Translations under genes and position numbers: made by a program
Shown: positions 1-64,000 of the stretch, piece after piece
Numbering within the stretch: position 1 is the stretch's first letter
Layout of the letters: each line of letters opens with the position of its first letter
The notes under the pieces: model-generated
What the model was told of the DNA's origin: nothing
Databases searched by the model: none
Seen by the model: only the letters and a program-made list of their open reading frames with translations
Origin: an uncultured Anaerolineales bacterium
Lineage (GTDB): Bacteria > Chloroflexota > Anaerolineae > UBA7937 > B3-Chlor
DNA: 64,000 nucleotides
NCBI GenBank assembly: GCA_964347945.1
Contig: CAYGAW010000055.1
Span: 4,787-68,786, forward strand
Direction of reading: 5' to 3'

Positions 1-876
1 GTACGCCAGTTTGAGCCGCTCCGCCTCCTTCCAGGGAAGGTTGAAGCTCTCAGCAAGGCGGTCGGTAAAGTCTCGTCCTCCCATGGGAATGCTCGACGTC
101 CGCCATGCCTTCCCATTGCGAGCCAACATCACATCGGTGGACCTTCCGCCTATATCGACACATATGGCTTCCCTTTCGACGACTGAGTGGGCCAAGGCCT
201 GCCAACCCGATGCGATCGCTGAGACGCCCAGCCCCAATTCCTCGGTCATCGCTTCAACAATTCTCAGATACGGTGACGAGGCAACCACATTGCAGATGGC
301 AACGGTCACCTTCCCGCCGCGGAAACCGACGGGATTCTTCACGTGCCGCCCGTCAATGAGGATGTCTGCCACCCCAGCTTCCAGCAACTCAAGCGCTTCC
401 CGTTGAGCCCATTGGAGAGGAAGAATACCCTGGGACAATTGTCGCAGAGCCAAGCGTTGAACGCGCTTGACAACCTCCCTCAGTTCCTTATCAGTCACCC
501 GCCTATCGGGATCGGGACGCCTGATCGTGGCCCCAAACGTATCGGCCGTGGTCGCCCTGTTCGGCAAGCCAACCACGACCCAATCAGGTACAACCTGCCT
601 ACCGTAATAGCCCTCCGTCATGTCCTCCGCTTGACGGAGAGCTCTGTCGCAAGCTCTTGTCAGCGTTCCCGCGTCAGCGTTGGAACCACTCACGCCCCCC
701 ACCATCGGCTGCCGCAGGAACGCTCTCCCGGCACCAATCACAGCGCACATGCTTGGCTGCAGCTCCAACACGAGAGCCTTCACTTGCTCAGTGCCTAGGT
801 CGAGAACACTGCAATGGGCTTGCTGTTCCGTCCCCTTCGTACGTCTCCCCGCTATCCTGGACCACAAGTCGTGCAA
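1..876 (-). CDS. ftsA: FtsA-like actin-fold cell-division ATPase, 3' end beyond the left window edge
   Basis: Not in the ORF track because the frame stays open to the window edge. My hand translation of the reverse strand reads ...HCSVLDLGTEQVKALVLE...ILIDGRHVKNPVGFRGGKV...REAICVDIGGRSTDVMLARNGK...IPMGGRDFTDRLAE.... This gives the phosphate-1 (LDLGT) and phosphate-2 (VDIGGRSTD) motifs and an FtsA-type middle region. The start is assumed to be TTG 876-874, 2 nt after the alaS stop, with GAAGG 5 nt upstream. Confidence 0.55.
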   Translation of the reverse strand, partial: MHDLWSRIAGRRTKGTEQQAHCSVLDLGTEQVKALVLELQPSMCAVIGAGRAFLRQPMVGGVSGSNADAGTLTRACDRALRQAEDMTEGYYGRQVVPDWVVVGLPNRATTADTFGATIRRPDPDRRVTDKELREVVKRVQRLALRQLSQGILPLQWAQREALELLEAGVADILIDGRHVKNPVGFRGGKVTVAICNVVASSPYLRIVEAMTEELGLGVSAIASGWQALAHSVVEREAICVDIGGRSTDVMLARNGKAWRTSSIPMGGRDFTDRLAESFNLPWKEAERLKLAY

Positions 877-878
877 CT

Positions 879-3503
879 TTACCTTCGCCCTACCAGGTCG
901 GCCACCAGGCTCAGCGCTTCTGCTATCCGTTCGGGATCCTTCCCTCCCGCCTGTGCCAGAGTCGGGCGCCCTCCCCCACCCCCACCCACTACCGCAGCAA
1001 CCTCTTTGATCAACTGGTCAGCCTTCAAGCCCTTGTCGACTAGGTCCGGGGTCACCGCTGCGACGAAGCCTGGCCTGCCACTCACTACAGCGCCCAATAC
1101 TATGACTGCCGAGCCCAGTTGGTCTCTCAGCCAGTCAGTCATCTCCCGGAGTGTCTCCATGGTGGTAGCCTCAACCTCTGCGGCGACGAAGCTAACCCCG
1201 TTGACCTCGCGCACTTCTTCCAGCACTCGACTCACCTCGGCTCTGGCCAAGCTCCGCTGCGACTCCAACGCCTCTTTCCGTTGAGACTCCAGATCAGATA
1301 TGAGGGCGCTCAAGTTGGATTCAACATCCGCGATTGTTCCTCCCAGCTGGGAAGCTACCCTACCAAGAAGATGCAGCTGTTGCCTTACGTACGTCTCAGC
1401 TCCGCGGCCGGTCACGGCCTCGATGCGGCGCAGCCCTCTACCAATACTGCCTTCGCTCAAGACGTGGAAGAACCCGATTTGACCAGTGGCCCGCAGATGG
1501 GTCCCGCCGCAGAGCTCACGAGTATAGTCGCCCGTGCTGACGATCCGAACTTCATCACCATACCTCTCACCGAAGATGGCAAAAGCCCCAGAAGCGACGG
1601 CCGCCTCGTAGTCGGTAACTTGGGTGACGACCGGCAGATCGTCCCTGATCTTGGCATTGACCAGCCTCTCTACAGCATCCAGTTCGTCCGTCGTCAGTGC
1701 CTGCAAGTGCGTGAAATCGAAACGTAGCCTCTCAGGAGCAACCTCGGATCCGGACTGCTGAGCGTGATCTCCCAGGACTTCACGCAGAGCCTTGTGCAGA
1801 AGGTGGGTAGCTGTATGATTACGAGCAATATCCAGACGCCTGGCCTCGTCCACCTTCGCGACCACTACGTCTCCCACTCGGACCGAGCCCCGCGTGACAG
1901 TCCCGTAGTGCAGGGTGAGTCCGGGCAGCGGGCTCTGCGTATCCGACACCGCTATCTCGCCCGCGGGATTGCTCAGCGTGCCGGTGTCACCAACTTGTCC
2001 CCCGGCCTCAGCGTAGAAAGCCGTCTGCCGGAGCACGACGGCAACCCGATCGTGCTCTGTCACTTCATCCACAACTTGCCCATCCCGTGCCAAGTTGATG
2101 ACCTCGGTCGTCGCCTCCAATGTCTCGTAGCCTAGGAAACCGGTCTCAGGCAACTCCAGAGAACGATAGAATTCGCCCTCCTTTGCCAATCCGAAGGCCT
2201 GCGCGTGCCTTGCCCGTTCGCGCTGCTCGAACATGGCCTGTGCGAATCCTTCTTCATCCAGCACGAGCCCCTTCTCGGCAGCCATCTCTCTGGTCAACTC
2301 CACAGGAAACCCATAGGTGTCATACAGGCGGAAAACCTGACGTCCCGGGATCTGTTTGGTCCCTTCCGAGGAGAGCCCAGCGATCAGGTCCTCCACTATG
2401 GTCGAGCCGATAGTCAAGGTGTATTGAAAGGCCCTCTCCTCTTGAGCCAGGACCTCCAAGATGAAGTCTCTCCGGACCCTTACCTCGGGGTACTGCTCGC
2501 CCATGACGTCCATCACTACTTGAGCTATCTCTTTGAGGAAGGGATCTTCCCTTCCCAACAGCTTGCCATGGCGCACTGCGCGCCGGAGAATGCGCCGCAA
2601 CACGTATCCACGCCCCTCATTGCTGGGCAGGACGCCATCGGCAACCAAGAACGTGATCGCACGCCCGTGCTCGGCGATGATACGGAGCGAACGATCCACT
2701 GTCTCATCGTCACCGTATGACCTGCGCACCAACTCGCCAGCCCTGCCGACGATAGGAGTGAAGAGATCTGTTTCGTAGACAGAGCCCACATCCTGCATTG
2801 CCGCAGCTGTCCGCTCCAATCCCATACCAGTATCGATGTTCTGCTGGGGGAGAGGTACGAGCTTGCCCTCCGAATCCTGGCCGTACTCCATGAAAACCAA
2901 GTTCCATATCTCCAGGAATCGCGCACAGTCGCAGCCGGGCAGGCAGCTCTCCCGACCGCACCCCACCTCAGCACCGCGGTCATAGAAGATCTCCGAGCAA
3001 GGGCCGCAGGGTCCTGTTTCGCCGGCAGGGCCCCAGAAATTGTCTTCCTTGCCCAGGCGAACTATCTTGGAAGCTGGCAACGCAATCTCCTGCCATAGAG
3101 AGAAAGCGTCCTCATCGTCATGGTAGATGCTGGCCCAGATGCGATCCTCGGGCAGGTCCAAACATTCTGTGACAAACTCCCACGCCAGCTCGATGGCACC
3201 TCGCTTGAAGTAATCACCTATGGAGAAGCTGCCGAGCATCTCAAAGAAGGTAAGGCTACGCTCGTTGCCGACTTTGTCGATGTCTGTAGTCCGAAAGCAC
3301 TTCTGCGCAGAGGCTAGACGCCTTGAGGGTGGCTCCGCCTCGCCAGAGAAGTATGGCTTGAACTGCACCATTCCAGCTCCTGTAAAAAGGAGAGTTGGGT
3401 CACCCTCAGGGATCAAGGAAGAGCTGGGGACCACCAAGTGCCCCCGCTCAGCGAAGAAATCCAAGAACGCGAATCTTATCTCTGCACCGCTCGTCGGTCT
3501 CAT
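879..3503 (-). CDS. alaS: Alanyl-tRNA synthetase
   Basis: 880-aa ORF. The N-terminus (MRPTSGAEIRFAFLDFFAERGHLVVPSSSLIP, FTGAGMVQFKPYF) and overall length are typical of AlaRS. The ORF track starts at TTG 3521. I prefer ATG 3503 because the family N-terminus begins there. Confidence 0.95.
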   Translation of the reverse strand: MRPTSGAEIRFAFLDFFAERGHLVVPSSSLIPEGDPTLLFTGAGMVQFKPYFSGEAEPPSRRLASAQKCFRTTDIDKVGNERSLTFFEMLGSFSIGDYFKRGAIELAWEFVTECLDLPEDRIWASIYHDDEDAFSLWQEIALPASKIVRLGKEDNFWGPAGETGPCGPCSEIFYDRGAEVGCGRESCLPGCDCARFLEIWNLVFMEYGQDSEGKLVPLPQQNIDTGMGLERTAAAMQDVGSVYETDLFTPIVGRAGELVRRSYGDDETVDRSLRIIAEHGRAITFLVADGVLPSNEGRGYVLRRILRRAVRHGKLLGREDPFLKEIAQVVMDVMGEQYPEVRVRRDFILEVLAQEERAFQYTLTIGSTIVEDLIAGLSSEGTKQIPGRQVFRLYDTYGFPVELTREMAAEKGLVLDEEGFAQAMFEQRERARHAQAFGLAKEGEFYRSLELPETGFLGYETLEATTEVINLARDGQVVDEVTEHDRVAVVLRQTAFYAEAGGQVGDTGTLSNPAGEIAVSDTQSPLPGLTLHYGTVTRGSVRVGDVVVAKVDEARRLDIARNHTATHLLHKALREVLGDHAQQSGSEVAPERLRFDFTHLQALTTDELDAVERLVNAKIRDDLPVVTQVTDYEAAVASGAFAIFGERYGDEVRIVSTGDYTRELCGGTHLRATGQIGFFHVLSEGSIGRGLRRIEAVTGRGAETYVRQQLHLLGRVASQLGGTIADVESNLSALISDLESQRKEALESQRSLARAEVSRVLEEVREVNGVSFVAAEVEATTMETLREMTDWLRDQLGSAVIVLGAVVSGRPGFVAAVTPDLVDKGLKADQLIKEVAAVVGGGGGGRPTLAQAGGKDPERIAEALSLVADLVGRR

Positions 3504-3550
3504 CCACCGATGCTCCAACAACGTCTACGCATGGTGTGAGTTTGGAAAAC

Positions 3551-3579
3551 ATTCTAGGACAACGGGCTATCATTGTCAA
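3551..3579 (-). promoter_or_regulatory. Sigma-70-type promoter for alaS
   Basis: The reverse strand reads TTGACA, a 17-nt spacer, then TAGAAT. The -35 element is at 3579-3574 and the -10 at 3556-3551, about 45 nt upstream of the alaS start. Confidence 0.6.
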
Positions 3580-3601
3580 ACCTCCACCCCGTTGCGAGAC
3601 C

Positions 3602-3630
3602 TTGACTTACCGAGCCCCATTGCTTAGAAT
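3602..3630 (+). promoter_or_regulatory. Sigma-70-type promoter, distal promoter upstream of rplY
   Basis: TTGACT (3602-3607), a 17-nt spacer, then TAGAAT (3625-3630). Confidence 0.5.
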
Positions 3631-3695
3631 CCCGCTGCCGCAGGAGGAGGTCAGTTGACAAGAGACGCCGTGGCATGACGACCAGGGGGCACTAC

Positions 3696-3723
3696 TTGAC
3701 GAACGTTCATGTGGTGATATAAT
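3696..3723 (+). promoter_or_regulatory. Sigma-70-type promoter with extended -10, proximal to rplY
   Basis: TTGACG (3696-3701), a 16-nt spacer, then TGaTATAAT (3715-3723) followed by AGTAG. Confidence 0.6.
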
Positions 3724-3755
3724 AGTAGGTTTAGAATGGCAAGGAAAGGTAAGGA

Positions 3756-4454
3756 TTGATGGAACAGATAGAGCTGAGAGCCGAAACGCGAAACCTGTTC
3801 GGCAAGAAAACCAAGCGTCTGCGAAGATCGGGAATTGTCCCTGCGACCCTCTACGGACCGAGAATCGAAGCTATCTCTCTTCAGGTGCCAGAGCGAGATC
3901 TGCGTCTGGTACTGGATCGAGCTGGCATGAACCAACTGATCACGCTGTGGATAGATCAGGCAGACAAACCGCGTATGACGTTGGCTCGTGAGGTCCAACG
4001 CGATTTGATCACCCGGTCCCTCATTCACGTTGATCTGTACCAGGTGGTGATGACCGAGAGGATCACGGCCGACACGCCTCTCGTGCTTGTTGGAGAATCA
4101 CCTGGTGTGGTCGGCAAAGAGGGGTTGCTGGTGCGAGGCCTCGACTCGGTTGAGGTACAGTGTCTCCCTGGTGAGTTGCCGGAGTCCATAGAGGTCGATG
4201 TGAGCGTGCTAGAGGAGAAGGATCAAGCGATCTTGGTCCAGGATCTCGTCGTGGACGACGCTGTTGAGATCCTGACCAATCCCGACGAAGTCGTGGTCAA
4301 GCTACTGCCGTTCAGGGAAGTGGTGATCGAAGAGATCGTCCCGGAAGAAGTCGAAGTCGCTGAAGTAGAGGCCATAGCCGCAGCCGAGGAACGCGAAGAG
4401 GTATTCGCAGAGGAGGCGGAGCCACCGACCGAAGAGCAACCGGAAGGCGACTAG
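3756..4454 (+). CDS. rplY: Ribosomal protein L25 / Ctc family
   Basis: MEQIELRAETRNLFGKKTKRLRRSGIVPATLYG plus an acidic C-terminal tail, as in long-form L25/Ctc. The start may be ATG 3759 rather than TTG 3756. Confidence 0.9.
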   Translation: MMEQIELRAETRNLFGKKTKRLRRSGIVPATLYGPRIEAISLQVPERDLRLVLDRAGMNQLITLWIDQADKPRMTLAREVQRDLITRSLIHVDLYQVVMTERITADTPLVLVGESPGVVGKEGLLVRGLDSVEVQCLPGELPESIEVDVSVLEEKDQAILVQDLVVDDAVEILTNPDEVVVKLLPFREVVIEEIVPEEVEVAEVEAIAAAEEREEVFAEEAEPPTEEQPEGD

Positions 4455-4497
4455 GATCAGTCCTTCAAGGACCGCGACCTGAAGAGAGGAGATATCT

Positions 4498-5559
4498 GTG
4501 TTTAGTCCTTTGAACGCCGTTCTGGGTCTATTCTCCCGAGACATCAGCATCGACTTGGGTACAGCCAATACCTTGGTCCTGGTGCGAGGCCAAGGAATCG
4601 TAATCAACGAACCATCCGTGGTCGCCATCGAGAAGAAGAGCAAGAAAGTTCTGGCCGTCGGTGACGAGGCCAAGGAGATGGTCGGACGCACACCGGCTAA
4701 CATCGTCGCGGTCAGACCCCTCCGGGACGGAGTCATCTCGGACTTTGATGTCGCCGAGAGAATGCTCCACTACTTCATAAAAAAGGTCCATGAGCGGGCT
4801 CTCCTCCCTATTCCACGACCGCGGGTCGTCGTGGGTCTCCCCAGCGGCGTCACGGAGGTCGAAAAAAGGGCTGTGCACGATGCCTGTGTCAACGCTGGTG
4901 CCCGTCAAACTCTACTTATCGAGCAGCCCACCGCCGCCGCCATAGGAGCCGACCTTCCCATAAACGAGACAGTGGGAAGTATGATCGTTGACATCGGAGG
5001 AGGAACCTCGGAAATGGCGGTGTTCGCCCTCGGGGGCATCATCGCTAGCCGCTCTCTGCGAGTGGCTGGGGACGAGATGGACGAGGAGATAATTCGCTAT
5101 GCGCGTGAGAAATACAACCTCCTGATCGGCCAACGGATGGCTGAACGGATCAAGATCGCCATCGGCTCCGCTTACCCTCTCTCGGAGGAGCAGAGCATGA
5201 CGCTGCGCGGCCGCAATCTCATCACGGGTCTCCCGGAGGCCGTGGAAATCAGTAGCGTTGAGGTCCGAGAGGCCCTGTCGCCTACCGTGAACCTGATCGT
5301 CGAAGAAATCCGTACCACCCTCGAAGAAACCCCACCAGAGTTGATTGCCGACTTGATGGAACAAGGCATAGCCCTCGCCGGCGGTGGTGCTCTCCTCAAA
5401 GGGATAGCAGAACGCCTCTCCGACGAAACCAAGATGCGCGTCTATGTGACTGATGACGCGATGACGTGCGTGGTTCGTGGCGGGGGGATAGTTCTCGAAC
5501 ACCTAGATACCTTGACCCACTTACTGACCACCACTCAGCGACGCAACACACGGCGCTAG
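4498..5559 (+). CDS. mreB: Rod-shape protein MreB
   Basis: FSRDISIDLGTANTLVLVRGQGIVINEPSVVAI and DIGGGTSEMAV motifs. 353 aa. Confidence 0.95.
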   Translation: MFSPLNAVLGLFSRDISIDLGTANTLVLVRGQGIVINEPSVVAIEKKSKKVLAVGDEAKEMVGRTPANIVAVRPLRDGVISDFDVAERMLHYFIKKVHERALLPIPRPRVVVGLPSGVTEVEKRAVHDACVNAGARQTLLIEQPTAAAIGADLPINETVGSMIVDIGGGTSEMAVFALGGIIASRSLRVAGDEMDEEIIRYAREKYNLLIGQRMAERIKIAIGSAYPLSEEQSMTLRGRNLITGLPEAVEISSVEVREALSPTVNLIVEEIRTTLEETPPELIADLMEQGIALAGGGALLKGIAERLSDETKMRVYVTDDAMTCVVRGGGIVLEHLDTLTHLLTTTQRRNTRR

Positions 5560-5574
5560 CGCAAGGAGGCTGTC

Positions 5575-6411
5575 TTGTCGCGGTTCCGGCGAGGAGGAAT
5601 TGCCATATTCCTCCTCCTTTTCCTTTCATTAGCGGTGCTTGGCTTGCTCCTCGACCGAGCCAACCGCCTTCAGCCCGTGAAGAATGCTGTGAGCCTAATT
5701 ACTGTGCCTGTGCAGGAGGGACTCACCTCCCTGGCGGGTCGCGTCGCCAACGCCCGTCGCTTCTTCGCCGATGTGGAGGCCTGCCGGGCGCAGAATGAAG
5801 ACCTGCAAGTGCTCGTCGATCAACTCATCATCGAGAATGTGCGCCTGCGCGAGGCTGAGATCGAAAATGTGACTTTGCGAGAACAGCTCAATTTCAAGCA
5901 AGCCAACCCGTCCCTTGAACTCCTGTCGGCGCAGGTCATTGGTCGGGACCCGAGCAACGTGGTGAGCTATCTGATCATCGATCGAGGCACTGCAGAAGGC
6001 GTTGCTGTCGGTATGCCGGCCCTCACGCACCGAGGGCTAGTGGGAAGAGTGACAGAGGCCAACCTTCGCTCCTCCAAAATCCTCTTGATAACGGACCCCA
6101 GCAGCTCGGTCAATGCTGTGATTCAAGAGTCACGCGCCACAGGCGTGGTCCAGGGAAAAGCGCGGGAGGCGCTTACGATGCGTTACATCCAGCAGACGGA
6201 GGAGGTTAGTCCCGGCGACTTGGTGCTTACCTCCGGGCTGGGAGGCAACTTCCCCACGCGACTGATCATCGGCCAGGTGACCTCGGTTAGGAAGAAAGAC
6301 GTCGAACTGTTCCAAGAAGCCGAAGTGAGGCCGGCCGTCGAATTCTGGCGGCTGGAGATGGTCATGATACTCACCAGCTTCGAGCCTATCGACTTCGAGA
6401 GTGAGGAATAG
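5575..6411 (+). CDS. mreC: Rod-shape protein MreC
   Basis: N-terminal TM segment, a coiled-coil region (ENVRLREAEIENVTLREQL), a C-terminal beta domain (GLVGRVTEA..., LVLTSGLGGNFP), and position directly after mreB. Confidence 0.85.
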   Translation: MSRFRRGGIAIFLLLFLSLAVLGLLLDRANRLQPVKNAVSLITVPVQEGLTSLAGRVANARRFFADVEACRAQNEDLQVLVDQLIIENVRLREAEIENVTLREQLNFKQANPSLELLSAQVIGRDPSNVVSYLIIDRGTAEGVAVGMPALTHRGLVGRVTEANLRSSKILLITDPSSSVNAVIQESRATGVVQGKAREALTMRYIQQTEEVSPGDLVLTSGLGGNFPTRLIIGQVTSVRKKDVELFQEAEVRPAVEFWRLEMVMILTSFEPIDFESEE

Positions 6412-6423
6412 GTCCGGGGGTAA

Positions 6424-6933
6424 TTGCCTATCAAGACCTACGCCGCTTTTGCATTGCTGGCTGCGGTGGCGCTGGTTCAGTCATCGGTGCTCTACCGCTT
6501 CTCCCTGGTGGGCGCACGCCTCAACCTTATGCTCCTTGTCGTAGTGTCATGGAGCCTGCTGAGGGGACCCAGAGAGGGAATCGTCTGGGGCTTCATTGGC
6601 GGTCTGTCTCTGGACTTTCTCTCAGGCGCGCCGATTGGCAGCTGTGCATTCGCCCTCACTGTCGCGGGATATCTCGCCAGCCTGGGCCAGTTGACTCTCT
6701 ACCGTACGAGCCCGGCGTTCCCCTCTGTCGTAGCTCTCGGAACCAGTCTAGTCTATGATATCATAATCATGATACTTCTTTCCACGACTGGTCGCTTGGC
6801 GGCATGGCAAGAGACCCTCGTCGCAGTCACCATGCCGACTGCCTTACTCGCGAGCTTGATGATGCCCCTGGTGCATCGAGGCCTGACTTGGCTTCACCGC
6901 AAGACGCTTCCGGAAGAGACGGAACTCCAGTGA
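6424..6933 (+). CDS. mreD: Rod-shape protein MreD
   Basis: 169-aa polytopic membrane protein immediately after mreC. The size and hydrophobic pattern are typical of MreD. Confidence 0.7.
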   Translation: MPIKTYAAFALLAAVALVQSSVLYRFSLVGARLNLMLLVVVSWSLLRGPREGIVWGFIGGLSLDFLSGAPIGSCAFALTVAGYLASLGQLTLYRTSPAFPSVVALGTSLVYDIIIMILLSTTGRLAAWQETLVAVTMPTALLASLMMPLVHRGLTWLHRKTLPEETELQ

Positions 6934-7089
6934 CAGAGTAGTTGATGGCGAGATCCGGGCTCAACAAGATAGCTCCGTGTGCCGGGGCACGGATGACTAT
7001 CTGCTTGCCAAACTTGCTCGCATCATATGCTGGCCGAGTGGAGCGAGCTCATCTGCTTTAGTGGCGACTTCTACCGCTTGGCGCCACTC

Positions 7090-7396
7090 TCGAAGGGGAG
7101 GAGCAGGCTGGATGATGACCTGCACCTGGTCATATCTGCGCCAGCCTGGCGAGAGAGCGCTGCCATGCTTGTGCCAGCCCGCAGTCGTTATGCGTTCGGC
7201 CAGCAGGTGGAAACGGGGTGAAAAGGTGAGACACTACCATGGAGTTTGGATCAGGGAAGAGGTCCCTTTGGGTAGCTACGCACTGCAGGTGACACCAGTT
7301 GACCCACCACGCCAGACGGCATGCCTCTCCTGGGTGACTGACGCTAGCCTGGTACAAGGCTACCTGGAGTGGTCACCAATCGAGGCGAAAAGCTAA
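7090..7396 (+). pseudogene. Relic copy of the GT-C C-terminal beta-sandwich repeat
   Basis: The frame of ORF 6977..7396 gives RRGGAGWMMTCTWSYL...SRWKRGEKVRHYHGVWIREEVPLGSYALQVTPV. Repeat 3 of the downstream gene reads RKGGSLELDLTWQAL...SQWREGETVVDPHTVWTDGNAPLGLYRVQVGLY. The middle of the repeat is deleted and the composition is rich in W, C and R. It ends at TAA 7394-7396, directly abutting the GTG start of the next gene in the same frame. Confidence 0.35.
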
Positions 7397-10300
7397 GTGT
7401 ATCGTCCGGCATTTAGGCCCAGCACCGGTGTCCCTCTGGTCTTGGCTGCGAGCTTGATAGCCGGGGCCTTCTTGAGCCGCTTCCTCACCGAGAATGCACA
7501 CTTCGGCTGGAGTGTCTTCTCCCTGTGGCTAGCATCGGCCGCCTTGGTGGCGCTGCTCGGACTTTCGGCTGCGCTTCTTTGGCGCACCGTGGTAAGGCAC
7601 GCGTTGGGCAGAGACCCGTTGTTGGCGGACGCATTGTGCCTTCTTCCTCTGCTTCTGCTGGCTCTGTATTTGTTTCAGCGGGAAGTAGATACACTCCAAG
7701 CCTCTGTCCTTCTCCTTGGCTCCCTCTCGCTGGTGGCAATTCTGATGGTCTCCAGGAAAGTGAGGAAAGAATGGACGGATAGAGCACTTCTGACGTTCAT
7801 CTTCTTTCTGCCGGTCGCCATGTACGTCAAGACTCTACTCCCTACCGTCGGCGAACACGACACCTTCGAGTTTCAGGTGCTGGCGTACCGACTAGGTATC
7901 GCCCATCCCACTGGCTATCCGCTGTACATCCTGCTGGGAAAGCTCTTTTCCTTCCTCCCCGTCGGAAACGTCGCCTATCGTCTGAATTTGTCGTCGGCGT
8001 TGTTCGCTGCCGGCGCCACGGTGCTAGTGTACGCCACCATCCACCTTCTCACGCGGCATCGAGCCGCGAGTGCTCTTTCAGCATTGAGTTTCGCCTTCAG
8101 CTACTCGTTTTGGTCCCAAGCTGTGGTGGCAGAGGTCTATGCACTTAACGCCCTGCTCGTCGCGTCGATCTGCTACCTGCTCCTTCGTTGGAGCCGCGAG
8201 GCGACGGATGATCCCAGAAGCTGCCAGGCCAAGCCGGAGGCGCGCGCCGCGCCCGTCCCAGCCAGGCTCCTGGCCCCACTCGGCCGCAGGTGGGCACTGC
8301 TGGTGACAGCTTCGTTCGTCTGCGGTCTGAGCCTCACTCATCATCGTACGATGCTGCTGTTGCTGCCCGCCGTCGTGCTGTACCTTCTGCTGAGTAGGCG
8401 TTGGACTGGCGTTCAAGTCGCCAGCGCACCAATACTGATCGGCGTCTTTGCTGTGCCACTTGTCGGCATACATCTGTACATACCGATTAGGTGGTGGCAG
8501 ATGCACGGCAAGATCATGCCCGTGAGCGAGTTCACAGACCTGATCCTGGGGACTCAGTTCGCCGGCGCCCTGCGGTGGGATGCCTGGCTTCGAGAACTGG
8601 ATCGGCTGCTCATGTACATTCGTGTCCTGCTGGAACAGTATCCTCTGCCCGCACTGGCACTCGCTCTCTTCGGCCTCTTCTGGCTATTCCGACCTGGAAG
8701 AACCTCCACGGCATATCCTGGTTGGAAGGAAGGGGTCTTCCTACTGACAGTCTTCATCGCCTATGTTCTCTTCGGTCTGAGCTACTACGTCCCAGACGTC
8801 TCGCTCTTCATGATCCCCTCACACTTGGTCATCGCTATCGCGCTGGGGATCGGCCTCAGCGCCTCGAGTCAGCTTGCTGAGAAGTGGCTCTCAAGCCTGG
8901 ATGCAGTCCCGCTCTCAACAGGGAGTACGATTGTCGGGGCAGCAACCCTATCTCTCGCAGCTCTACTTCCCATGAGTCTTATCTGGACCAACGTGCCGAG
9001 AGTGGACAGAAGCGACGAATACGCTAATTACGAGTGGGGTCGATACGTCCTACAGCAGGCGCTTCCCTCCTCCGCCGTGATCCTGGCTGACAGTGAGAAG
9101 ATAGCCCCCCTATACTATCTCCAGAAGGTGGAAGGCGTGCGAGCCGACACCGAGGCAGAGGTGTTCCCCGACGAGCAGAGCAACCGTGAGGAAGTAGAAA
9201 GGAGATTGGCGGAAGGAAGGCCTGTATTCCTGGCACGCTTCCTACCGGGCCTGGAGACGAGATACCACCTGCGATCTCTAGGGCCTCTTGTCGAGGTCAG
9301 CACCCACATGTTGACGGAAGTGCCCGTCGAGATCACTAGCTCGGATTGGAGCTTTGGAGGTGAGGTACTATTGCGGGGCTATCGCCTAGACTCGACGCAC
9401 GTCAGCGCCACCGACACGGTGCGTCTGACGTTATACTGGGAAGCTACGGAACGGATAGCGCAGAACTACGACGTTCGACTTCGTCTTGTAGGCCCTAGCG
9501 GGCGCGTGTGGCACCAGACTAGAGGAAGGCCGCCGGTGAACGGCTTATATCCTACTGCAGCCTGGCGTGCTGGAGAGATCGTGCCGGATTTCCACGAGTT
9601 GTATCTGGAAGGCAAGGTGCCTCCTGGGAGATACGCGCTGCAAGTCGGCTTGTTCGCGCCTTTCAGACAGGAGGGCCTCGCTGAAGTAAACACCGCAGAG
9701 GAATACGTCGCCATTGCGGAAGTCTCTATCAGTTATGCAGACCAATGGTCACCCACCATTGACCACCCCATGCGCGCGAGCTTCGACAATCGGATTATGC
9801 TGCTTGGATATGACCTGCCCTCGACTGCCTATCCCGGGGCAGAAATCCCCCTGACGCTCTATTGGCAGAGGATAGGCCACGTGCCCGTGGACTACGATGT
9901 GGCGATTGAACTGTGGGGATCTGGTTCAAAGCTCCTGCGGAGCAGTGTCGAGCAGCCGCTGTTCGGCGAATATACCCCATCTCGATGGAGAGAGGGTGAA
10001 GTACTGGCCGATGCGCACCTGGTAAGGATACCTCCCACTGCCTCTGGCCTGCTACACCTGCGGATTGCCATGCAAAATCCCGCAACCAAGCATGCCTTGC
10101 CGGTGGTAGACGGCTGGCCGGCTCGGCAACAGTGGTCCGCTACCCTTTCCGAAATCCGCGTCGAAGGATTGCCCGAAAGCACGAGTTCTGCAGACTATTC
10201 GCCCGCCAATTTCGAGGGCAAGATCCTGCTTCTGGGCCATGAGATTCACAATGTCCAAGTGAGAAAGGGTGGGTCTCTGGAACTGGACTTGACCTGGCAG

Positions 10301-10606
10301 GCTCTAGCCCCCGTTCATGAAGACTACACAGTGTTCGTTCATCTTCTGGACGAGTATGACCGGATCTGGGGTCAGGAGGACATACAGCCCGTCTACGGGA
10401 CCCGCCCCACCAGCCAATGGCGCGAAGGCGAGACGGTAGTAGACCCCCATACAGTATGGACCGATGGGAACGCACCACTGGGCCTGTATCGAGTCCAGGT
10501 TGGCCTCTATCTTCTTCGCACCATGGAGAGACTACACGTTCTCGACCCCTCCGGCAATCCAATTGGCGACAAAGTCATCATCGGCCTGATGGAGATAGTG
10601 CCCTAG
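7397..10606 (+). CDS. DUF2723/TMEM260-type GT-C membrane glycosyltransferase with three C-terminal ~100-aa lectin-like repeats
   Basis: About 530 aa of polytopic membrane domain carry the signature EHDTFEFQVLAYRLGIAHPTGYPLYILLGKLFSFLP (7853-7960). Three repeats follow at about 9352-9660, 9782-10075 and 10211-10603. Their pattern is LLGY...L.LYW.A....DY.V.V.L....G..W.Q....P..G..PTS.W..GE.V.D.H......PLG.Y..QVGLY. Confidence 0.75.
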   Translation: MYRPAFRPSTGVPLVLAASLIAGAFLSRFLTENAHFGWSVFSLWLASAALVALLGLSAALLWRTVVRHALGRDPLLADALCLLPLLLLALYLFQREVDTLQASVLLLGSLSLVAILMVSRKVRKEWTDRALLTFIFFLPVAMYVKTLLPTVGEHDTFEFQVLAYRLGIAHPTGYPLYILLGKLFSFLPVGNVAYRLNLSSALFAAGATVLVYATIHLLTRHRAASALSALSFAFSYSFWSQAVVAEVYALNALLVASICYLLLRWSREATDDPRSCQAKPEARAAPVPARLLAPLGRRWALLVTASFVCGLSLTHHRTMLLLLPAVVLYLLLSRRWTGVQVASAPILIGVFAVPLVGIHLYIPIRWWQMHGKIMPVSEFTDLILGTQFAGALRWDAWLRELDRLLMYIRVLLEQYPLPALALALFGLFWLFRPGRTSTAYPGWKEGVFLLTVFIAYVLFGLSYYVPDVSLFMIPSHLVIAIALGIGLSASSQLAEKWLSSLDAVPLSTGSTIVGAATLSLAALLPMSLIWTNVPRVDRSDEYANYEWGRYVLQQALPSSAVILADSEKIAPLYYLQKVEGVRADTEAEVFPDEQSNREEVERRLAEGRPVFLARFLPGLETRYHLRSLGPLVEVSTHMLTEVPVEITSSDWSFGGEVLLRGYRLDSTHVSATDTVRLTLYWEATERIAQNYDVRLRLVGPSGRVWHQTRGRPPVNGLYPTAAWRAGEIVPDFHELYLEGKVPPGRYALQVGLFAPFRQEGLAEVNTAEEYVAIAEVSISYADQWSPTIDHPMRASFDNRIMLLGYDLPSTAYPGAEIPLTLYWQRIGHVPVDYDVAIELWGSGSKLLRSSVEQPLFGEYTPSRWREGEVLADAHLVRIPPTASGLLHLRIAMQNPATKHALPVVDGWPARQQWSATLSEIRVEGLPESTSSADYSPANFEGKILLLGHEIHNVQVRKGGSLELDLTWQALAPVHEDYTVFVHLLDEYDRIWGQEDIQPVYGTRPTSQWREGETVVDPHTVWTDGNAPLGLYRVQVGLYLLRTMERLHVLDPSGNPIGDKVIIGLMEIVP

Positions 10607-10696
10607 GGGCTAGGCGAATTCGTGCACTCACATTTCACTTGTGGGCGCCATTGACCTGCAGGACCCAACACCTGGGAAAGAGCGCTGCGCCTGGTC

Positions 10697-10725
10697 TTGT
10701 AACGTGGTCAAGTGTGACGTATAAT
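10697..10725 (+). promoter_or_regulatory. Internal sigma-70-type promoter for mrdA, giving a near-leaderless transcript
   Basis: TTGTAA (10697-10702), a 17-nt spacer, then TATAAT (10720-10725). The ATG at 10736 is only 10 nt after the -10 element and no Shine-Dalgarno sequence lies between them. Confidence 0.5.
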
Positions 10726-10735
10726 CGTATTCGCA

Positions 10736-12688
10736 ATGGAGACCAAGGGACCGAACATCAAGGTTCTCGTATTCAGGGCCTTCGTTGTTGCCAGCTTTGC
10801 CCTGCTGGCCTTTCAAAGCTGGCAGCTCCAGATTGTGCGAGGCGAACAGTACCTCGAGCAGGCAGAGGGCAACAGATTTCGTCTTCGAGCCATCGATGCC
10901 CCGAGGGGTGTGATATACGACCGCAATGGCCGTCTGCTGGCTGGTAACGTGCCTAGCTTCGCCGTCTATATCGTCCCAGCGGATCTACCGGAAGAGGACG
11001 AGGACTACGTGTTCCAGCGGTTGTCCACCCTCCTAGAGATCCCAGTGAGCATTGAAGACCTCGACATCGGGTACGAGCCACTGGCCGAGCGCCATTCGCC
11101 TTCTCAGGGAGAGGAGTACAAACCAGAACCACAGATGATGGAGCGCGTGCACGCTGGTAGGGGAACCCCGCTCGCCCCTGTGCGTGTGAAATCGGACGTG
11201 CCCAGAGACATCGCATTCATCATCGAAGAAGAGCGTCTCGAGCTACCCGGTGTGATCGTAGAGACCGAACCCCTGAGGGAATATATCTCCAGCACCCTGG
11301 TCTCTCACGTGGTCGGCTACGTAGGGCACATTCCTGAGCGGGAGTTGGAGACTTACATCAACGGCCCGGATGCGGACTATGATGCGAATGACATCGTGGG
11401 ACTAACCGGAGTGGAGCTCACCTTTGAAGACGAATTGAGGGGCCGCAAGGGCCAGAGACACGTAGAAGTTGATGTGACGGGAAGAGAGATAGGGACCATC
11501 GGCGCTCCTGTACCACCCGTATCCGGGCGCAATCTAGTTCTCACCATTGATGTCGACTTGCAGGCGGTGGTGGAAGAAGCACTGCGAGCAGGCTTGGCCG
11601 CAGCCAATTCCGACTCGGGGGTAGCCATCGCCATGCATCCTCAGACGGGCGAAGTGCTGGCCATGGTCTCCCTGCCTAGCTACGACAACAACCTCTTCAT
11701 TGGCGGCATCTCTCAGGAAGAGTACGCCGAGCTGAGCGAGGATCCACGGCATCCCTTGGTCAACCACGCCATAAGCGGGCAGTACCCACCCGGGTCTACT
11801 TTCAAGGTGGTAACCGCTGTGGCAGGCCTGGAAGAAGGGGTAGTGGATCGATATGCCCTGTTCAACTGTCCTGGGACCATATGGATCCCGCACCGCTTCG
11901 CTCCCGATAACCCTGATCTGGCGCAGCCGTTCAACTGCTGGGCTACTGATGGCCATGGTTCCCTAAGCATCGTGCAAGCAATCGCGCAGTCCTGCGATAT
12001 CTATTTCGGCCTCCTCGCTGGAGGATATGGAGAATTCGAGGGGCTGGGGGAGGAGGCTCTGCACAATTACGCTGTCCTCTTCGGTGTAGGTCGGCCGACG
12101 GGCATAGACCTACCCGGCGAGAGCACAGGATTGGTCCCGGATGCAACCTGGAAGCGCCTGACGTATGGTGAGACCTGGGTTACAGGGGACACCTACAATG
12201 CCGCCATCGGGCAGGGTTTCATCCTGGCCACGCCTTTGCAGATGCTAGATGCCACAGCTGCGATTGCCAACGGCGGACGTCTCCATGAGCCACAGATCCT
12301 TCGTGAAATCAGAGATGCTGACGGCCGTGTGGTTACTCCTTTCAGTCCCCAGTTGATTCGCGAACTGCCCATCTCCGACGAAACGATAGGCCTTATCACG
12401 CAGGGCATGCTGGGCGCGGTCTCGTATGGTACGGCGCTGGGAGCCAGGTTGCCAGGGGTGGCTGTGGCCGGCAAGACAGGTACCGCTGAGTATCCCGGGG
12501 AGCGTGACTGGGAAGGGAACCTTCCGACACATGCCTGGTTCACGGCCTTCGCTCCCGCAGACGACCCACAAATCGCCCTCGTTGTGTTCGTCGAGGGCGG
12601 CGGAGAGGGCAGTAAGGTGGCAGTTCCGATCGCCGCAGAGATCCTCAGTTACTATTTCAATGTACCAGTGCTCGAATCACTGGAATGA
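10736..12688 (+). CDS. mrdA: Penicillin-binding protein 2, the elongasome transpeptidase
   Basis: N-terminal TM segment, QIVRGEQYLEQAEGNRFRLRAIDAPRGVIYDRNGRLLAGNVPSF, and the transpeptidase motifs STFK and KTGTAE. Confidence 0.9.
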   Translation: METKGPNIKVLVFRAFVVASFALLAFQSWQLQIVRGEQYLEQAEGNRFRLRAIDAPRGVIYDRNGRLLAGNVPSFAVYIVPADLPEEDEDYVFQRLSTLLEIPVSIEDLDIGYEPLAERHSPSQGEEYKPEPQMMERVHAGRGTPLAPVRVKSDVPRDIAFIIEEERLELPGVIVETEPLREYISSTLVSHVVGYVGHIPERELETYINGPDADYDANDIVGLTGVELTFEDELRGRKGQRHVEVDVTGREIGTIGAPVPPVSGRNLVLTIDVDLQAVVEEALRAGLAAANSDSGVAIAMHPQTGEVLAMVSLPSYDNNLFIGGISQEEYAELSEDPRHPLVNHAISGQYPPGSTFKVVTAVAGLEEGVVDRYALFNCPGTIWIPHRFAPDNPDLAQPFNCWATDGHGSLSIVQAIAQSCDIYFGLLAGGYGEFEGLGEEALHNYAVLFGVGRPTGIDLPGESTGLVPDATWKRLTYGETWVTGDTYNAAIGQGFILATPLQMLDATAAIANGGRLHEPQILREIRDADGRVVTPFSPQLIRELPISDETIGLITQGMLGAVSYGTALGARLPGVAVAGKTGTAEYPGERDWEGNLPTHAWFTAFAPADDPQIALVVFVEGGGEGSKVAVPIAAEILSYYFNVPVLESLE

Positions 12689-12803
12689 CAGGTACATTCT
12701 GCGCTTCCGATTCGAGGCAACCCCAGCAGGGAGCAAGCGCGGGCAACCGGAGACTTTAGTCCCCGACACACCCATCGGGACCTCTAGAAGCAGGAGAGAG
12801 TGA

Positions 12804-13919
12804 CTGATAGACGGTAGAACTTGGCAGCACTTTGACTTCAAATTGTTTGGAGCCACCCTCGTCCTTGTGGCTTTGGGCGTAGCACTGATCTACAGTGCCA
12901 CGCTCGCGTCTGCGCCGCCGAGCCAAGACTGGTGGGACACCTTTCTTGCTCGTCAGATCATCTACGCCGTCTTAGGCATAGCGCTGATGCTCCTTGTTTC
13001 CTTCACAGACTACAGCATCTTCGCCAATGTCAATCACCTCATATACGGCCTCACAATACTATCGCTGATACTTGTGTACGCAGTGGGTCAGATATCCTTC
13101 GGGGCGCAGCGTTGGATCAGCCTGGGGTTCTTCGATCTCCAGCCTTCGGAACTCGCAAAGGTGCTGCTCATCATCGTGCTGGCTAAATTCCTGGCGGACA
13201 GGCGGGAAGATCTGAAGCGACTGCCGTACTTCCTGATGTCGCTGGTCTATGTGGCAGTGCCAATCGTCTTCGTTTACATCCAGCCGGATTTAGGCACGGC
13301 GATTGTTCTCGGCGTGTGCTGGCTGGCCATGGTGCTGATGGCGGGAGTGCGTTTCAGGCACCTGGGTCTCATTGCTGCGATTGGGCTCATCGCTTCGCCC
13401 CTGGTCTGGAGTGCGTTGCATGGATACATGCGGGAACGCATCTTTGTCTTCCTCAACCCTGAACGAGACCCGTTGGGCGCTGGCTATAACATAAACCAGG
13501 CCCGCATCGCCGTGGGCTCTGGGGGCTGGCTTGGGCAAGGGTTCGCGAGGGGAAGCCAGAGTCAGCTGCACTTCCTGCGCGTCAGACACACTGACTACGT
13601 CTTTTCTGTATTAGGGGAGGAGTTGGGGTTTGTGGGCGTCGTCCTGGTATTGATCCTGTTCCTCGTGGTCATATGGCGCATGTTGAGAGCAGCCGAGATG
13701 GCGCGGGACACCTTTGGTCAACTGATCGCTTGTGGAATCACCACAGTGATAGCCTTCCAGGTTATTGCCAATATTGGCATGAACGTAGGCCTGTTGCCCT
13801 CATCGGGAGTACCGCTACCATTCGTCAGCTATGGAGGAAGCGCGCTTGTGGCCCTTCTGATCGGGGAAGGCGTAGTGCAAAACATCATCATACGTCACAA
13901 GAGACTCGAATTTCAGTGA
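12804..13919 (+). CDS. rodA: SEDS glycosyltransferase RodA
   Basis: FtsW/RodA family, with ten-TM character, GLPLPFVSYGGSALV and RHTDYVFSVLGEELGFVG. The ORF track starts at TTG 12843. The upstream in-frame residues LIDGRTWQHFDFKL resemble the conserved RodA N-terminus, and AGGAG (12792-12796) sits 7 nt before CTG 12804. Confidence 0.85.
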   Translation: MIDGRTWQHFDFKLFGATLVLVALGVALIYSATLASAPPSQDWWDTFLARQIIYAVLGIALMLLVSFTDYSIFANVNHLIYGLTILSLILVYAVGQISFGAQRWISLGFFDLQPSELAKVLLIIVLAKFLADRREDLKRLPYFLMSLVYVAVPIVFVYIQPDLGTAIVLGVCWLAMVLMAGVRFRHLGLIAAIGLIASPLVWSALHGYMRERIFVFLNPERDPLGAGYNINQARIAVGSGGWLGQGFARGSQSQLHFLRVRHTDYVFSVLGEELGFVGVVLVLILFLVVIWRMLRAAEMARDTFGQLIACGITTVIAFQVIANIGMNVGLLPSSGVPLPFVSYGGSALVALLIGEGVVQNIIIRHKRLEFQ

Positions 13920-14045
13920 CCGGCCGCGTTTCGCGACAACCGTATGCAGATAGGAGCGCAAGGGTTCCAGCTGGATTCGACGCGCTACCGCTACTTGAGG
14001 TGATCAACCCACGATGCGGCAAGACTCTTGGCGGAGAGTGCTTGC

Positions 14046-15527
14046 ATGACTGATAGCTCCCAGTCAGTACGTGTGCGCTTTGCGCCCAGCCCGACAGGGT
14101 ACCTGCACGTGGGAGGCGCCAGGACGGCTCTCTTCAACTGGCTGTTCGCCAGGAACCGTAGAGGTGCCTTTATCGTGCGCATCGAGGACACTGACAGACT
14201 GCGTTCTACCGAGGAGTCTACAGGAGGGATTCTGTCTTCCCTCGACTGGCTAGGGCTGGACTGGGACGAGGGCCCACGCGTAGGTGGCGAATTCGAGCCC
14301 TATTTCCAGATGCAGCGGTTGCCGTTCTACCAGGCGGTCATGGAACAACTTCTGGAGCAGAGAGAGGCCTACTACTGCTATTGTACGCAGGAGGAATTGG
14401 AGGCTCGGAGAAAAGCAGCTCTCGCTGAAGGGAAAGCCCCGGGGTATGACAGACGTTGCCGGTACTTGTCACCCCAAGAGACAGCAGCATGCGAAGCCGA
14501 GGGCAGGAAGCCTGCGGTTCGATTCGCCATGCCATTGGAGGGAGAGACCGTCGTTGATGATCTCATCCACGGTCGGGTCCGGTTCGGCAACGAGCAGTTG
14601 GATGACTTGGTGATTGTGAAGGCTGACGGTTCTCCTACCTACAACTTCGCAGTTGTGGTCGACGACGTGCTGATGAAGATCAGCCACGTCATCCGTGGCG
14701 ATGAGCACCTAGCCAACACACCGCGCCAGATCAGGATCTATGAGGCCCTCGGCTACCCCGTGCCGCAATTCGCGCACGTGTCCATGATCCTCGGTGAGGA
14801 TCGCGCCAAGCTCTCTAAACGCCACGGTGCCACTTCGCTGAGCGACTATCGAAACTCCGGTTATCTCCCTGAGGCTCTGTTCAACTTCCTGGCTCTCCTG
14901 GGTTGGGCATACGATGATCAGACCGAGATCATGAGCCGCGGTGAGATCATCGAACGCTTCCGTCTGGAGAATGTGAGCCCCGCTCCGGCGGTTTTCTCCA
15001 AGGATAAGCTAGACTGGATGAACGGAGTCTACATCCGAAACCTGCCCGCGGATGATCTGGCCACACGTCTCTTACCGTTCCTGGAGAACGCAGGACTGAC
15101 GGTGGAAAGGAAGACCGTGCGGCGGCTTGTGCCTTTGGTCCAAGAGCGCATCAAGGTGCTCGCCGATGCGGTGCCTCTTGTTGACTTCTTCTTCCAGGAG
15201 CATATCACCTACGACGCGGAACTGCTGATCGGCAAGGGGATGGATAGCGCACATTCCCTGACCGCTCTGGGGAGAGTTGGCGAGGCTCTGGATCGGCTCC
15301 CCACCTTTGACGAGACAGCCTTGGAGAGCACTCTGCGCGACCTCGCTGGAGAGCTGGAGTTGAAGGCGGGTCAGCTGTTCGGCATTATCCGGGTCGCTGT
15401 CACAGGGAAGACAGTGGCACCCCCCCTCTTTGGCACCGTGAGCGTTCTCGGCAAAGAGCGGGTCCTGAGTCGCATTAAGGAAGCCGAGAAAGCGCTTACG
15501 GATCTTGTGGATCCAGACGAGGTGTGA
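14046..15527 (+). CDS. gltX: Glutamyl-tRNA synthetase
   Basis: VRVRFAPSPTGYLHVGGARTALFNWLFARN (HIGH region) and KLSKRHG (KMSKS). ATG 14046 is preferred over TTG 14028. Confidence 0.95.
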   Translation: MTDSSQSVRVRFAPSPTGYLHVGGARTALFNWLFARNRRGAFIVRIEDTDRLRSTEESTGGILSSLDWLGLDWDEGPRVGGEFEPYFQMQRLPFYQAVMEQLLEQREAYYCYCTQEELEARRKAALAEGKAPGYDRRCRYLSPQETAACEAEGRKPAVRFAMPLEGETVVDDLIHGRVRFGNEQLDDLVIVKADGSPTYNFAVVVDDVLMKISHVIRGDEHLANTPRQIRIYEALGYPVPQFAHVSMILGEDRAKLSKRHGATSLSDYRNSGYLPEALFNFLALLGWAYDDQTEIMSRGEIIERFRLENVSPAPAVFSKDKLDWMNGVYIRNLPADDLATRLLPFLENAGLTVERKTVRRLVPLVQERIKVLADAVPLVDFFFQEHITYDAELLIGKGMDSAHSLTALGRVGEALDRLPTFDETALESTLRDLAGELELKAGQLFGIIRVAVTGKTVAPPLFGTVSVLGKERVLSRIKEAEKALTDLVDPDEV

Positions 15528-15533
15528 TACAAT
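15525..15533 (+). promoter_or_regulatory. Extended -10 promoter for tRNA-Gln, overlapping the gltX stop codon
   Basis: TGaTACAAT at 15525-15533, followed by AGTAG. The TGA is the gltX stop. The tRNA starts 12 nt downstream. Confidence 0.45.
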
Positions 15534-15544
15534 AGTAGCGGTAC

Positions 15545-15615
15545 TGGGGGATCGTCTAGTGGTAGGACAGCTGACTCTGGATCAGTAAGCGGGGGTTCGA
15601 ATCCTCCTCCCCCAG
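15545..15615 (+). tRNA. tRNA-Gln (anticodon CTG)
   Basis: Hand-folded cloverleaf: acceptor TGGGGGA/TCCCCCA, D-arm GTCT-AGTGGTA-GGAC, anticodon stem GCTGA/TCAGT with loop CTCTGGA, T-arm GGGGG-TTCGAAT-CCTCC. 71 nt, no encoded CCA. Confidence 0.9.
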
Positions 15616-15633
15616 CTGATCCGATGCGATCGT

Positions 15634-15656
15634 GGCCCATCTCGGATGGGCCTTTT
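15634..15656 (+). terminator. Rho-independent terminator after tRNA-Gln
   Basis: Perfect 8-bp stem GGCCCATC/GATGGGCC with a 3-nt loop, followed by TTTT. Confidence 0.75.
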
Positions 15657-15866
15657 GTCTATGTGCGGAGCAACTGCTTAGAGCCAAGGGAGCTCCTTGT
15701 CCAGGGCTGCCTTCGCGATCAACTCGTGGAGTGAGTGCCTGCCCACAGACAGCCCGTAGAAGCGTCACGGATGTCAATCGCTCAGGTGGAGGTTTCAGAA
15801 CCGCGTCTCAAAACCCAAATAGCCACATTCTTACACAAGCGGGTTCAGAATCGCCCTAAAGTCCTA

Positions 15867-15895
15867 TTGCTTTTGTCAACGAGCGGTGATATAAT
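15867..15895 (+). promoter_or_regulatory. Sigma-70-type promoter with extended -10 upstream of the kinase gene
   Basis: TTGCTT (15867-15872), a 17-nt spacer, then TGaTATAAT (15887-15895). Confidence 0.5.
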
Positions 15896-15940
15896 AGCAT
15901 CAGCAGAGTTGGCTGCTAGTAGATCACGGACTTCTTCACC

Positions 15941-18007
15941 ATGTCACCCACGGATGGAAAAAGGGGCTTGCTTCGCAGGCTCAAGGACACGGATGTAGCC
16001 GAGACTCCCGAGGAGAAGGAGCGGGAGCAGCCAGAGCCCGGTAGAGACCCGGGTTCTCGGACGCCGGAGACCTCCCAGTCCGAGAGACCAGTGGAGATCG
16101 TGCGCAGACACGGGATGGACCCTGAGGAGTTGCAGGCCCTCTCTGATTCTGTCAGGACTGACGATGAGTTCCTTGCTCCGGGAGAGGCACTTGCAGGCAG
16201 GTATGAGATACTGAGGTTCCTTAGCAAAGGGGGTATGGGGGCCGTCTACCAGGCTCGCGACAATCGATTTGCCGACGTTAACAAACTGGTAGCCGTGAAG
16301 GAGATGATTAGCCCCGTCCGCGACACCGTGACAGGGAGGATCAGCCTGGAGACCTTTGAGCGCGAAGCCAACATATTGGCTAGCCTGAGTCACCCCGCCA
16401 TACCCAAGGTCTTCGACTACTTTCATCACGAGCGCCGAGTATATCTGATTATCGAGTACATCGAAGGGACTGATCTCGAATCCTTGCTGACTGAGATCGA
16501 CTTCGCCCTCACCCAAGAGAAGGTCGTCGACTGGGCCCTTCAGGCTTGCGACGTTCTGTCCTACCTCCACAGCCACAAGCCAAACCCCATCGTGTTCCGT
16601 GACATGAAGCCCTCCAACATCATGCTCAGGGAAGATGGACGGATCATGCTCATAGACTTCGGAATCGCAAAGGTGTTCCAGGCGGGCAAACGGGGCACCA
16701 TGATTGGCACGGAAGGATACTCGCCACCAGAGCAGTACCGAGGTGTAGCCGAGCCGAGAGGAGACATCTACGCTCTGGGAGCCACGTTGCACCATCTCAT
16801 GACTCGCAGGGACCCCCGCAAAGAACCTCCATTCACATTCCACGATCATCCCATTCGGGACTACAATGTGACGGTGACTGCTGACTTTGAGACCACGATA
16901 TTCAAGGCTCTTGAGTATGAGGTTGAGGATCGCTACGCATCGGCAGAAGAGATGAAGCGGGCACTGGTAAGAGTCTTGGCAGGTTCGCCCCGGGCTACGG
17001 ACTCGCTGGTCTACACCCGCACTCTGTTGGCGCAAGATGTATCACCTATCTGGTCGTTCAACGCAGCGGACGAGATCCGAGCTACGCCGACGGTGGTTGA
17101 GGGTGCCGTCTTGTTCGGTTCCTATGACAACAACCTGTACTGCTTGGATGCAAAGACGGGAAAGGAACGCTGGAGCTACACCACCGACGGTGGAATTGTG
17201 TCGTCCCCATCCGTGTGGAGTGAGACCGCTTTCTTCGGCTCTGAGGATCAGGTATTGTATGCGGTATACACTCGCACCGGACGGATAGTGTGGACTTGTC
17301 CTACCGACGGAAAGATTCGGTCGTCTCCAAAGGTAGAGTATGATCACGTCTTCTTCGGTTCCGATGACCACCACCTGTATGCGGTAAGCGGCAAATCAGG
17401 GCAGGAGCTGTGGCGATTCGCCGCAGGAGGCCCCATACGTTCTTCGCCCGTGATCGCTGGCGAAATCATCATCTTCGGTTGCGATGATGGTAGTGTCTAC
17501 GCTCTCGACGTGCAGAGCGGCGAATCTAGGTGGCAGTACCACGCCGGACCGGCGCTGCAGTCGTCTCCCACCGTGGCGGGTGATATGGTGTTCATTGGAT
17601 CGGATGACCGCTGTATCTACGCCTTGGACCTCTCAAACGGCTGGGCCGTGTGGCGCTATCGGACCAAAGGCAAGGTCATATCTTCGCCTCTGGTCAGCGC
17701 GAACATGGTGTGGTGCGGTTCGAACGACCACCATCTCTATGCTCTGGATGCCAGAACCGGGGTGCTCAAATGGCAGTACAGCACTGAAGGCCCGGTGGTG
17801 TCTTCACCTAGACTGGCCGAGGGAGCAGTCTACATTGGATCTGTTGACGGGCATCTCTATTGCGTGGATGCCAAGACGGGAACTCTCCTCTGGCGATTCC
17901 GGACCGACGGAGCCATCACGGGCTCGCCTGGTGTGAGCGAGGGCATTGTGTACATTGGTTCCACTGATCAGACGATGTATGCGCTGCCGACCAAGACGAC
18001 GGAATAG
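15941..18007 (+). CDS. Ser/Thr protein kinase fused to a PQQ-like beta-propeller
   Basis: Hanks kinase motifs (GGMGAVYQARD, VAVKEM, FRDMKPSNIML, DFGIAK) are followed by 7-8 repeats of the type LYALD..TG...W. No TM segment is visible between the domains. Confidence 0.85.
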   Translation: MSPTDGKRGLLRRLKDTDVAETPEEKEREQPEPGRDPGSRTPETSQSERPVEIVRRHGMDPEELQALSDSVRTDDEFLAPGEALAGRYEILRFLSKGGMGAVYQARDNRFADVNKLVAVKEMISPVRDTVTGRISLETFEREANILASLSHPAIPKVFDYFHHERRVYLIIEYIEGTDLESLLTEIDFALTQEKVVDWALQACDVLSYLHSHKPNPIVFRDMKPSNIMLREDGRIMLIDFGIAKVFQAGKRGTMIGTEGYSPPEQYRGVAEPRGDIYALGATLHHLMTRRDPRKEPPFTFHDHPIRDYNVTVTADFETTIFKALEYEVEDRYASAEEMKRALVRVLAGSPRATDSLVYTRTLLAQDVSPIWSFNAADEIRATPTVVEGAVLFGSYDNNLYCLDAKTGKERWSYTTDGGIVSSPSVWSETAFFGSEDQVLYAVYTRTGRIVWTCPTDGKIRSSPKVEYDHVFFGSDDHHLYAVSGKSGQELWRFAAGGPIRSSPVIAGEIIIFGCDDGSVYALDVQSGESRWQYHAGPALQSSPTVAGDMVFIGSDDRCIYALDLSNGWAVWRYRTKGKVISSPLVSANMVWCGSNDHHLYALDARTGVLKWQYSTEGPVVSSPRLAEGAVYIGSVDGHLYCVDAKTGTLLWRFRTDGAITGSPGVSEGIVYIGSTDQTMYALPTKTTE

Positions 18008-18064
18008 CTCAGTCACATTGACAGACTACGCGGGAACCGTCTGGGCTTCGATGCGAGGGACTGA

Positions 18065-18931
18065 TTGAGTTTCTGGGACAAGCTCCTCGGCAAGAGAGGC
18101 AGTAAAAGAGAACCTACGCTGCCCGAGAGGGCGACGGCTCCGCAACCAAGCCAGAAGGCAGATCCGCTTGAGATCGGACAAGGTACCCACATCGGCAGGA
18201 CCCGCGAAGCCAATGAGGACACCTTCTTGACGTTGAAGTCGGTGATCGGGGACGAAGCAGACCCTCTTGCCGTCGCGCTACTGATCGTCGCAGACGGCAT
18301 GGGGGGGCACATGAAGGGACAGGAGGCGAGTTCTCTTGCCATACGGGTGGCGGGCGAAGTCATCGTGAGAGAGGCCTTGCTACCCGTACTCTCACGTCGC
18401 GCATCCGAGATCGCCATTCGCCCTATTCACGAAATCCTGACCGAAGCCGCTGTGTCCGCCAATCAAGCGGTTGGAGAAATGGAATCGGATGCAGGAACAA
18501 CACTCACATGCGCCCTGGTGCTAGGACACAGCGCCTACGTGGCCCATGTCGGCGACACCAGAGTGTACTACCTGGATGACGACGGGCTGCAGCAGATCAC
18601 TCAGGACCACTCCCTCGTGAACAGACTCACGGAGTTGGGTCAGATCTCCGCCCAGGAGGCACAACATCATCCCCAACGCAACTTCCTGTATCGGGCCTTG
18701 GGACAGGGCCACGATCTGAAGGTCGACACCTATTCTCGGCGCCTCGAGACCGGCAGCCATCTCATCCTGTGCAGCGACGGCCTTTGGAGTGCAGTGTCCG
18801 ACGAAGAGATCGTAGACGTGATAGGGATTTCGTGTTGTCCCCAGGAAGCCTGCAATGAGCTCATTGCCCGCGCCAATGATCACGGCGGCGAAGACAACAT
18901 CACGATGATATTGGCCAAGATCAACTACTAG
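18065..18931 (+). CDS. PP2C-family Ser/Thr phosphatase
   Basis: LLIVADGMGGHMKGQEAS, GTTLTCALV, VAHVGDTRVY, LILCSDGLW and HGGEDNITMILAKI. Confidence 0.85.
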   Translation: MSFWDKLLGKRGSKREPTLPERATAPQPSQKADPLEIGQGTHIGRTREANEDTFLTLKSVIGDEADPLAVALLIVADGMGGHMKGQEASSLAIRVAGEVIVREALLPVLSRRASEIAIRPIHEILTEAAVSANQAVGEMESDAGTTLTCALVLGHSAYVAHVGDTRVYYLDDDGLQQITQDHSLVNRLTELGQISAQEAQHHPQRNFLYRALGQGHDLKVDTYSRRLETGSHLILCSDGLWSAVSDEEIVDVIGISCCPQEACNELIARANDHGGEDNITMILAKINY

Positions 18932-18945
18932 CAGAGGAGACCACC

Positions 18946-19212
18946 ATGGCCCGGAGGGTGATAGTCCACCTACTGAATGAAGATCCCGTTGTCGCCGAAC
19001 TGGAGAGATTGCCCGAACCTGGAGACACCAACATCGTAGTATTAGATCCTCGCCGCCAAGATGGAAAGCCCATCCACTACTTGAGCGATAGCGCGACGAC
19101 CGTCATGTTTCCCATGCACCGGGTGAGTTCAATTGAACTCTTCGCCGAAGAGATGGCGGTGGAAGAGGAAGTCAGAATCTACCGGGAAGACGAAGGCATT
19201 TCGTCGCGATAG
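18946..19212 (+). CDS. Hypothetical 88-aa protein downstream of the kinase/phosphatase pair
   Basis: The ORF starts 15 nt after the PP2C stop with a plausible GGAG upstream. I recognise no motif. Confidence 0.4.
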   Translation: MARRVIVHLLNEDPVVAELERLPEPGDTNIVVLDPRRQDGKPIHYLSDSATTVMFPMHRVSSIELFAEEMAVEEEVRIYREDEGISSR

Positions 19213-19222
19213 AACGCGCTCG

Positions 19223-20569
19223 CTACGTCCTCAGGCCGTCTGCCAGTTCAGCGTGCCTGGTCACGACGGATCCCAAGTCCAGAGTCAGAAGCTCGCCGTC
19301 CTCGACTATCACGCGGCCGTCGATGATAGACAGATCGACGCCAACGGGACCGCAGAGAACAGCGGCTGCTACGTGATCACAGGCTCCTGAGAACTCCAAC
19401 CGGTCTACATTGATGGCTATCAGATCGGCGCTCCTGCCTGGCGAAAGAGCTCCGATGTCGTCCCGTCCAAGGACCGCCGCGCCGCTCAGCGTGGCCATCT
19501 CCAGCACGGTGCGTGCACTCAGAGCAGTGGGGCCATGCTTGACCCTCTGCAGAAGCATGGCCATCCGGGCCTCGTTCAGCATGTGGGATGAATCGTTGCT
19601 CGCACTTCCATCGACTGCCAGGCCCACTTTGACTCCCAGTTCCCGCATGCGCGGCACAGGAGCAATACCCGAACCCAGACGCATGTTGGAGGTCGGACAG
19701 TGAGCGATTCCGGTGCCCGTTTGGGAGAACAGTCTCATCTCGTCGTCCACTAGATGGACCCCGTGGGCGTAGGAGACATCGTCGCCCAACCATCCCACGT
19801 CCGCCATGTACTGAACCGGCCGACGGCCATACTTCTGCTGGCAGAATTCCTCTTCGTCCAGAGTCTCCGCCACATGAGTGTGGCAATGGACACCATAGCT
19901 TTGGGCCAACTCACGGGAGCTGAGTAACAGGTCAGTTGACACTGAAAAGGGAGAACACGGCGCAATCATGATCCGGCACATGGAGTACGCCTCAGGATCG
20001 TGATATTCCTCTATCACGCGCCGACAGTCAGCGAGGATAGCCTCCTCATCCTCGACGACCTCGTCGGGGGGTAAGCCGCCTTCGGACTCACCCAGTGACA
20101 TGCTGCCTCTGCACGGGTGGAAGCGTATTCCAACCTCCCGAGCAGCACGAAGTTCGTCCTCAAGCTTGACCCCGTTTGGGAAAAGGTACAGCTGATCGAC
20201 GGCCGTCGTGCAGCCCGTGAGGACCAACTCCGACAAGCCCACCAGGGCACTGACGTAAACCGCTTCTGGAGTCAGCTTCGCCCAAATGGGATACAGATTC
20301 TGCAGCCAAGTGAAGAGAGGCGCATCCTGAGTGGAGGGCAAGCAGCGCGTCAGGGTTTGAAACAGGTGGTGATGGGTGTTGACCAAACCCGGCAGTACCA
20401 TCTTCCCCTCAAGATCGATGACCCTATCTGCCTCCCCTGGAAGCTCGCTTGTGCGGCCCACAGCCTGTATGACATTGTCCTTCAACAGGATGGCGCCCTC
20501 TTCAATCTCCCGCCGTTCTTCGTCCATAGTGACCAGGAGGTCAGCGTTTCTCAGAAGCAAAGTAGACAT
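19223..20569 (-). CDS. Amidohydrolase-superfamily deaminase (ATZ/TRZ, 8-oxoguanine-deaminase-like)
   Basis: LPGLVNTHHHLFQTLTR metal-binding motif near the N-terminus, later HCHTHVAE and LAVDGSASND. 448 aa. Confidence 0.7.
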   Translation of the reverse strand: MSTLLLRNADLLVTMDEERREIEEGAILLKDNVIQAVGRTSELPGEADRVIDLEGKMVLPGLVNTHHHLFQTLTRCLPSTQDAPLFTWLQNLYPIWAKLTPEAVYVSALVGLSELVLTGCTTAVDQLYLFPNGVKLEDELRAAREVGIRFHPCRGSMSLGESEGGLPPDEVVEDEEAILADCRRVIEEYHDPEAYSMCRIMIAPCSPFSVSTDLLLSSRELAQSYGVHCHTHVAETLDEEEFCQQKYGRRPVQYMADVGWLGDDVSYAHGVHLVDDEMRLFSQTGTGIAHCPTSNMRLGSGIAPVPRMRELGVKVGLAVDGSASNDSSHMLNEARMAMLLQRVKHGPTALSARTVLEMATLSGAAVLGRDDIGALSPGRSADLIAINVDRLEFSGACDHVAAAVLCGPVGVDLSIIDGRVIVEDGELLTLDLGSVVTRHAELADGLRT

Positions 20570-20776
20570 TCAGCCCATGACTCCTTTCTCCAATGTGCTG
20601 CGGTGCCGACCCCTAAATTCGGCAGTAGATATCCCACCACGACCTTGGCCCTCACTCCGCCCTCACCGCCCAGGCTTGGGATGGTTGCGTCAACCGCTTC
20701 TGCTCCCTACTCGGCCAACCCAGCTAGGGACATCAACCACCACTGCTCGTGGAGTCTATTAGCGCCCTCATTCGGC

Positions 20777-21238
20777 TCAGCCTCCGTTCAGAACCGTCGC
20801 GGAGGCGATTTCCCAGGTGTCATCGTGCTTATGTAAACTGATCTCCTTGGCTATCGGCTTCCCGCTCCTCGGAGAGACGACGACCCCCACTGTGGCTCGA
20901 TTCTGAGATGGATCCACGCTGACATCCTGTATGAATACATAGGATCGCCCCGGGTCGCGCACCCGGAAGTACTCTGCTTCACGATACTGTCTCTCATAGG
21001 CCGTGCCGACCAGCCACACGATTCTGGACCCATGCCCGAAGTCACCGCGGAACTCGCCTGGGGAGAGGCGGATGATGATGTCATCAACGTCTCGCCCCTG
21101 CTCATCCAGTTCGTGGGCCACGACAGCCCGCCGTATAGCGTCCCTTTCCGAGTTCCACCACCCCGCGCAGCCAGAAAGGCACAGAAGCGAAGTCACCAAG
21201 GCTGCGGCCACACAGCTCTTCACCGACGTCTTTTCCAT
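20777..21238 (-). CDS. Hypothetical lipoprotein
   Basis: Signal peptide with lipobox LCLSGC. I recognise no other motif. Confidence 0.5.
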   Translation of the reverse strand: MEKTSVKSCVAAALVTSLLCLSGCAGWWNSERDAIRRAVVAHELDEQGRDVDDIIIRLSPGEFRGDFGHGSRIVWLVGTAYERQYREAEYFRVRDPGRSYVFIQDVSVDPSQNRATVGVVVSPRSGKPIAKEISLHKHDDTWEIASATVLNGG

Positions 21239-21361
21239 CCAAATAGAGCCACTTCATGTCATGGCAGCTGTCAGGTCGTGGTGCACCGCAGCTGACTCTT
21301 GCTGCCCTCAACACAATAACCCTTCCCGAGCGGGAAGGGTTGTCGCTGCACGAGACGCCTC

Positions 21362-22502
21362 CTAAGTTTCCTGCGCCTCCGCGATTTCGTCTATGGTAGA
21401 CCTGAGGTACACCTCGATAAAGTCGTCCAGATCACCATCCAGTACGTTGTCTACGTCACCCCTCTCGTACCCGGTGCGGTGGTCTTTAACCATGGTGTAG
21501 GGATGCATGATGTAGGACCGGATCTGATTGCCCCACTCAGCCGACACGTGCTCGCCTTTGAGTCGAGCTTGCTCGTTCTCCCGTTCTCGTATCCGGCGCT
21601 CCAGCAGGCGCCCATGGAGCACCTTGAGGGCCATTGCACGATTCTGAGCCTGCGACCGCTCGTTCTGGCAGGTAGCTACGATTCCCGTCGGAACATGCAC
21701 GACACGTACAGCTGAGTCCGTCTTGTTGACATGCTGACCGCCTGCACTGCTGGAGCGAAACGTGTCAATCCGCAGATCATTTGGGTCGATATCAACCTCA
21801 GCGGCATCATCAATGCTCGGTAGAACTTCGACGAGTGCGAAAGAAGTGTGGCGACGGTGGGCAGCATCGAAGGGAGAGAGCCGCACCAAACGATGTACCC
21901 CCCTCTCCGCCTTGAGATAGCCGTAGGCGAAGCTTCCAGCTACCTCCATAGTAGCGCTCTTCAAGCCAGCCTCCTCGCCGGGGGAACTGTCAATGAGCCG
22001 AGTCTTGAACCCGCGGTTGTCGGCCCAGCGCATATACATCCTGGCCAACCTTTCCGTCCACTCCTGGGAATCCGTCCCCCCTGCACCGGCATGGATGGCG
22101 AGTAGGGCGCCGTCGCGATCATATTCCCCCTGGAAAATCAGGCGAAACTCAGAGCGATGCAAGTCCCGATTGAGCTGCTCCACATCAGCCTCTAGCTCCG
22201 TTTGCAGCTCTTCGTCGCCCTCTTCCGCCGCCAGGACGAGAAGTTCCTCCAGTTCCCCAGCGCGGCGCGCCAGCTCGTTCCATTCCTCAATCTCCTCCTG
22301 GAGGAAGGACAACCTCCGCGCAGCCTCCTGGGCCTCCACCTGGTCCGACCACAGGTCCGGCTGTGTCAGCCTTCTCTCTAGCTGACGGATTTCTTTCTCC
22401 TTGCCAGCTAGGTCAAAGACCCTCCTTTGTCTTGTCTATGCGCTGCTCTAGGCGGTTTAATGCCTCAACCAGGTTTTCCACACGCACCTCCACCAGTCTC
22501 AA
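21362..22502 (-). CDS. prfB: Peptide chain release factor 2, requiring a programmed +1 frameshift
   Basis: The main ORF 21362..22339 carries SPF and GGQ (SSSAGGQHVNKTDSAVR). A short frame-0 ORF (TTG 22502 or GTG 22493) reads ...VENLVEALNRLEQRIDKTKEGL and ends at CTT TGA C. The +1 frame continues DLAGKEKEIRQLERRLTQPDLWSDQVEAQEAARR. Confidence 0.9.
22412..22426 (-). other. prfB +1 frameshift site
   Basis: The reverse strand reads AGGAGG GT CTT TGA C. This gives the internal Shine-Dalgarno-like element, the CTT slippery codon, an in-frame TGA stop, and a following C, as in the classical RF2 autoregulatory site. Confidence 0.85.
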
Positions 22503-22503
22503 C

Positions 22504-23472
22504 CTAGACTGTCTGAAACGATGATTCTTCAAAGAGCCCTGCTATGAATTCCTCAGCATCGAACTCCGCCAAGTCATCTAGTTGCTCCCCCGTGCCTACA
22601 TACTTGATAGGGATCCCCAACTCGGAGGCGATGGCGAACACGATACCTCCTTTGGCGGTGCCATCTAGCTTGGCCAAGAAGATACCATTCACATCCACAG
22701 CCTCCTTGAAGTTCCGTGCTTGAGAGAGAGCATTCTGCCCTGTAGTGGCGTCTAGCACCAATAGGGTCTCCTGCGGCGCCCCCGGAATCCGATTCTTGAT
22801 CACCCGATAGATCTTTGCTAACTCCTGCATAAGGTTGTATTTCGTATGCAGGCGCCCGGCTGTATCCACAATAAGAGTCTCAGCTTTCCGCGCCTGACCA
22901 GCCTGGATCGCATCGTACACCACTGCAGCGGGATCTGCGCCCGGCTGATGAGCTACGACATCGACGCCTAGCCGCTCCCCCCATATCTGCAACTGCTCGG
23001 CGGCTGCCGCCCGAAATGTGTCCGCCGCCGCCAGTAGCACCTTCCGTCCTTGTTGCTGGTGCCAGTGAGCTAGCTTCGCGATACTCGTGGTCTTCCCAGA
23101 CCCGTTCACTCCCACCACCAGAATGATCCACAAGCCGTCTTGCGTGTCGATCGGCGAACTCACCCCCGCCTCGAAGCTGTCCACCAGCTTCTGCCGAAGC
23201 GCGTCCTCCACCAAACTAGCCCTATTCAGCCCCCTGGAGCCAGCTTCATCCCGCACAGCCTGGACAAGATCGATCGTCGTGGTCGCACCCACATCTGCCT
23301 GGATCAGCAGTTCCTCAAGCTCCTCCCACACCTCATCCGTCAGTTCATCCTGTGCGAGAAGCTTCCCGATCCGTCCGAAAAACGAGCGCCGGGTCCGAGT
23401 CAAGCTCTGTTCAATATTCTTTCCTCGTCCGAACACCTTCTCTCCTCTGCTAACTGGATGTCGGCACCACAC
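22504..23472 (-). CDS. ftsY: Signal recognition particle receptor FtsY
   Basis: ILVVGVNGSGKTTSIAKLA, LAAADTFRAAA, DTAGRLH and an SRP-GTPase C-terminal region. Confidence 0.9.
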   Translation of the reverse strand: MWCRHPVSRGEKVFGRGKNIEQSLTRTRRSFFGRIGKLLAQDELTDEVWEELEELLIQADVGATTTIDLVQAVRDEAGSRGLNRASLVEDALRQKLVDSFEAGVSSPIDTQDGLWIILVVGVNGSGKTTSIAKLAHWHQQQGRKVLLAAADTFRAAAAEQLQIWGERLGVDVVAHQPGADPAAVVYDAIQAGQARKAETLIVDTAGRLHTKYNLMQELAKIYRVIKNRIPGAPQETLLVLDATTGQNALSQARNFKEAVDVNGIFLAKLDGTAKGGIVFAIASELGIPIKYVGTGEQLDDLAEFDAEEFIAGLFEESSFQTV

Positions 23473-23587
23473 TCCGACGAATCACACTTCGAATTATACA
23501 AGATGGATTCCCCCCCTGCAACGAGATATGAATGCGCAAAGAAGGGCATTGTGCTACAATTGCACGGCGGAAGCAAAGAGCATCAGA

Positions 23588-24313
23588 ATGACTGAGAATG
23601 AGCAAGCAGTGTCCGTGGATTTGGTGATCCCGGTTTACAATGAGGAACGAGCCCTGGAACCGAGCGTAAGAGCTCTGCGCGCGTTCCTCCAAGAACGCTG
23701 CCCCTATAGGTGGCGCATCGTCATAGCCGACAACGCTTCCGTTGACCGCACTCTGGAGGTGGCCAAGACGCTGTCCTCTCTCTACCCGGAAGTGAGCTAC
23801 CTACACCTGGACCAGAAAGGGCGCGGCCGGGCTTTGCGACGCGCCTGGCTTGATAGCGAAGCTGATATCTTGAGTTACATGGATGTGGACCTGTCAACAG
23901 ATCTTGAGGCGTTTCCGTTGTTGGTCGACGGACTTGCCAAGGAGGGGTACCACATCGCTATTGGCTCACGTCTCAAGCACGGGGCGAGAGTGGAACGGCA
24001 GTTGAAAAGGGAGATCATCTCCCGGTGCTACAATGTGTTGATCAAGCTGATGTTCCGAAACAAATTCTCGGACGCGCAGTGCGGGTTCAAGGCGCTGACC
24101 CGACACGCTGTTCAAGACCTGGTACCGATAGTCAAAGACCAAGGTTGGTTCTTCGATTCGGAGCTGCTCCTTAGGGCTGAGCAGAAGGGATACCAGATCT
24201 ACGAGGTTCCTGTGCGCTGGATCGATGACCCGGACAGTCGGGTTAACGTCTTCCAGACCGCTTGGGGTGACTTCAAGGGACTTGTCAGGGTACGGTTCAC
24301 CTCCATCGAATGA
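23588..24313 (+). CDS. GT2 glycosyltransferase, polyprenol-phosphate sugar synthase-like (DPM1/GtrB/ArnC type)
   Basis: VDLVIPVYNEE, IVIADNASVDRT, a DVD motif (YMDVDLSTD) and SDAQCGFKAL. The ORF-track start at 23087 is an antisense extension over ftsY. ATG 23588 (MTENEQ) fits the family N-terminus. Confidence 0.8.
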   Translation: MTENEQAVSVDLVIPVYNEERALEPSVRALRAFLQERCPYRWRIVIADNASVDRTLEVAKTLSSLYPEVSYLHLDQKGRGRALRRAWLDSEADILSYMDVDLSTDLEAFPLLVDGLAKEGYHIAIGSRLKHGARVERQLKREIISRCYNVLIKLMFRNKFSDAQCGFKALTRHAVQDLVPIVKDQGWFFDSELLLRAEQKGYQIYEVPVRWIDDPDSRVNVFQTAWGDFKGLVRVRFTSIE

Positions 24314-24451
24314 GTTGCCAGAAGAGTAGAGAATGCCTTGGTCAGTGACTTGCCTGAAAACGATGGGGAGTGAGCGATTATCTTCACCCGTCGGTCTCGA
24401 CAGATTCTGCGCCCCTCTACCCCGCAACCGACCCCGTAGCTGGAGCGAGTG

Positions 24452-24736
24452 ATGGTCATCGGCGTATGCACGTTGGTACTAGACATACCTAGCAGCCATT
24501 CGCTGAAGGACAAACGTCGTGTCGTGAAATCGATTCTCGCCAAGGTGAGGAATCAGTACAACGTCTCCATCGCCGAGGTAGAAGCCAACGACTCCTGGCA
24601 ATCGGCCGTGGTGGGCATTGCCTGCGTTTCCAACGATGCGAGTCACGCCCACGGCCTACTCAGCAGAGTAGTCGAGACTATCAGCAACACCAGATTCGAA
24701 GCCCAGGTCGCCGACTACCACATAGAGATACTCTAG
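24452..24736 (+). CDS. DUF503 (YlxP-like) protein
   Basis: MVIGVCTLVLDIPSSHSLKDKRRVVKSILAKVRNQYNVSIAEVEANDSWQSAVVGIA matches the pattern I remember for DUF503. Confidence 0.7.
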   Translation: MVIGVCTLVLDIPSSHSLKDKRRVVKSILAKVRNQYNVSIAEVEANDSWQSAVVGIACVSNDASHAHGLLSRVVETISNTRFEAQVADYHIEIL

Positions 24737-24836
24737 CGCCCGTTCCTCCTACCGCCTGCTGACTCCATCACTTCGCTGTCTTGCGTCGACGTGTGACTCG
24801 TGTGATTATGTAAATGATCCGTCCGTGCTCGGCAGA

Positions 24837-26585
24837 TTATGTCAACCGCCCCCTTCTCACCCGATCAACGATCAAGATGCTTGCTACGAGAAGCAAGCCG
24901 CCTACGGACAGAGCCGAGCCCAGCAGGCGACTGGGAGTGTGACCAAAGCGGATCGCAACGCGATGGTCGCCCGCGGGGACGCGGAGCGTAATCAACCCAT
25001 GAGGCCCCGTAGGATGGATTTCCACTTCTTGATCTTCCACGTAGCCGCGCCAGCCCGGGAAGTAGTAAGTGTAGAACTGCACTTCAGTCTCTGCGGGTGT
25101 GCTGACGAGCACCTCTTCGGAGGCCCCACCATGCCTGATGTTCTCTACCGTCGCCCCTTCCAGCAAGGCCCTGGCTTTGACCAGCGGCTGTCCTGACAGG
25201 TATTGCTGAACCAAGGGAGTGTTGTGAGGTTGCTCCGTCACCCAGGCCGTCATCCCTACCCTGTCCGGGGGATAGAAGGACTCAAAGTCAATGATGGCCA
25301 CTGGCTGCTCTGAGCGAGGAGACGGCGCAGTGTACTCGGGGAGCGTATAGTTGTGACTGGCCAAGATGACCACTAGTAGCAGGACACCTACCCCAGCGCT
25401 CCACGCGAAACGCGGCTGCCGTCGCTCGGCTGGAACAGCGTGCACCGCTGCCCCGCTCAAGAAGGACATTGTGAGTGCAGCCAGGCCGAGCAGCCGCCAC
25501 GGAAACTGGATGAAAGCGGCCAGCGGCAACACCTGCCAAACCGGCAGAGCGACTGGCACCATGGCCAGCACGATAACCAGCGAGGCGGCGAAGAAGAACA
25601 GTACGTGCCCTTTGCCGCTCACTCCTTTCCACAACGAGCAGGTCACCCCCACTATCGCCAACGTGGCAGCCGCGAGCCCCAATTGGAGCGACATCTCATC
25701 GTTCAAGCCCTCGCCGGCATATCCATAGCCCCAGAAAGGCGAAAAGAGCTGCGAAGGATACACAAAGTGCTTGGCGTATCCGAAGCTGCCCTGAGTCCAT
25801 TGACTCTCCACAATGTAGCTCTTCTCGGCCAGCATGGGCACGAGGAAAATCGAGCTCAGCATCAAAGCCAGGGCCGCTGCTGCTATGGAAAGCCCCGTAG
25901 CCCGCAGGAATTCCGCCCAACCAAGCCGGAGCCTCGAGATTAGTAGGAAGCCTACGTAAGGCACCAGCAGAATTGTGAAGATGAGTGCTGTGGCTGCGTG
26001 GGTGAGAAAAAGCGCGGCATACGCCAGGCTTGCCAGGACGAGACGGCGCACGGACCACCGCTCTGCCAGGTCATGGAAGCCCACCAGGATCAAGGGCAAG
26101 AATGCGAAGGCAAACGACTCCACGAAAGCGCTGCGCACGTATACATCCAGCAGGCGATAGGGTATGAACATGTACACAATCGCCGCCAGCACACCTGCGT
26201 CCCCTCCCAGCACCCTCTTGGCATAGGCGTACATGGTCAGCCCAGAGAGGACAAAGCCCAGTATGTAGGTCGCCTTGACAGACGCTGTGAGACTCGCACC
26301 CATCAGGTGAAACACTTCGGCTACATAGTAGGCCAGCGTCGAGTAGATATTGAACAATGGATAACCATACCCGAGCGCAAAATCCACGCCCCATCGAGGA
26401 TAAAGCACGCCATCTCTTATCGCCTGGTCAAACTGGTTCAGGTAGAAAACGCTGTGAGGAGCGTCATGGGCGTTGAGGAAGTAGGGAGGTCCGACAAGGG
26501 GAGCCCAGGCGAAAGTCGACAGGGCCGCGATGAGAACTACGTTCCAACTGAGCCGCTTGCTCAGCCTCTTCCGAAGATCCGTCAT
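24837..26585 (-). CDS. GT-C-like polytopic membrane protein, paralog 1 (family misnamed 6-pyruvoyl-tetrahydropterin-synthase-related)
   Basis: HDAPHSVFYLNQFDQAIRDGVLYPRWGVDFALGYGYPLFNIYSTLAYY, PYRLLDVYVRSAFVESFA, many TM segments, and a C-terminal beta domain plus TM anchor. Confidence 0.7.
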   Translation of the reverse strand: MTDLRKRLSKRLSWNVVLIAALSTFAWAPLVGPPYFLNAHDAPHSVFYLNQFDQAIRDGVLYPRWGVDFALGYGYPLFNIYSTLAYYVAEVFHLMGASLTASVKATYILGFVLSGLTMYAYAKRVLGGDAGVLAAIVYMFIPYRLLDVYVRSAFVESFAFAFLPLILVGFHDLAERWSVRRLVLASLAYAALFLTHAATALIFTILLVPYVGFLLISRLRLGWAEFLRATGLSIAAAALALMLSSIFLVPMLAEKSYIVESQWTQGSFGYAKHFVYPSQLFSPFWGYGYAGEGLNDEMSLQLGLAAATLAIVGVTCSLWKGVSGKGHVLFFFAASLVIVLAMVPVALPVWQVLPLAAFIQFPWRLLGLAALTMSFLSGAAVHAVPAERRQPRFAWSAGVGVLLLVVILASHNYTLPEYTAPSPRSEQPVAIIDFESFYPPDRVGMTAWVTEQPHNTPLVQQYLSGQPLVKARALLEGATVENIRHGGASEEVLVSTPAETEVQFYTYYFPGWRGYVEDQEVEIHPTGPHGLITLRVPAGDHRVAIRFGHTPSRLLGSALSVGGLLLVASILIVDRVRRGRLT

Positions 26586-26619
26586 TCGATTCCAGCAACC
26601 TACTCTGGGAGAGAGAAGT

Positions 26620-28434
26620 CTATCCTCGCGACTTCCTTCGCCAATAGATTTGCCATCCCAAGACAGCGAAGACCGCCAATAGGCTCAGCCAAGACAGCCA
26701 CCTGCTCACCACCCGCACCGGTGTGTCTTCGAACCGCAAGAGGAGATAGTACTCTCCCACCGGCACCCACACCGAGACTCGACCCAGGCTGCCATGGGGC
26801 AACACCTCCAATTGCCTTTCTATCTTGCCTTCCGGCCCTGTCAGCACATAGGCCTGCCAGCCGGGATAGTAGAAGATGTCGAAGATGATCCTCCCCTCCT
26901 CTTCGGCATGCACCCAAAGCTTGTGATAGACGGTGCCTGTATCCCGAAGATCAATCGCCAGACGTCTCCGAGGCTTGGGCAGCGACCCCAGGTCAACCTT
27001 CAGATCGGGAGCTTCACCTTCGATCGTCACGTGCTCTGCAAAAGACGACCATTGAGGCACCTCGTGGGTCCAGGCCACCGAGCCTGTCATCTGGTCGCTA
27101 CTCTCCATGAAACGCATCATTCCGGTCAGGGAAACCGGGCCCTCGGCCGGCTCTATGATCTGAGGCGACAGATAGGAATAGCTGCCGAAGATGACCAGCA
27201 CGATCAAGGCCAAGGTCGCTACGGCGGCTGGGCGCTTGCCATTGCCATCCGATGCCGCCATGACAGAACCTCCCAGGAAGGCGACACACGGCATCACCAG
27301 GGCCAGCAGGCGCCACGGGAACTGTGCGAAGATCACGATGGGCAGCAGCTCCCAGAATGCCACGGAGGCGGCCAACATCAAGAACGTGATGACCACCAAA
27401 GCCGCCTGGAAGAACAACACCATTCGTCTTCGCACCTGGTTCTTGAGCCGTGCCACCGCCGCAATGGAAAGCACCGAAAGGACAAGTGGCACTGCCCCAA
27501 TCTGGAAGGGCAGCTCATCATGCGGCCCCGGTCGGCTCAGACCGTAGCCCCAGAACGGGGAAAAGAACTGGAAGAAGTAGACGAAATCGTCTCGATAGTC
27601 GTAGTAGCCGCCCAGCCACTGGTCCAGCCGCACGTACTTGAATTCCGCGGCCATCGGGAGCCAGAAAACGGCGCTCAAGCCAAACCCGAGGACTAGCGCG
27701 ACAACGGGCATGCTGGCGTTGCGCGCCATGGACTTGCCCATCAACATCCACCATTCCCCTCTCGAAGATGTCGCTTGGCCGGCATCCTGCCACGATTTGG
27801 CGAGCACCAGGAAAACGAGGTAGATGCCCAAGAAGGGCGAGAAGAGAAGCAAGAGCCCGTTGTGCGAGAATACGAGTCCAGCATACGACAGCGCAGCGCC
27901 CAACAAAGCCACGGGACGGGGACTCTCGACAGTCTCGTAGAAACACCATAGGACCAGGGGGAAGAAGACCAGGGCTACCGACTCAGCGAACGCTCCGCGC
28001 ACGTATACGTCAAGTATGTGATAAGGGACATACACATATAGGAGACCTGCTATCAGACCAGCAGTGCGACCCAGTATCCTCCGCACAAAGAGGTACATGG
28101 TCAAGCCGGAAAGCACGAATGCCAGGGCAAACACTACCTTTATGGCCGCGGTGAGATCCAGGCCCAACAGGTGGAACGACTCGGCAAGGTAGAATGCCAG
28201 AGGGCTGTAGATGTTGAACAGAGGGTAGCCGTATCCGAAGGCGATGTCGGGGGACCACCGGGGATAGAAGATGCCGTCGCGGATGGAACGATCGAACTCA
28301 TACAGAAAGTAGACGCTATGCCGTGCGTCATGAGCCCCCCAGAAGAACCCTGGCTGAAACAACGGCGCGATAGCAAAGACTGTGAGCGCCATCACCAAGA
28401 TAATGTTGATGTCGAAACCCTTGACCTTGGTCAA
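26620..28434 (-). CDS. GT-C-like polytopic membrane protein, paralog 2
   Basis: HDARHSVYFLYEFDRSIRDGIFYPRWSPDIAFGYGYPLFNIYSPLAFY and PYHILDVYVRGAFAESVA. It is clearly paralogous to 24837..26585 over its full length. Confidence 0.7.
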   Translation of the reverse strand: MTKVKGFDINIILVMALTVFAIAPLFQPGFFWGAHDARHSVYFLYEFDRSIRDGIFYPRWSPDIAFGYGYPLFNIYSPLAFYLAESFHLLGLDLTAAIKVVFALAFVLSGLTMYLFVRRILGRTAGLIAGLLYVYVPYHILDVYVRGAFAESVALVFFPLVLWCFYETVESPRPVALLGAALSYAGLVFSHNGLLLLFSPFLGIYLVFLVLAKSWQDAGQATSSRGEWWMLMGKSMARNASMPVVALVLGFGLSAVFWLPMAAEFKYVRLDQWLGGYYDYRDDFVYFFQFFSPFWGYGLSRPGPHDELPFQIGAVPLVLSVLSIAAVARLKNQVRRRMVLFFQAALVVITFLMLAASVAFWELLPIVIFAQFPWRLLALVMPCVAFLGGSVMAASDGNGKRPAAVATLALIVLVIFGSYSYLSPQIIEPAEGPVSLTGMMRFMESSDQMTGSVAWTHEVPQWSSFAEHVTIEGEAPDLKVDLGSLPKPRRRLAIDLRDTGTVYHKLWVHAEEEGRIIFDIFYYPGWQAYVLTGPEGKIERQLEVLPHGSLGRVSVWVPVGEYYLLLRFEDTPVRVVSRWLSWLSLLAVFAVLGWQIYWRRKSRG

Positions 28435-28478
28435 TACAGTCCCTCAAACAGGAGCATTGCGTCCACGGCCTCCACAGC

Positions 28479-30053
28479 CTACTCTAGAGTTATGACGGTA
28501 CCGCGAGTGGATACTGGCAGCCTCTCACGGGTGTCTGGATCGTACACGCCAAGCTGGATCCTGTATCCCTTGCGCGGACCCTCAACATCTATCTTCAGTT
28601 GGTGTTCGTCCACCACTATCTCACCCATCTCCCACGAACTTGTGGGCTTCTCACCCTGCGCTGGCATGGCATCGCTCTGTCCCCAAATCGTGCCTTCGGG
28701 GTCGACAACGTGCACGAACACAGTGTAGTCCGTCCCCATCGGTCTTAGCGCCTGCCAATACAGGGTTAGCCGCACTGTCGCTCCGTGAAGCAGAGGACCT
28801 TCCCGCCGATAACTCAGTAGAGTCATTTCATCCCCTACTATTGCCAGCGGCGCCGCACCGACTTCCACGTCCGTGAAATGCGGGGTCAGATAGCTGTAAC
28901 TTGCCAGGACCGTCAACGTCAGCAAGACCGCCTGCCAATGAAACCGACCTAGCTCCCGGGCCAAGCCCACGGCGCCTCCCGAAGCCGCCGCCATACTCAG
29001 ACCGACGAGAGCCAGAAGCTGCCATGGGTATCGCAACAGTAACGAAAGCAGGCTGATCCGCCAGATGAGAGCCGCGGGATGGAGCAGCAGCAGAACCATG
29101 ACGAACGATGTTGTCACGAAAAACCCTACTCGTCTCACCACCGTGGGATCCGCTTCTCCTGCCCCCAGCCAGAGCATGCCAGCGAACAAGGTCAAGCCTG
29201 TGGCCACCAGGCCCACCTGGAGCGGCAATGTGTCGTCCCAGCCCGGCAGACTAGCCCCGTACCCCCAGCTTGCCGACAGCAGCTGGAAAGGATAGACGAA
29301 GTGCTGCCAGAAATCCTCCCCGCTCTGCAAAAGGATTCCGTGTCTCAACGCCATCGGTAGTTGCAGAAGCATGGCAAGACCCAGGCTTGCCGGTAACAGC
29401 AGAAGCGCCTGTCCTCTCGCTCGCCGGGAGGGAGAGAGGACCAAGACGTAGGCGAGCAAGAACAGGACAAACAACAGTGCTAGTCCAAGGTTGGTCAGCG
29501 CCAAAGAAGCATGCAGCAGAATGGCCGCCACACCCCATAGCGCGGCCCTCTGGGACATGAACTTCTCATAGCACAGAAGGATGAAGGGATAGAGCACGAG
29601 AGCCCAGGCCTCGGCAAAGGCACCTCTCACATACACTGTGGCCAGATGATAGGGCAGATACGTGTAGACGACGCCTGCTACCAAGCCTCCTCGAGAACCG
29701 TAAAGTTGCTTTCCCAGCAGGTACATGCCAACACCGGAGGCCACGAAGCTGATGAGATAGACACCCTCGATCGCTTGCACACCTCCGATCCCTAGCCACC
29801 GCAGAAACTCGGCGATGAGGTAGGGGACGGGCCCTTCTCGCGTGAGCAAATCCCACTCCCCCGCGGCACTAGGCAGCCAACCCCAATTGCCCCAAAGATT
29901 GCGCTCCAGGTCATAAAGATCGAAGACGGGCAGGAAACCGGAGTGGGATTGATGGAAGCCGGGGCGGGTCAAGGGAGCGAAGGCGAAGACGCTAAGGAGG
30001 GCTACCAATACGAGGTTGACGTCCAGCCGTATTCGAAACTCTGACCACTTCAT
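28479..30053 (-). CDS. GT-C-like polytopic membrane protein, paralog 3, with a C-terminal lectin-like repeat
   Basis: It shares LPYHLATVYVRGAFAEAWAL with paralogs 1 and 2. Its C-terminus (about 28485-28840) reads MTLLSYRREGPLLHGATVRLTLYWQALRPMGTDYTVFVHVVDPEGTIWGQSDAMPAQGEKPTSSWEMGEIVVDEH...GYRIQLGVY. This is the same repeat seen three times in 7397..10606. Confidence 0.7.
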   Translation of the reverse strand: MKWSEFRIRLDVNLVLVALLSVFAFAPLTRPGFHQSHSGFLPVFDLYDLERNLWGNWGWLPSAAGEWDLLTREGPVPYLIAEFLRWLGIGGVQAIEGVYLISFVASGVGMYLLGKQLYGSRGGLVAGVVYTYLPYHLATVYVRGAFAEAWALVLYPFILLCYEKFMSQRAALWGVAAILLHASLALTNLGLALLFVLFLLAYVLVLSPSRRARGQALLLLPASLGLAMLLQLPMALRHGILLQSGEDFWQHFVYPFQLLSASWGYGASLPGWDDTLPLQVGLVATGLTLFAGMLWLGAGEADPTVVRRVGFFVTTSFVMVLLLLHPAALIWRISLLSLLLRYPWQLLALVGLSMAAASGGAVGLARELGRFHWQAVLLTLTVLASYSYLTPHFTDVEVGAAPLAIVGDEMTLLSYRREGPLLHGATVRLTLYWQALRPMGTDYTVFVHVVDPEGTIWGQSDAMPAQGEKPTSSWEMGEIVVDEHQLKIDVEGPRKGYRIQLGVYDPDTRERLPVSTRGTVITLE

Positions 30054-30134
30054 CTACCAGCGGATCCCTCTACCAACCGAACGACGGTCCGCACCCTTCT
30101 GTTGCCACTCTCCTCATGATGGTGCAGTAGACAC

Positions 30135-31157
30135 TCACGGAATGATCACGATTTTCAACGACTCAGTCGCCTGAGCCGCCAAGAGTATGGCATCGTCCAC
30201 CTCATCCAGCCCGAACCGATGGGTGACCAGATTCTCTGCGCGAACTCTGCCTCGGCGGATCAACTCCAGAGCGGCCCGCGTGTCGTCAGGTGCGCACGAG
30301 TACGTGGTGACAAGGGTCTTCTCACCGAAGAGCAGGTCATGCACCTCCACTGGCAAGGTGGCTCCTGGTGGCAGTGGCGCGTAGATGAGCACTGTACCGC
30401 CTTTCCCAGCAAGCCTCAAACCCTGCTGCATCACTGAGACGCTACCAGGCGTCACGATCACCAGGTCTGCACCCACGCCCTCGGTCAATTCCAGAACCTG
30501 GCTGTCCCAATCGGGCGCGGTTGCGTTGATAGCGAAATCTGCCTCGAACTCCAGCGCCCGCTGTAGACGGTACTCCACAAGATCCGTGGCTACGATCAAG
30601 CTTGCGCCCCATATCCTGGCCAACTGGGTGAAGAGCAAGCCACTCACCCCAACTCCAATGACCAGGACTGTGTCACCTGTCCGCATGCGGACTCGCTTCA
30701 TGCCTCGGAGGGCACAGGCCGTAGGCTCAATCAGCGTAGCCTCCTCAAACCCGAGATGCGTGGGCAGCTTGAGCACGTCTCGTTCCACATTGATGGCCCT
30801 CACGCGGATGTATTCCGCGAACCCACCAGGGTAGATGCCGTTCTCTCTAAAAGTCGAGCAGGAAGAGTAATTCTCACGCCTGCAGTAGTGACACACAAAG
30901 CAAGGGACGTGATGATGAGCGAAGACCCTGTCGCCAACTGCGAACCCTTCCACCCCGCTCCCCACCCGGGAGACGAAACCCGCTGGCTCGTGCCCCAACA
31001 CCACGGGAGCCTTGCTGTCCGCATACCACTCCATCAGATCGCTCCCGCAGAGGCCACAGGCTTTCATCTGCACCAGCATCTCTCCACGGCCGATCTCAGG
31101 TATCGGCATGTCCTCCAGTCGAATATCTTCGCGATTGTAGTACCTCGCTACTCTCAT
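30135..31157 (-). CDS. Zn-dependent MDR dehydrogenase (polyol/threonine dehydrogenase-like)
   Basis: CGLCGSDL, GHEPAG, a structural-zinc Cys cluster (CFVCHYCRRENYSSC) and a GVGVSG Rossmann motif. Confidence 0.8.
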   Translation of the reverse strand: MRVARYYNREDIRLEDMPIPEIGRGEMLVQMKACGLCGSDLMEWYADSKAPVVLGHEPAGFVSRVGSGVEGFAVGDRVFAHHHVPCFVCHYCRRENYSSCSTFRENGIYPGGFAEYIRVRAINVERDVLKLPTHLGFEEATLIEPTACALRGMKRVRMRTGDTVLVIGVGVSGLLFTQLARIWGASLIVATDLVEYRLQRALEFEADFAINATAPDWDSQVLELTEGVGADLVIVTPGSVSVMQQGLRLAGKGGTVLIYAPLPPGATLPVEVHDLLFGEKTLVTTYSCAPDDTRAALELIRRGRVRAENLVTHRFGLDEVDDAILLAAQATESLKIVIIP

Positions 31158-31175
31158 GCCTGTGTCCGAACCATC

Positions 31176-32198
31176 CTAGGGGATGATTGCCATCTTGATC
31201 GCCTGGCCTGCCGCGACCATCTGCAAGGCCCGCTCCACATCCCTGAGGGACAGCTGTCCGGTTATCAGAGGCTCTGCCTTGACCACTCCAAGACGCAGTA
31301 GCTCAAGCGCCTTCCGAACCGTGTGGGGCGTGTGATGAAATACTCCCTTGATGGTCAACTCACCGTAGTGCAGTTGGCCCGTGTCCAACGGTATCTGTGT
31401 CCCAGCAGGACAACCGCCGAACATGACCACGCTTCCACCCTTGCGAACTAGTCGCAGGGCCATTTGCCAGACCTCCGGTGCTCCAGCAGTCTCGATGACT
31501 ACGTCAGCTCCTCGGCCATCGGTCAAATCCCCCACTACCGCGAATGGGTCCTCGGTCTCCGGATTCACTACTCTGGTTGCACCCAATTCACGGGCCAGCT
31601 GCAATCTCTTCTCGTTGAGGTCAATCACCACGATCTGCTCCGACCCTCTGTGCACCGCCAGCTGAAGGTGCATCAGACCGATGGGTCCGCCTCCTCCGGC
31701 GATCACCACGCTGTCGCCAGGAGAGATGCCAGCAGCCTCATTCCCCAGGACGACGCAGGCTAGCGGTTCGACAAGGGCCGCCTCCTCGTACGATAGACCA
31801 GGCGGAATCTCATAGACGTTCCGCTCCACGATGCGTGCAGGCACTCTGATGTACTCGGCGAAAGCACCCCAGTTGAACAAGATGTCGTCACAGAGATTCT
31901 GCTTCCCACGCTTGCAGAAGAAGCAGCTGTTGCAAGGAGCAGAGTTGGCAGCCACCACTCTCGCACCCTCGGCGAATCCCGTCACCCCATCCCCGACCTC
32001 GCATACATCACCTGAGAACTCATGGCCAAAAAGCATCGGTGGCTCCATCAGGTGATGCCCTCTGCGGTAGGTCTTGACGTCTGTCCCGCAGGTCAAGGCT
32101 GCCTTGACCCTCACCAGCAACTCGCCTGGATCAATCGCGGGCAGGTCCACCTCCTGATAGCTCAGCCGGCCTGGTCCTAAGTATACTGCCGCTTTCAC
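31176..32198 (-). CDS. Zn-dependent MDR dehydrogenase (sorbitol/iditol dehydrogenase-like)
   Basis: CGTDVKTY, GHEFSG, CNSCFFCKRGKQNLC and GGGGPIG. I place the start at GTG 32198-32196, which overlaps the cupin TGA as GTGA. The upstream 21 codons in the ORF track overlap the cupin gene. Confidence 0.8.
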   Translation of the reverse strand: MKAAVYLGPGRLSYQEVDLPAIDPGELLVRVKAALTCGTDVKTYRRGHHLMEPPMLFGHEFSGDVCEVGDGVTGFAEGARVVAANSAPCNSCFFCKRGKQNLCDDILFNWGAFAEYIRVPARIVERNVYEIPPGLSYEEAALVEPLACVVLGNEAAGISPGDSVVIAGGGGPIGLMHLQLAVHRGSEQIVVIDLNEKRLQLARELGATRVVNPETEDPFAVVGDLTDGRGADVVIETAGAPEVWQMALRLVRKGGSVVMFGGCPAGTQIPLDTGQLHYGELTIKGVFHHTPHTVRKALELLRLGVVKAEPLITGQLSLRDVERALQMVAAGQAIKMAIIP

Positions 32199-32578
32199 TC
32201 GTGAGTGTCTCTCTTCGACGGGATCACGCACAGGAAACCGAACGGTTCCTGCCCCAGGCACTTGAACCGATGCTCTTCTCGCGGCGAGACATAGATCATG
32301 TCGCCGAAGGAGACGTCCACCGAGTCGTCTCCCACAAGGACTCGTCCCTTGCCCCTGAGGACCATGACCCCATGATCGTGCTCGTGGCTATCCAGAGGAG
32401 TCTCGCCGCCTGGCTCAATCTCGAAGTATCGCATCGCGAAATGGCCTGCTCCTTCCTGGGGTCCGATCAGCCATCGCACAGAGACTGCGCGCACCCCTGG
32501 CGAGTCGTAGGCTTCCGCCTCAACGTCCTCCCACTCGAAATCGCCCTTTTCGCCGGTGAATCTGTGTAGAGAGCCCAT
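32195..32578 (-). CDS. Cupin-fold protein
   Basis: GETPLDSHEHDHGVMVLRGKGRVLVGD...GDMIYVSPREEHRFKCLG is a cupin_2 two-motif pattern. ATG 32578 has AGGAGG 6 nt upstream. Confidence 0.75.
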   Translation of the reverse strand: MGSLHRFTGEKGDFEWEDVEAEAYDSPGVRAVSVRWLIGPQEGAGHFAMRYFEIEPGGETPLDSHEHDHGVMVLRGKGRVLVGDDSVDVSFGDMIYVSPREEHRFKCLGQEPFGFLCVIPSKRDTHE

Positions 32579-32605
32579 AGAGCTCCTCCTCACGTTGCAC
32601 AGCAG

Positions 32606-32614
32606 ATTCTAGCA
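32606..32614 (-). promoter_or_regulatory. Extended -10 promoter for the cupin/dehydrogenase/GT-C transcription unit
   Basis: The reverse strand reads TGcTAGAAT about 28 nt upstream of ATG 32578. Confidence 0.4.
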
Positions 32615-32960
32615 TACCTGGGGCGAAAAAAGGTAGGGGCGCGAAGAGCGACAAGAGCGCGGCACAAAGAGAAAGCCAACAGACATGAACCGCCTGTTGG
32701 CTAGAGCCTGCGTCCCCCATCTTGCCGTGTGCTATCATTGTTTTGAACCTGCCGAGGCAGGTGGGTGCCTACCTGTCGGGTTTGCCCTCTCGGACAGCGC
32801 CTCCAGAGATCGGCTCCCTGTATATAGGTATTGGCTCAAAACGCTGATCACAGCATCACGAGCATGACGGGAGACGCATTTCTATTATAGCACATTATCA
32901 AAACCAGTGCAAGCTGGGCCTCAGAAGAGAAATCCTCTAGCCCAGCGACGGACAATCTGT

Positions 32961-32966
32961 TATAAT
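32961..32966 (+). promoter_or_regulatory. -10 box giving a near-leaderless GNAT transcript
   Basis: TATAAT at 32961-32966 lies 9 nt before ATG 32976, with no Shine-Dalgarno sequence between them. Confidence 0.4.
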
Positions 32967-32975
32967 GCGCCCACG

Positions 32976-34007
32976 ATGTCTGTACACCCGAACGTAAGAG
33001 TCGATGTCTGTCCCGGCCCCCGGGCCTTTGTCGATTTGGAGGAGGAATGGAACGACCTCCTCAGGCGGAGCACCATGAACACCATCTTCCTAACCTGGGA
33101 GTGGCAGGGAATCTGGTGGGACTGCTTCGGTGAGGACGCCCAACTGACCATACTGACCGTCCGAGAGAAAGGAGAGCTAATCGGCCTCGCTCCGCTCTAC
33201 GCCCGGCGTTCCAACGACGGCCAGAGGACACTGCGTCTTGTTGGCGGAGTTGAGGTGTCCGACTACCTGGACATCATCGCCAGCACCGGGAAGGAGCAAG
33301 TGGTCTACACGGCGCTGTGGCACTTCCTGGTCGACGAGCATCGTTATCCGTGGGATGTGTTGGACCTGCATAACGTGCCCGCTACCTCACCGACTTTGAC
33401 AGTGATGAGAGACCTCGTAGGGGACACACCTGGGTTTGAGATTAGCGCGGTGGTCGAGGATGTGTGCCCCGTTCTGGACCTGCCCTCCACCTGGGGCGAA
33501 TACTTGTCACTCCTGAACAAGAAGCAGCGTCACGAAGTGCGCCGCAAGATTCGCAAAGCTAATAGAGAGGCGGAAGTCACCTGGTACTACGCACTGAACG
33601 AGACATCACTCGAAGCTGAGGTGGACGATTTCATCCAGCTTCACCAAAAGAGCGATAAGCAGAAGATGGCTTTCATGGATCAGAGAATGCAGCCCTTCTT
33701 CCATGCCATAGCTCGAGCTGCCTTGGAGCAAGGATGGTTGAAACTGGCGTTTCTGGTTGTCAATAGTGCAAAGGTGGCCTCTGTGTTCTGTTTCGACTAT
33801 GACGATGCCATTCTCGTCTACAATTCCGGCTACGATCCGGCCTTGCACTCTTCCTTGAGTACGGGTATTGTTCTTCTCGCGTACTGCATTGAAGATGCGA
33901 TAGAGAACGGGCGCAAGGCGTTCGACTTCCTCCGTGGCGAGGAGGAGTACAAGTGTCGCTTCGGCGGCGCGCGAACCGAGATACACAATGTGAGAATCAG
34001 TAGATGA
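32976..34007 (+). CDS. CelD/BcsL-like (FemAB-fold) GNAT acyltransferase
   Basis: TIFLTWEWQGIWWDCFG and a C-terminal FDFLRGEEEYKCRFG are the pattern I remember for the cellulose-biosynthesis CelD-like acetyltransferase family. Confidence 0.65.
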   Translation: MSVHPNVRVDVCPGPRAFVDLEEEWNDLLRRSTMNTIFLTWEWQGIWWDCFGEDAQLTILTVREKGELIGLAPLYARRSNDGQRTLRLVGGVEVSDYLDIIASTGKEQVVYTALWHFLVDEHRYPWDVLDLHNVPATSPTLTVMRDLVGDTPGFEISAVVEDVCPVLDLPSTWGEYLSLLNKKQRHEVRRKIRKANREAEVTWYYALNETSLEAEVDDFIQLHQKSDKQKMAFMDQRMQPFFHAIARAALEQGWLKLAFLVVNSAKVASVFCFDYDDAILVYNSGYDPALHSSLSTGIVLLAYCIEDAIENGRKAFDFLRGEEEYKCRFGGARTEIHNVRISR

Positions 34008-34017
34008 GGCGAAGACA

Positions 34018-35325
34018 GTGTATCGCTTAGCTATGCTGAGTGTTCACACCTGCCCGCTGGCAACGCTGGGTGGCAAGGAGACTGGCGGGATGAACGTCTA
34101 TGTTCGAGACCTCAGTCGCGAACTGGGGCGTCGAGGCTTCCACGTGGACGTTTTCACCCGGTCGCAGAACCCAGATATGCCACAGATTGGCGATTTGGGA
34201 CCCAACGCCAGGGTGATACATCTCAAGGCCGGCCCTGAGGCCCCGTACGACAAGAACCTGGTCTATTCGCATCTGCCGGAGTTCGCCAGCAACCTGAGGG
34301 AGTTCGTAGCGGGAGAGAACATCGCGTATGACTTGATCCACAGCCACTACTGGCTCTCCGGAGTCGTGGCTCGACAACTGCGGGCTGAGTGGAACACGCC
34401 GGTGTTGCAGATGTTCCACACCCTGGGAAAGCTGAAGAACCAGGTAGCCAGGAGCACAGGACAGCGCGAGACGCCCCATCGTGTGGAAACAGAGCGCCAG
34501 ATAATGAGTTGTGCCGATCGACTCATTGCCGCCAATCCCCTTGAGAAGGCTCAAATGATCTGGCTCTACGGGGCAGACCCAGCCAAGATTGATGTGATCC
34601 CGTGTGGAGTCGACATGACTCTTTTCCATCGTATCCCACGAGACGAAGCCGAGGCGTACATAGAAATGCCCGAGCATCATAGAATGGTGCTCTTCGTGGG
34701 CCGGATCGAACCCCTGAAGGGGATAGACGTGTTGATGGAAGCCATGGCCCTCGTTCTGGAGCAAATGGATGAGCTGCGCGACGAAGTCTGCCTGTGCATC
34801 ATTGGCGGTGATCCAGATGGGGGCGTTGACACGGTGAACCAGGAGATGTCTCGCTTGCAGCAGATGCGAGAGCAGCTGGGCATTGACGACGTGGTCACTT
34901 TCCTCGGCAAGAAGGCGCAGGATGCGCTACCCTATCACTATTCCGCTGCCGAGGTATGCGTCGTTCCCTCCCACTACGAGTCCTTCGGAATGGTCGCACT
35001 GGAAGCCATGGCTTGTGGTACGCCGGTTATCGCGTCCAAGGTAGGAGGCCTTACCTTCACCGTAAGAGACGGACAGACCGGCTTCTTGGTGCCCAGTGAT
35101 GATCCGAGGGCCATGGCCGATAGGTTGCGCCTGCTGTTGGCGGATGAGAAACTACGATCGGCCATGGGGCGGCAGGCCATCCAACTGTCTCAAAGGTACA
35201 GCTGGACCGCCGTCGCATCTCAGGTGGTGGCCGCATATCGCAATCTCGTGGCCCAGGCCCGTGCCGAGATATGCTGTAGAGATGGCGATGAGCGAAGCGC
35301 GACACGGGCAAGCTGCTGTGAGTGA
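34018..35325 (+). CDS. GT4 glycosyltransferase, MshA-like
   Basis: LAMLSVHTCPLATLGGKETGGMNVYVRDLSRELGRRGFHVDVFTR and a C-terminal ESFGMVALEAMACGTPVIASKVGG (E-X7-E region). Confidence 0.75.
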   Translation: MYRLAMLSVHTCPLATLGGKETGGMNVYVRDLSRELGRRGFHVDVFTRSQNPDMPQIGDLGPNARVIHLKAGPEAPYDKNLVYSHLPEFASNLREFVAGENIAYDLIHSHYWLSGVVARQLRAEWNTPVLQMFHTLGKLKNQVARSTGQRETPHRVETERQIMSCADRLIAANPLEKAQMIWLYGADPAKIDVIPCGVDMTLFHRIPRDEAEAYIEMPEHHRMVLFVGRIEPLKGIDVLMEAMALVLEQMDELRDEVCLCIIGGDPDGGVDTVNQEMSRLQQMREQLGIDDVVTFLGKKAQDALPYHYSAAEVCVVPSHYESFGMVALEAMACGTPVIASKVGGLTFTVRDGQTGFLVPSDDPRAMADRLRLLLADEKLRSAMGRQAIQLSQRYSWTAVASQVVAAYRNLVAQARAEICCRDGDERSATRASCCE

Positions 35326-35362
35326 CCGGGGCGTCTGGCTCGCGTCTCTGTTGGATCAGCAA

Positions 35363-35390
35363 AGAACCCCCTCGGAATTGAGGGGGTTCT
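35363..35390. terminator. Bidirectional hairpin terminator between the GT4 gene and clpX
   Basis: 11-bp perfect stem AGAACCCCCTC/GAGGGGGTTCT with a 6-nt loop, in a convergent intergenic gap. Confidence 0.7.
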
Positions 35391-35413
35391 GCACATCAGG
35401 GCCGATGATTTGC

Positions 35414-36670
35414 CTAGGCCGTCTCAGACCAGTACGTAAGCTCCGGCCTCGCTTCTCCGGTAATAGCCTCCCTGGTGATCTCGCACCTTCGGACATTCCC
35501 CAACGAGGGTATCTCGTACATCACATCTAGAAGCACCTGCTCGATGATAGTACGCAAACCTCTCGCTCCTGTCTTGTACTCCAGGGCCTTCTCGGCCGCC
35601 GCTTCCAAGGCGTCATCCGTGAACAGCAATTCCACGTTGTCCAAGGCTAGTAGTTTCTTGAACTGGTTCACGATGGCATTCTTGGGTTCGGTGAGTATGC
35701 GGACCATTATCTCTTGGTCCAGGGGCTCGACGCTCACCACCATCGGCAAACGCCCCACAAACTCCGGTATGAGGCCGTATTTCAAGAGATCGTCGGCGAT
35801 AACCATTCGCAGCAGTTCGGCCGAGGTCAGTTCCGCCTTTCCCCGCGCCTCCCTATCTTTGAAGCCTATGGGTCTCTTGCCTCCCGCCCTCTCACCAACT
35901 ATGGTGTCCAGCCCCTCGAACGCTCCACCACAGATGAACAGCACGTCGGTGGTGTCCAGCTGGATGAAGTCTTGGTGAGGATGCTTCCTTCCGCCTTGCG
36001 GCGGGACGTTGGCGACGGTGCCCTCAATGATCTTCAGCAATGCTTGCTGGACACCCTCTCCGGAGACGTCGCGGGTGATGGAGGGGTTGTCGCCGGCCTT
36101 GCGCGCCGTCTTGTCGATCTCGTCTATGTACACAATTCCTGTCTCGGCGCGGGCGAGATCGTAGTCCGCAGCCTGAATCAGACGAAGGAGGATGTTTTCC
36201 ACGTCCTCGCCAACATAGCCCGCCTCGGTCAACGATGTAGCATCGGCGATGGTAAACGGGACGTCTAGGATCCTGGCCAGCGTCTGGGCGAGCAGCGTCT
36301 TGCCGCAGCCTGTGGGGCCGATGAGCAATATGTTTGTCTTCTGTAGCTCCACGTCGTCAACAAAAGATCCAGCGAAAACCCGCTTGTAGTGATTGTAGAC
36401 CGCTACACAGAGCACTCGCTTGGCCTGATCTTGCCCAATGACATACTCATTCAGCCGTTTGTAGATCTCTTTGGGCGGGAGTATCTTGCCCACAGCCATC
36501 GGACTCGTAGGAGTAGATGGCTCCTCTTCCGTCAGGATCTCCTGACAAAGCTCAACACACTGATCGCAAATGTTGACCGACCCTGGGCCAGCGATCAGGC
36601 GCCTCACCTGATGTTGTGGCCTGTTGCAGAATGAGCAGTAATGCAACCGCTCCGATGTCGTGCTCGTCAT
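35414..36670 (-). CDS. clpX: ATP-dependent protease ATPase subunit ClpX
   Basis: N-terminal zinc ribbon (CSFCNRPQ...CDQC), Walker A GPTGCGKT, and IVYIDEIDK. Confidence 0.95.
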
Positions 36671-36678
36671 GGCCCCTT

Positions 36679-37275
36679 CTACTCCTCCTCGGAAGGCCCC
36701 GATAGTACCTCGTCGATGATGCCGTACTCCACGCCCCCCTCAGCGTCCATGTAGTAGTCACGGTCAAAGTCCTGAGCGATCTTCTTCACGGTTTGCCCAG
36801 TGTGCTTGGATAATATCTCGTGGATCTTGTTTTGCATTCTCAGCAGTTCCCGTGCCTGGATCTCCACATCGGGCGCGTAGCCCCGAACACCCCCGCCAGC
36901 GGGGTGCATGTGTATCGTACTATTGGGTAGACCGTATCGCCTGCCCGGTGTGCCAGCAGCAAGGAGTACTGTGGCCAAGCTTGCCGTGGATCCCACGCAT
37001 ATCGTCGACACCGGAGCCTTGATCAACTGCATAGTGTCGTAGACTGCTAGGCCAGGGTAGATCAGACCGCCAGGACTGTTCACATACATGTGTATGTCTT
37101 TGTCGGGATCCTCCCGATCTAGGAATAGCAACTGCGCGATTATGACGTTGGCCACGCCGTCATCTATGGGCGTACCGAGAAAGACTATCCGCTCTTTTAG
37201 AAGCAGTGAGTAGATATCGTAGGCACGTTCTCCCCTGCCTGTAGACTCAATGACCATCGGAATCAGACTGTGCAC
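36679..37275 (-). CDS. clpP: ATP-dependent Clp protease proteolytic subunit
   Basis: [31 protein letters not shown] and the [14 protein letters not shown] catalytic Ser region. Confidence 0.95.
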
Positions 37276-37324
37276 GCCATTACCTCCCCGGCAACTTGCC
37301 GTTCACATATACTGCGCAGCCTGT

Positions 37325-38695
37325 CTAGGAAGACAGGTTCTCGGCAGACGAGACGTTCCCCTCGCCGTCAGCAGGGGGTTCCTTCTCGTCCACTACCTCC
37401 GGACGCTCCTCCTCTCCGATCTTGCCTGAGGTCTCGCCAAGTCGCTCGACGACCTTTCGTCCGTAAAGTCGACTTCGGATATCGTCCTTCACTTGCTCGC
37501 TGTTCAAGAGTGCATCTCGCAAGGCCTGGGTGTCCCGGCCATACGCCTCAGTCACCCTGGTCACTTCCACCTCGATCTCTGAATCATCTACCTCAATGCT
37601 CTCTTCTTCCACGAGTTTCGCTAGGATGAGGGATTTCTGCACGCGCCTCTCCGCCGTTGGCCGGAACTCGTCTAGCAATCCCTCCACAGTCGTGTCCGCA
37701 GTGGCCAGATATCCTTCCAGGGTGAAACCTTGATTTTGCAGGTCAAGCGCGAACGTTCTGACCATGGCCTCCAGCTCCCGATTCACGAACGCAGGCGGAG
37801 AGTCTACGGTAGCCTGCTCTACGAGGGAGTCCAGGAGTTCCTCGGCGAGGTCATCCTTCTGATTGGCTTCCCGCCTAGCCCGCACATCTTCGCGGACCTT
37901 CGCCTGCAGTTCGTCCAGACTGGCGAAGCCGCCCACCATTCTAGCCAGCTCATCATCTATGTCGGGGAGATTCTGCTCTTGCAGAGTGTGAAGGTGCACC
38001 TGCAGCGAAACCTCCTGACCAGCCAGATCTTCATCATCGTAGTCCTCAGCGAATGTCACGGTAAAGCTCTTCTGCTCGCCTGGCGAGACTCCCACCAGAT
38101 GGTCGGCGAAGTCAGCCACTGGAGAGTCCGCATCTTCCCGCAACTCATACTCTTGCTGCTCGAGCTCCAACACTACCCGATCCTCGAGCCTTCCTTCGAC
38201 GTCCACCAGGGCGAAATCGCCGATCTCTGCCGGCCGATCCACAGACACCATCTCGGCGTACTGCGCCTGAAGGTCCTGCAATACCTCCTGCACATCATCA
38301 TCCTCGACGTGGATCTCCTCCATCGCCACGGGTATGCTGCGGTAGTCACCTAGCTCGATGACTGGTTCCAGAGACACCGTCATCCGCAAAGTCAACGGCT
38401 CCCAGTCGGCAATCTCGAAATCGTCAAGCTGAATAGGTTCTAGACCGCTCTCCTCTACTGCCTCATCATAGACTGCTTTTCCCAGGTCATCTATGACCTC
38501 TCTGACCAACGCCTCCTTCCCCACGCGCTGTACGATAACCGCGTGCGGAGCCTTGCCTCGGCGGAAACCAGGGATGTCAACTCTCGTGGCCAGACGCCTC
38601 GAAGCCGTCCTCAAGAAAGGATCCAACCACTCGTCTTCGACCTTCGCCGTCAGAATGGCTTGTCTGCTTTCTATCTCCGTCGCGGAAACTTCCAA
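37325..38695 (-). CDS. tig: Trigger factor
   Basis: IPGFRRGKAPHAVIVQRVGKEAL motif, acidic multi-domain layout, and position upstream of clpP-clpX. Confidence 0.9.
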   Translation of the reverse strand: MEVSATEIESRQAILTAKVEDEWLDPFLRTASRRLATRVDIPGFRRGKAPHAVIVQRVGKEALVREVIDDLGKAVYDEAVEESGLEPIQLDDFEIADWEPLTLRMTVSLEPVIELGDYRSIPVAMEEIHVEDDDVQEVLQDLQAQYAEMVSVDRPAEIGDFALVDVEGRLEDRVVLELEQQEYELREDADSPVADFADHLVGVSPGEQKSFTVTFAEDYDDEDLAGQEVSLQVHLHTLQEQNLPDIDDELARMVGGFASLDELQAKVREDVRARREANQKDDLAEELLDSLVEQATVDSPPAFVNRELEAMVRTFALDLQNQGFTLEGYLATADTTVEGLLDEFRPTAERRVQKSLILAKLVEEESIEVDDSEIEVEVTRVTEAYGRDTQALRDALLNSEQVKDDIRSRLYGRKVVERLGETSGKIGEEERPEVVDEKEPPADGEGNVSSAENLSS

Positions 38696-38720
38696 CTCTG
38701 TGGTTCAACCCCCTCAGATT

Positions 38721-38729
38721 ATTATATCA
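38721..38729 (-). promoter_or_regulatory. Extended -10 promoter for tig
   Basis: The reverse strand reads TGaTATAAT about 26 nt upstream of the tig TTG start. Confidence 0.45.
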
Positions 38730-38763
38730 CAGAACGCATGAATCTTGTAGAATGGCCAGACGG

Positions 38764-38788
38764 AGAAAAGGGGCCTAAAACAGCCCCC
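38764..38788 (-). terminator. Putative terminator after the tRNA-Leu/tRNA-Gly unit
   Basis: The reverse strand reads GGGGC-TGTTTTAG-GCCCC followed by TTTTCT. The stem is short (5 bp). Confidence 0.45.
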
Positions 38789-38800
38789 TGCAAGCACAAG

Positions 38801-38873
<73 letters not shown>

Positions 38874-38888
38874 TTGTTTCAATCCCTG

Positions 38889-38970
38889 TGGGGAAGGTGG
38901 GACTCGAACCCACACGGATTGCTCCACGTGATCCTAAATCACGCTCGTCTGCCAGTTCCGACACTCCCCC
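38889..38970 (-). tRNA. tRNA-Leu (anticodon TAG)
   Basis: Hand-folded: acceptor GGGGGAG/CTTCCCC, anticodon stem CGTGA/TCACG with loop TTTAGGA, a long variable arm (TGGAGCAATCCGT), T-arm GTGGG-TTCGAGT-CCCAC. 82 nt. Confidence 0.9.
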
Positions 38971-38979
38971 GTTTCTACT

Positions 38980-39008
38980 ATTATACCACGGATTCGCGGT
39001 CTGCACAA
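38980..39008 (-). promoter_or_regulatory. Sigma-70-type promoter with extended -10 for tRNA-Leu/tRNA-Gly
   Basis: The reverse strand reads TTGTGC, a 17-nt spacer, then TGgTATAAT followed by AGTAG. The tRNA 5' end lies 10 nt after the -10 element. Confidence 0.55.
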
Positions 39009-39094
39009 TGTTGGTCAGCCAGACTCATGCCGGATCTCCCCGGCGGTGATCCTGTCCCAGAATCGTGTTCCAGAGACCAGGTTTCCGAGGCTGC

Positions 39095-40045
39095 TCACCG
39101 AGTTCTGACAAAGTGAAAGAAGTTGCTGAAGATGCGGTCCTGACTGCCGTCGTCCACCTGGTACCCCTTGCTTGCCATCTCAGCGGCGTCAATGCCGATG
39201 TCGGCCAACCACGGAGCTCCCAGGAGCACGCTCTCAGCGAGGCGCGCATCATATTGCGGATTCGCTTGTACACCCCAGACAGGCAAATCGCGATAACGAA
39301 ACACTTGGATTGAAACAAGATCCGAGGAGGCTAGATTCACGCCGCCGGGTGGCAGCTGCGTCACTTGGTCCCCATGCCACAGGAAGGCGTAGAATCGTTC
39401 GTTGATGCCGTCCAGCAGGGGATCGCTGAGGCCGTTCTCGTTGATGGTGACCTCAAGCCAGCCAACCTCGAACTGTGGACTCCGCTCGACCCGCCCTCCC
39501 AACCAGTGCGCCAGCAACTGGTGCCCCAGACATATCCCGAGGACGGGCACCCTTTGGCCAATCGCCTCCATCACCCGCTCGCGTTCCTCCTGCAAGAAGC
39601 CGACGCTGTCGAACTGGCTCGGGGGGTATTCGCCTCCTGACAGAATCACTGCGTCGTACTCCGTCAGATCGGGAATCGGGTCGCCATTGTAGGCGAGGAC
39701 AGGCACAGATGAAACATCGTTCTCGGCCAGCACTCGGTCAACCTGCAGGAACCGCGAGGGGCCGTGAAGGATCACCACTGCCTCCAGATGTCCCCGTGGT
39801 GTTGAAGTCGGTGTGGGAGATGGTGTCGGAGTGGCTGTGGGGGTAGCAGTGGGTTGTGGCGTCGCAGTGCTCGTGGGTGTCGATGTGGGGAAAGGCGTCG
39901 GTGTCGGTGTGACCGTCGGCGGAGCCAATGAATCGATCCGTTCGCACGACACCGCTAGTGGCAGCAGCACGAGAATTCCGCATACCAGCAAGCCTAGAAT
40001 CCCACAGTACGACCTCCCTCGCCATCGCCAATGAGCGCATTCCAC
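39095..40045 (-). CDS. Lipoprotein with a Pro/Thr-rich linker and a degenerate class-I glutamine amidotransferase domain
   Basis: Lipobox LAVSC, about 45 aa of TPTPTP-type linker, then a GATase1 fold with VLGICLGHQLL. The nucleophile Cys is kept. The G-V-Q-F-H-P-E motif reads GVQANPQ, so His and Glu are replaced. Confidence 0.65.
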   Translation of the reverse strand: MECAHWRWRGRSYCGILGLLVCGILVLLPLAVSCERIDSLAPPTVTPTPTPFPTSTPTSTATPQPTATPTATPTPSPTPTSTPRGHLEAVVILHGPSRFLQVDRVLAENDVSSVPVLAYNGDPIPDLTEYDAVILSGGEYPPSQFDSVGFLQEERERVMEAIGQRVPVLGICLGHQLLAHWLGGRVERSPQFEVGWLEVTINENGLSDPLLDGINERFYAFLWHGDQVTQLPPGGVNLASSDLVSIQVFRYRDLPVWGVQANPQYDARLAESVLLGAPWLADIGIDAAEMASKGYQVDDGSQDRIFSNFFHFVRTR

Positions 40046-41349
40046 AATGGCAGTATTCTATCACACGACGCGCGTCGAAGGCTACCTACAGCTCGTTCGG
40101 CTCCGCGGCATTCTCGAACCCAAATCCGGCTGAGAGACGCGAGTAGTTGCAGCATTTGAACCAGGCATCCGGATGTCGTGGGCTCAGCTTCTGGGATAGG
40201 CTTGGAGTTCAAGCTGGCATAGGCGTCGCCGCGGCCCGCTCCCTGGCTATTCGCTTCAAGACCCAAGTCGACGGCTGCGCCCATGATCAGCTGCTTGATC
40301 TCTCTCGGGGTCAGCCCAGGGTCAGACTCCAAGAGAAGCGCAGCGACCCCCGCAGCGTGAGGGGTGGCCATGCTTGTACCCGAAGCCTCTGTGTAAGCGA
40401 AATTGAGGGCGTTACCAAGAGATGTGTCGTGAGCCCGGCACGAGACGATGCCCGCTCCAGGGAAGACCACATCCGGCTTGACACGGCCGTCGGCCGTCGG
40501 TCCCCTCGAAGAAGCCTCAAGAATGTTATCATCGTCGGTGGAGGCTCCCACGGTGATTACTTGACGTGCACAGCCCGGCGGCCCGATGCTACCTGGAGTC
40601 GGCCCAGAGTTGCCGCCCGCCGCACAGACCACAAATCCACGCTCTGCCACCAGATCGGCGGTTTCCGACAGGGCATCAGTGCCGTCGCCGGGGGGAGGTC
40701 CCGACAGCGAGAGGTTGATCACATCTACGTTCTGCTTGACGGCCCAGTCAATGCCGGCCATGACATCGCTCATCAGAGCGGAGCCACGGCGATCCAGCAC
40801 CTTGGCTACAAATAGCTGTGCGGCCGGCGCCACACCTCTATACTTGCCGCCAGAACCTCTGCCGTCTCCGGCGGCGATGCCAGCCACATGCGTCCCGTGA
40901 CCGTTGAGATCTGACATACCCTCGCCTGTGAAGTCGGCCACCCCGGTGATTCGCCCGGCGAAGTCCGGATGCTCCAAGTCGATTCCAGTGTCGAGGATGC
41001 AGATTCCCACCCCCGCGCCCTCGTAACCCTCGTGCCAGACACTAGGCGCCCTGATGACCGAAGTACTCACGTCGAGACAAGCATGGACCGGCAAGTCGGG
41101 CCAGATTCTGTCGATGTCGGGCTCACGGCTGAGGGCCTCAATCTCAGATGGCGCGGCAGACAAGGCTACGGCCGGAACCACACTCAGCACCCTGGACGGA
41201 GGCTCTGGCAACCGAGCCGCTTCGATTGCCTTGCTCTTGGCAATGTGCTCCTTATACTTGACGATGATCCGGATGCGATGATCACCGGGCCGAGATGTCA
41301 TCTCCTTGGCTAGGACCTGATGGATTCTACTCCCCTGCACTCCCATCAC
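39994..41349 (-). CDS. Subtilisin-like serine protease (peptidase S8) with a propeptide-like N-terminus
   Basis: Catalytic triad contexts ILDTGID (Asp), NGHGTHVAGIAAG (His) and SGTSMATPHAAGVAALL (Ser). No obvious signal peptide. Confidence 0.85.
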   Translation of the reverse strand: MMGVQGSRIHQVLAKEMTSRPGDHRIRIIVKYKEHIAKSKAIEAARLPEPPSRVLSVVPAVALSAAPSEIEALSREPDIDRIWPDLPVHACLDVSTSVIRAPSVWHEGYEGAGVGICILDTGIDLEHPDFAGRITGVADFTGEGMSDLNGHGTHVAGIAAGDGRGSGGKYRGVAPAAQLFVAKVLDRRGSALMSDVMAGIDWAVKQNVDVINLSLSGPPPGDGTDALSETADLVAERGFVVCAAGGNSGPTPGSIGPPGCARQVITVGASTDDDNILEASSRGPTADGRVKPDVVFPGAGIVSCRAHDTSLGNALNFAYTEASGTSMATPHAAGVAALLLESDPGLTPREIKQLIMGAAVDLGLEANSQGAGRGDAYASLNSKPIPEAEPTTSGCLVQMLQLLASLSRIWVRECRGAERAVGSLRRASCDRILPLWNALIGDGEGGRTVGF

Positions 41350-41523
41350 CTCTGAATGTACTGCTGTTTCGCACCTTCTAGACGCTGATCAGTATTGGGC
41401 GTGCCATGCAGTCTCGCGCACCGATGAAATGATCCCCACTCCTCAGCTGGCCCCTTTGGGCACACCCAATGAACTGGTCAGCACGGGGATCCACGCACTG
41501 CGATAAGGGCCGAACCAGCATCC

Positions 41524-43998
41524 CTAGTCCAGCGACGGAAGGCCACTGTGGAAGAGTCCCGACCCGGCAGCGACCAACAAGCGATCACGAGTTACATCAA
41601 CAGTGAACGCTCGCAAGTCGTCGAAGGGATCCACACCGTCGCGGGAAGCACGGAACTGCCTTATGAACTGGCCGTCCCTATTGAACTCTACAATCCGGCC
41701 CTGACTCGGCTCCGCGACGAAGACCGACGACGCATCTGGAAGCGCGAATATGCCCGCAGGATGCTCCAAGGGAGGATATAATCCATCCTGTGGGAAAGGC
41801 TGAGCTGTCCCGCCCGCAAGCTTGATGATAGAGCCATCCGACATTAGCAGGTAGACGAAGCCATCTATGGCCATGTCAATCACGTCAGGCCACTGGACGT
41901 CCACCGGGCCTTGCACATACTCAACTGGCGGATGCAGGTAGTCGTCCCCAGACGGGACGTACTTGATGATACTCTCACGCCCCACGTCAAGTACATAGAG
42001 ATTTCCAGAGTAGGTTCTCAGTGCCTTCGGGCGTTGCCACTGCGCCGCATCGGCGATGGCGACAGGCCGGACGTTGCCGTCTGAGCCCAACTCCAGAATT
42101 TCTCCCTCGGCCGTCAGCATTAGAAGTGCCGGCGTCAGCCGTCCGTTGGCTGCCTCAATCCATTCTATGTCCACGATCTCGGTAGTAGGACCTCCATATG
42201 CCGCTGTCGATAGTTCCCACATCCAAGGCTCTTCATCTGCGAGAAGGACTCCGTCTTGATCCAGCGCATACCGATACAGACGCTGTCCACCCTCGTCGAG
42301 GACGTACAGTTCGTCATCACGGGTCAGCATTCGTCCAGCGACGTGGTCAGGCGTGGCTAACGTGTGCTCTTCGCCGAACATCATCGGGATGGAGCCCGTC
42401 AGCCCGTCCCATTGTCGGTCCATCTCCTCAACTAGTTGCCTCAACTCTACGCTGTCACTCTCATTGATCTGCGACTCGTCAAGCAACCGCTGGGCTTCTG
42501 CGAGCAAAGTCAGAGTGGCCTCGGTGTCGTCCTGTTGGTCTGCCAGCACAAGCTGTTCCCACACTTGGGTCGCCAGTCTCTCTACCTCCGCTTGCTCGAA
42601 CCGAGATCTGACCCGCACGGCAGCGGTGGCCACCAAGACGACAACGCCCAGCATGATGAGAGCTCCTATCAGCGTTCGGCTCCTGCGGGAAGGGTGGAAG
42701 CCGAGGACTCTAGCTCTTGCCATCGGACGCGCCGAGGCCCCGTATGTGACCGTAGCACCCTGTCGTTCCGGCAGGATGTTAATGAGAAGCCCTTTCGACG
42801 CTGCCCAAAGACCGATGAGTGCCATCCGACAACCGTTACCCAGCCGCTCAAGGACGCGGTTCCGCCTGGTCCAGGTGCAGGCTCGGCTCATGAAACCTAG
42901 GCACGATCTGAGCAACCTCAAGGTCCCTGTCCAGAGGCCGAGGAGCAGAGAGATCACCGCAGTCGCGGCCAGCCGAACACTTGCCTGCCGCTGTCCCAAG
43001 AGTTGTTGCGATTGCCGCTGCTTCCGGCCCAGACCCTGCATCTCCCGTCCGTCGAACTCTGCACTCGGCTTCGAGGTACGGACCCTACCGATAGGTTGGA
43101 CTTCTCCCAGAGAGACGTGGTCTTCACACAGGCGGATGCCCTCCATGTCGACAAACGAGCCTGCTGCTGCACCGGCATCGTCGTTGTCCGATTGAAGCGA
43201 CGACACAGATGTCTGCCCCGGAGATGCGACAGTCGTTGTGACACCTGTGCCGTAGTCACCACGACCTTCGGACAGCCAATCGCCGTGGGGGGTCATTCTC
43301 ACAAGCAGTGCTGAAAGGTCAATGTTCTTGCCCAGACGTCTCTCCAGACCTCTCGCTACCCCATCCATCCCGTGTTCGTCCAGGATAGTCGCCAACTCAC
43401 CACCGGCCTGCTGAAACGCGCCCTCGTCGCCGCCGCACATGATCAGCACACACTCACCAGGCAAGATCTGGCGATAGGAGAACTTCGGGTCCGACAGGGT
43501 CTGGCTGTGTCCCAGCAGAGAGCCATTCTCGGGCCAGTTCTGATCGGCGATGGGTTCGCTACGTGGGCTGGGATTGACGAAAGCGCGCACTCGTCCCCGG
43601 CTCAGAATGAGAATGGAATGGGGTCCCACACCACAACCATAGGCATCCATGCCACGTATTGCCACGCAGCCCAGGGCAGCGAGAAGCGCCTGTCCCTTTC
43701 GCCGCACCCGATTCCTAAGGTACAGATACTTGTTGGCGTTCCTTACAGCTTGTCGCAGGCGATTGGTCACTCCACCTTGTGATCGACGGTAGGTCTCTCG
43801 CGCGACTGCCTCTACTCGGTCACAGACGAGTTCTGTACCAGCGCTGGTGTTGACCACATGTGACACTGCGTAGAGTGCGCCCCACTTGTCGGACGCAGTC
43901 GGTGAAGCAGCATCAGACCCAGAGAATCTGCTCACCTTGACCTTGCCGTTGACGACAAGCAACCTAGTAGCCTCCCCACCCAAGTGCTCTTTCATCAT
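41524..43998 (-). CDS. Membrane protein with an N-terminal degenerate PP2C/SpoIIE-like domain and a C-terminal NHL-like beta-propeller
   Basis: The start is moved to ATG 43998/43995 because AGGAGG sits 3-6 nt upstream; the ORF-track start at 44175 overlaps the divergent gene. TM segments occur mid-protein (e.g. TLIGALIMLGVVVLVATAAV). C-terminal repeats include LYVLDEGGQRLYRY, LYVLDVGRESIIKY and VFVAEPSQGRIVEFNRDGQFIRQF. Confidence 0.55.
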   Translation of the reverse strand: MMKEHLGGEATRLLVVNGKVKVSRFSGSDAASPTASDKWGALYAVSHVVNTSAGTELVCDRVEAVARETYRRSQGGVTNRLRQAVRNANKYLYLRNRVRRKGQALLAALGCVAIRGMDAYGCGVGPHSILILSRGRVRAFVNPSPRSEPIADQNWPENGSLLGHSQTLSDPKFSYRQILPGECVLIMCGGDEGAFQQAGGELATILDEHGMDGVARGLERRLGKNIDLSALLVRMTPHGDWLSEGRGDYGTGVTTTVASPGQTSVSSLQSDNDDAGAAAGSFVDMEGIRLCEDHVSLGEVQPIGRVRTSKPSAEFDGREMQGLGRKQRQSQQLLGQRQASVRLAATAVISLLLGLWTGTLRLLRSCLGFMSRACTWTRRNRVLERLGNGCRMALIGLWAASKGLLINILPERQGATVTYGASARPMARARVLGFHPSRRSRTLIGALIMLGVVVLVATAAVRVRSRFEQAEVERLATQVWEQLVLADQQDDTEATLTLLAEAQRLLDESQINESDSVELRQLVEEMDRQWDGLTGSIPMMFGEEHTLATPDHVAGRMLTRDDELYVLDEGGQRLYRYALDQDGVLLADEEPWMWELSTAAYGGPTTEIVDIEWIEAANGRLTPALLMLTAEGEILELGSDGNVRPVAIADAAQWQRPKALRTYSGNLYVLDVGRESIIKYVPSGDDYLHPPVEYVQGPVDVQWPDVIDMAIDGFVYLLMSDGSIIKLAGGTAQPFPQDGLYPPLEHPAGIFALPDASSVFVAEPSQGRIVEFNRDGQFIRQFRASRDGVDPFDDLRAFTVDVTRDRLLVAAGSGLFHSGLPSLD

Positions 43999-44097
43999 CT
44001 GCCTCCTGACGGGCGCCTGGTAACGGAACCCGTTTGTCGCTCGTGAGTACAATAGGCTATAATGGTTCTTGGGCCTACTTGCCTGCCCAAGGTCATC

Positions 44098-44997
44098 ATG
44101 CTCAAGAAGGTGGTTCTGCCCGTCGTCGGGTGCCTGGCTCTCGCTCTCCTCGTCTTGCTGTGGCTTCCTGGCCAAGCCCAGCAGGTGTCACCCACGTACT
44201 TCCCACAGACCGGCCACTATCTTGATGAACCCTTTCTATCTGTTTTTGAAGCGAAGGGCGGACTACAGGCATTGGGTGCCCCGATCACCGAAGCCTTCGA
44301 GGAAGACGGCCTCCTGGTCCAGTACTTCCGACGCGCGCGCATGGAGTGCCCGGTAGGAACCCAGGCCCCAAGCGAAGTACACATGAGTCCGCTGGGAGAA
44401 CTCCTCGGTCATGGAACGCCGCGAACGACCCCAGCCCCAGACGTGATGATCAGGGATGGACTCTGTCGTTACTTCCCGGAAACCGGACACAACATCTGCT
44501 TCAGCTTCCTTGGCTTTTACACGGATCACGGCGGGTCCGACATCTTGGGACTCCCCATTAGCGAACTCACCGTTGAGCCAGGGGTGATCATCCAGTATTT
44601 CCAGCGTGCGCGAATAGAGTGGCATATGGACGCGCCAGCGGACGCTGCAATGAGACTTGGAGCTCTCGGCCAAGAACACTTTGAGGCGACAGGACTGGAT
44701 CCGAACCTGCTCCTGCCCGTGGAATCGGTGACTGTGTCTCCCTCCAGCACCCGGCACATCAACGTGGGAGACAACGTCAGGGTTGGAGACACCGAAGGGG
44801 CAGGCCTGCGGTTGCGATCCGGCCCTGGTCTCGGCCACGATACCATCGAAATGCTTGAGGAAGGCACCACTCTGCGCGTGGTCGGAGGGCCACAGGTTGC
44901 CGACGGCTTCACCTGGTGGTACCTGGAGCACCGCGGAACCCTTGGCTGGTGCGCCGAAGACTGGCTTGAGCCCGACCAGACTGTTGGCTCGCCATAG
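44098..44997 (+). CDS. Secreted protein with two YFxxTGH repeats and a C-terminal bacterial SH3 domain
   Basis: Signal peptide MLKKVVLPVVGCLALALLVLLWLPGQAQQ. The repeats read YFPQTGHYLDEPF...QYFRRARME and YFPETGHNICFSF...QYFQRARIEWH. The SH3b-like C-terminus reads GLRLRSGPGLGHDTIEMLEEGTTLRVVGGPQVADGFTWWYL. Confidence 0.65.
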   Translation: MLKKVVLPVVGCLALALLVLLWLPGQAQQVSPTYFPQTGHYLDEPFLSVFEAKGGLQALGAPITEAFEEDGLLVQYFRRARMECPVGTQAPSEVHMSPLGELLGHGTPRTTPAPDVMIRDGLCRYFPETGHNICFSFLGFYTDHGGSDILGLPISELTVEPGVIIQYFQRARIEWHMDAPADAAMRLGALGQEHFEATGLDPNLLLPVESVTVSPSSTRHINVGDNVRVGDTEGAGLRLRSGPGLGHDTIEMLEEGTTLRVVGGPQVADGFTWWYLEHRGTLGWCAEDWLEPDQTVGSP

Positions 44998-45062
44998 ACC
45001 CTGTCCACACCTAGATCCGAATCCGTCTCTCTCGATCACGAGCTCATTACCCCACTATTCCC

Positions 45063-46415
45063 CTATTCTGGCATCACGAAGCTCCGCCCCAATGTCACCA
45101 CAATGTCACTGCCCTCCTTCAGGTTCGGATCCAGGATGACATACTCGGGGCCCACGCGCAGCAAGGCAGATATGAGGGCAGCCGTGCCAGCCATCTCGCG
45201 ACGACTGGCGATGAACGTTCCGTCGGACTCGATTTGAAGTCCGTCGCTCTCCGCGCGAGCAGTGTATCCGCGCCGACGCAGATAATCGGCGATTTCGATC
45301 GCTAATCCTGGACTGGATGCATCAGCACGTACGAGGATCCGAGCTTCTGCCAGTTCCGGGTCCCAAGACTCAGTGATGACAGGTGAATCCTCCAACAGGT
45401 TAGCTATCATCCCCCGAATGCGCTGCAACCTTGGCAAGAGTACCTGTGCGCCGTCAGGCGCAACGTAGGGGATCGTCAAGGATTCGTCAATCACCCTCAG
45501 CTGCACGTCCTCCAGTTCGATTCGGGTTGCCAGATTGGCCAAGGCCAGCAAATCTTGGGCGGGCAAGTCAGTCGAGAAGGCATCGCGGAACACCGGGAGC
45601 AAATCACGAAGCGAGAAGATTATGTCTAGTCTCAGAGCCTTCTCCCTCATGGCCAAGATCACCTGCTGCTGCCGACGCATCCTGGAGAAGTCACTCGTCT
45701 CGTGACGAGCCCTCACGTATTGCAAAGCGGTCTCGCCATTCATGTGCTGGCTCCCGGCCGGGATATAGATCCTCATGTATCCATAGCTGTCGTCCGGGTA
45801 GCGATCATCGCTGATGGCCTCCGGCACGTCGACCGTGATACCGCCCAAGATGTCTACGATTTGTTTGAAGCATTCGAAATTGAGTGTCCCATAGTAGTCG
45901 ATGGCAACTCCGAAGTTGTGCTCGATGGTCCGCTTCATCAACCCAGGGCCAGCCTCTTCCGTGCCTTCGAACTCTCCGTAGAAGTATGCGCTGTTTATCC
46001 TATTCTCACCGTGTCCCGGGATCTCGACCCAGAGGTCCCGGGCAATTGAAAGCAACGCGACCTCTCTCTCCACCGGGTCCACGCTGGCGATCATGATTAC
46101 ATCGGCCCTACCCGGCAACGCTGAGCCAGGGCGCTGATCAATCCCCATCACCAAGATGTTCACCCTATCGGTGCCCCGCCACATCGGCAACGGCTCGGTT
46201 GCGGGCACCACCGTCTCCACGGGCACAGATCCGGCAGGCCCGTGTTCCGTCCCCGGGGAGCGGTCTATCACTTTCACCGCCTGTCCCGCGCCGTGTGTCA
46301 GACGATAGCCCGTTTGGAAGCCTGTCACCAGAAAGGCTATGGCCAGTATGCTGCTGACAATTCGATCAACCCGGGCAAGCAAGGACGTTCGTTGCCGCGC
46401 AGGCTGTCCAATCAC
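45063..46415 (-). CDS. LytR-CpsA-Psr (LCP) family wall-glycopolymer ligase with a C-terminal LytR_C-like domain
   Basis: N-terminal TM anchor, RVNILVMGIDQRPG...RADVIMIASVDPVEREVALLSIARDLWVEIPGHGENRINSAY. Confidence 0.85.
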   Translation of the reverse strand: MIGQPARQRTSLLARVDRIVSSILAIAFLVTGFQTGYRLTHGAGQAVKVIDRSPGTEHGPAGSVPVETVVPATEPLPMWRGTDRVNILVMGIDQRPGSALPGRADVIMIASVDPVEREVALLSIARDLWVEIPGHGENRINSAYFYGEFEGTEEAGPGLMKRTIEHNFGVAIDYYGTLNFECFKQIVDILGGITVDVPEAISDDRYPDDSYGYMRIYIPAGSQHMNGETALQYVRARHETSDFSRMRRQQQVILAMREKALRLDIIFSLRDLLPVFRDAFSTDLPAQDLLALANLATRIELEDVQLRVIDESLTIPYVAPDGAQVLLPRLQRIRGMIANLLEDSPVITESWDPELAEARILVRADASSPGLAIEIADYLRRRGYTARAESDGLQIESDGTFIASRREMAGTAALISALLRVGPEYVILDPNLKEGSDIVVTLGRSFVMPE

Positions 46416-46482
46416 TGGATTTCTCCTTCAGCCTGACTCAGACTGTGCAACGGCGCGAAAGAGCGCGTCTGCGTCTCTGGGC

Positions 46483-46944
46483 CTATTTCTGGACCCCAGT
46501 GTGCCTCGCCGCCCGGGTGGCAACGACGACGACTATCAGCGCCAGGCCAAGCCCCACCGTCTCCAGCAGGCCAAGCCCTGTCTGAGGCATTCCCGGTGAG
46601 TCCGGGCTAGGGCTGCTCATGCCTGGACCATTCTGACCACCGCCGTTCTCCGGGCCTTCGACTGTCGGACTTGGAGTAGTCGAAGCCATGACCAAAGTGG
46701 GAGTCGGCGCCCGTGTAGGTGTTGCACTGGGCAGCGGCGAAGGAGTAGGAACGTCAGGCTCCTCAAGCACCGGCGTGGGCGAGGCCGCCTCAAGCGGTGG
46801 CATGGCGACCTCCGTGGGGCCAGAGATGAGCCTGAACATCACCAGTCCTCCGATGCCAAGCAGACCCAAGACAAGCGACGCCGTGAGCACGAGTGCAACC
46901 ACCATGAACAACCTGCTACTTCCCGTGTCTGTTCCCTTCTGCAT
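46483..46944 (-). CDS. Small Pro/Thr-rich surface protein with a sortase-type C-terminal sorting signal
   Basis: N-terminal TM or signal segment, a PT-rich region, then MPQTG, a hydrophobic stretch (LGLLETVGLGLALIVVVVA) and a basic tail (TRAARH). Confidence 0.5.
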   Translation of the reverse strand: MQKGTDTGSSRLFMVVALVLTASLVLGLLGIGGLVMFRLISGPTEVAMPPLEAASPTPVLEEPDVPTPSPLPSATPTRAPTPTLVMASTTPSPTVEGPENGGGQNGPGMSSPSPDSPGMPQTGLGLLETVGLGLALIVVVVATRAARHTGVQK

Positions 46945-47021
46945 TTTCCTTCTGAACCTCCTTCAAGCTATGATCACTCTCTCTTCTCTGTAACTGACAG
47001 AAGCTTGGCTTCCACCGAGCA

Positions 47022-50000
47022 CTACTGCCTTTCCACGGCGAACAGATCTTCGTACCGGCTCAGGCCCCGCAGTAGTTCCTCAACGACCTCTGGTTCCATC
47101 CAGTTCGTGACCAACCGAGTGTCAGCCTCAACATCGCCCTCGGTCCCGCCCTGAGTGCCGTTCTCACTGAACGTCAATATCACGACCTCGTGCCTCACAT
47201 CCACCTGGAACGCCTCACCCAGGAAGCGTAGCGTGTAGACGGCATCGGCCCAAACTGGGACCTCGAAGCCACCCGACCCATAGTCCGTCTTCGAGCCACT
47301 GGTGACGCTCACCGAATTGCCCCACGGGTCAACGATGTCCAGGCGTATTCCTTGGCGCGGGAAACATCCAGCTATGGCTCTGACTCCATCGCTCCGAGGT
47401 TGCCGGACCACGCTCATGCTCCACTTCGCTCCGGGCCGCCCAGGACTTGGCTGAGGCGCGGGGGGCGGAACGGGCTCAGGTGAGGGGCCCGGGGACGGAG
47501 GCGCTGGAGCGGGCGGCCGCACCGGGACGGTGATTCCTTGCCGTACGAAACGCGCCATCGCCGACACAGCATCTATGGTTTGCTGGCGCGTGCCGTTTGG
47601 GCCATCGTACCAAGCGGCTGGTTCCTCGCTTCCAGACAGAATCGAAGGGCACACAGCGAACAAGTACTCGGGCAAGCGATCACCGTGGGATAGCATTCCA
47701 TACCTGAACCACGAAAACATGGCCACATGATGGGCCTGATGCAGGAAGTCATCTACCTTGGGATAGCGACGGTCGGTGAGATCACCATACTCCCATCCTC
47801 CTGCGGCACAGATGAAGGGTGGAGCGAAACCCAGTTCATCTTCGAATACCTTCGCATACGCCAGGAATCCCAGGACACAATCATGGTCGTCATTGATGGT
47901 CTGCCCCGGGCGCTGGCCTTCGCGGCGCCAGCGGTTCACTTCCTCTATCGAGCCCGCGAACTCCCACTCGGGATGCTGAACCGGCAACGCGCGCTGGTTG
48001 ATGTCATCGTACGGATAGCGCGCCGGGCGGTTTCGGCCATAGTTGTGGCAGCAGAACCAGCTGTGCCGGAAGATGTGCTCCAGTCCTCGTCTCTTCGCTT
48101 CGCTGATGACCTTTCGCAAGTCCTCGGTCCTATTGACCTGCAGCCCGGGATAGGCATCAGCCTCGACCAGGGACTGCGCTTGCGTCAGCCAGCGTGAGGC
48201 AAACACTTCCATGTCCACGCGACCTGTCTTCCACTCCGTCGCCTTCTCTGGAGCGTTGTACACCTGTATGTAGGCCGGAATCTTCAGCTTCGATAAGATC
48301 CTCGCATCCTTTGCGAAATCATGATCCTCATCGACTAAGCATCTTGGCCGCACCACTGGCATGATGCCCCTCTCCCAGTAGGCCGGGGCCGCCTTTCGCA
48401 GTTGTGCATCCTCCTCAGTGGCCAGCACCACCCATCTCAGGTTGAGCGCCTCCACCCGCGCCAGATCTGTGGCTATGGCCTGGTCCGAGAAATCCAAGCC
48501 TGCATGGATTCCCAGGCCGTTGTCGCCAGGAGGACGCGGCCAATCGGAGTATCCCGTCCTTAGTTCGGGCCAGGTGTCTACAGGCACTCTGTCGGCGCCC
48601 ACAATCTCGACATCGGTATAGTAGTGCGTCAGGATGTCCGCGTAGGTTGCACCCTGCTCCGCCATGGCGATGGCCCCTTGTTGACACATGCCTACGCCGT
48701 GCCCATGCATGGATGGGTAGGGCTTTATGCAAGGTACGCTCCTGCAATAGGGCAAAGCCCGAACCCAAACATCTTCGCTGTTGCGGGTGTGTCCGTCACA
48801 ATGGTCGAAGTAGAAAGCTTGGATCACCTCATCGCCGTGCAGGGCCACTATGTCTGCGGTGTCCTCCACAGCTTTGTCTGTGCTAGGGTACGTATCTGCC
48901 GACCAAGCCTGGCAATGAGTGGTGGTACAGACATCGGCGCTCTGGGCGCTGTGCCTCGGATTCGCCACTGCGAATGCCGCGTAGCAACGGGTGGCCACGG
49001 CCTGGGCCTTGATCGCCTCAATTGGGGCTTCCTCGTCCATCTGTCGCGGGACCACGCCTCGAAGGTACTCTTCGAGACGCATCACCTTGACATTGCCGTC
49101 CGTCGTCAGAACCCTGATCTCCGTCGGTACATGCACGCGGAGTTGGCGCTTCACCTTCGGCAAGGTCTTCAGTCGGACAGCAGTCTGTGGCAAGCGTGGT
49201 TCGCCATTAGGCCTGTACCAACTGTGCCTCACGAAGAAGTTGTCATCCTCTGCTGCCAACAGCCAGAACGCATTGTTGAAGACGTAGTACGGAACGTCGC
49301 CGTTCATCAACATCTGGCACATCGCAGCATGCCGCTCAGCATGTAGAGCTTCGTTGATGGCAGGGGATCGAGGGTCGTCAGCATCCCCCAGCCGCACACC
49401 ATTCTCACAACAGATCATGGGCAGCCGCCGTCCGGTGTACTGGCGGACTATCTCATCGTACCATTCGAACATGTAGAAGCCTGTGTGATCCTCGCAGCCT
49501 GGAGGGCGCTGGAAAGGTTGTGCACAGCGCCAGCGTGCGCTGCCTCCCTTTCCATAGTCCAGCGGCTTGTTGAAGGCATAGTTGTGGATGCCGATAGCCA
49601 TCTTGTCGTACAGGTATTTCTTTCCACGTTGGTTCAGGATGGCCAATGCAGACTTCAAGAAGGAGGTGTCCCAGTAGTCACCGGCCGGAGCCAGAGGGGT
49701 AAACACTGGAATGATCCCGTCCACCGAGTACATTGTTTCTAGGCAAGGTATCAGGAAATCCATGAATCGAGCGGGCAGGCCTTGGGCATTCCACTCGGCC
49801 CACTCAAGCCTGAGGTTGGGTTCGTTGAACGCGTGCACATAGTGCACGCCAAGGGAGGCATAGTACTTGCAGGCCTTGCGCAACCCAGCCTGGTCGATGA
49901 AGGTCACGAATCTCGTGTAGATGCGGATAAGCGGCTCGATGTCGTGGTCAATCAGCCCGCGTAGAAACCACTCGGGGATCGGGTTCACGCCGTCGGACAG

Positions 50001-50150
50001 CACCAATAGCCAACTGGTGCCCATGGCCTTCAACTCCGGCACGAAGGTGTCGAAGTAGCGACGCTCGTAGTGCCATTGATCCGGAAACCAGTGAAACCCT
50101 ATGCCGGTGTCTCCCCTTGGTCTGGGATAGTCGAGCAAGTTCACAATCAT
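47022..50150 (-). CDS. 1042-aa multidomain protein: TIM-barrel glycosidase-like unit 1, SpoIID/LytB-like domain, TIM-barrel-like unit 2 (degenerate), Pro-rich linker, beta-sandwich module
   Basis: Unit 1 has AFNEPNL and ICCENGV. The SpoIID-like segment reads EEYLRGVVPRQMDEEAPIEAIKAQAVATRCYA...GHGVGMCQQGAIAMAEQG (about 48603-49133). Unit 2 has VYNAPEK and ICAAGGW. It is paralogous to 59511..61958. No signal peptide. The start may be GTG 50144. Confidence 0.7.
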   Translation of the reverse strand: MIVNLLDYPRPRGDTGIGFHWFPDQWHYERRYFDTFVPELKAMGTSWLLVLSDGVNPIPEWFLRGLIDHDIEPLIRIYTRFVTFIDQAGLRKACKYYASLGVHYVHAFNEPNLRLEWAEWNAQGLPARFMDFLIPCLETMYSVDGIIPVFTPLAPAGDYWDTSFLKSALAILNQRGKKYLYDKMAIGIHNYAFNKPLDYGKGGSARWRCAQPFQRPPGCEDHTGFYMFEWYDEIVRQYTGRRLPMICCENGVRLGDADDPRSPAINEALHAERHAAMCQMLMNGDVPYYVFNNAFWLLAAEDDNFFVRHSWYRPNGEPRLPQTAVRLKTLPKVKRQLRVHVPTEIRVLTTDGNVKVMRLEEYLRGVVPRQMDEEAPIEAIKAQAVATRCYAAFAVANPRHSAQSADVCTTTHCQAWSADTYPSTDKAVEDTADIVALHGDEVIQAFYFDHCDGHTRNSEDVWVRALPYCRSVPCIKPYPSMHGHGVGMCQQGAIAMAEQGATYADILTHYYTDVEIVGADRVPVDTWPELRTGYSDWPRPPGDNGLGIHAGLDFSDQAIATDLARVEALNLRWVVLATEEDAQLRKAAPAYWERGIMPVVRPRCLVDEDHDFAKDARILSKLKIPAYIQVYNAPEKATEWKTGRVDMEVFASRWLTQAQSLVEADAYPGLQVNRTEDLRKVISEAKRRGLEHIFRHSWFCCHNYGRNRPARYPYDDINQRALPVQHPEWEFAGSIEEVNRWRREGQRPGQTINDDHDCVLGFLAYAKVFEDELGFAPPFICAAGGWEYGDLTDRRYPKVDDFLHQAHHVAMFSWFRYGMLSHGDRLPEYLFAVCPSILSGSEEPAAWYDGPNGTRQQTIDAVSAMARFVRQGITVPVRPPAPAPPSPGPSPEPVPPPAPQPSPGRPGAKWSMSVVRQPRSDGVRAIAGCFPRQGIRLDIVDPWGNSVSVTSGSKTDYGSGGFEVPVWADAVYTLRFLGEAFQVDVRHEVVILTFSENGTQGGTEGDVEADTRLVTNWMEPEVVEELLRGLSRYEDLFAVERQ

Positions 50151-50725
50151 CCTCCTGTCTGGCCATGCTCGCGGTCCTCGGCGCTCTGCGGAATCAGCAA
50201 TTCCTGTCCAAGGGCCAAGATCGCCTCAGGATCCAGTTCGTTCAGAGCCGCAATCTCATCTACTGTCGTACCGTATTGCATGGCGACATCCCACAGATTG
50301 TCACCGGCGCTGATCACGTGCACACGTCGCCGTTCCGTGCGCTCTGTCTCTACCGAGACTGGCTCTCCAGCGAGGACGTCGCCAGTGGTTGCTTCCTCCA
50401 CAGCTGGGATAGCAAGCTCCTGACCCGGCTGCAAGCGATCAGGCTCCGGTAGCGAGTTCGCGTCCACCAGGGCCTGCGGCGTGACTCCGAAGCGCTGCGC
50501 GATTCCCCACACTGTGTCTCCTGCTTGTACGGTGTAGTGGGTGAGCTTCGGCCGTTCAGGGGTGCCTACCGGCGAAGCGGTCGGCGAGGGTGCGGCGAGC
50601 TCTGGCTCCGCCTCCACCGTTGGAGTTGCGGTCGCCATCGGCTTCTCCCTCGTGCAGCCGCCAATCGGAAGCGCGACCGTTATGCACAGCACAGACACCC
50701 ATTGCCATGGGATCCTGCGACCCAC
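50147..50725 (-). CDS. Lipoprotein with two LysM domains
   Basis: Lipobox IGGC. LysM domains read YTVQAGDTVWGIAQRFGVTPQALVDANSL and HVISAGDNLWDVAMQYGTTVDEIAALNEL. Its stop overlaps the next gene start as ATGA. Confidence 0.85.
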   Translation of the reverse strand: MGRRIPWQWVSVLCITVALPIGGCTREKPMATATPTVEAEPELAAPSPTASPVGTPERPKLTHYTVQAGDTVWGIAQRFGVTPQALVDANSLPEPDRLQPGQELAIPAVEEATTGDVLAGEPVSVETERTERRRVHVISAGDNLWDVAMQYGTTVDEIAALNELDPEAILALGQELLIPQSAEDREHGQTGG

Positions 50726-50744
50726 GGGATGACCTCCTCTCAGT

Positions 50745-52472
50745 CTACTTGGGAGCGTTCCTCAGGGCGTCATAGGCCGGCCTGGTAGTGCCATCAGGAT
50801 TAGTGATGGCCCACCAATACTGCTCATCGGCCTCGGTCCATTTCACATCCGCAATGGAGAGCACCGTCATGGGGCCCATCCACGGCGACCAATGGTCGCG
50901 TGCCCATTGAAAGGCGCGTACTATGTAGTCAGCCTTCGTTTCCTCGGACACCGCATGCCACTGGTACGGGGATCCGGGTCTAGGATCGCTCGTCCAGCCG
51001 AACTCCAACACGGCCATCTGCTTCCCTGCGTCGCCGTTCTGCACCATGATCTGGCGCAAATCTTCGACACGCCTGAAGCAGAAGAAGCGCCTTCCTCCCA
51101 AGGCAGGGTTGTTCGCCACCTCAGCTGGATCTGTCTCTGGGGCAGCCTTGTAACCCGGTGCATGAACGCCCAGCACGTCGAAATAGTTCTTGGCGCCGGC
51201 CTGGTACATCTCACGCAGATATTGGGCATCCGGAATGGCGTGGGGGAGCCCAGTTCCTGTGGGAGCCAAACCCGCCGTCATGACCACGGCGTTGGGGTCG
51301 GCCTGCTTGATGCCACGATGGGCCACTCGCAGGAGAGCGACATATTCTGCGGCGTTGGGTGCCTTGCCACCCCACTCGCGCGCCAGATTCGGCTCATTCC
51401 AGATCTCATACGCATGGATCTTCCCGCGATATCGGCTCGCCATAGCGTAGAGAAAGTCACCATAGTCAATGTAGTTGTCCGGCGGACCGTTGTTCGCGCC
51501 GTCGGCTCTCGCCCAAATCGGCTGGAAATCCACGCGAGCAATGATCTTCAGTCCACGATCATTGAGGATCTGGACCAGCTGGTCCGCAACCGACCAATCG
51601 AAGATACCTTTACCTGCCCCTTCGATGTTTTTCCATGGGAACACCTCTTTGACCCAGGTCACTCCCGCGTCCTTTGCCAACTGAGCATCTCGATCGCGGT
51701 GCTCCCCATTCCACCACATGAAGGTATGAACCCCGTACTCTGGCGTCTTCGTGCCAGGCGCCGGGCCAGGCTTCGCGGTCGGTGTCGGAGAAACCGTGGG
51801 CCCAGGTGCTGGAGTGGTCGGTCGGGGTGTTGGCGTGGGCGAACTGCTCGGCGAGCATCCCGGGATCGTCAGCCGCTGGCCAACCCAGATGAAGGAAGGA
51901 TTGGCCAGGTTGTTGGCGATGGCAATGGCCCACACCGTAGTGCGATACGCGAGAGCGATTCTCGTCAAGTTATCGCCACGCTTCACGACATAGACACAGG
52001 TCTGAGCTGGCTGAGAGGGCTGGGACGGTGCTCCCTGCCCGGGAACCCGGAGCGTCTGTCCCGCGAAGATGAGGTTGGGATTCACCAGCCCGTTCAACGA
52101 GACGAGGCCGTTGACGGTGGTTCCAAAGCGGTAGGCAATACCCGATAGGGTGTCTCCTCTCCGCACCACATAGGTGGTCGTCGAGCCCGACGGAGGCGGC
52201 GCAGGAGATGTCGAACCAGTCGGGATCACCAACCTCTGGCCTGCGTAGATGTAGTTGGGATTGGCTATCCCGTTCGCCTGCGCGATAGCCGTGGTGCTGA
52301 CACCATAGCGCCGGGCTATCAAGGTAAGATTCTCACCCCACTGGACTATGTGGATCTGCGAAACCGTACTTTGAGGATTCGTCTCAGGCGCCCCCCAGAC
52401 AGGAGATGCCAGGCCTGCGAGAAGCGCAACCAGAGATACCACCATCACCAGCCGACGTTTTCTGTTCCCCAT
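50745..52472 (-). CDS. Secreted protein with three LysM domains plus a clan GH-A (GH5-like) TIM-barrel glycoside hydrolase
   Basis: Signal peptide, three LysM domains, a PT linker, then YEIWNEPNL (acid/base context) and [10 protein letters not shown] (nucleophile context). Confidence 0.8.
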
Positions 52473-52567
52473 TTCTCTACCTCCTTCTTGCGACCGTCAT
52501 GGACGACAGGGTGCTGCTGGTCCGCGATCCGTCGATCTGAACCGAACTGCCGTGTGATAAACACTCT

Positions 52568-52753
52568 CTAAAACCCTCTTCCATAGGCCATACCAATAAG
52601 CCAGCCAACGACATACGCGACCACCAGGATGACCAGCAGAAACCTCACCTGAAGCAGTCCACTGGTTATCGATGCTGTGGCTCTCCAGAAGATCAGCCGA
52701 AGCATGCCCACACCTCCAGGACCGGGCTCCTCAGAGCCTGCGGCCTGCAACAA
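52568..52753 (-). CDS. Possible small membrane protein
   Basis: The ORF starts 1 nt after the upstream stop and has a C-terminal hydrophobic helix FLLVILVVAYVVGWLIGMAYG. There is no homology evidence, and the true start could be the internal MLRLIFW. Confidence 0.25.
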   Translation of the reverse strand: MLQAAGSEEPGPGGVGMLRLIFWRATASITSGLLQVRFLLVILVVAYVVGWLIGMAYGRGF

Positions 52754-52754
52754 C

Positions 52755-54362
52755 TCACCGATATACAGTCCGTTGAAATGTCAGGACGAACCCTGTGTGG
52801 ATTGTCCAGTCAGGGTGCTCCGGAGTGCCCAATCCCATCCCCACCATGATATCGCTGGGCAACCCTTCTACATACGCGCTGTAAGAACAAAGCACGTTGA
52901 ACATCGGATACTTCACCGGATAGTCCCACGGGTAGCAGCAACTCTGGGGTTCGCTGACCACCCGGTTGCGGCCGCCGTTCTCAAAGATCACGGCCTCTCC
53001 GAACACGCGCTGCCCGGCTTCGTCCAGCAGATCCACGTGGATCTGGATGTCTTTGCGGCTCTCCTCCTCACTCAGCCATCTCGCGCTCACCAGCCGCCAG
53101 TAGCGATCGCCTGCTCGCAGCTGTATCCCTCGATCCGCCACAGTCCGCATTCCTACGCACGGCAAAGCGTTCAGCCGCGAATCCCATTCTACGGGGGGCA
53201 ACGGTGTGTTTGGCACGGCAGTCGGGGAGGTATTGCTGGTTGGCACAGGAGTGGGATTCCCTCCGGAGTACTGGAAGACGATGCTGTCGAACTGTCCGGC
53301 GGTGCCGCAGTCGGTGAACCGGATTTCCGCCGTGCCCGACTCGGGTACTGGATTAGCCTCGCTCTTCACGATGTCAATCAGAAACGTGAAAGGAGAATGG
53401 AAGTTCTCCGGAGCCAACGGCGCGAACCCCCACATACCCGGGTCCTGGCCCGCTCCGCTTATGTTGTAGACGACATGACCCGCGAAGCGTAGCCGCACGG
53501 TCCTGCCGCTCACCGGCTCGCCTCCAACACCTCTGATCTGGCCCTTGAAGTACACCGTTCCGCAGTTGGGGTATTGGCGCATGCTACCCTGCACGTACGT
53601 GAATGCGTACGCGGATGGCGTCGGCTGGCTAGGAGGCCTCGACGTCGGTGTCGCCGCCTGACGAGTAGGGACAGCTGTCCTCGTCGGCACGGGCGCTGGA
53701 TTGTCGTCTGCAGGTGACCGAGCCCCTGGTATGACCAACGATTGGCCAACGTAGATGAATGATGGATTCGCGATATTGTTCGCGAGGACAATATCCCACA
53801 TGCTGACGCCGAAACGGGTGGCAATGCCTATCAGGGTGTCCCCCCACTGAACGTGATAGGTCGTACGGGTCGTGGGCTGACTCGCTGGCTGGCTGGGCGC
53901 TGCACCCCCAGGGACCGCCAGCCTCTGCCCAACGATTATCAGGTTCGGGTTGGTTAGACCATTCAATTGCACCAGGCGCTGCACCGTCGTTCCACGCCGA
54001 GCAGCTATGGCAGACAGCGTATCTCCCCTCTGAACCACGTAGACCCCGGAGTTGGCGGGTGCGGGAGATGTGGTCCCTGGGATAGTAAGCCTCTGGCCTA
54101 CGTAGATCCAATCGGGGTTGCTGAGCTGGTTGGCCTGCGTGATCGCGGAGACGGAGGTCCCATACCGCCGCGCTATGCTGGACAAAGTATCCCCCCAGGA
54201 AACGACATAGATGGTGGGTTCAAGAGCTTCAGGTACTGCAGACATGGCTGAGGGAACACTCGCGACAAGGCCTAGCATGACCAGCGACAACAGACCAGCG
54301 ACCAGGAGCCCCCGAGCAGTGAGTGTCATTATGATACGCTTGCGTGTCCTTGCCATCGTCAA
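52755..54362 (-). CDS. Secreted protein with three LysM domains, a PT linker and C-terminal beta-sandwich modules
   Basis: Signal/TM segment, three LysM domains collinear with those of 50745..52472, and a C-terminal module YWRLVSARW...[28 protein letters not shown]...HTGFVLTF that is shared with 59511..61958. Confidence 0.8.
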
Positions 54363-54378
54363 TCCCCTGGTCTGAGCC

Positions 54379-54615
54379 CTATCTTGAGACAGCGACCTTC
54401 AAGACCCTTCCTTCTTCGTTGGTGGTCAAATGCACAATCTGCTGGAACTTCTCTCCATTGGGTGAGCTCAGGGCCTTCCGGTAGGTGAAGCGATGCCTCG
54501 CCTGTCCTCCACGATTTGTGGAGCTGACCCTCGGCTTCACACTTGCCATCTCCGGGAAGTGCTTCTCAAGATGTTTCTGCGCCCTCGTTCTACACTCTTT
54601 GGAAGGCTTAGGCAT
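54379..54615 (-). CDS. Small basic protein overlapping the ftsZ stop
   Basis: 78 aa. The ATG overlaps the ftsZ 3' end by 8 nt. The C-terminal 43 aa align without gaps to the C-terminus of 61946..64000. Confidence 0.55.
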
Positions 54616-55807
54616 GTTTCTCCTCCCCTTCCTCCCCTACCCTGGCCAATCTCCGGCGTCTTAGGAAGGTGGGCACGTCCAAGTCAAGTAGATCGACGCC
54701 CTGCCGGGACCGGTCGAACTCCAGCGATTCCTTCCCTGTGGCGGCTCGCGGAGTACTAGGCGGCCTGCGGTAGAAAGATCTACGGTCGCCCACGGGCAAA
54801 CTCAGAGCGGATGGCGCTGATCGCAGACCATCCATCCCTACCGCTATGAGCATCACCTGCAATTGCCTGCCCATGCCGGGATCCACCGTAGCGCCGAAAA
54901 AGATGTTAGCCTCGGGACTGGCCACCCCGGCCACGGTGCTCACAGCCTGCTGGATCTCGTCCAGAGACAGGTCGTTTCCACCGGTGATGTTGACCAAGAT
55001 TCCCGATGCGCCTGCAATGGAGGACAGCTCGGAAAGAGGGCTGGCGATTGCCAGCTCTGCGGCTTCTATTGCCCGATCATCCCCACGGCCCTGTCCGATC
55101 GACATGAGTGCGGGGCCAGCGTCTTGCAGTATGGTCCGGACGTGCATGAGATTGAGATTGATGACGCCTGTACTCGTGATCAGCTCTGCCACGCCTTGAA
55201 TCCCTTGCCTCAGTACCTCGTCCGCTATCCGGAAGGAGATGTCGAGCGAGGTCTCCTCATCGATGAACTCCAGCAGGCGGTCATTGGATATGGCGACGAG
55301 GGTGTCCGACTTCACCGCGAGAGCCTCCATGCCTTCTTGAGCCGTCTCACTGCGTCGGCGCCCCTCGAAGCTAAAGGGGGTCGTCGCAACGGCGATGGTC
55401 AACGCTCCGCTCTCACGCGCCAACTCCGCAATGACCGGGCCTGCACCCGTCCCCGTACCACCACCTAGACCGAGTGCCAGAAAGACGATCTCTGCCCCGC
55501 TCAAGGACTGTCGCACTGCTTCCGCGCTTTCTTTGGCTGCCTTGGCCCCAACTTCAGGATTCCCCCCAGCTCCGAGGCCTCTGGTGGTCTTCGGCCCGAG
55601 TTGAACCTTACGCGGTGCCTCCGACAGGGCAAGAGCCTGCGCGTCGGTATTCGCCGCGAGGAATTGCACCCCAGGAATACCTACGTGAATCATCCTATCG
55701 ATGGCGTTACTGCCCCCGCCACCAATTCCGATGACCTTGATCAATGGTTGGTAGTGCTGTGGAGTCATTGCTTCCCTCTGCGAACGCCCGCTAGCTAACC
55801 CATTCAT
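54608..55807 (-). CDS. ftsZ: Cell division protein FtsZ
   Basis: IKVIGIGGGGSNAIDRM, GLGGGTGTGAGPVIAE (tubulin signature), and a C-terminal peptide LDVPTFLRRRR. Confidence 0.95.
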   Translation of the reverse strand: MNGLASGRSQREAMTPQHYQPLIKVIGIGGGGSNAIDRMIHVGIPGVQFLAANTDAQALALSEAPRKVQLGPKTTRGLGAGGNPEVGAKAAKESAEAVRQSLSGAEIVFLALGLGGGTGTGAGPVIAELARESGALTIAVATTPFSFEGRRRSETAQEGMEALAVKSDTLVAISNDRLLEFIDEETSLDISFRIADEVLRQGIQGVAELITSTGVINLNLMHVRTILQDAGPALMSIGQGRGDDRAIEAAELAIASPLSELSSIAGASGILVNITGGNDLSLDEIQQAVSTVAGVASPEANIFFGATVDPGMGRQLQVMLIAVGMDGLRSAPSALSLPVGDRRSFYRRPPSTPRAATGKESLEFDRSRQGVDLLDLDVPTFLRRRRLARVGEEGEEKHA

Positions 55808-55821
55808 TCGCGCTGCTCCCC

Positions 55822-58452
55822 TCAGCCTCGCTCCGATCCCACGTACCTACGGAGCACAGCCAAGAGTCCCTCCAAACGGTCAAGAAAGATGCGTAAGGCT
55901 TGCGCTGCGCCCTGGGTGACTGGCTCAGAGCCATCCGCGTCTGATCCATCGCCAATCTGTACGATGACCGGACCCACGAGGTTGTTGGCCTCGTCAACCT
56001 CAGACACGAGCCCAGCCTCTCCCTCGGGGTTGTAGGCATCCGCGTAGGCGTAGAGTTCGTGTCTGCCGGTCGGGAGACTGCCTCCGAAGTTGGTGTAGCG
56101 CCCGTCAACATCCTCCAAGGATAGGCTCAGCGATTCCTGAGCACCTAGGCTCGGCACGTACCAAAAGGCACCAACACCATCCGCCACTGCGATCGAGTTT
56201 ATGGTCGGAACGGTCGGCGGGTCCACGAAGAGCTCAACCCAGAAGCCGGTCGCTATCTCAACCCTGGCCCGGTTCCCGATCGTCACGGTGATCCCTACGC
56301 TGCCCGCATCCAGTCCCGCCTCAGGCGTCACCGTGATGCCATCTACCACCAAGTCCGGTAGATCACTTGACGGAAGGTCCGGAGTAACCGTGAGCGTAGG
56401 TGAAGCCGTGGGTAGGGGGCTGGCTCCTGGCGTAGTGCCAGGGGTTGGACGCGCCGATTCACCATAGGCCGGACTTAGCCCTTCGTTGCCTGCCCTGTCC
56501 GCTATCCTAAAACGCACGTCCGCGCCAGCCATTCCAGCCGATAGCCGACAGTAGGTGACCAATGGGTCCTCCCCCTCGGGAGCGTCGCAGGAGACAGGCT
56601 GCCAGGCGCCCCAGGTCAGACCCCCGTCGGAGGACACGGAAAACACGGCGCTCGATGGATCCAGCCCGCTTCCGTGATCAAACACTTCGACGACCACCCC
56701 GCCAGACTCGTCCATGTCCACAGAGTCCCAATCGCCTGGCGTCACCGTGTCCAGACCGATGGTGTCGGTATATGTGGCTGACGTGTTCCCCGCTTGGTCG
56801 AGGAAACGCACCCCGATAGTCTTCTCTCCGTCGCCAGAACTCAGAACCCATTCCTTGGTACTTGCGAACTCCTCCACCTCGCTGAACTGGCTGGCGCCAT
56901 CGTGGGTGAACTTCATGCCGGCTATGTCGCTCCGATCATCCTCGGCCTCAAGGCTGAGGGTGACCGTCAGCTGCGATGTGTAGGATGCGCCTTCGTCAAT
57001 CTCGACGGAGCCGGTCGGCAGCGTGTTGTCCACTATTACCTCACGCACCACACGAGAAGTGCGGCCTTGGATGCTGGTGGCCACTGCCTCGATTCGGTGT
57101 TGGCCTTCGATGAACTGGCGTGTGTTCCATGTCCATGTGAGCGACGCCGTGCTTTCCTTTTGCACCGTTCCGTCCAGGTACAGCTGTATGCGGGAAGTCG
57201 TGGGACTCGGACTGGATAAGCGGACCTCCGTCACACCAGACACGGCCTCCCCTGCCTCCGGGCTAGCTATCTCTACTCTCGGTTTGTGCGCCAGAAGCCG
57301 CTGCCACGTCTGCTGGCGTAGCTCGGGCAGTACCTTGTACACGTTGTCGCCCGGACAGATCGTGGGCCAGAGATCGCGATGCGCCACCAAATGGGGGAAC
57401 TTGCGCTGGATGAAGTACGACGATTCCAGTGGATGAATGTTGAAGCGATCAGCCTCCCACGCCATGAGGGAGATCAATGCCTCCTTCATCGCGGGGGTCA
57501 TCTTGGCATATCGGTAATCACCCAGTAGAGCGATTCCAATGCTGCCGTAGCTGTAATCGCGAGCGTGTATCCCAACCACGCCATCTCCGCCCTTGCGTCC
57601 CTCGTAGACGTTGCCTTGGCGATCGATCAAGAAGTTGTAGCCGATGTCACCCCATCCCCGTGATATGGCATGATACTGGTAGATGGCACGCACGATGTAC
57701 GCCGGATCTTCGGGGTTATTCGGCGTCACCGTGTGGTGGATAACGAAGGTAGTCGGCTGGCGATAGATCGGCTTCCGCGTCGCCCAAGCCTCGTTGGCTC
57801 CCCAGCCCCTGCGAGAGATGATGCGCGGTTGGGGCACTCCAGATGTTGCCTCCTGAGGGAGAATCATAGCCCTGGCCTCCTCGACACCGGGCCCGTCGCG
57901 CGTGTTCATGAGCGCGAATACCAGCTCCCGCACCAAGGGCGACATGCTAGCATCGAAGGTGCCCAGGATCAGCCGATACTGCAGGTACCGCGATGGAGAC
58001 ACTTCGATCAGATTGCCGTGCGTCAACTCCTCCATCTCAAGCCCGTCCTCATCTGGAGGGACCTCCGTCCAGTCAGTCCACGCCCTCCGATCACGGCTGG
58101 CACGAACCTCAAGATGAAACGTAGTCCCCGGGGGCCTGTCTGCGGCCCAAGCGGCGCCCACCATGTTGAAGACCACCGACGACTCGTGAACGGCGGAAGT
58201 GAAGCTGCCCCTTGGGCAGAACTCCGCTCCCTCCTCCTGGGACAGGCTGACCTCTCCGTCGTCCAATACGGAGAGTGCGGTGCAGTCCCGCTCTCCCAGT
58301 TCGAAGTCAGCCAAGGTGGTCTGCGTCCACTCGGCGTAAGTCCCCTCTTGCACGCTGGTTTCGCTCCTCACCAGCATCTCCTTGAACGGTACGCCCTGCA
58401 GTATGAACAGCGTAGCAGAGAGTAGAATCAAGGCGGTCAGTGTCCGTCGCAT
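55822..58452 (-). CDS. Secreted multidomain N-acetylmuramoyl-L-alanine amidase (Amidase_2/PGRP type)
   Basis: Signal peptide. The Amidase_2 core reads FVIHHTVTPN...YQYHAISRGWGDIGYNFLIDRQGNVYEGRKGG...GIALLGDY. Ig-like domains and a CARDB-like C-terminal domain (LPDLVVDGITVTPE...) follow. Confidence 0.8.
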   Translation of the reverse strand: MRRTLTALILLSATLFILQGVPFKEMLVRSETSVQEGTYAEWTQTTLADFELGERDCTALSVLDDGEVSLSQEEGAEFCPRGSFTSAVHESSVVFNMVGAAWAADRPPGTTFHLEVRASRDRRAWTDWTEVPPDEDGLEMEELTHGNLIEVSPSRYLQYRLILGTFDASMSPLVRELVFALMNTRDGPGVEEARAMILPQEATSGVPQPRIISRRGWGANEAWATRKPIYRQPTTFVIHHTVTPNNPEDPAYIVRAIYQYHAISRGWGDIGYNFLIDRQGNVYEGRKGGDGVVGIHARDYSYGSIGIALLGDYRYAKMTPAMKEALISLMAWEADRFNIHPLESSYFIQRKFPHLVAHRDLWPTICPGDNVYKVLPELRQQTWQRLLAHKPRVEIASPEAGEAVSGVTEVRLSSPSPTTSRIQLYLDGTVQKESTASLTWTWNTRQFIEGQHRIEAVATSIQGRTSRVVREVIVDNTLPTGSVEIDEGASYTSQLTVTLSLEAEDDRSDIAGMKFTHDGASQFSEVEEFASTKEWVLSSGDGEKTIGVRFLDQAGNTSATYTDTIGLDTVTPGDWDSVDMDESGGVVVEVFDHGSGLDPSSAVFSVSSDGGLTWGAWQPVSCDAPEGEDPLVTYCRLSAGMAGADVRFRIADRAGNEGLSPAYGESARPTPGTTPGASPLPTASPTLTVTPDLPSSDLPDLVVDGITVTPEAGLDAGSVGITVTIGNRARVEIATGFWVELFVDPPTVPTINSIAVADGVGAFWYVPSLGAQESLSLSLEDVDGRYTNFGGSLPTGRHELYAYADAYNPEGEAGLVSEVDEANNLVGPVIVQIGDGSDADGSEPVTQGAAQALRIFLDRLEGLLAVLRRYVGSERG

Positions 58453-58487
58453 GCTAGTCTCCTCTACGAGCCATCAACCCCTTGCGG

Positions 58488-58934
58488 CTAGATGCCATAC
58501 TCACTCAGGGCCTCTGAGAACCTCTCTGCTCGTTCCTCGATACCGGATTCCTGTCTCGCCCAACGCTGTGGATTCCAGATCTCGAGACGTGTCGCAACAC
58601 CGACGAGCACCACCTCATCGCCCAATTCTGCATAGCGCCGCAGATGGTCCGGGACCTCTATTAGTCCATCAGACTCGAGGCTACCGATCGAAGCCCCCCC
58701 GTAGACATGCCGCTGGAACATCCGAGCAGCTTCTCGCAAGAATGTGGTCCCATGGTCGATCCGGTCCGACAGTTCCTTCCACCGATCACGAGGGAAAATG
58801 GCCACGCAGTGATCCAACCCTCTGGTCATGACAAACCCCGGCTGCAGAGCCTTCCCTATCTCAGCGGGCACAACAAGACCCTCACCAGAAAGCCGTATGC
58901 CTTCGTAAGTACCCAGCAACAGATCACCTACCAC
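58488..58934 (-). CDS. mraZ: MraZ-like (SpoVT/AbrB-fold) protein
   Basis: Duplicated half-domains and the family C-terminal pattern VVLVGVATRLEIWNPQRW. Both DXXXR motifs look degenerate (LSGEGLVVP and ESDGLIEVP). Confidence 0.65.
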   Translation of the reverse strand: MVGDLLLGTYEGIRLSGEGLVVPAEIGKALQPGFVMTRGLDHCVAIFPRDRWKELSDRIDHGTTFLREAARMFQRHVYGGASIGSLESDGLIEVPDHLRRYAELGDEVVLVGVATRLEIWNPQRWARQESGIEERAERFSEALSEYGI

Positions 58935-58949
58935 GCCTCCGCCACCTCC

Positions 58950-59501
58950 CTACCGTCTGAGCCTGCCGAGGCGAGCTCTGACCAGCTCCTTCACATCGCG
59001 GAGAAGTAGATCCAGTTCGTGCTCCAATCCCTGGTACACGTCGCGGGTATCCTGCTCAGCTCGCTGGAGAAGTCGCGCTGCCTCCTGCTCCGCCGCTTCC
59101 AGCACCTCCTGGGCTCGAACCTCGGCCATCTTCGCCAGTTGGGTCTGGTCGAGAATCAGAGCCGCCTCGCGCTCCGCCCGTTGTCTAATCTCCTCAGCCT
59201 CTACCTCTGCCCTCTCCAGTACCTCGCCCTCTTCCAACAGGATTCGCTTTGCCTGCATCATCTCCGACGGCCAGGCGGCACGAATCGCCTCCAGAGTCTC
59301 CAGGCAATGCTCCTGATCGATGATCACCCTGGAGCTCAACGGGACTTTGACACCAGAGCAGATGAGGTCCTCGATCTCGTCCATGAAGAGGTTCATCTCG
59401 TAGGCAAATGGCAGGCTCGCATCGTCGAATTGGCTGCTGCGGTCGCCACTCGTGGTCTCGTACACTTCACCGTATGAAGAGCCGTCCAGTCTCATGATCA
59501 T
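58950..59501 (-). CDS. Coiled-coil protein of unknown function
   Basis: 183 aa. The N-terminal segment reads FMDEIEDLICSGVKVPLSSRVIIDQEHCLETLEAIRAAWPSEMMQAKRIL. A long Ala/Glu/Arg/Gln-rich helix follows. Confidence 0.5.
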   Translation of the reverse strand: MIMRLDGSSYGEVYETTSGDRSSQFDDASLPFAYEMNLFMDEIEDLICSGVKVPLSSRVIIDQEHCLETLEAIRAAWPSEMMQAKRILLEEGEVLERAEVEAEEIRQRAEREAALILDQTQLAKMAEVRAQEVLEAAEQEAARLLQRAEQDTRDVYQGLEHELDLLLRDVKELVRARLGRLRR

Positions 59502-59510
59502 CCTAGCCCT

Positions 59511-61958
59511 CTAGCTGGTGCCCTGAGATGCAGTGCTCGCTCTGACAAAGCCAGAGATGTCCTTCACCGACTGTATGGTCAGCACCTTGGTTGTGAAGCC
59601 ATACCAAGCTTCGTCGCTCGGGCCGCTTAGTATCCATGGGCAGGCGGCGAACAGATATTCGGGAAGCGTTTCCCCATTGGAGAGTTCGCCGTGGCGGAAC
59701 CACTCGAACATCGTCCTCGTGTATCTGGCGTGAACCATTCCATCCACGCGCGGATAGCGATGGTCATCGTATGCTCCATACAGCCACCCGCCCTCTCCGC
59801 AGATGATTGGTGGGACGAAGCCCAGGCGCCTCTCGAACACGTCGGCGAAGAACGTGTAGCCGAGAACACACCAAGGATCCTCTTGCCAGTCTGGAGGATG
59901 GTTCAGACCATAGTTGTGGGCACAGAACCAGACCCGCTCCCACACCTGAGAGTCGGGCCCCAGCGCGTGTATGGCCGCCTCCAGCTCCTCTGGCTGCAAG
60001 CACTGTAGCCCCGGATAGCCACCGGCGTTGTACACATCGATGGCCTTCTGCGCCCACAGCCCTGCCCACTTCTGGACGTAGTCCTTGGGCCTCTCGCGCC
60101 GCCATTCCCGGGGGTCCGACGGCTCGTTGAAGATCTGGAGGTAGGCCGGGATGCCATGCTCGATGAGGACACGAGCGTCCCGATCGAACGGATAGGTCCT
60201 GTTGATTTCTGTGATCTGTCTACACACCGGCATGATCCCTGCATCCCAGATCATCTTGGCGCACCTCAGGAGCTGTCCTTCGCCCTCGTAACAGAGAGTC
60301 GCCCAGGTGAGCTTCATGTCCTTGGCTCTCCTGATGTCCAGAGACATAGCCTCGTCGGTTGTATTGAGCCCAAGGTGAATCCCCATCCCGTTGTCGCCAG
60401 GCGGTCTGGGGAAATCGCTGTATTTCACCGATCGTTGTGGAGCTGGCTCAGGCGCCGGCGCTGGTGTCGGCGGCCCCAGAGGCGAGTCCTCTGCACCCGG
60501 ACCCGCTTGTACAAACGTGACCAGCACTGGATGATGCTGGATACCATTCAACTCCAGGTTGTCGCCATAAAGGCCGAACCCGCTCAGTCTCTCGCTGTTG
60601 CCTACAACCTCCACCGAGTAGCCACCCCAGCCTGCGAACATGGGCATGGAAGCTGCCTGGTGCCGAGCACCTGGCGGCGCATACGGGTCATCCTTGGGAC
60701 CGACTACATATTCACCATCAGGCCACGAGAAGCGGACGGTCTCCGCATCTACGATGGCAAAGGCACTCATGTTGCCGGTACCAGGCTGCACCTCGACACG
60801 AACAACTTTCCAGTATGGCTCGCTCTCGTTCTGGGGACCGCTGATGCGCAAGGTATCGATCATCTCTTGAGAGAGCCCAATGAACTCCACATCCCCGACT
60901 GAATCAGGCGGCGGGGTAGGAGAAACCGGGCCTGGATCCTGCCCATCAATAGAGCGAGGATGCTTGAGCATGCCCTTCACTGCAGAAGCCGCCTGGCACT
61001 CTTTCCCGTCTGGCCCGTGCCAAGCGTGAACCCTGGATGGGTGGCCTTCATCGGTAGCCAAGAGCCAGAATGTGTGGTTCACCACATACTCCGGAATCGA
61101 CCCATCCATCATCATCCCGGCAATACTCACAGCGCGATCCGCATGTCGCTTCTCGTCGGTCCACACACCATTGACTGGGGAATATGGATCTCCTACGGTC
61201 CCACTGCCCATGCATACCAGCCCCAATGAGGCTCCCACTGTAGCCTTGATGATTTCGTCGTACCACTCGAAGAGGTTGAAGCCGATGTGATCTTGGGACT
61301 CCCCAGGGCTGAAGTACGGTCTGGCTGCCGGCCAGCGTTTCCGTCCTCCCTGACCCCAAGACAGAGATTTGTCCCAGGCATGGTTGTGCATACCCACGCC
61401 CATCCTCTCAAAGAGGGACGCCTCTACCTTTGAAGTCAGAAGTTGCAGAGCTGTCTGCAGGAAGCTCAGATCCCAATAGCTCCCCGGGGGGCGCAATGCA
61501 GGGAAGACTGGATGCAAGCCAGCGGCCTGCATCTCTTCGAGACAAGGCACCAGCACGTCCACGAACCTCTGTACGAGAGAGAGCTGACACCAGTCTTGAG
61601 GGTGCCATCGCGAAGCCACATTGGCCTCACCTAATACCTCCACATAGTTGACACCCCAGCCAGCATAAGCACCGAGAAGCTCGCCTAGGCTAGACCTGTC
61701 TATGGGCTCGACCGCTGGCGTCGATACCCGTACCACGGGCTCGATCTCATTGGCTATCAGTTCCTTGACGAAGAACTCCGGGATCGGCCCACCCAGGCGG
61801 GACAGGACGACGAGCCAACTGGCACCCATACTTTTCAGTTCAGGCACCCACTGCTTGATGTCCTGCGGGCTGTAATGCTGAGTGTCCGGGAAATAGTGAA
61901 AGCCAAACCCAGTATCGTTCTGCGGCCGCGAGTATCGCTCCAATGTCATTTTGGCCAA
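59511..61958 (-). CDS. 815-aa multidomain protein: TIM-barrel-like unit 1 (degenerate), beta-sandwich module, Pro-rich linker, TIM-barrel glycosidase-like unit 2
   Basis: Paralog of 47022..50150. Unit 1 has VLGEANV and VCMGSGT. The module lies at about 60507-60896. Unit 2 has IFNEPSD and ICGEGGW. No signal peptide. Confidence 0.7.
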   Translation of the reverse strand: MAKMTLERYSRPQNDTGFGFHYFPDTQHYSPQDIKQWVPELKSMGASWLVVLSRLGGPIPEFFVKELIANEIEPVVRVSTPAVEPIDRSSLGELLGAYAGWGVNYVEVLGEANVASRWHPQDWCQLSLVQRFVDVLVPCLEEMQAAGLHPVFPALRPPGSYWDLSFLQTALQLLTSKVEASLFERMGVGMHNHAWDKSLSWGQGGRKRWPAARPYFSPGESQDHIGFNLFEWYDEIIKATVGASLGLVCMGSGTVGDPYSPVNGVWTDEKRHADRAVSIAGMMMDGSIPEYVVNHTFWLLATDEGHPSRVHAWHGPDGKECQAASAVKGMLKHPRSIDGQDPGPVSPTPPPDSVGDVEFIGLSQEMIDTLRISGPQNESEPYWKVVRVEVQPGTGNMSAFAIVDAETVRFSWPDGEYVVGPKDDPYAPPGARHQAASMPMFAGWGGYSVEVVGNSERLSGFGLYGDNLELNGIQHHPVLVTFVQAGPGAEDSPLGPPTPAPAPEPAPQRSVKYSDFPRPPGDNGMGIHLGLNTTDEAMSLDIRRAKDMKLTWATLCYEGEGQLLRCAKMIWDAGIMPVCRQITEINRTYPFDRDARVLIEHGIPAYLQIFNEPSDPREWRRERPKDYVQKWAGLWAQKAIDVYNAGGYPGLQCLQPEELEAAIHALGPDSQVWERVWFCAHNYGLNHPPDWQEDPWCVLGYTFFADVFERRLGFVPPIICGEGGWLYGAYDDHRYPRVDGMVHARYTRTMFEWFRHGELSNGETLPEYLFAACPWILSGPSDEAWYGFTTKVLTIQSVKDISGFVRASTASQGTS

Positions 61959-64000
61959 CTTCCTCTGTCCACGCGTGTCCCACCCCTTGACATCACGACC
62001 TTCATTACCTTTCCATCAGTGTTCACGGTGACCTTGACCACCTGCCGCAGCTGCTGCGCTCCTTTCGAAACGACCCTTTGCTGAGAAGTCACCATCAGCT
62101 CAGTGACACCTCCCTCCCTTTCCTTGGCACAACTGGACTTGCTCGAGGCACAATTCTCACCAGAACAGTCGACTCTACACAGGATGAGTGGATGGCCTTC
62201 AAGCCCGTTCGTGCGAAGGAAAGGCACACTGCGCTGCAGTTGTTGCTGCACATCCTTGGCAAGCGGCACTGACTCTGTTTCCTTCATCCTTGAGCAGCAG
62301 GCCAGCGGGGGGCAGGCAACCTCGAGTTGCGTCTCCAGTTCCAGCGGTTTGGAGGCCGCTTCTAGTCTCAACGAAGGGTCACCATACAGGACAAAGCTCA
62401 ACAACGCCTTCTGATCTTCCCCATCCAGGTAGCCGTGCTCTGACGCTACTGCCTGAATGAACGCTGACCTGGCTCTGCGCAACGCGCATCCGATGGGCAG
62501 CCCTGCTACGACACCCTCCCACAGATGCCTGCCAAGCAGGTCGGCACCAGAGAGTGGAGGCGCCAAAGATCCGTAGGACATTGCAGTGCTCCCAATGAAC
62601 CCCAGAGCACCATTGCCGAGGAAACTCAAGGCTATTGAACCATCGCCACACTCATTCTCAACTTGAGCGCCGTAGCATGCCTCCGAGTAGATCACGGCCC
62701 CGTCTGCATTCGCCCAAGAAACCGATAGAGGCGTAAGCGCGATGGGTAGCAAGGGCGAACCGTGCTCCGATTCACCATGACCGTACCAGTACGGACTTCC
62801 CCGGAAGCCATGAAGATTGAAGTAGCCGAGTGTGCGTATCTCCTCATACGCGCTCAGGAAGTCATAATCAGTGAAAGGGGGAGAGACTTGCAGTTTGTCG
62901 GCGTCGCCGATCACTTCGAACACCGAGCGAGATGCCTCTGCCCAAATCTCAGCCGAGTAGCCAACGCTGCTCCACGAGCCCTGTCCGCTGCGGAACAATC
63001 TCGTCACAGGATTCACCCACCGCCGAGACGCATTTCCCTTGCCCAGGCGAGCGAACGCATTGTGATGTGCGATAGCATTGTCCACCAGCTGCAATAACAT
63101 CTCCGGATTGGACGGCTGACCATCGGGAAGACGCCCTACGCTCAACCGGGAAAGCAACGAACTGCCGTCCGCAGCGGCGTACGGCCAGTCTGACAACACC
63201 TCGGCGTCTTCATCATCGGCAGGGTTAGCCAGCCTGTGGAAGGGAATCACCGAGTCGCCACCGATGATCAAGAGTGATCTGAGTTCCCTCGATTCTTGCT
63301 TCAATGCGGAACCCAGTTGTTCGACAAGTCGTGATACCTGCTGTGCATCTGACGGATCAACCCCAGTGAGCCCAAACTCATCAAGGCACGAGTCGTCATC
63401 TACATAGACCTTGATGACCTCATCTCCCGTCGACCGCGATGCGGCCTCACATAATTCTGAGAGCCTGGCATCCAGTTCACGGTGTCCGGCCTCCCCATAC
63501 CGTGAAATCAGCCTGTCGCGACTGGACAGAATGAGACGGACCGTGGTCTCCTCGCCTGCACTGTCCACGGGGGCTTCCCACATGGGCACGTCACGGGTGG
63601 ACGCCAAGTCGGCCGTCTGACCAGACCTAGCAGCCACGATGTCCCAATCCTGGCCCTTCTGGTGCCGATCTGGGCTTGACGAGAGCCAGGACCACTCCGC
63701 CGAAGTCTTCGTTGCGGCTGGTGGCTCAAGCAAAGGCTCTGCCCCGAGGAGATGCCGAAGGACTGTCGGAGCGCTGTCCATGGTCGCCGTCTCCGGACCC
63801 GGCACTTCGAGGCTTCTCACCATCACGGAATCGTACCGCTCATCCATGCCAAACAGCTCTCGTGCGACGACCCAACTGCAATCCAAGGACTGGGCGTCGT
63901 GCAGCAGAGCGACTCCCAGGGCGTCATCTCGCTGGTCCAAGGCTATGTCCGCCAGAATCAGCCTGGGCCTGATCCACGTGGGATGCTCATCGACGAGTCT
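61946..64000 (-). CDS. Gingipain/caspase-like (clan CD-type His/Cys dyad context) protein with a Cys-rich region and a C-terminal small domain; the 5' end possibly lies beyond the window
   Basis: LLIIGGDSVIPFHRL, YFNLHGFRGSPYWYGHG (His-Gly context), AVIYSEACYGAQ (Ala-Cys context), and the Cys cluster ACPPLACC...CRVDCSGENCASSKSSC. The ORF track starts at TTG 63940, but my reverse translation of 63941-64000 (RLVDEHPTWIRPRLILADIA) has no stop. The gene overlaps the next one by 13 nt. Confidence 0.55.
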   Translation of the reverse strand, partial: RLVDEHPTWIRPRLILADIALDQRDDALGVALLHDAQSLDCSWVVARELFGMDERYDSVMVRSLEVPGPETATMDSAPTVLRHLLGAEPLLEPPAATKTSAEWSWLSSSPDRHQKGQDWDIVAARSGQTADLASTRDVPMWEAPVDSAGEETTVRLILSSRDRLISRYGEAGHRELDARLSELCEAASRSTGDEVIKVYVDDDSCLDEFGLTGVDPSDAQQVSRLVEQLGSALKQESRELRSLLIIGGDSVIPFHRLANPADDEDAEVLSDWPYAAADGSSLLSRLSVGRLPDGQPSNPEMLLQLVDNAIAHHNAFARLGKGNASRRWVNPVTRLFRSGQGSWSSVGYSAEIWAEASRSVFEVIGDADKLQVSPPFTDYDFLSAYEEIRTLGYFNLHGFRGSPYWYGHGESEHGSPLLPIALTPLSVSWANADGAVIYSEACYGAQVENECGDGSIALSFLGNGALGFIGSTAMSYGSLAPPLSGADLLGRHLWEGVVAGLPIGCALRRARSAFIQAVASEHGYLDGEDQKALLSFVLYGDPSLRLEAASKPLELETQLEVACPPLACCSRMKETESVPLAKDVQQQLQRSVPFLRTNGLEGHPLILCRVDCSGENCASSKSSCAKEREGGVTELMVTSQQRVVSKGAQQLRQVVKVTVNTDGKVMKVVMSRGGTRVDRGSWPK

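What the first reader, a model, noticed from the sequence alone, without database searches (positions are those of the whole stretch)
47022..50150. Two giant paralogs, each a tandem of TIM-barrel glycosidase-like units with reciprocal loss of catalytic Glu residues
**The unit.** 47022..50150 (1042 aa) and 59511..61958 (815 aa) both lack a signal peptide or TM segment. Each contains two copies of a ~300-aa unit. The four unit starts are RPRGDTGIGFHWF, RPPGDNGLGIHAG, RPQNDTGFGFHYF and RPPGDNGMGIHLG.

**Catalytic positions.** In clan GH-A enzymes these positions carry the acid/base Glu (N-E-P) and the nucleophile Glu.
- 1042-aa unit 1: AFNEPNL and ICCENGV, both Glu present.
- 1042-aa unit 2: VYNAPEK and ICAAGGW, both lost.
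- 815-aa unit 1: VLGEANV and VCMGSGT, nucleophile lost.
- 815-aa unit 2: IFNEPSD and ICGEGGW, both present.
- The neighbouring LysM enzyme 50745..52472 shows the canonical IWNEPNL and VLEFGW.

**Interpretation.** One predicted active barrel is paired with one pseudo-enzyme barrel, in opposite order in the two paralogs. This suggests a binding-plus-catalysis division of labour. I do not recognise the unit as any named GH family.
Basis: partly seen in the sequence, partly recalled or inferred. Interest (0 to 1): 0.75.

Follow-up and report, generated by a model that had tools for sequence, protein, structure and literature searches.

The report
Tandem glycosidase-like barrels, one intact
Two neighbouring genes in a Chloroflexota cell-division gene cluster each encode two copies of an unannotated sugar-cutting barrel fold, one copy apparently active and one disabled but still conserved, and neither protein has an export signal, so they look like unusual cell-wall remodelling enzymes from a poorly understood phylum.

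Summary
**Observation: confirmed.** ORF A (47022..50150, 1042 aa) and ORF B (59511..61958, 815 aa; likely true start 61949) each hold two homologous ~300-aa units.

**What the units are.** AlphaFold models (pLDDT 86 and 83) show four eight-stranded β/α barrels, with the quoted positions just after β4 and β7. The best structural matches are clan GH-A enzymes (PslG/GH39, GH5, GH1, GH2). No Pfam, NCBIfam or PHROG model matches the units. A profile chain links them to characterised enzymes: units → neighbouring LysM enzyme family (98% probability) → PslG (E 5e-21).

**Size and spread.** The family has at least 1,394 clusters at 50% identity. Every named member and located locus is Chloroflexota.

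- A also carries an intact SpoIID lytic-transglycosylase domain.
- A unit 2 keeps its β7 Glu in 25 of 28 close orthologues. E783A and W836S are recent changes.
- Polarity flips within the A family itself.

**Added findings.**
- All 85 tandem proteins keep at least one intact barrel.
- Disabled barrels are under purifying selection (ω about 0.11).
- 81% of members have no leader, and their barrels are Cys-rich.

**Verdict.** This is a new variant of a known kind, probably leaderless cell-wall glycan hydrolases. Substrate and export are unknown.

The parts
47022..50150 (-). ORF A, 1042 aa: barrel unit 1, SpoIID domain, barrel unit 2, Pro-rich linker, C-terminal β-sandwich. No leader.
   Evidence: ORF. 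AF2 model with pLDDT 86.2. About 35 full-length orthologues. ATGA overlap with the upstream LysM gene.
49140..50135 (-). A unit 1 (aa 6-337): intact GH-A-like barrel with N109-E110 after β4, H189-N190-Y191 on β6, E249 on β7 and W296 on β8.
   Evidence: Strand positions. All nine signature positions are invariant in 28 of 28 clade orthologues. dN/dS 0.055.
48585..49136 (-). A SpoIID/LytB domain (aa 339-522), a lytic-transglycosylase type with the catalytic-Glu motif IEAIKAQ and conserved Cys/His positions.
   Evidence: Pfam PF08486 3e-20 and TIGR02669 2.4e-48. PDB 5i1t at 1e-21 by sequence and 7e-15 by Foldseek. E378 nearly invariant; C408, C413, C451 and C474 invariant.
47538..48551 (-). A unit 2 (aa 534-871): disabled barrel with N632-A633-P-E635 after β4, A783 at the β7 position and S836 at the β8 Trp position.
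   Evidence: E783A (GCA) and W836S (TCG) are shared only with the 97%-identical relative L005. dN/dS 0.112.
47157..47429 (-). A C-terminal β-sandwich domain (aa 908-998), function unknown.
   Evidence: Eight predicted strands at 910-996. No Pfam match. Not detectably related to the B middle domain.
59511..61958 (-). ORF B, 815 aa (probable true start ATG at 61949, 812 aa): barrel unit 1, β-sandwich, barrel unit 2. No leader.
   Evidence: ORF. AF2 model with pLDDT 83.1. About 30 orthologues. ATGA overlap with the upstream C25-like gene.
60951..61943 (-). B unit 1 (aa 6-336): disabled barrel with G110-E111-A-N after β4 and G251 at the β7 nucleophile position. His, Arg, His-Asn and Trp pocket residues are retained.
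   Evidence: G251 in 28 of 29 orthologues and E111 in 25 of 29.
60495..60896 (-). B middle β-sandwich domain (aa 355-488). It is also found in ~690-aa relatives that carry Amidase_2.
   Evidence: Strands at 358-485. 48-57% identity to P0059-P0073, which carry PF01510.
59535..60422 (-). B unit 2 (aa 513-808): intact barrel with N611-E612 after β4, H681-N682-Y683 on β6, E722 after β7 and W775 on β8.
   Evidence: E612, E722 and five other signature positions are invariant (29/29); N682 and Y683 are each 28/29.
50745..52472 (-). Neighbour C: signal peptide, three LysM domains and a PslG-like GH39/GH5 barrel (IWNEPNL, VLEFGW). It is the bridge linking the units to characterised GH-A enzymes.
   Evidence: Its homologues carry PF00150, PF01229 and PF02449. 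Its family profile matches PslG 5bx9 at E 5e-21 and the unit profile at 98.1% probability.
45063..63940 (-). Conserved division and cell-wall cluster, in transcription order from 63940 down to 45063: C25-like peptidase, B, DivIVA/Scy-like, MraZ, Amidase_2, FtsZ, LysM, LysM-GH (C), LysM, A, small Pro-rich protein, LCP ligase.
   Evidence: Pfam. The same order is found in L001/L003/L004, L053 and L054.

Best explanation
**What they are.** A and B are paralogous, leaderless, multi-domain cell-wall glycan hydrolases. They are built from an unannotated family of clan GH-A-type (β/α)8 barrels that is centred on Chloroflexota and most closely related to PslG-like GH39/GH5 enzymes.

**How they arose.** An ancestral tandem with two intact barrels gave rise to proteins that keep one catalytic barrel. 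The sister barrel lost one or both catalytic carboxylates.

**How they work (inferred).**
- The intact barrel has Asn-Glu acid/base after β4 and a Glu nucleophile after β7, so it presumably uses a retaining double-displacement mechanism.
- The disabled barrel keeps most pocket residues and stays under purifying selection. It most likely binds or positions substrate, or acts as a scaffold.
- In A the active barrel works next to an intact SpoIID-type lytic transglycosylase. A would then cut two kinds of glycan bond in the wall.
- Both genes sit in a conserved ftsZ/mraZ/amidase/LysM/LCP cluster. The likely role is remodelling or splitting the septal wall (peptidoglycan and/or an attached polysaccharide) during division or filament fragmentation.

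**Shown versus inferred.**
- Shown computationally: fold, motif placement, homology chain, conservation pattern, synteny, absence of a leader.
- Inferred: hydrolytic activity, substrate, binding role of the disabled barrel, and how a leaderless protein reaches the wall. The precedent for the last point is the leaderless autolysin LytA, which is cytoplasmic and released by lysis.
For: **Fold.**
- Both models show eight β/α repeats per unit, with the Glu positions at the β4 and β7 C-termini.
- Foldseek top hits are PslG GH39 (2e-7 and 3e-8), then GH39, GH157, GH2, GH5, GH158, GH1, GH51, GH72 and GH79.
- The viral library returns phage GH5 proteins, best E 5.8e-14.

**Homology chain.**
- Unit profile vs neighbour C family: 98.1% probability, E 7e-14, 294 columns, catalytic motifs aligned.
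- C family vs PslG: E 5e-21.
- PslG catalytic residues E165 and E276 are from PMC9075953.

**Intact versus disabled barrels.**
- The intact barrels keep all or nearly all nine signature positions across orthologues: 28 of 28 in A unit 1, and 28-29 of 29 in B unit 2. Disabled barrels lose only the catalytic positions.
- All 85 tandem proteins keep at least one barrel with both Glu residues.
- The intact barrel is always the more conserved of the two.
- dN/dS is 0.055 for A unit 1 and 0.112 for A unit 2. SpoIID is 0.090.

**Wall association.**
- Family members are fused to Amidase_2, NlpC/P60, SLT and SLT_3, GH25, SpoIID and LysM.
- Synteny with ftsZ, mraZ, Amidase_2, LysM genes and LCP is conserved.
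- Loss of PslG prevents daughter-cell separation.

**Leaderless precedent.** LytA.
Against: - No biochemical data exist for any family member.
- No match reaches significance against any curated GH model.
- There is no signal peptide or TM segment. Leaderless barrels are Cys-rich (1.8%) compared with 0.37% in the signal-peptide-bearing members, which argues for real cytoplasmic residence. No export route is identifiable.
- The window's A unit 2 has also lost the β8 Trp, which weakens a pocket-binding role in this particular genome.
- I could not read model coordinates, so the Glu-Glu distance was not measured.
- Inter-domain geometry is uncertain (pTM 0.5-0.6).
Confidence: 0.55

Rival explanations
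1. The proteins are truly cytoplasmic enzymes. They process wall-derived or precursor glycans inside the cell (recycling of muropeptides or wall-polymer fragments, or trimming of lipid-linked intermediates) and never act on the assembled wall.
For: - No leader in 228 of 280 family proteins. No room for one in A or B.
- Leaderless barrels have about five times the Cys content of barrels from signal-peptide-bearing members (p about 1e-11).
- Amidase_2 fusions would fit an AmpD-like cytoplasmic amidase (own knowledge).
- B is translationally coupled to a leaderless C25-like/TPR protein.
Against: - The fused SpoIID, SLT, GH25 and NlpC/P60 domains and LysM act on or bind polymeric peptidoglycan.
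- Every other wall enzyme in the cluster is exported.
- Some family members do carry signal peptides directly ahead of the same barrel.
- The Cys comparison is not corrected for phylogeny.
Confidence: 0.2
2. Unit 2 of A-type proteins is not a pseudo-enzyme in general. It uses a relocated acid/base (the invariant Glu in N-A-P-E) together with the retained β7 Glu. Most A orthologues would then have two active barrels, and only the window's lineage has recently lost the second.
For: - E635 is present in 28 of 28 clade orthologues and the β7 Glu in 25 of 28. His, Arg, Asn, His-Asn and Trp are retained.
- The E783A and W836S changes are confined to the window and L005.
Against: - Position 783 has changed independently to Ala, Asp and Gly within the clade, which suggests relaxed constraint.
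- Unit 2 evolves about twice as fast as unit 1.
- I could not check where E635 sits in the model.
Confidence: 0.15
3. None of the barrels is a hydrolase. The whole family would be a carbohydrate-binding or scaffolding module (or a TIM barrel with different chemistry) that targets the fused peptidoglycan hydrolase domains.
For: - No significant match to any curated GH model.
- About 70 single-barrel clusters are fully degenerate (D-R-P-N type).
- Lower-ranked Foldseek hits include sugar isomerases and MTHFR.
Against: - The complete GH-A signature is kept in every (or, at two positions of B unit 2, all but one) intact-barrel orthologue. Such conservation is hard to explain without catalysis.
- The top structural hits are consistently GH-A enzymes.
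- There is 98% profile homology to a PslG-like family with the catalytic motifs aligned.
- B has no other catalytic domain.
Confidence: 0.07
4. A and B are prophage-derived endolysins, which typically lack a leader and are released through holins.
For: - They are leaderless multi-domain wall hydrolases.
- The best viral structural hits are phage GH5-like proteins.
Against: - No PHROG match.
- Flanking genes are housekeeping genes: FtsZ, MraZ, ClpX, trigger factor.
- Base composition is uniform across the window.
- Gene order is conserved across genomes down to about 50% identity.
Confidence: 0.03

Closest known systems
PslG of Pseudomonas aeruginosa (GH39, clan GH-A; PDB 5bx9)
   Same: - It is the best solved-structure match for both models.
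- It has a (β/α)8 barrel with N-E-P after β4 and a Glu after β7.
- It is encoded inside a polysaccharide or envelope gene cluster.
- Its loss leaves daughter cells joined at the septum (PMC9075953).
- The neighbouring gene C is a true PslG-like enzyme.
   Different: - The A and B units share only about 10-15% identity with PslG and match no GH39 or GH5 model directly (best E 0.033).
- They occur in tandem, are fused to SpoIID or a β-sandwich domain, and lack the membrane anchor or signal that PslG has.
α-Klotho/β-Klotho and molluscan akuBGL (tandem GH1 domains)
   Same: - Two clan GH-A barrels sit in one chain, with catalytic Glu residues missing.
- In akuBGL the first domain is inactive and the second active (PMC11696049 and PMC10619976).
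- α-Klotho aligned to model A over 1129 columns.
   Different: - These are eukaryotic, secreted or membrane proteins of family GH1.
- In Klotho both domains lack a Glu.
- They show no polarity switching between paralogues or clades and have no fused peptidoglycan hydrolase.
SpoIID/LytB lytic transglycosylases (PDB 5i1t, 4rwr)
   Same: The central domain of A is a member: Pfam and TIGRFAM scores are above their cut-offs, the fold matches at rmsd 2.0 Å, and the catalytic Glu motif and Cys/His positions are conserved.
   Different: - Here the domain is inserted between two GH-A-like barrels in a leaderless protein.
- SpoIID homologues without the barrel mostly have an N-terminal hydrophobic segment.
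LytA autolysin of Streptococcus pneumoniae
   Same: It is a wall hydrolase with no secretion motif. It resides mainly in the cytoplasm, reaches the wall after lysis, and acts at the division zone (PMC3322828). This is a precedent for how it might work, not a homologue.
   Different: It is an Amidase_2 domain with choline-binding repeats and has no barrel. For A and B, localisation and release have not been tested.

Membership tests
Clan GH-A glycoside hydrolases | (β/α)8 barrel catalytic domain | tested here: met
   DSSP on the AF2 models shows eight β/α repeats in each of the four units, with pLDDT mostly above 90. GH-A enzymes top the Foldseek lists.
Clan GH-A glycoside hydrolases | Acid/base Glu preceded by Asn at the C-terminal end of β4 | tested here: met
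   - Met in A unit 1 (N109-E110, β4 at 104-107) and B unit 2 (N611-E612, β4 at 606-608).
- Not met in A unit 2 (N-A-P).
- Partly met in B unit 1 (G-E-A-N).
Clan GH-A glycoside hydrolases | Nucleophile Glu at the C-terminal end of β7 | tested here: met
   - Met in A unit 1 (E249, within β7 at 245-251) and B unit 2 (E722, β7 at 718-720).
- Not met in A unit 2 (A783) or B unit 1 (G251).
Clan GH-A glycoside hydrolases | Detectable homology to an accepted GH-A family | tested here: met
   - Unit profile vs PslG-like family profile: 98.1% probability, E 7e-14.
- That family vs PslG: E 5e-21, plus GH39, GH10 and GH5 chains.
Clan GH-A glycoside hydrolases | Retaining hydrolysis, with carboxylates about 5 Å apart | not testable with these tools
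   Model coordinates cannot be read, and there are no assays.
GH39 (Pfam PF01229) or GH5 (PF00150) as a family member | Significant match to the family model or its sequences | tested here: not met
   - No Pfam hit even at E up to 10 for the isolated units.
- None in 62 further family members.
- Best hit of the unit profile against PDB sequences is GH39 XynB at E 0.033.
- CAZy/dbCAN could not be consulted.
SpoIID/LytB (central domain of A) | Match above curated cut-offs and a conserved catalytic Glu motif | tested here: met
   - PF08486: 73 bits (cut-off 23). TIGR02669: 165 bits (cut-off 83).
- E378 in IEAIKAQ aligns to IEALKAQ of 5i1t.
Klotho-type tandem pseudo-glycosidase | Two GH1 domains, each lacking a catalytic Glu | tested here: not met
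   The tandem arrangement with missing Glu residues is present. However, the units are not GH1, and one barrel per protein is fully intact. This is an analogy only.
Leaderless (LytA-like) autolysin | No secretion signal | tested here: met
   No hydrophobic N-terminal segment, the barrel starts at residue ~6, and ATGA start/stop overlaps leave no room for an extension.
Leaderless (LytA-like) autolysin | Cytoplasmic pool released by lysis and then acting on the wall | not testable with these tools
   The only evidence is the indirect Cys-content difference.

The most novel reading that the evidence does not exclude
A and B belong to a Chloroflexota-specific system in which wall hydrolases are made without a leader and held in the cytoplasm beside the division machinery. 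They would reach the wall, or an internal glycan layer, by an undescribed route such as controlled lysis of sacrificial cells, blebbing at division sites, or a dedicated exporter. The repeatedly evolved disabled barrels would act as built-in regulators or substrate sensors rather than simple binding modules. This would be a new mode of autolysin control in multicellular filaments.
Probability: 0.15. Interest if true: 0.8.

Novelty: new variant of a known kind. Interest (0 to 1): 0.55.

Why it matters
- **Unannotated family.** The barrel family is large (at least 1,394 clusters at 50% identity) and has no annotation. It may deserve its own glycoside hydrolase family within clan GH-A.
- **Envelope biology.** It is tied by gene fusion and synteny to peptidoglycan hydrolases and to ftsZ. 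It is a concrete entry point into how filamentous Chloroflexota split or remodel their poorly understood multilayered envelopes.
- **Pseudo-enzyme evolution.** The family is a natural series of tandem barrels. At least five independent inactivations each spare one barrel, polarity flips between clades, and decay is stepwise (acid/base first, then nucleophile, then the β8 Trp).
- **Export puzzle.** The lack of a leader and the Cys-rich composition raise a specific, testable question about how wall enzymes are exported in this phylum.

Tried and rejected
- **Family libraries.** Pfam, NCBIfam and PHROGs scans of whole proteins and isolated units found nothing for the barrels.
- **PDB sequence searches.** B gave no hit. 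A gave only SpoIID. The unit profile gave only sub-threshold GH39 and GH5 hits.
- **Accessory domains.** hhalign among the B middle domain, the A C-terminal domain and the tails of single-barrel proteins found no relationship (probability below 5%).
- **Locus search.** A tighter alignment worked, but its pattern (DTGIGFH[YW]) biases the taxonomic sample.
- **Prophage origin.** Rejected on context and synteny.
- **Sequencing error as the cause of E783A and W836S.** Rejected, because both changes recur in an independent MAG.
- **Literature.** Searches found nothing on this family.
- **Not possible here.** I could not read model coordinates to measure Glu-Glu distances or pocket geometry, and I could not query CAZy/dbCAN.


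Full report
**1.
- ORF A (47022..50150, minus strand, 1042 aa) and ORF B (59511..61958, minus strand, 815 aa) are present.
- A unit 1 matches B unit 1 at 42% identity (E 6e-82). A unit 2 matches B unit 2 at 39% (E 2e-70). Unit 1 and unit 2 are distant copies: 21% identity, E 2e-10.
- Profile-profile probabilities for unit 1 versus unit 2 are 94-99.6% over about 280-305 columns.
- An HMM of the unit finds exactly four copies in the window.
- Neither protein has a hydrophobic segment.
- Both start codons overlap the upstream gene's stop codon as ATGA, so no upstream leader can exist.
- B probably starts at the ATG at 61949. A possibly starts at the GTG two codons in.
- The source is an Anaerolineae (Chloroflexota) MAG.

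Between its two units A carries a SpoIID/LytB domain (aa 339-522).
- Pfam gives 3e-20, TIGR02669 gives 2.4e-48, and PDB 5i1t gives 1e-21 by sequence and 7e-15 by fold at rmsd 2.0 Å.
- The catalytic-Glu motif (IEAIKAQ) and a set of invariant Cys/His positions are conserved.
- A also ends in a β-sandwich (aa 908-998). B has a different β-sandwich between its units (aa 355-488).
- These accessory domains are not detectably related to each other.

**3. Fold and catalytic positions.** AlphaFold models built on family alignments are confident: A has pLDDT 86.2 and B has 83.1. Each unit shows eight alternating strands and helices.

| Unit | β4 strand | Residues after β4 | β7 strand | Residue at β7 position |
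|---|---|---|---|---|
| A unit 1 | 104-107 | N109-E110 | 245-251 | E249 |
| A unit 2 | 627-629 | N632-A633 | 779-785 | A783 |
| B unit 1 | 105-108 | G110-E111 | 246-252 | G251 |
| B unit 2 | 606-608 | N611-E612 | 718-720 | E722 |

- The best PDB matches are PslG (GH39; 2e-7 for B, 3e-8 for A), followed by GH39, GH157, GH2, GH5, GH158, GH1, GH51, GH72, GH79 and GH164.
- The viral structure library returns phage GH5 proteins (best E 5.8e-14).
- I could not read coordinates, so Glu-Glu distances remain unmeasured.

**4. Relation to named families.**
- No Pfam, NCBIfam or PHROG model matches the units, even at permissive thresholds and in 62 further family members.
- A 26-sequence unit alignment puts all four unit types in register. 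The shared columns are G-x-G-x-H (β1), Arg (β3), N-E-P (β4), H-N-Y (β6), x-E-x-G (β7) and Trp (β8).
- Against PDB sequences the unit profile gives only weak GH39 and GH5 hits (E 0.03-0.2). These nevertheless align N-E-P with WNEPNL.
- A bridge exists. The unit profile aligns to the barrel family of neighbour C at 98.1% probability (E 7e-14, 294 columns), with both catalytic motifs aligned.
- The C family matches PslG at E 5e-21 and many GH39, GH10 and GH5 chains. Its members carry precomputed GH5, GH39 and GH42 Pfam hits.
- The published catalytic residues of PslG are E165 and E276 (PMC9075953). That the aligned N-E-P Glu is E165 is my inference from its position in the chain.
- Conclusion: the units are clan GH-A-like barrels. 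They are not members of GH39 or GH5 by the usual sequence criterion. CAZy could not be checked.

**5. Size, spread and architectures of the family.**
- An exhaustive HMM search of 1.84 billion representatives finds 1,394 clusters at E ≤ 1e-3 and 650 at E ≤ 1e-30.
- All 48 genome loci found with a motif pattern are Chloroflexota: Anaerolineae, Caldilineae, Thermoflexales, Chloroflexia and *Litorilinea aerophila*. This sample is biased by the pattern used.
- All named members sampled are Chloroflexota and are labelled 'hypothetical'. One is *Ardenticatena maritima* WP_054493457.1, a leaderless protein with an intact barrel.
- Barrels are fused to SpoIID, Amidase_2, NlpC/P60, SLT and SLT_3, GH25, LysM and CarboxypepD_reg-type β-sandwiches. 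This points to the cell wall.

**6. The active/disabled pattern is real but more dynamic than described.**
- B-type proteins are uniform. The unit 1 nucleophile position is Gly in 28 of 29, and unit 2 is essentially intact: seven of the nine signature positions are invariant in 29 of 29, and N682 and Y683 are each 28 of 29.
- A-type proteins fall into three clades:
  - Clade 1 includes the window. Unit 1 is intact. Unit 2 reads N-A/S-P-E, with an invariant downstream Glu (28 of 28) and the β7 Glu kept in 25 of 28.
  - Clade 2 is reversed. The unit 1 nucleophile is lost and unit 2 is intact.
  - Clade 3 has unit 1 intact and unit 2 degenerate.
- The window protein is the only one of 28 in that alignment with both E783A and W836S.
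- Both changes recur with matching codons in an independent 97%-identical MAG. They are real and recent.
- Other lineages in the clade changed position 783 to Asp or Gly. This suggests stepwise decay after the acid/base was lost.
- Census of 280 unit-bearing proteins. A barrel is called EE if it has Glu at both the β4 and β7 positions. 'E-' keeps only the β4 Glu, '-E' keeps only the β7 Glu, and '--' has neither.

| Tandem state (unit 1, unit 2) | Number of proteins |
|---|---|
| (E-, EE) | 34 |
| (EE, -E) | 26 |
| (EE, EE) | 14 |
| (EE, --) | 7 |
| (--, EE) | 4 |

- All 85 tandem proteins therefore keep at least one fully intact barrel. These counts are not phylogenetically independent.
- Clade structure implies at least five separate inactivation events.
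- In divergent genomes the B position holds a single heavily degenerate barrel.

**7. The disabled barrels are not decaying relics.**
- They keep the putative pocket residues (His, Arg, His-Asn, Trp) in at least 25 of 29 or 27 of 28 orthologues.
- They are 60-76% identical among orthologues, though always less conserved than the intact partner.
- Nei-Gojobori dN/dS among seven A orthologues is 0.055 for unit 1, 0.090 for SpoIID, 0.112 for unit 2 and 0.104 for the C-terminal domain. dS is near saturation for distant pairs. The closest pair gives the same ranking.
- This fits a retained non-catalytic role such as binding, positioning or scaffolding, but does not prove it.

**8. Genomic context.**
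- The cluster runs, in transcription order: C25-like peptidase, B, a DivIVA/Scy-like protein, MraZ, Amidase_2, FtsZ, three LysM proteins (one of them the PslG-like enzyme C), A, a small Pro-rich membrane protein, and an LCP ligase.
- This order is conserved in genomes down to about 50% protein identity.
- The flanks are housekeeping genes and base composition is uniform, so this is not a prophage.
- Filamentous Chloroflexota have multilayered envelopes with a shared outer layer and septal channels, and these are poorly understood (10.1101/2025.08.19.671072).
- In *Pseudomonas*, loss of PslG leaves daughter cells attached at the septum. This is a useful functional parallel.

**9. The export puzzle.**
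- Of 280 family proteins, 228 begin with the barrel at residue 20 or earlier.
- Only 14 have a signal-peptide-like N-terminus, and all 14 carry only intact barrels.
- Barrels of those 14 proteins contain 0.37% Cys. Leaderless intact barrels contain 1.77% and leaderless degenerate barrels 1.28% (Mann-Whitney p about 1e-11, not corrected for phylogeny).
- This is indirect evidence that the leaderless proteins really sit in a reducing compartment.
- The precedent is LytA, a wall amidase with no secretion motif that is mostly cytoplasmic and released by lysis (PMC3322828).
- A purely cytoplasmic recycling role remains a serious rival.

**10. Comparison and verdict.**
- Tandem GH-A barrels with missing catalytic Glu residues are known in eukaryotic GH1 proteins. 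In α-Klotho both domains lack a Glu. In akuBGL the first domain is inactive and the second active. α-Klotho even appeared among the structural hits to A. The principle is therefore not new.
- What is new:
  - a large, unannotated, bacterial GH-A-like family;
  - its fusion to peptidoglycan hydrolases;
  - its position in a conserved ftsZ cluster;
  - its leaderless, Cys-rich nature;
  - repeated inactivation of one barrel, with polarity that switches between clades.
- I rate it a new variant of a known kind, with interest 0.55.
The functional division of labour is plausible but untested. The description of A needs the corrections given above.

Noticed in passing
window 46483..46944 (-): The small Pro-rich protein (153 aa) just downstream of A has an N-terminal hydrophobic segment. 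Its C-terminus reads MPQTG, then a hydrophobic stretch, then RAARH. This resembles an LPXTG-type sortase sorting signal. It has no Pfam match. A gene of similar size sits at the same position in L003, L053 and L054.
   Followed up: no
window 54608..58934 (-): mraZ is followed by a large Amidase_2/Big_7 protein and then ftsZ, not by the usual rsmH-ftsL-pbp genes. This unusual arrangement is conserved in L001, L053 and L054.
   Followed up: partly
window 61946..63940 (-): A leaderless, Cys-rich (2.0%) Peptidase_C25-like protein is translationally coupled (ATGA) to B. In other genomes its orthologue also carries TPR repeats and is preceded by a protein of more than 2,000 aa with no Pfam match.
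   Followed up: partly
window 52755..54362 (-) and 41524..44175 (-): The three-LysM protein has a C-terminal region of about 300 aa with no Pfam match. The 883-aa ORF downstream of the cluster has no Pfam match at all, although a protein of similar size (825 aa) is conserved at that position in L003.
   Followed up: no
family-wide (P0038-P0058 and about 70 clusters); L049 5959..8571: Many leaderless single-barrel relatives of about 455 aa are fully degenerate. They have a conserved D-R-P-N (Arg in place of the acid/base Glu) and no β7 Glu. The *Litorilinea aerophila* member (870 aa, H-R-P and S-G-G, plus CarboxypepD_reg-like repeats) is of this type. This looks like a dedicated pseudo-enzyme subfamily.
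   Followed up: partly
BFVD hits to model B: Three phage proteins aligned to B over about 890-940 columns: A0A6J5RDT7 (annotated GH5), Pseudomonas phage POR1 A0A0N9SJH5 (annotated GH5), and Bacillus phage G Gp673 (no functional annotation). This suggests that two-barrel GH-A architectures also exist in phages.
   Followed up: no
P0142, P0190, P0192-P0195, P0199-P0204: Tandem proteins with both barrels intact exist, and several carry signal peptides. They probably represent the ancestral state from which the one-intact, one-disabled proteins derive.
   Followed up: partly

Follow-up and report, generated by a model that had tools for sequence, protein, structure and literature searches.

The 64-kb stretch of DNA analysed here, hereafter the window, contains an ftsZ gene that is followed directly, on the same strand, by a small gene for a protein of 78 amino acids, to which we give the name s78 (Table 1). 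In the window's lineage, this pair is surrounded by insertions of wall-remodelling genes: mraZ and a gene for an 876-aa amidase lie upstream of ftsZ, and genes for three LysM proteins, a SpoIID protein, and LytR lie downstream of s78. The region further includes a short ORF of the tail-anchored type, a gene for a protein of 815 aa and, at the edge of the window, a gene for a TPR/C25-like cysteine protease, the N-terminal TPR part of which lies beyond position 64000. The window also carries mreB-mreC-mreD-PBP2-rodA and tig-clpP-clpX.

Table 1. Positions in the window of the genes, junction elements, and protein motifs discussed in the text.
Feature	Position	Strand	Basis or remark
s78 gene (name given here; 78-aa basic protein)	54379..54615	-	ORF list
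s78/ftsZ overlap, 8 nt	54608..54615	-	s78 ATG at 54615..54613, ftsZ TAA at 54610..54608
GGAGG, Shine-Dalgarno-like, 6 nt 5' of the s78 ATG	54622..54626	-	Within the last ftsZ codons
ftsZ, 399 aa	54608..55807	-	Pfam Tubulin 1.3e-45, FtsZ_C 1.3e-26
61-aa ORF, C-terminal transmembrane segment, tail-anchored type	52568..52753	-	ORF list; after the first LysM gene
815-aa protein, no signal peptide, no Pfam match	59511..61958	-	N-terminal ~330 residues are the 'HYFPD' domain
Gene for the TPR/C25-like cysteine protease, truncated at the edge of the window	61946..64000	-	Pfam Peptidase_C25; frame open to the window end
YFNLHG motif, His377-Gly, putative catalytic His (clan CD)	62807..62824	-	Invariant, 9 lineages
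SEACYG motif, Ala-Cys422, putative catalytic Cys	62669..62686	-	[ST]EACYG invariant, 9 lineages
s78-homologous C-terminal module of the TPR/C25-like protease	61985..62275	-	BLASTP, shuffles, HMM, hhalign
12 extra residues after the protease module	61949..61984	-	Window's sublineage

Linkage of s78 to ftsZ

The first-pass annotation of this DNA described s78 as a small basic ORF whose start lies 8 nt ahead of the ftsZ stop codon and took this arrangement to suggest translational coupling. All of this agrees with the present analysis: the coordinates and the overlap are right, the protein has a pI of 11.0, and the 8-nt overlap of two different reading frames, together with the GGAGG at −6, fits a predicted coupling. 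The ribosome-binding site of s78 is held within a 13-residue tail of the ftsZ product, which follows the canonical C-terminal peptide DLDVPTFLRRRR (also given as DLLDLDVPTFLRRRR). In most relatives a purine-rich GGAGG or GGAGC is likewise present 5' of the ATG of the s78-family gene. The distance from the ftsZ stop to the s78 start was −8, −4, +1, +5, +23, or +38 nt in the 14 junctions that were measured, 12 of which consist of an overlap or a gap of 5 nt or less. The junction therefore carries the sequence features of coupled translation, and coupling is predicted.

A search of 5.8 billion proteins recovered 11 homologues of s78, every one 78 aa in length, with identities of 59% to 100%. The identical homologue is deposited under the name 'MAG: hypothetical protein GTO63_26440 [Anaerolineae bacterium]'. 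Pairwise dN/dS over codons 5 to 78 ranged from 0.08 to 0.28 in those pairs whose synonymous sites were not saturated. s78 is a real gene under purifying selection.

Twenty distinct lineages were sampled from JGI, ENA, NCBI, and Logan assemblies, with identities to the window's s78 that run from 91% down to about 20% to 30%. Conservation of s78 downstream of ftsZ had been set as a check on the earlier proposal, and an s78-family gene was found directly 3' of ftsZ on the same strand in 20 of these 20 lineages. Two further statements of the first-pass annotation concerned FtsZ itself, namely that its C-terminal peptide is normal and that ftsA, sepF, and zipA are not adjacent, and both are borne out. 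The peptide is canonical in the window and is kept as D[LI]D[VI]P[TA]FLRRR in 13 of 14 loci overall, that of lineage L004 being more divergent, and no FtsA, SepF, ZipA, or ZapA domain was detected among the larger ORFs scanned in the 64-kb window. FtsZ is acidic, with a pI of 5.2, and thus opposite in charge to s78. Comparative genomics gives strong support to the existence of a functional tie between s78 and FtsZ.

In distant lineages the pair forms part of a four-gene block, consisting of a 'HYFPD' protein, ftsZ, the small protein, and an ORF of 53 to 92 aa with a C-terminal transmembrane segment. Further membrane proteins follow this block in L004 and L017. The window keeps all of the members of the block, but in dispersed form. 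The 'HYFPD' domain of its 815-aa protein is homologous to the protein of 410 to 500 aa whose gene immediately precedes ftsZ in the distant lineages and for which no Pfam match was found, and the same domain occurs twice in the window's 1042-aa SpoIID-domain protein. The last member corresponds to the 61-aa tail-anchored ORF, which is kept at the same position in five close lineages (L001, L007, L009, L011, and L013). Counterparts of 53 to 92 aa with an 'IELxFW...TM' layout lie directly after s78 in seven others (L003, L005, L016, L017, L018, L019, and L020); homology across this deep split is weak and depends chiefly on where the ORFs lie and how they are laid out. The 61-aa protein is a candidate membrane partner. 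Operon position by itself does not identify the binding partner of s78.

An unannotated domain family in Anaerolineae

A family profile was built from the 11 homologous proteins and the protease tail of the window and was searched against 1.84 billion representatives of clusters formed at 50% identity. At E ≤ 1e-3 it matched 122 clusters; some 116 of these are free-standing proteins of 67 to 113 aa that match the profile over almost their full length. The family has a mean net charge of +7.5 and contains neither a hydrophobic stretch nor a signal peptide, from which it follows that these basic proteins are cytoplasmic and not membrane-inserted. The s78 protein is cytoplasmic, strongly basic, and single-domain. 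The family consensus reads FPE[LM]xGVxPxV ... YxLTF ... RxVRVxxDxxGKILKxxxSR-COOH, and conservation is strongest in the helix-capping FPE[LM] loop and in the last strand with its ...SR terminus. All named sources of family members are Anaerolineae, Anaerolineales, or Chloroflexi/Chloroflexota. This taxonomic range comes mainly from the names on database matches, since the genome scan, which worked through a single peptide pattern, yielded no more than 9 loci.

The first-pass annotation did not recognise the domain, and the databases do not either. Neither s78 as a single sequence nor the 11-sequence profile had a significant sequence match in Pfam, NCBIfam, or the PDB, and 118 family members scanned singly gave no significant match in Pfam or NCBIfam. 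Five of the 118 have a weak Pfam match to DUF4901 (YcdB/YcdC repeat), with a best E-value of 0.011. Full-text literature searches, with most subscription journals outside their scope, returned no description of the family.

The AlphaFold2 model of s78 has a mean pLDDT of 92.8 and a pTM of 0.79, from an alignment of 11 sequences only. The predicted fold consists of one helix (residues 6 to 19) followed by four strands (29 to 35, 38 to 50, 56 to 66, and 71 to 77). When this model was compared with the PDB using Foldseek there were 0 matches at E ≤ 1e-3, the best having an E-value of 0.047 and TM scores lying between 0.4 and 0.5. The top matches, all non-significant, were NTF2-like proteins, DUF4738, and pseudopilins, and they share a generic alpha+beta(4) layout. 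In the absence of any PDB match at this threshold the fold is left unassigned; its topology is compatible with PepSY or cystatin-like domains, but neither Foldseek nor Pfam reached significance for placing it in these families or in NTF2. s78 thus belongs to a domain family without annotation, all of whose named sources are Anaerolineae.

A related module on a TPR/C25-like protease

The last 43 residues of s78 (36 to 78) align without gaps to residues 610 to 652 of the 664-aa protease ORF (61985..62113), with 14 identities and a BLOSUM62 score of 72. This is the match from which the first-pass annotation proposed a shared C-terminal domain. Its gapless alignment stands; the 15 identities it reported become 14 on recounting, and its limitation to the last 43 residues does not hold. 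BLASTP extends the match to 55 residues, of which 17 are identical, at a pairwise E-value of 7e-8, and hhalign of the free family against the protease tails gives a probability of 97.9% and an E-value of 4.1e-13 over 79 columns, covering s78 residues 4 to 78 and the final ~100 protease residues, so that the whole of the s78 protein is shared. The control with shuffled sequences that had been suggested earlier also favours homology. The Smith-Waterman score of the two proteins is 80, compared with 28.7 ± 4.1 (maximum 51) for 2000 shuffles of s78, and because 0 of 2000 reach the observed score the similarity is not compositional. On these sequence comparisons, the domain shared by s78 and the protease is genuine.

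HMM matches place the s78-like module at the extreme C-terminus of the protease in 10 of 10 lineages examined, which span identities of about 30% to 90%. In distant lineages the protease and the free protein share their terminal ...VSR, and the 12 residues that follow the module in the window are a feature of its sublineage. Five positions are invariant in free and fused copies alike (P21, G69, K73, S77, and R78). The protease module has an insertion of ~18 to 20 residues after the helix, which is Cys-rich in the window's sublineage. Modelled with AlphaFold2, the protease tail shows the same order of elements as s78, at only moderate confidence (pLDDT 63) and with the Cys-rich insertion poorly defined; a metal site in this insertion is speculation. 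The module carries a net charge of +1 to +8, counted over the last 100 residues, on a protease that is otherwise acidic.

The catalytic part of the ORF matches PF01364 (Peptidase_C25) over residues 187 to 526 with an E-value of 1.5e-14, and its score of 54.5 bits exceeds the cut-off of 23. Both motifs, His-Gly and Ala-Cys, are invariant in 9 lineages at overall identities of only 31% to 67%, and each is preceded by a hydrophobic strand, which is the clan CD pattern. These motifs, and no alignment with a solved gingipain, are the basis on which the catalytic residues were assigned. The invariance of the clan CD motifs suggests that the protease is probably active. Compared with the PDB, the single sequence had no match and the profile had only TPR matches. 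Full-length homologues measure 865 to 940 aa and begin with N-terminal TPRs, and inspection of their N-termini by eye revealed no signal-peptide-like hydrophobic stretch. Gingipains possess a signal peptide, a secreted N-terminal prodomain, and Ig-like and type IX secretion C-terminal domains. The earlier label 'gingipain-like' thus suits the catalytic domain, in view of the C25 score and the motifs, but not the architecture, as the protease described here has N-terminal TPRs, no signal peptide that could be seen, and an s78-like module at its C-terminus instead of the Ig-like and type IX domains.

Among 16 lineages with several kb of inspectable flank, 12 have the protease gene within 10 kb of ftsZ. 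It lies upstream of ftsZ in most loci and downstream in L004 and L017. The gene was absent within the ±10 kb inspected in L015, L016, L018, and L020, and it was likewise not at the P0160 place, which was viewed without its DNA. Its absence from the flanks of four lineages indicates that s78 and the protease need not act together. The first-pass annotation put the protease at the head of the cluster, a position it does not occupy in relatives: in several lineages a TPR protein of 1700 to 2300 aa precedes it. No description of an ftsZ-linked TPR/C25 cluster in Chloroflexota was found in the full-text literature, most subscription journals being outside the scope of the search.

Candidate roles of s78 in cell division

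Products of overlapping genes in a fixed order are usually partners. The overlap of the two genes, the opposite charges of their products, and the retention in FtsZ of a peptide on which partners dock make s78 a likely candidate for an adaptor of FtsZ or of the early divisome. We put the probability of this reading, including the recruitment of the protease copy to the same partner, at roughly 0.5. s78 would be made together with FtsZ and would serve as a small adaptor or modulator in a role like that of the Zap proteins or SepF. Its domain would be a protein-binding module, and the copy fused to the cytoplasmic TPR/C25-type protease would bring the protease to the partner that free s78 binds, where free s78 could compete with the fused copy or gate the access of the protease. 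Membrane attachment, if it is involved at all, would proceed through the separate, conserved tail-anchored small protein and not through s78. Recruitment of the protease is one candidate among several readings of the shared module.

The first-pass annotation had proposed s78 as an FtsZ partner or tether. The partner half of this proposal gains support from the reality of the gene, its linkage to ftsZ, and the shared module, but a direct membrane tether is unlikely. The helix of s78, with a mean hydrophobicity of −0.77 and a hydrophobic moment of 0.33, is hydrophilic. It is the only helix in a confident, compact model whose other elements are four strands, and it probably packs against the sheet; a hydrophobic segment is found nowhere in the family. 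For any tether, the tail-anchored neighbour would be a better candidate than s78.

Comparison with known division proteins places s78 close to some of them in role and apart from them in sequence and structure. In Firmicutes, Actinobacteria, Cyanobacteria, and Archaea, the membrane anchor SepF (PF04472) binds FtsZ and has its gene near ftsZ, and s78 resembles it as a small cytoplasmic alpha/beta protein encoded in an ftsZ operon to which ftsA is not adjacent. However, the SepF profile matched none of the 118 family members at E ≤ 1, and Foldseek returned no match to its fold. SepF has the element order strand-strand-helix-strand-strand-helix-strand, whereas s78 has a helix and then four strands, and s78 lacks the N-terminal amphipathic helix by which SepF is targeted to the membrane. 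Zap proteins are likewise small, cytoplasmic, and non-enzymatic, and modulation of FtsZ assembly is the role they would share with s78. ZapA (PF05164) matched none of the 118 members, and the s78 model, with its one short helix, contains no coiled coil; in model bacteria, moreover, zap genes generally lie away from ftsZ. With regard to FtsA and ZipA, FtsZ here retains the C-terminal peptide that these proteins bind, so that some reader of the peptide is to be expected. s78 differs from both in having neither homology to them nor a membrane-binding element, and tethering would consequently need a separate tail-anchored protein. The proposed role of s78 is closest to those of SepF and the Zap proteins, but s78 shows none of their defining sequence or structure features, and the Foldseek comparison brought up no known FtsZ partner of similar structure. 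In separase-securin, a small protein controls a clan CD protease built on a large scaffold of helical repeats, and ClpXP is a cytoplasmic protease that sets FtsZ levels; both offer functional analogies to s78 and the protease, with no homology implied.

The constancy of the module at the protease C-terminus across 10 lineages that span about 30% to 90% identity, and the five residues common to free and fused copies could also mean that the module regulates the C25-like protease, as an autoinhibitory or substrate-gating element, and that free s78 acts on it in trans as an inhibitor, decoy, or activator. Coupling to ftsZ would then tie protease activity to the amount of FtsZ, for example by shielding FtsZ from cleavage. 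One helix on a four-stranded antiparallel sheet is the general layout of cystatin-like, NTF2-like, and PepSY-type domains, among them cystatin-like and PepSY-type inhibitors, and the weak DUF4901 match may point the same way. Yet no significant match to PepSY, cystatin, or an inhibitor was found in sequence or fold, PepSY (PF03413) and cystatin giving no match at E ≤ 1 in the 118 family members, and the domains in question are typically secreted, whereas s78 is cytoplasmic. The free gene is, moreover, held more tightly to ftsZ, adjacent in 20 of 20 lineages, than to the protease gene, which lies to one side of ftsZ or the other, a few kb off at the nearest, and is missing from the inspected flanks of four lineages. 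This difference in linkage somewhat disfavours regulation of the protease as the function of s78, the main rival reading, which we consider unlikely. Such regulation is compatible with an FtsZ adaptor.

The high pI of s78, the positive mean charge of its family, and the net positive module on an otherwise acidic protease would suit a binder of nucleic acids or anionic membranes, such as a nucleoid factor or an RNA-binding regulator of the operon, that shares the ftsZ operon without touching FtsZ. Conservation, however, peaks at the FPE[LM] loop and the ...SR strand and is not spread over scattered basic residues, a domain found fused to a protease more typically serves protein targeting, and no match to a known nucleic-acid-binding family or fold was found, all of which leaves this explanation distinctly doubtful. 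The position of s78 among wall-hydrolase genes in the window's lineage raises the further idea of an operon passenger that serves the surrounding wall-remodelling genes (amidase, LysM, SpoIID, and LytR) and has nothing to do with FtsZ. The ftsZ-s78 pair persists in distant lineages that have no wall genes there, and s78, having neither a signal peptide nor a membrane segment, cannot reach the wall, which makes a passenger role very improbable. That s78 is a spurious ORF with compositional similarity, an idea that several mechanically called ORFs overlapping it on the other strand might prompt, is refuted by its constant length, purifying selection, confident fold, ~116 free-standing clusters, and the 0 of 2000 shuffles, and has next to no chance of being right.

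What is new here is a candidate for a small partner encoded in the ftsZ operon and built on an undescribed domain family, with the link to a protease as its unusual element. To our knowledge, the anchoring and regulation of FtsZ outside the model phyla are largely unknown. Chloroflexota are early-branching and often filamentous bacteria whose envelope is disputed and whose cell biology has hardly been studied. s78 supplies a concrete and testable candidate for a division factor in this phylum, locked to ftsZ across the sampled Anaerolineae, carrying no annotation, and with no detectable relative among the known FtsZ partners. Since a conserved caspase-like protease carries this domain as well, proteolysis and division may be connected in a way for which no bacterial counterpart is known to us.

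Taken together, these elements allow a wider picture that we regard as a long shot, in which the Z-ring of Anaerolineae has a lineage-specific core encoded in the ftsZ region and septation in multicellular filaments is gated by a protease. The core may comprise the cytoplasmic 'HYFPD' glycosidase-like protein, FtsZ, s78, and the tail-anchored protein, and s78 may bridge FtsZ to the tail-anchored protein as part of a two-piece tether that replaces FtsA or SepF. The s78-like domain may bring the TPR/caspase-like protease to the ring, where it would cleave FtsZ or a partner, and free s78 may compete with the protease for the same site. On a more modest reading, the locus adds a new domain family and shows a four-gene neighbourhood of ftsZ to be conserved, a neighbourhood that at present carries the label 'hypothetical' in annotation pipelines.

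Genes surrounding the ftsZ pair

The small ftsZ-coupled gene and ftsZ are flanked by a dense array of wall-remodelling genes that, in this arrangement, is restricted to the window's lineage. Its members encode an 876-aa Amidase_2/Big_7 protein, a SpoIID-domain protein, a 153-aa protein, LytR_cpsA_psr, and 3 LysM proteins, one of which carries a glycosidase-like domain. The 183-aa protein upstream of mraZ is kept only in close lineages, and NCBIfam gives it weak matches only, to ATP-synthase-b-type helical proteins.

Elsewhere in the window, the elongasome operon mreB-mreC-mreD-PBP2-rodA is split by a gene for a 1069-aa TMEM260-like protein, a Ser/Thr kinase bearing a PQQ beta-propeller adjoins a PP2C phosphatase, and tig-clpP-clpX is also encoded.

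Coordinates of features in the window and at loci of other Anaerolineae lineages carrying relatives of the small gene (L-numbers; own coordinates)
Feature	Position	Strand
Elongasome operon	4498..13919	+
Kinase/phosphatase pair	15941..18931	+
tig-clpP-clpX	35414..38695	-
Wall-remodelling array	45063..58452	-
1042-aa SpoIID-domain protein	47022..50150	-
61-aa ORF; C-terminal transmembrane segment (…LRLIFWRATASITSGLLQVRFLLVILVVAYVVGWLIGMAYGRGF)	52568..52753	-
FtsZ tail, 13 residues beyond conserved C-terminal peptide	54608..54650	-
mraZ, no mraW beside it	58488..58934	-
183-aa protein, coiled-coil-like by sequence	58950..59501	-
815-aa protein	59511..61958	-
Cys-rich insertion LCRVDCSGENCASSKSSC	62140..62200	-
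Genes 3' of small genes	L004 8259..13814; L017 10528..11643	
Giant TPR protein	L001 1..49; L003 1..690; L005 1..2609; L017 11690..17203	

The TPR/C25-like protease

Between the helix and sheet of the protease's C-terminal module lies a Cys-rich insertion, limited to the window's sublineage, which could be a metal site; model confidence for this segment is low. In several lineages a giant TPR protein gene (1737-2269 aa) lies immediately 5' of the protease gene, and its window counterpart would be expected past position 64000.

The ftsZ neighbourhood and distant lineages

A domain of about 320 aa, which we call 'HYFPD', forms the N-terminal part of the 815-aa protein and occurs in two copies in the 1042-aa SpoIID-domain protein; it has neither a Pfam match nor a signal peptide. 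The gene immediately 5' of ftsZ in every distant lineage (L003-L005, L016-L020) encodes a 410-500-aa homologue with a single such domain.

The downstream small gene has its purine-rich ribosome-binding region in the codons for the acidic GEEGEE of the FtsZ tail, so the form of this tail may owe more to gene overlap than to FtsZ function. The 61-aa ORF, kept in position in L001, L007, L009, L011, and L013, is a possible membrane partner, and distant lineages have, directly 3' of the small gene, an ORF of 53-92 aa with a comparable layout (IELxFW…TM). Beyond the small genes, distant loci L004 and L017 share genes for a membrane protein (about 260-280 aa) and for a two-TM protein of 109 aa (about 50% similar between lineages), and these shared genes suggest a longer conserved division operon.
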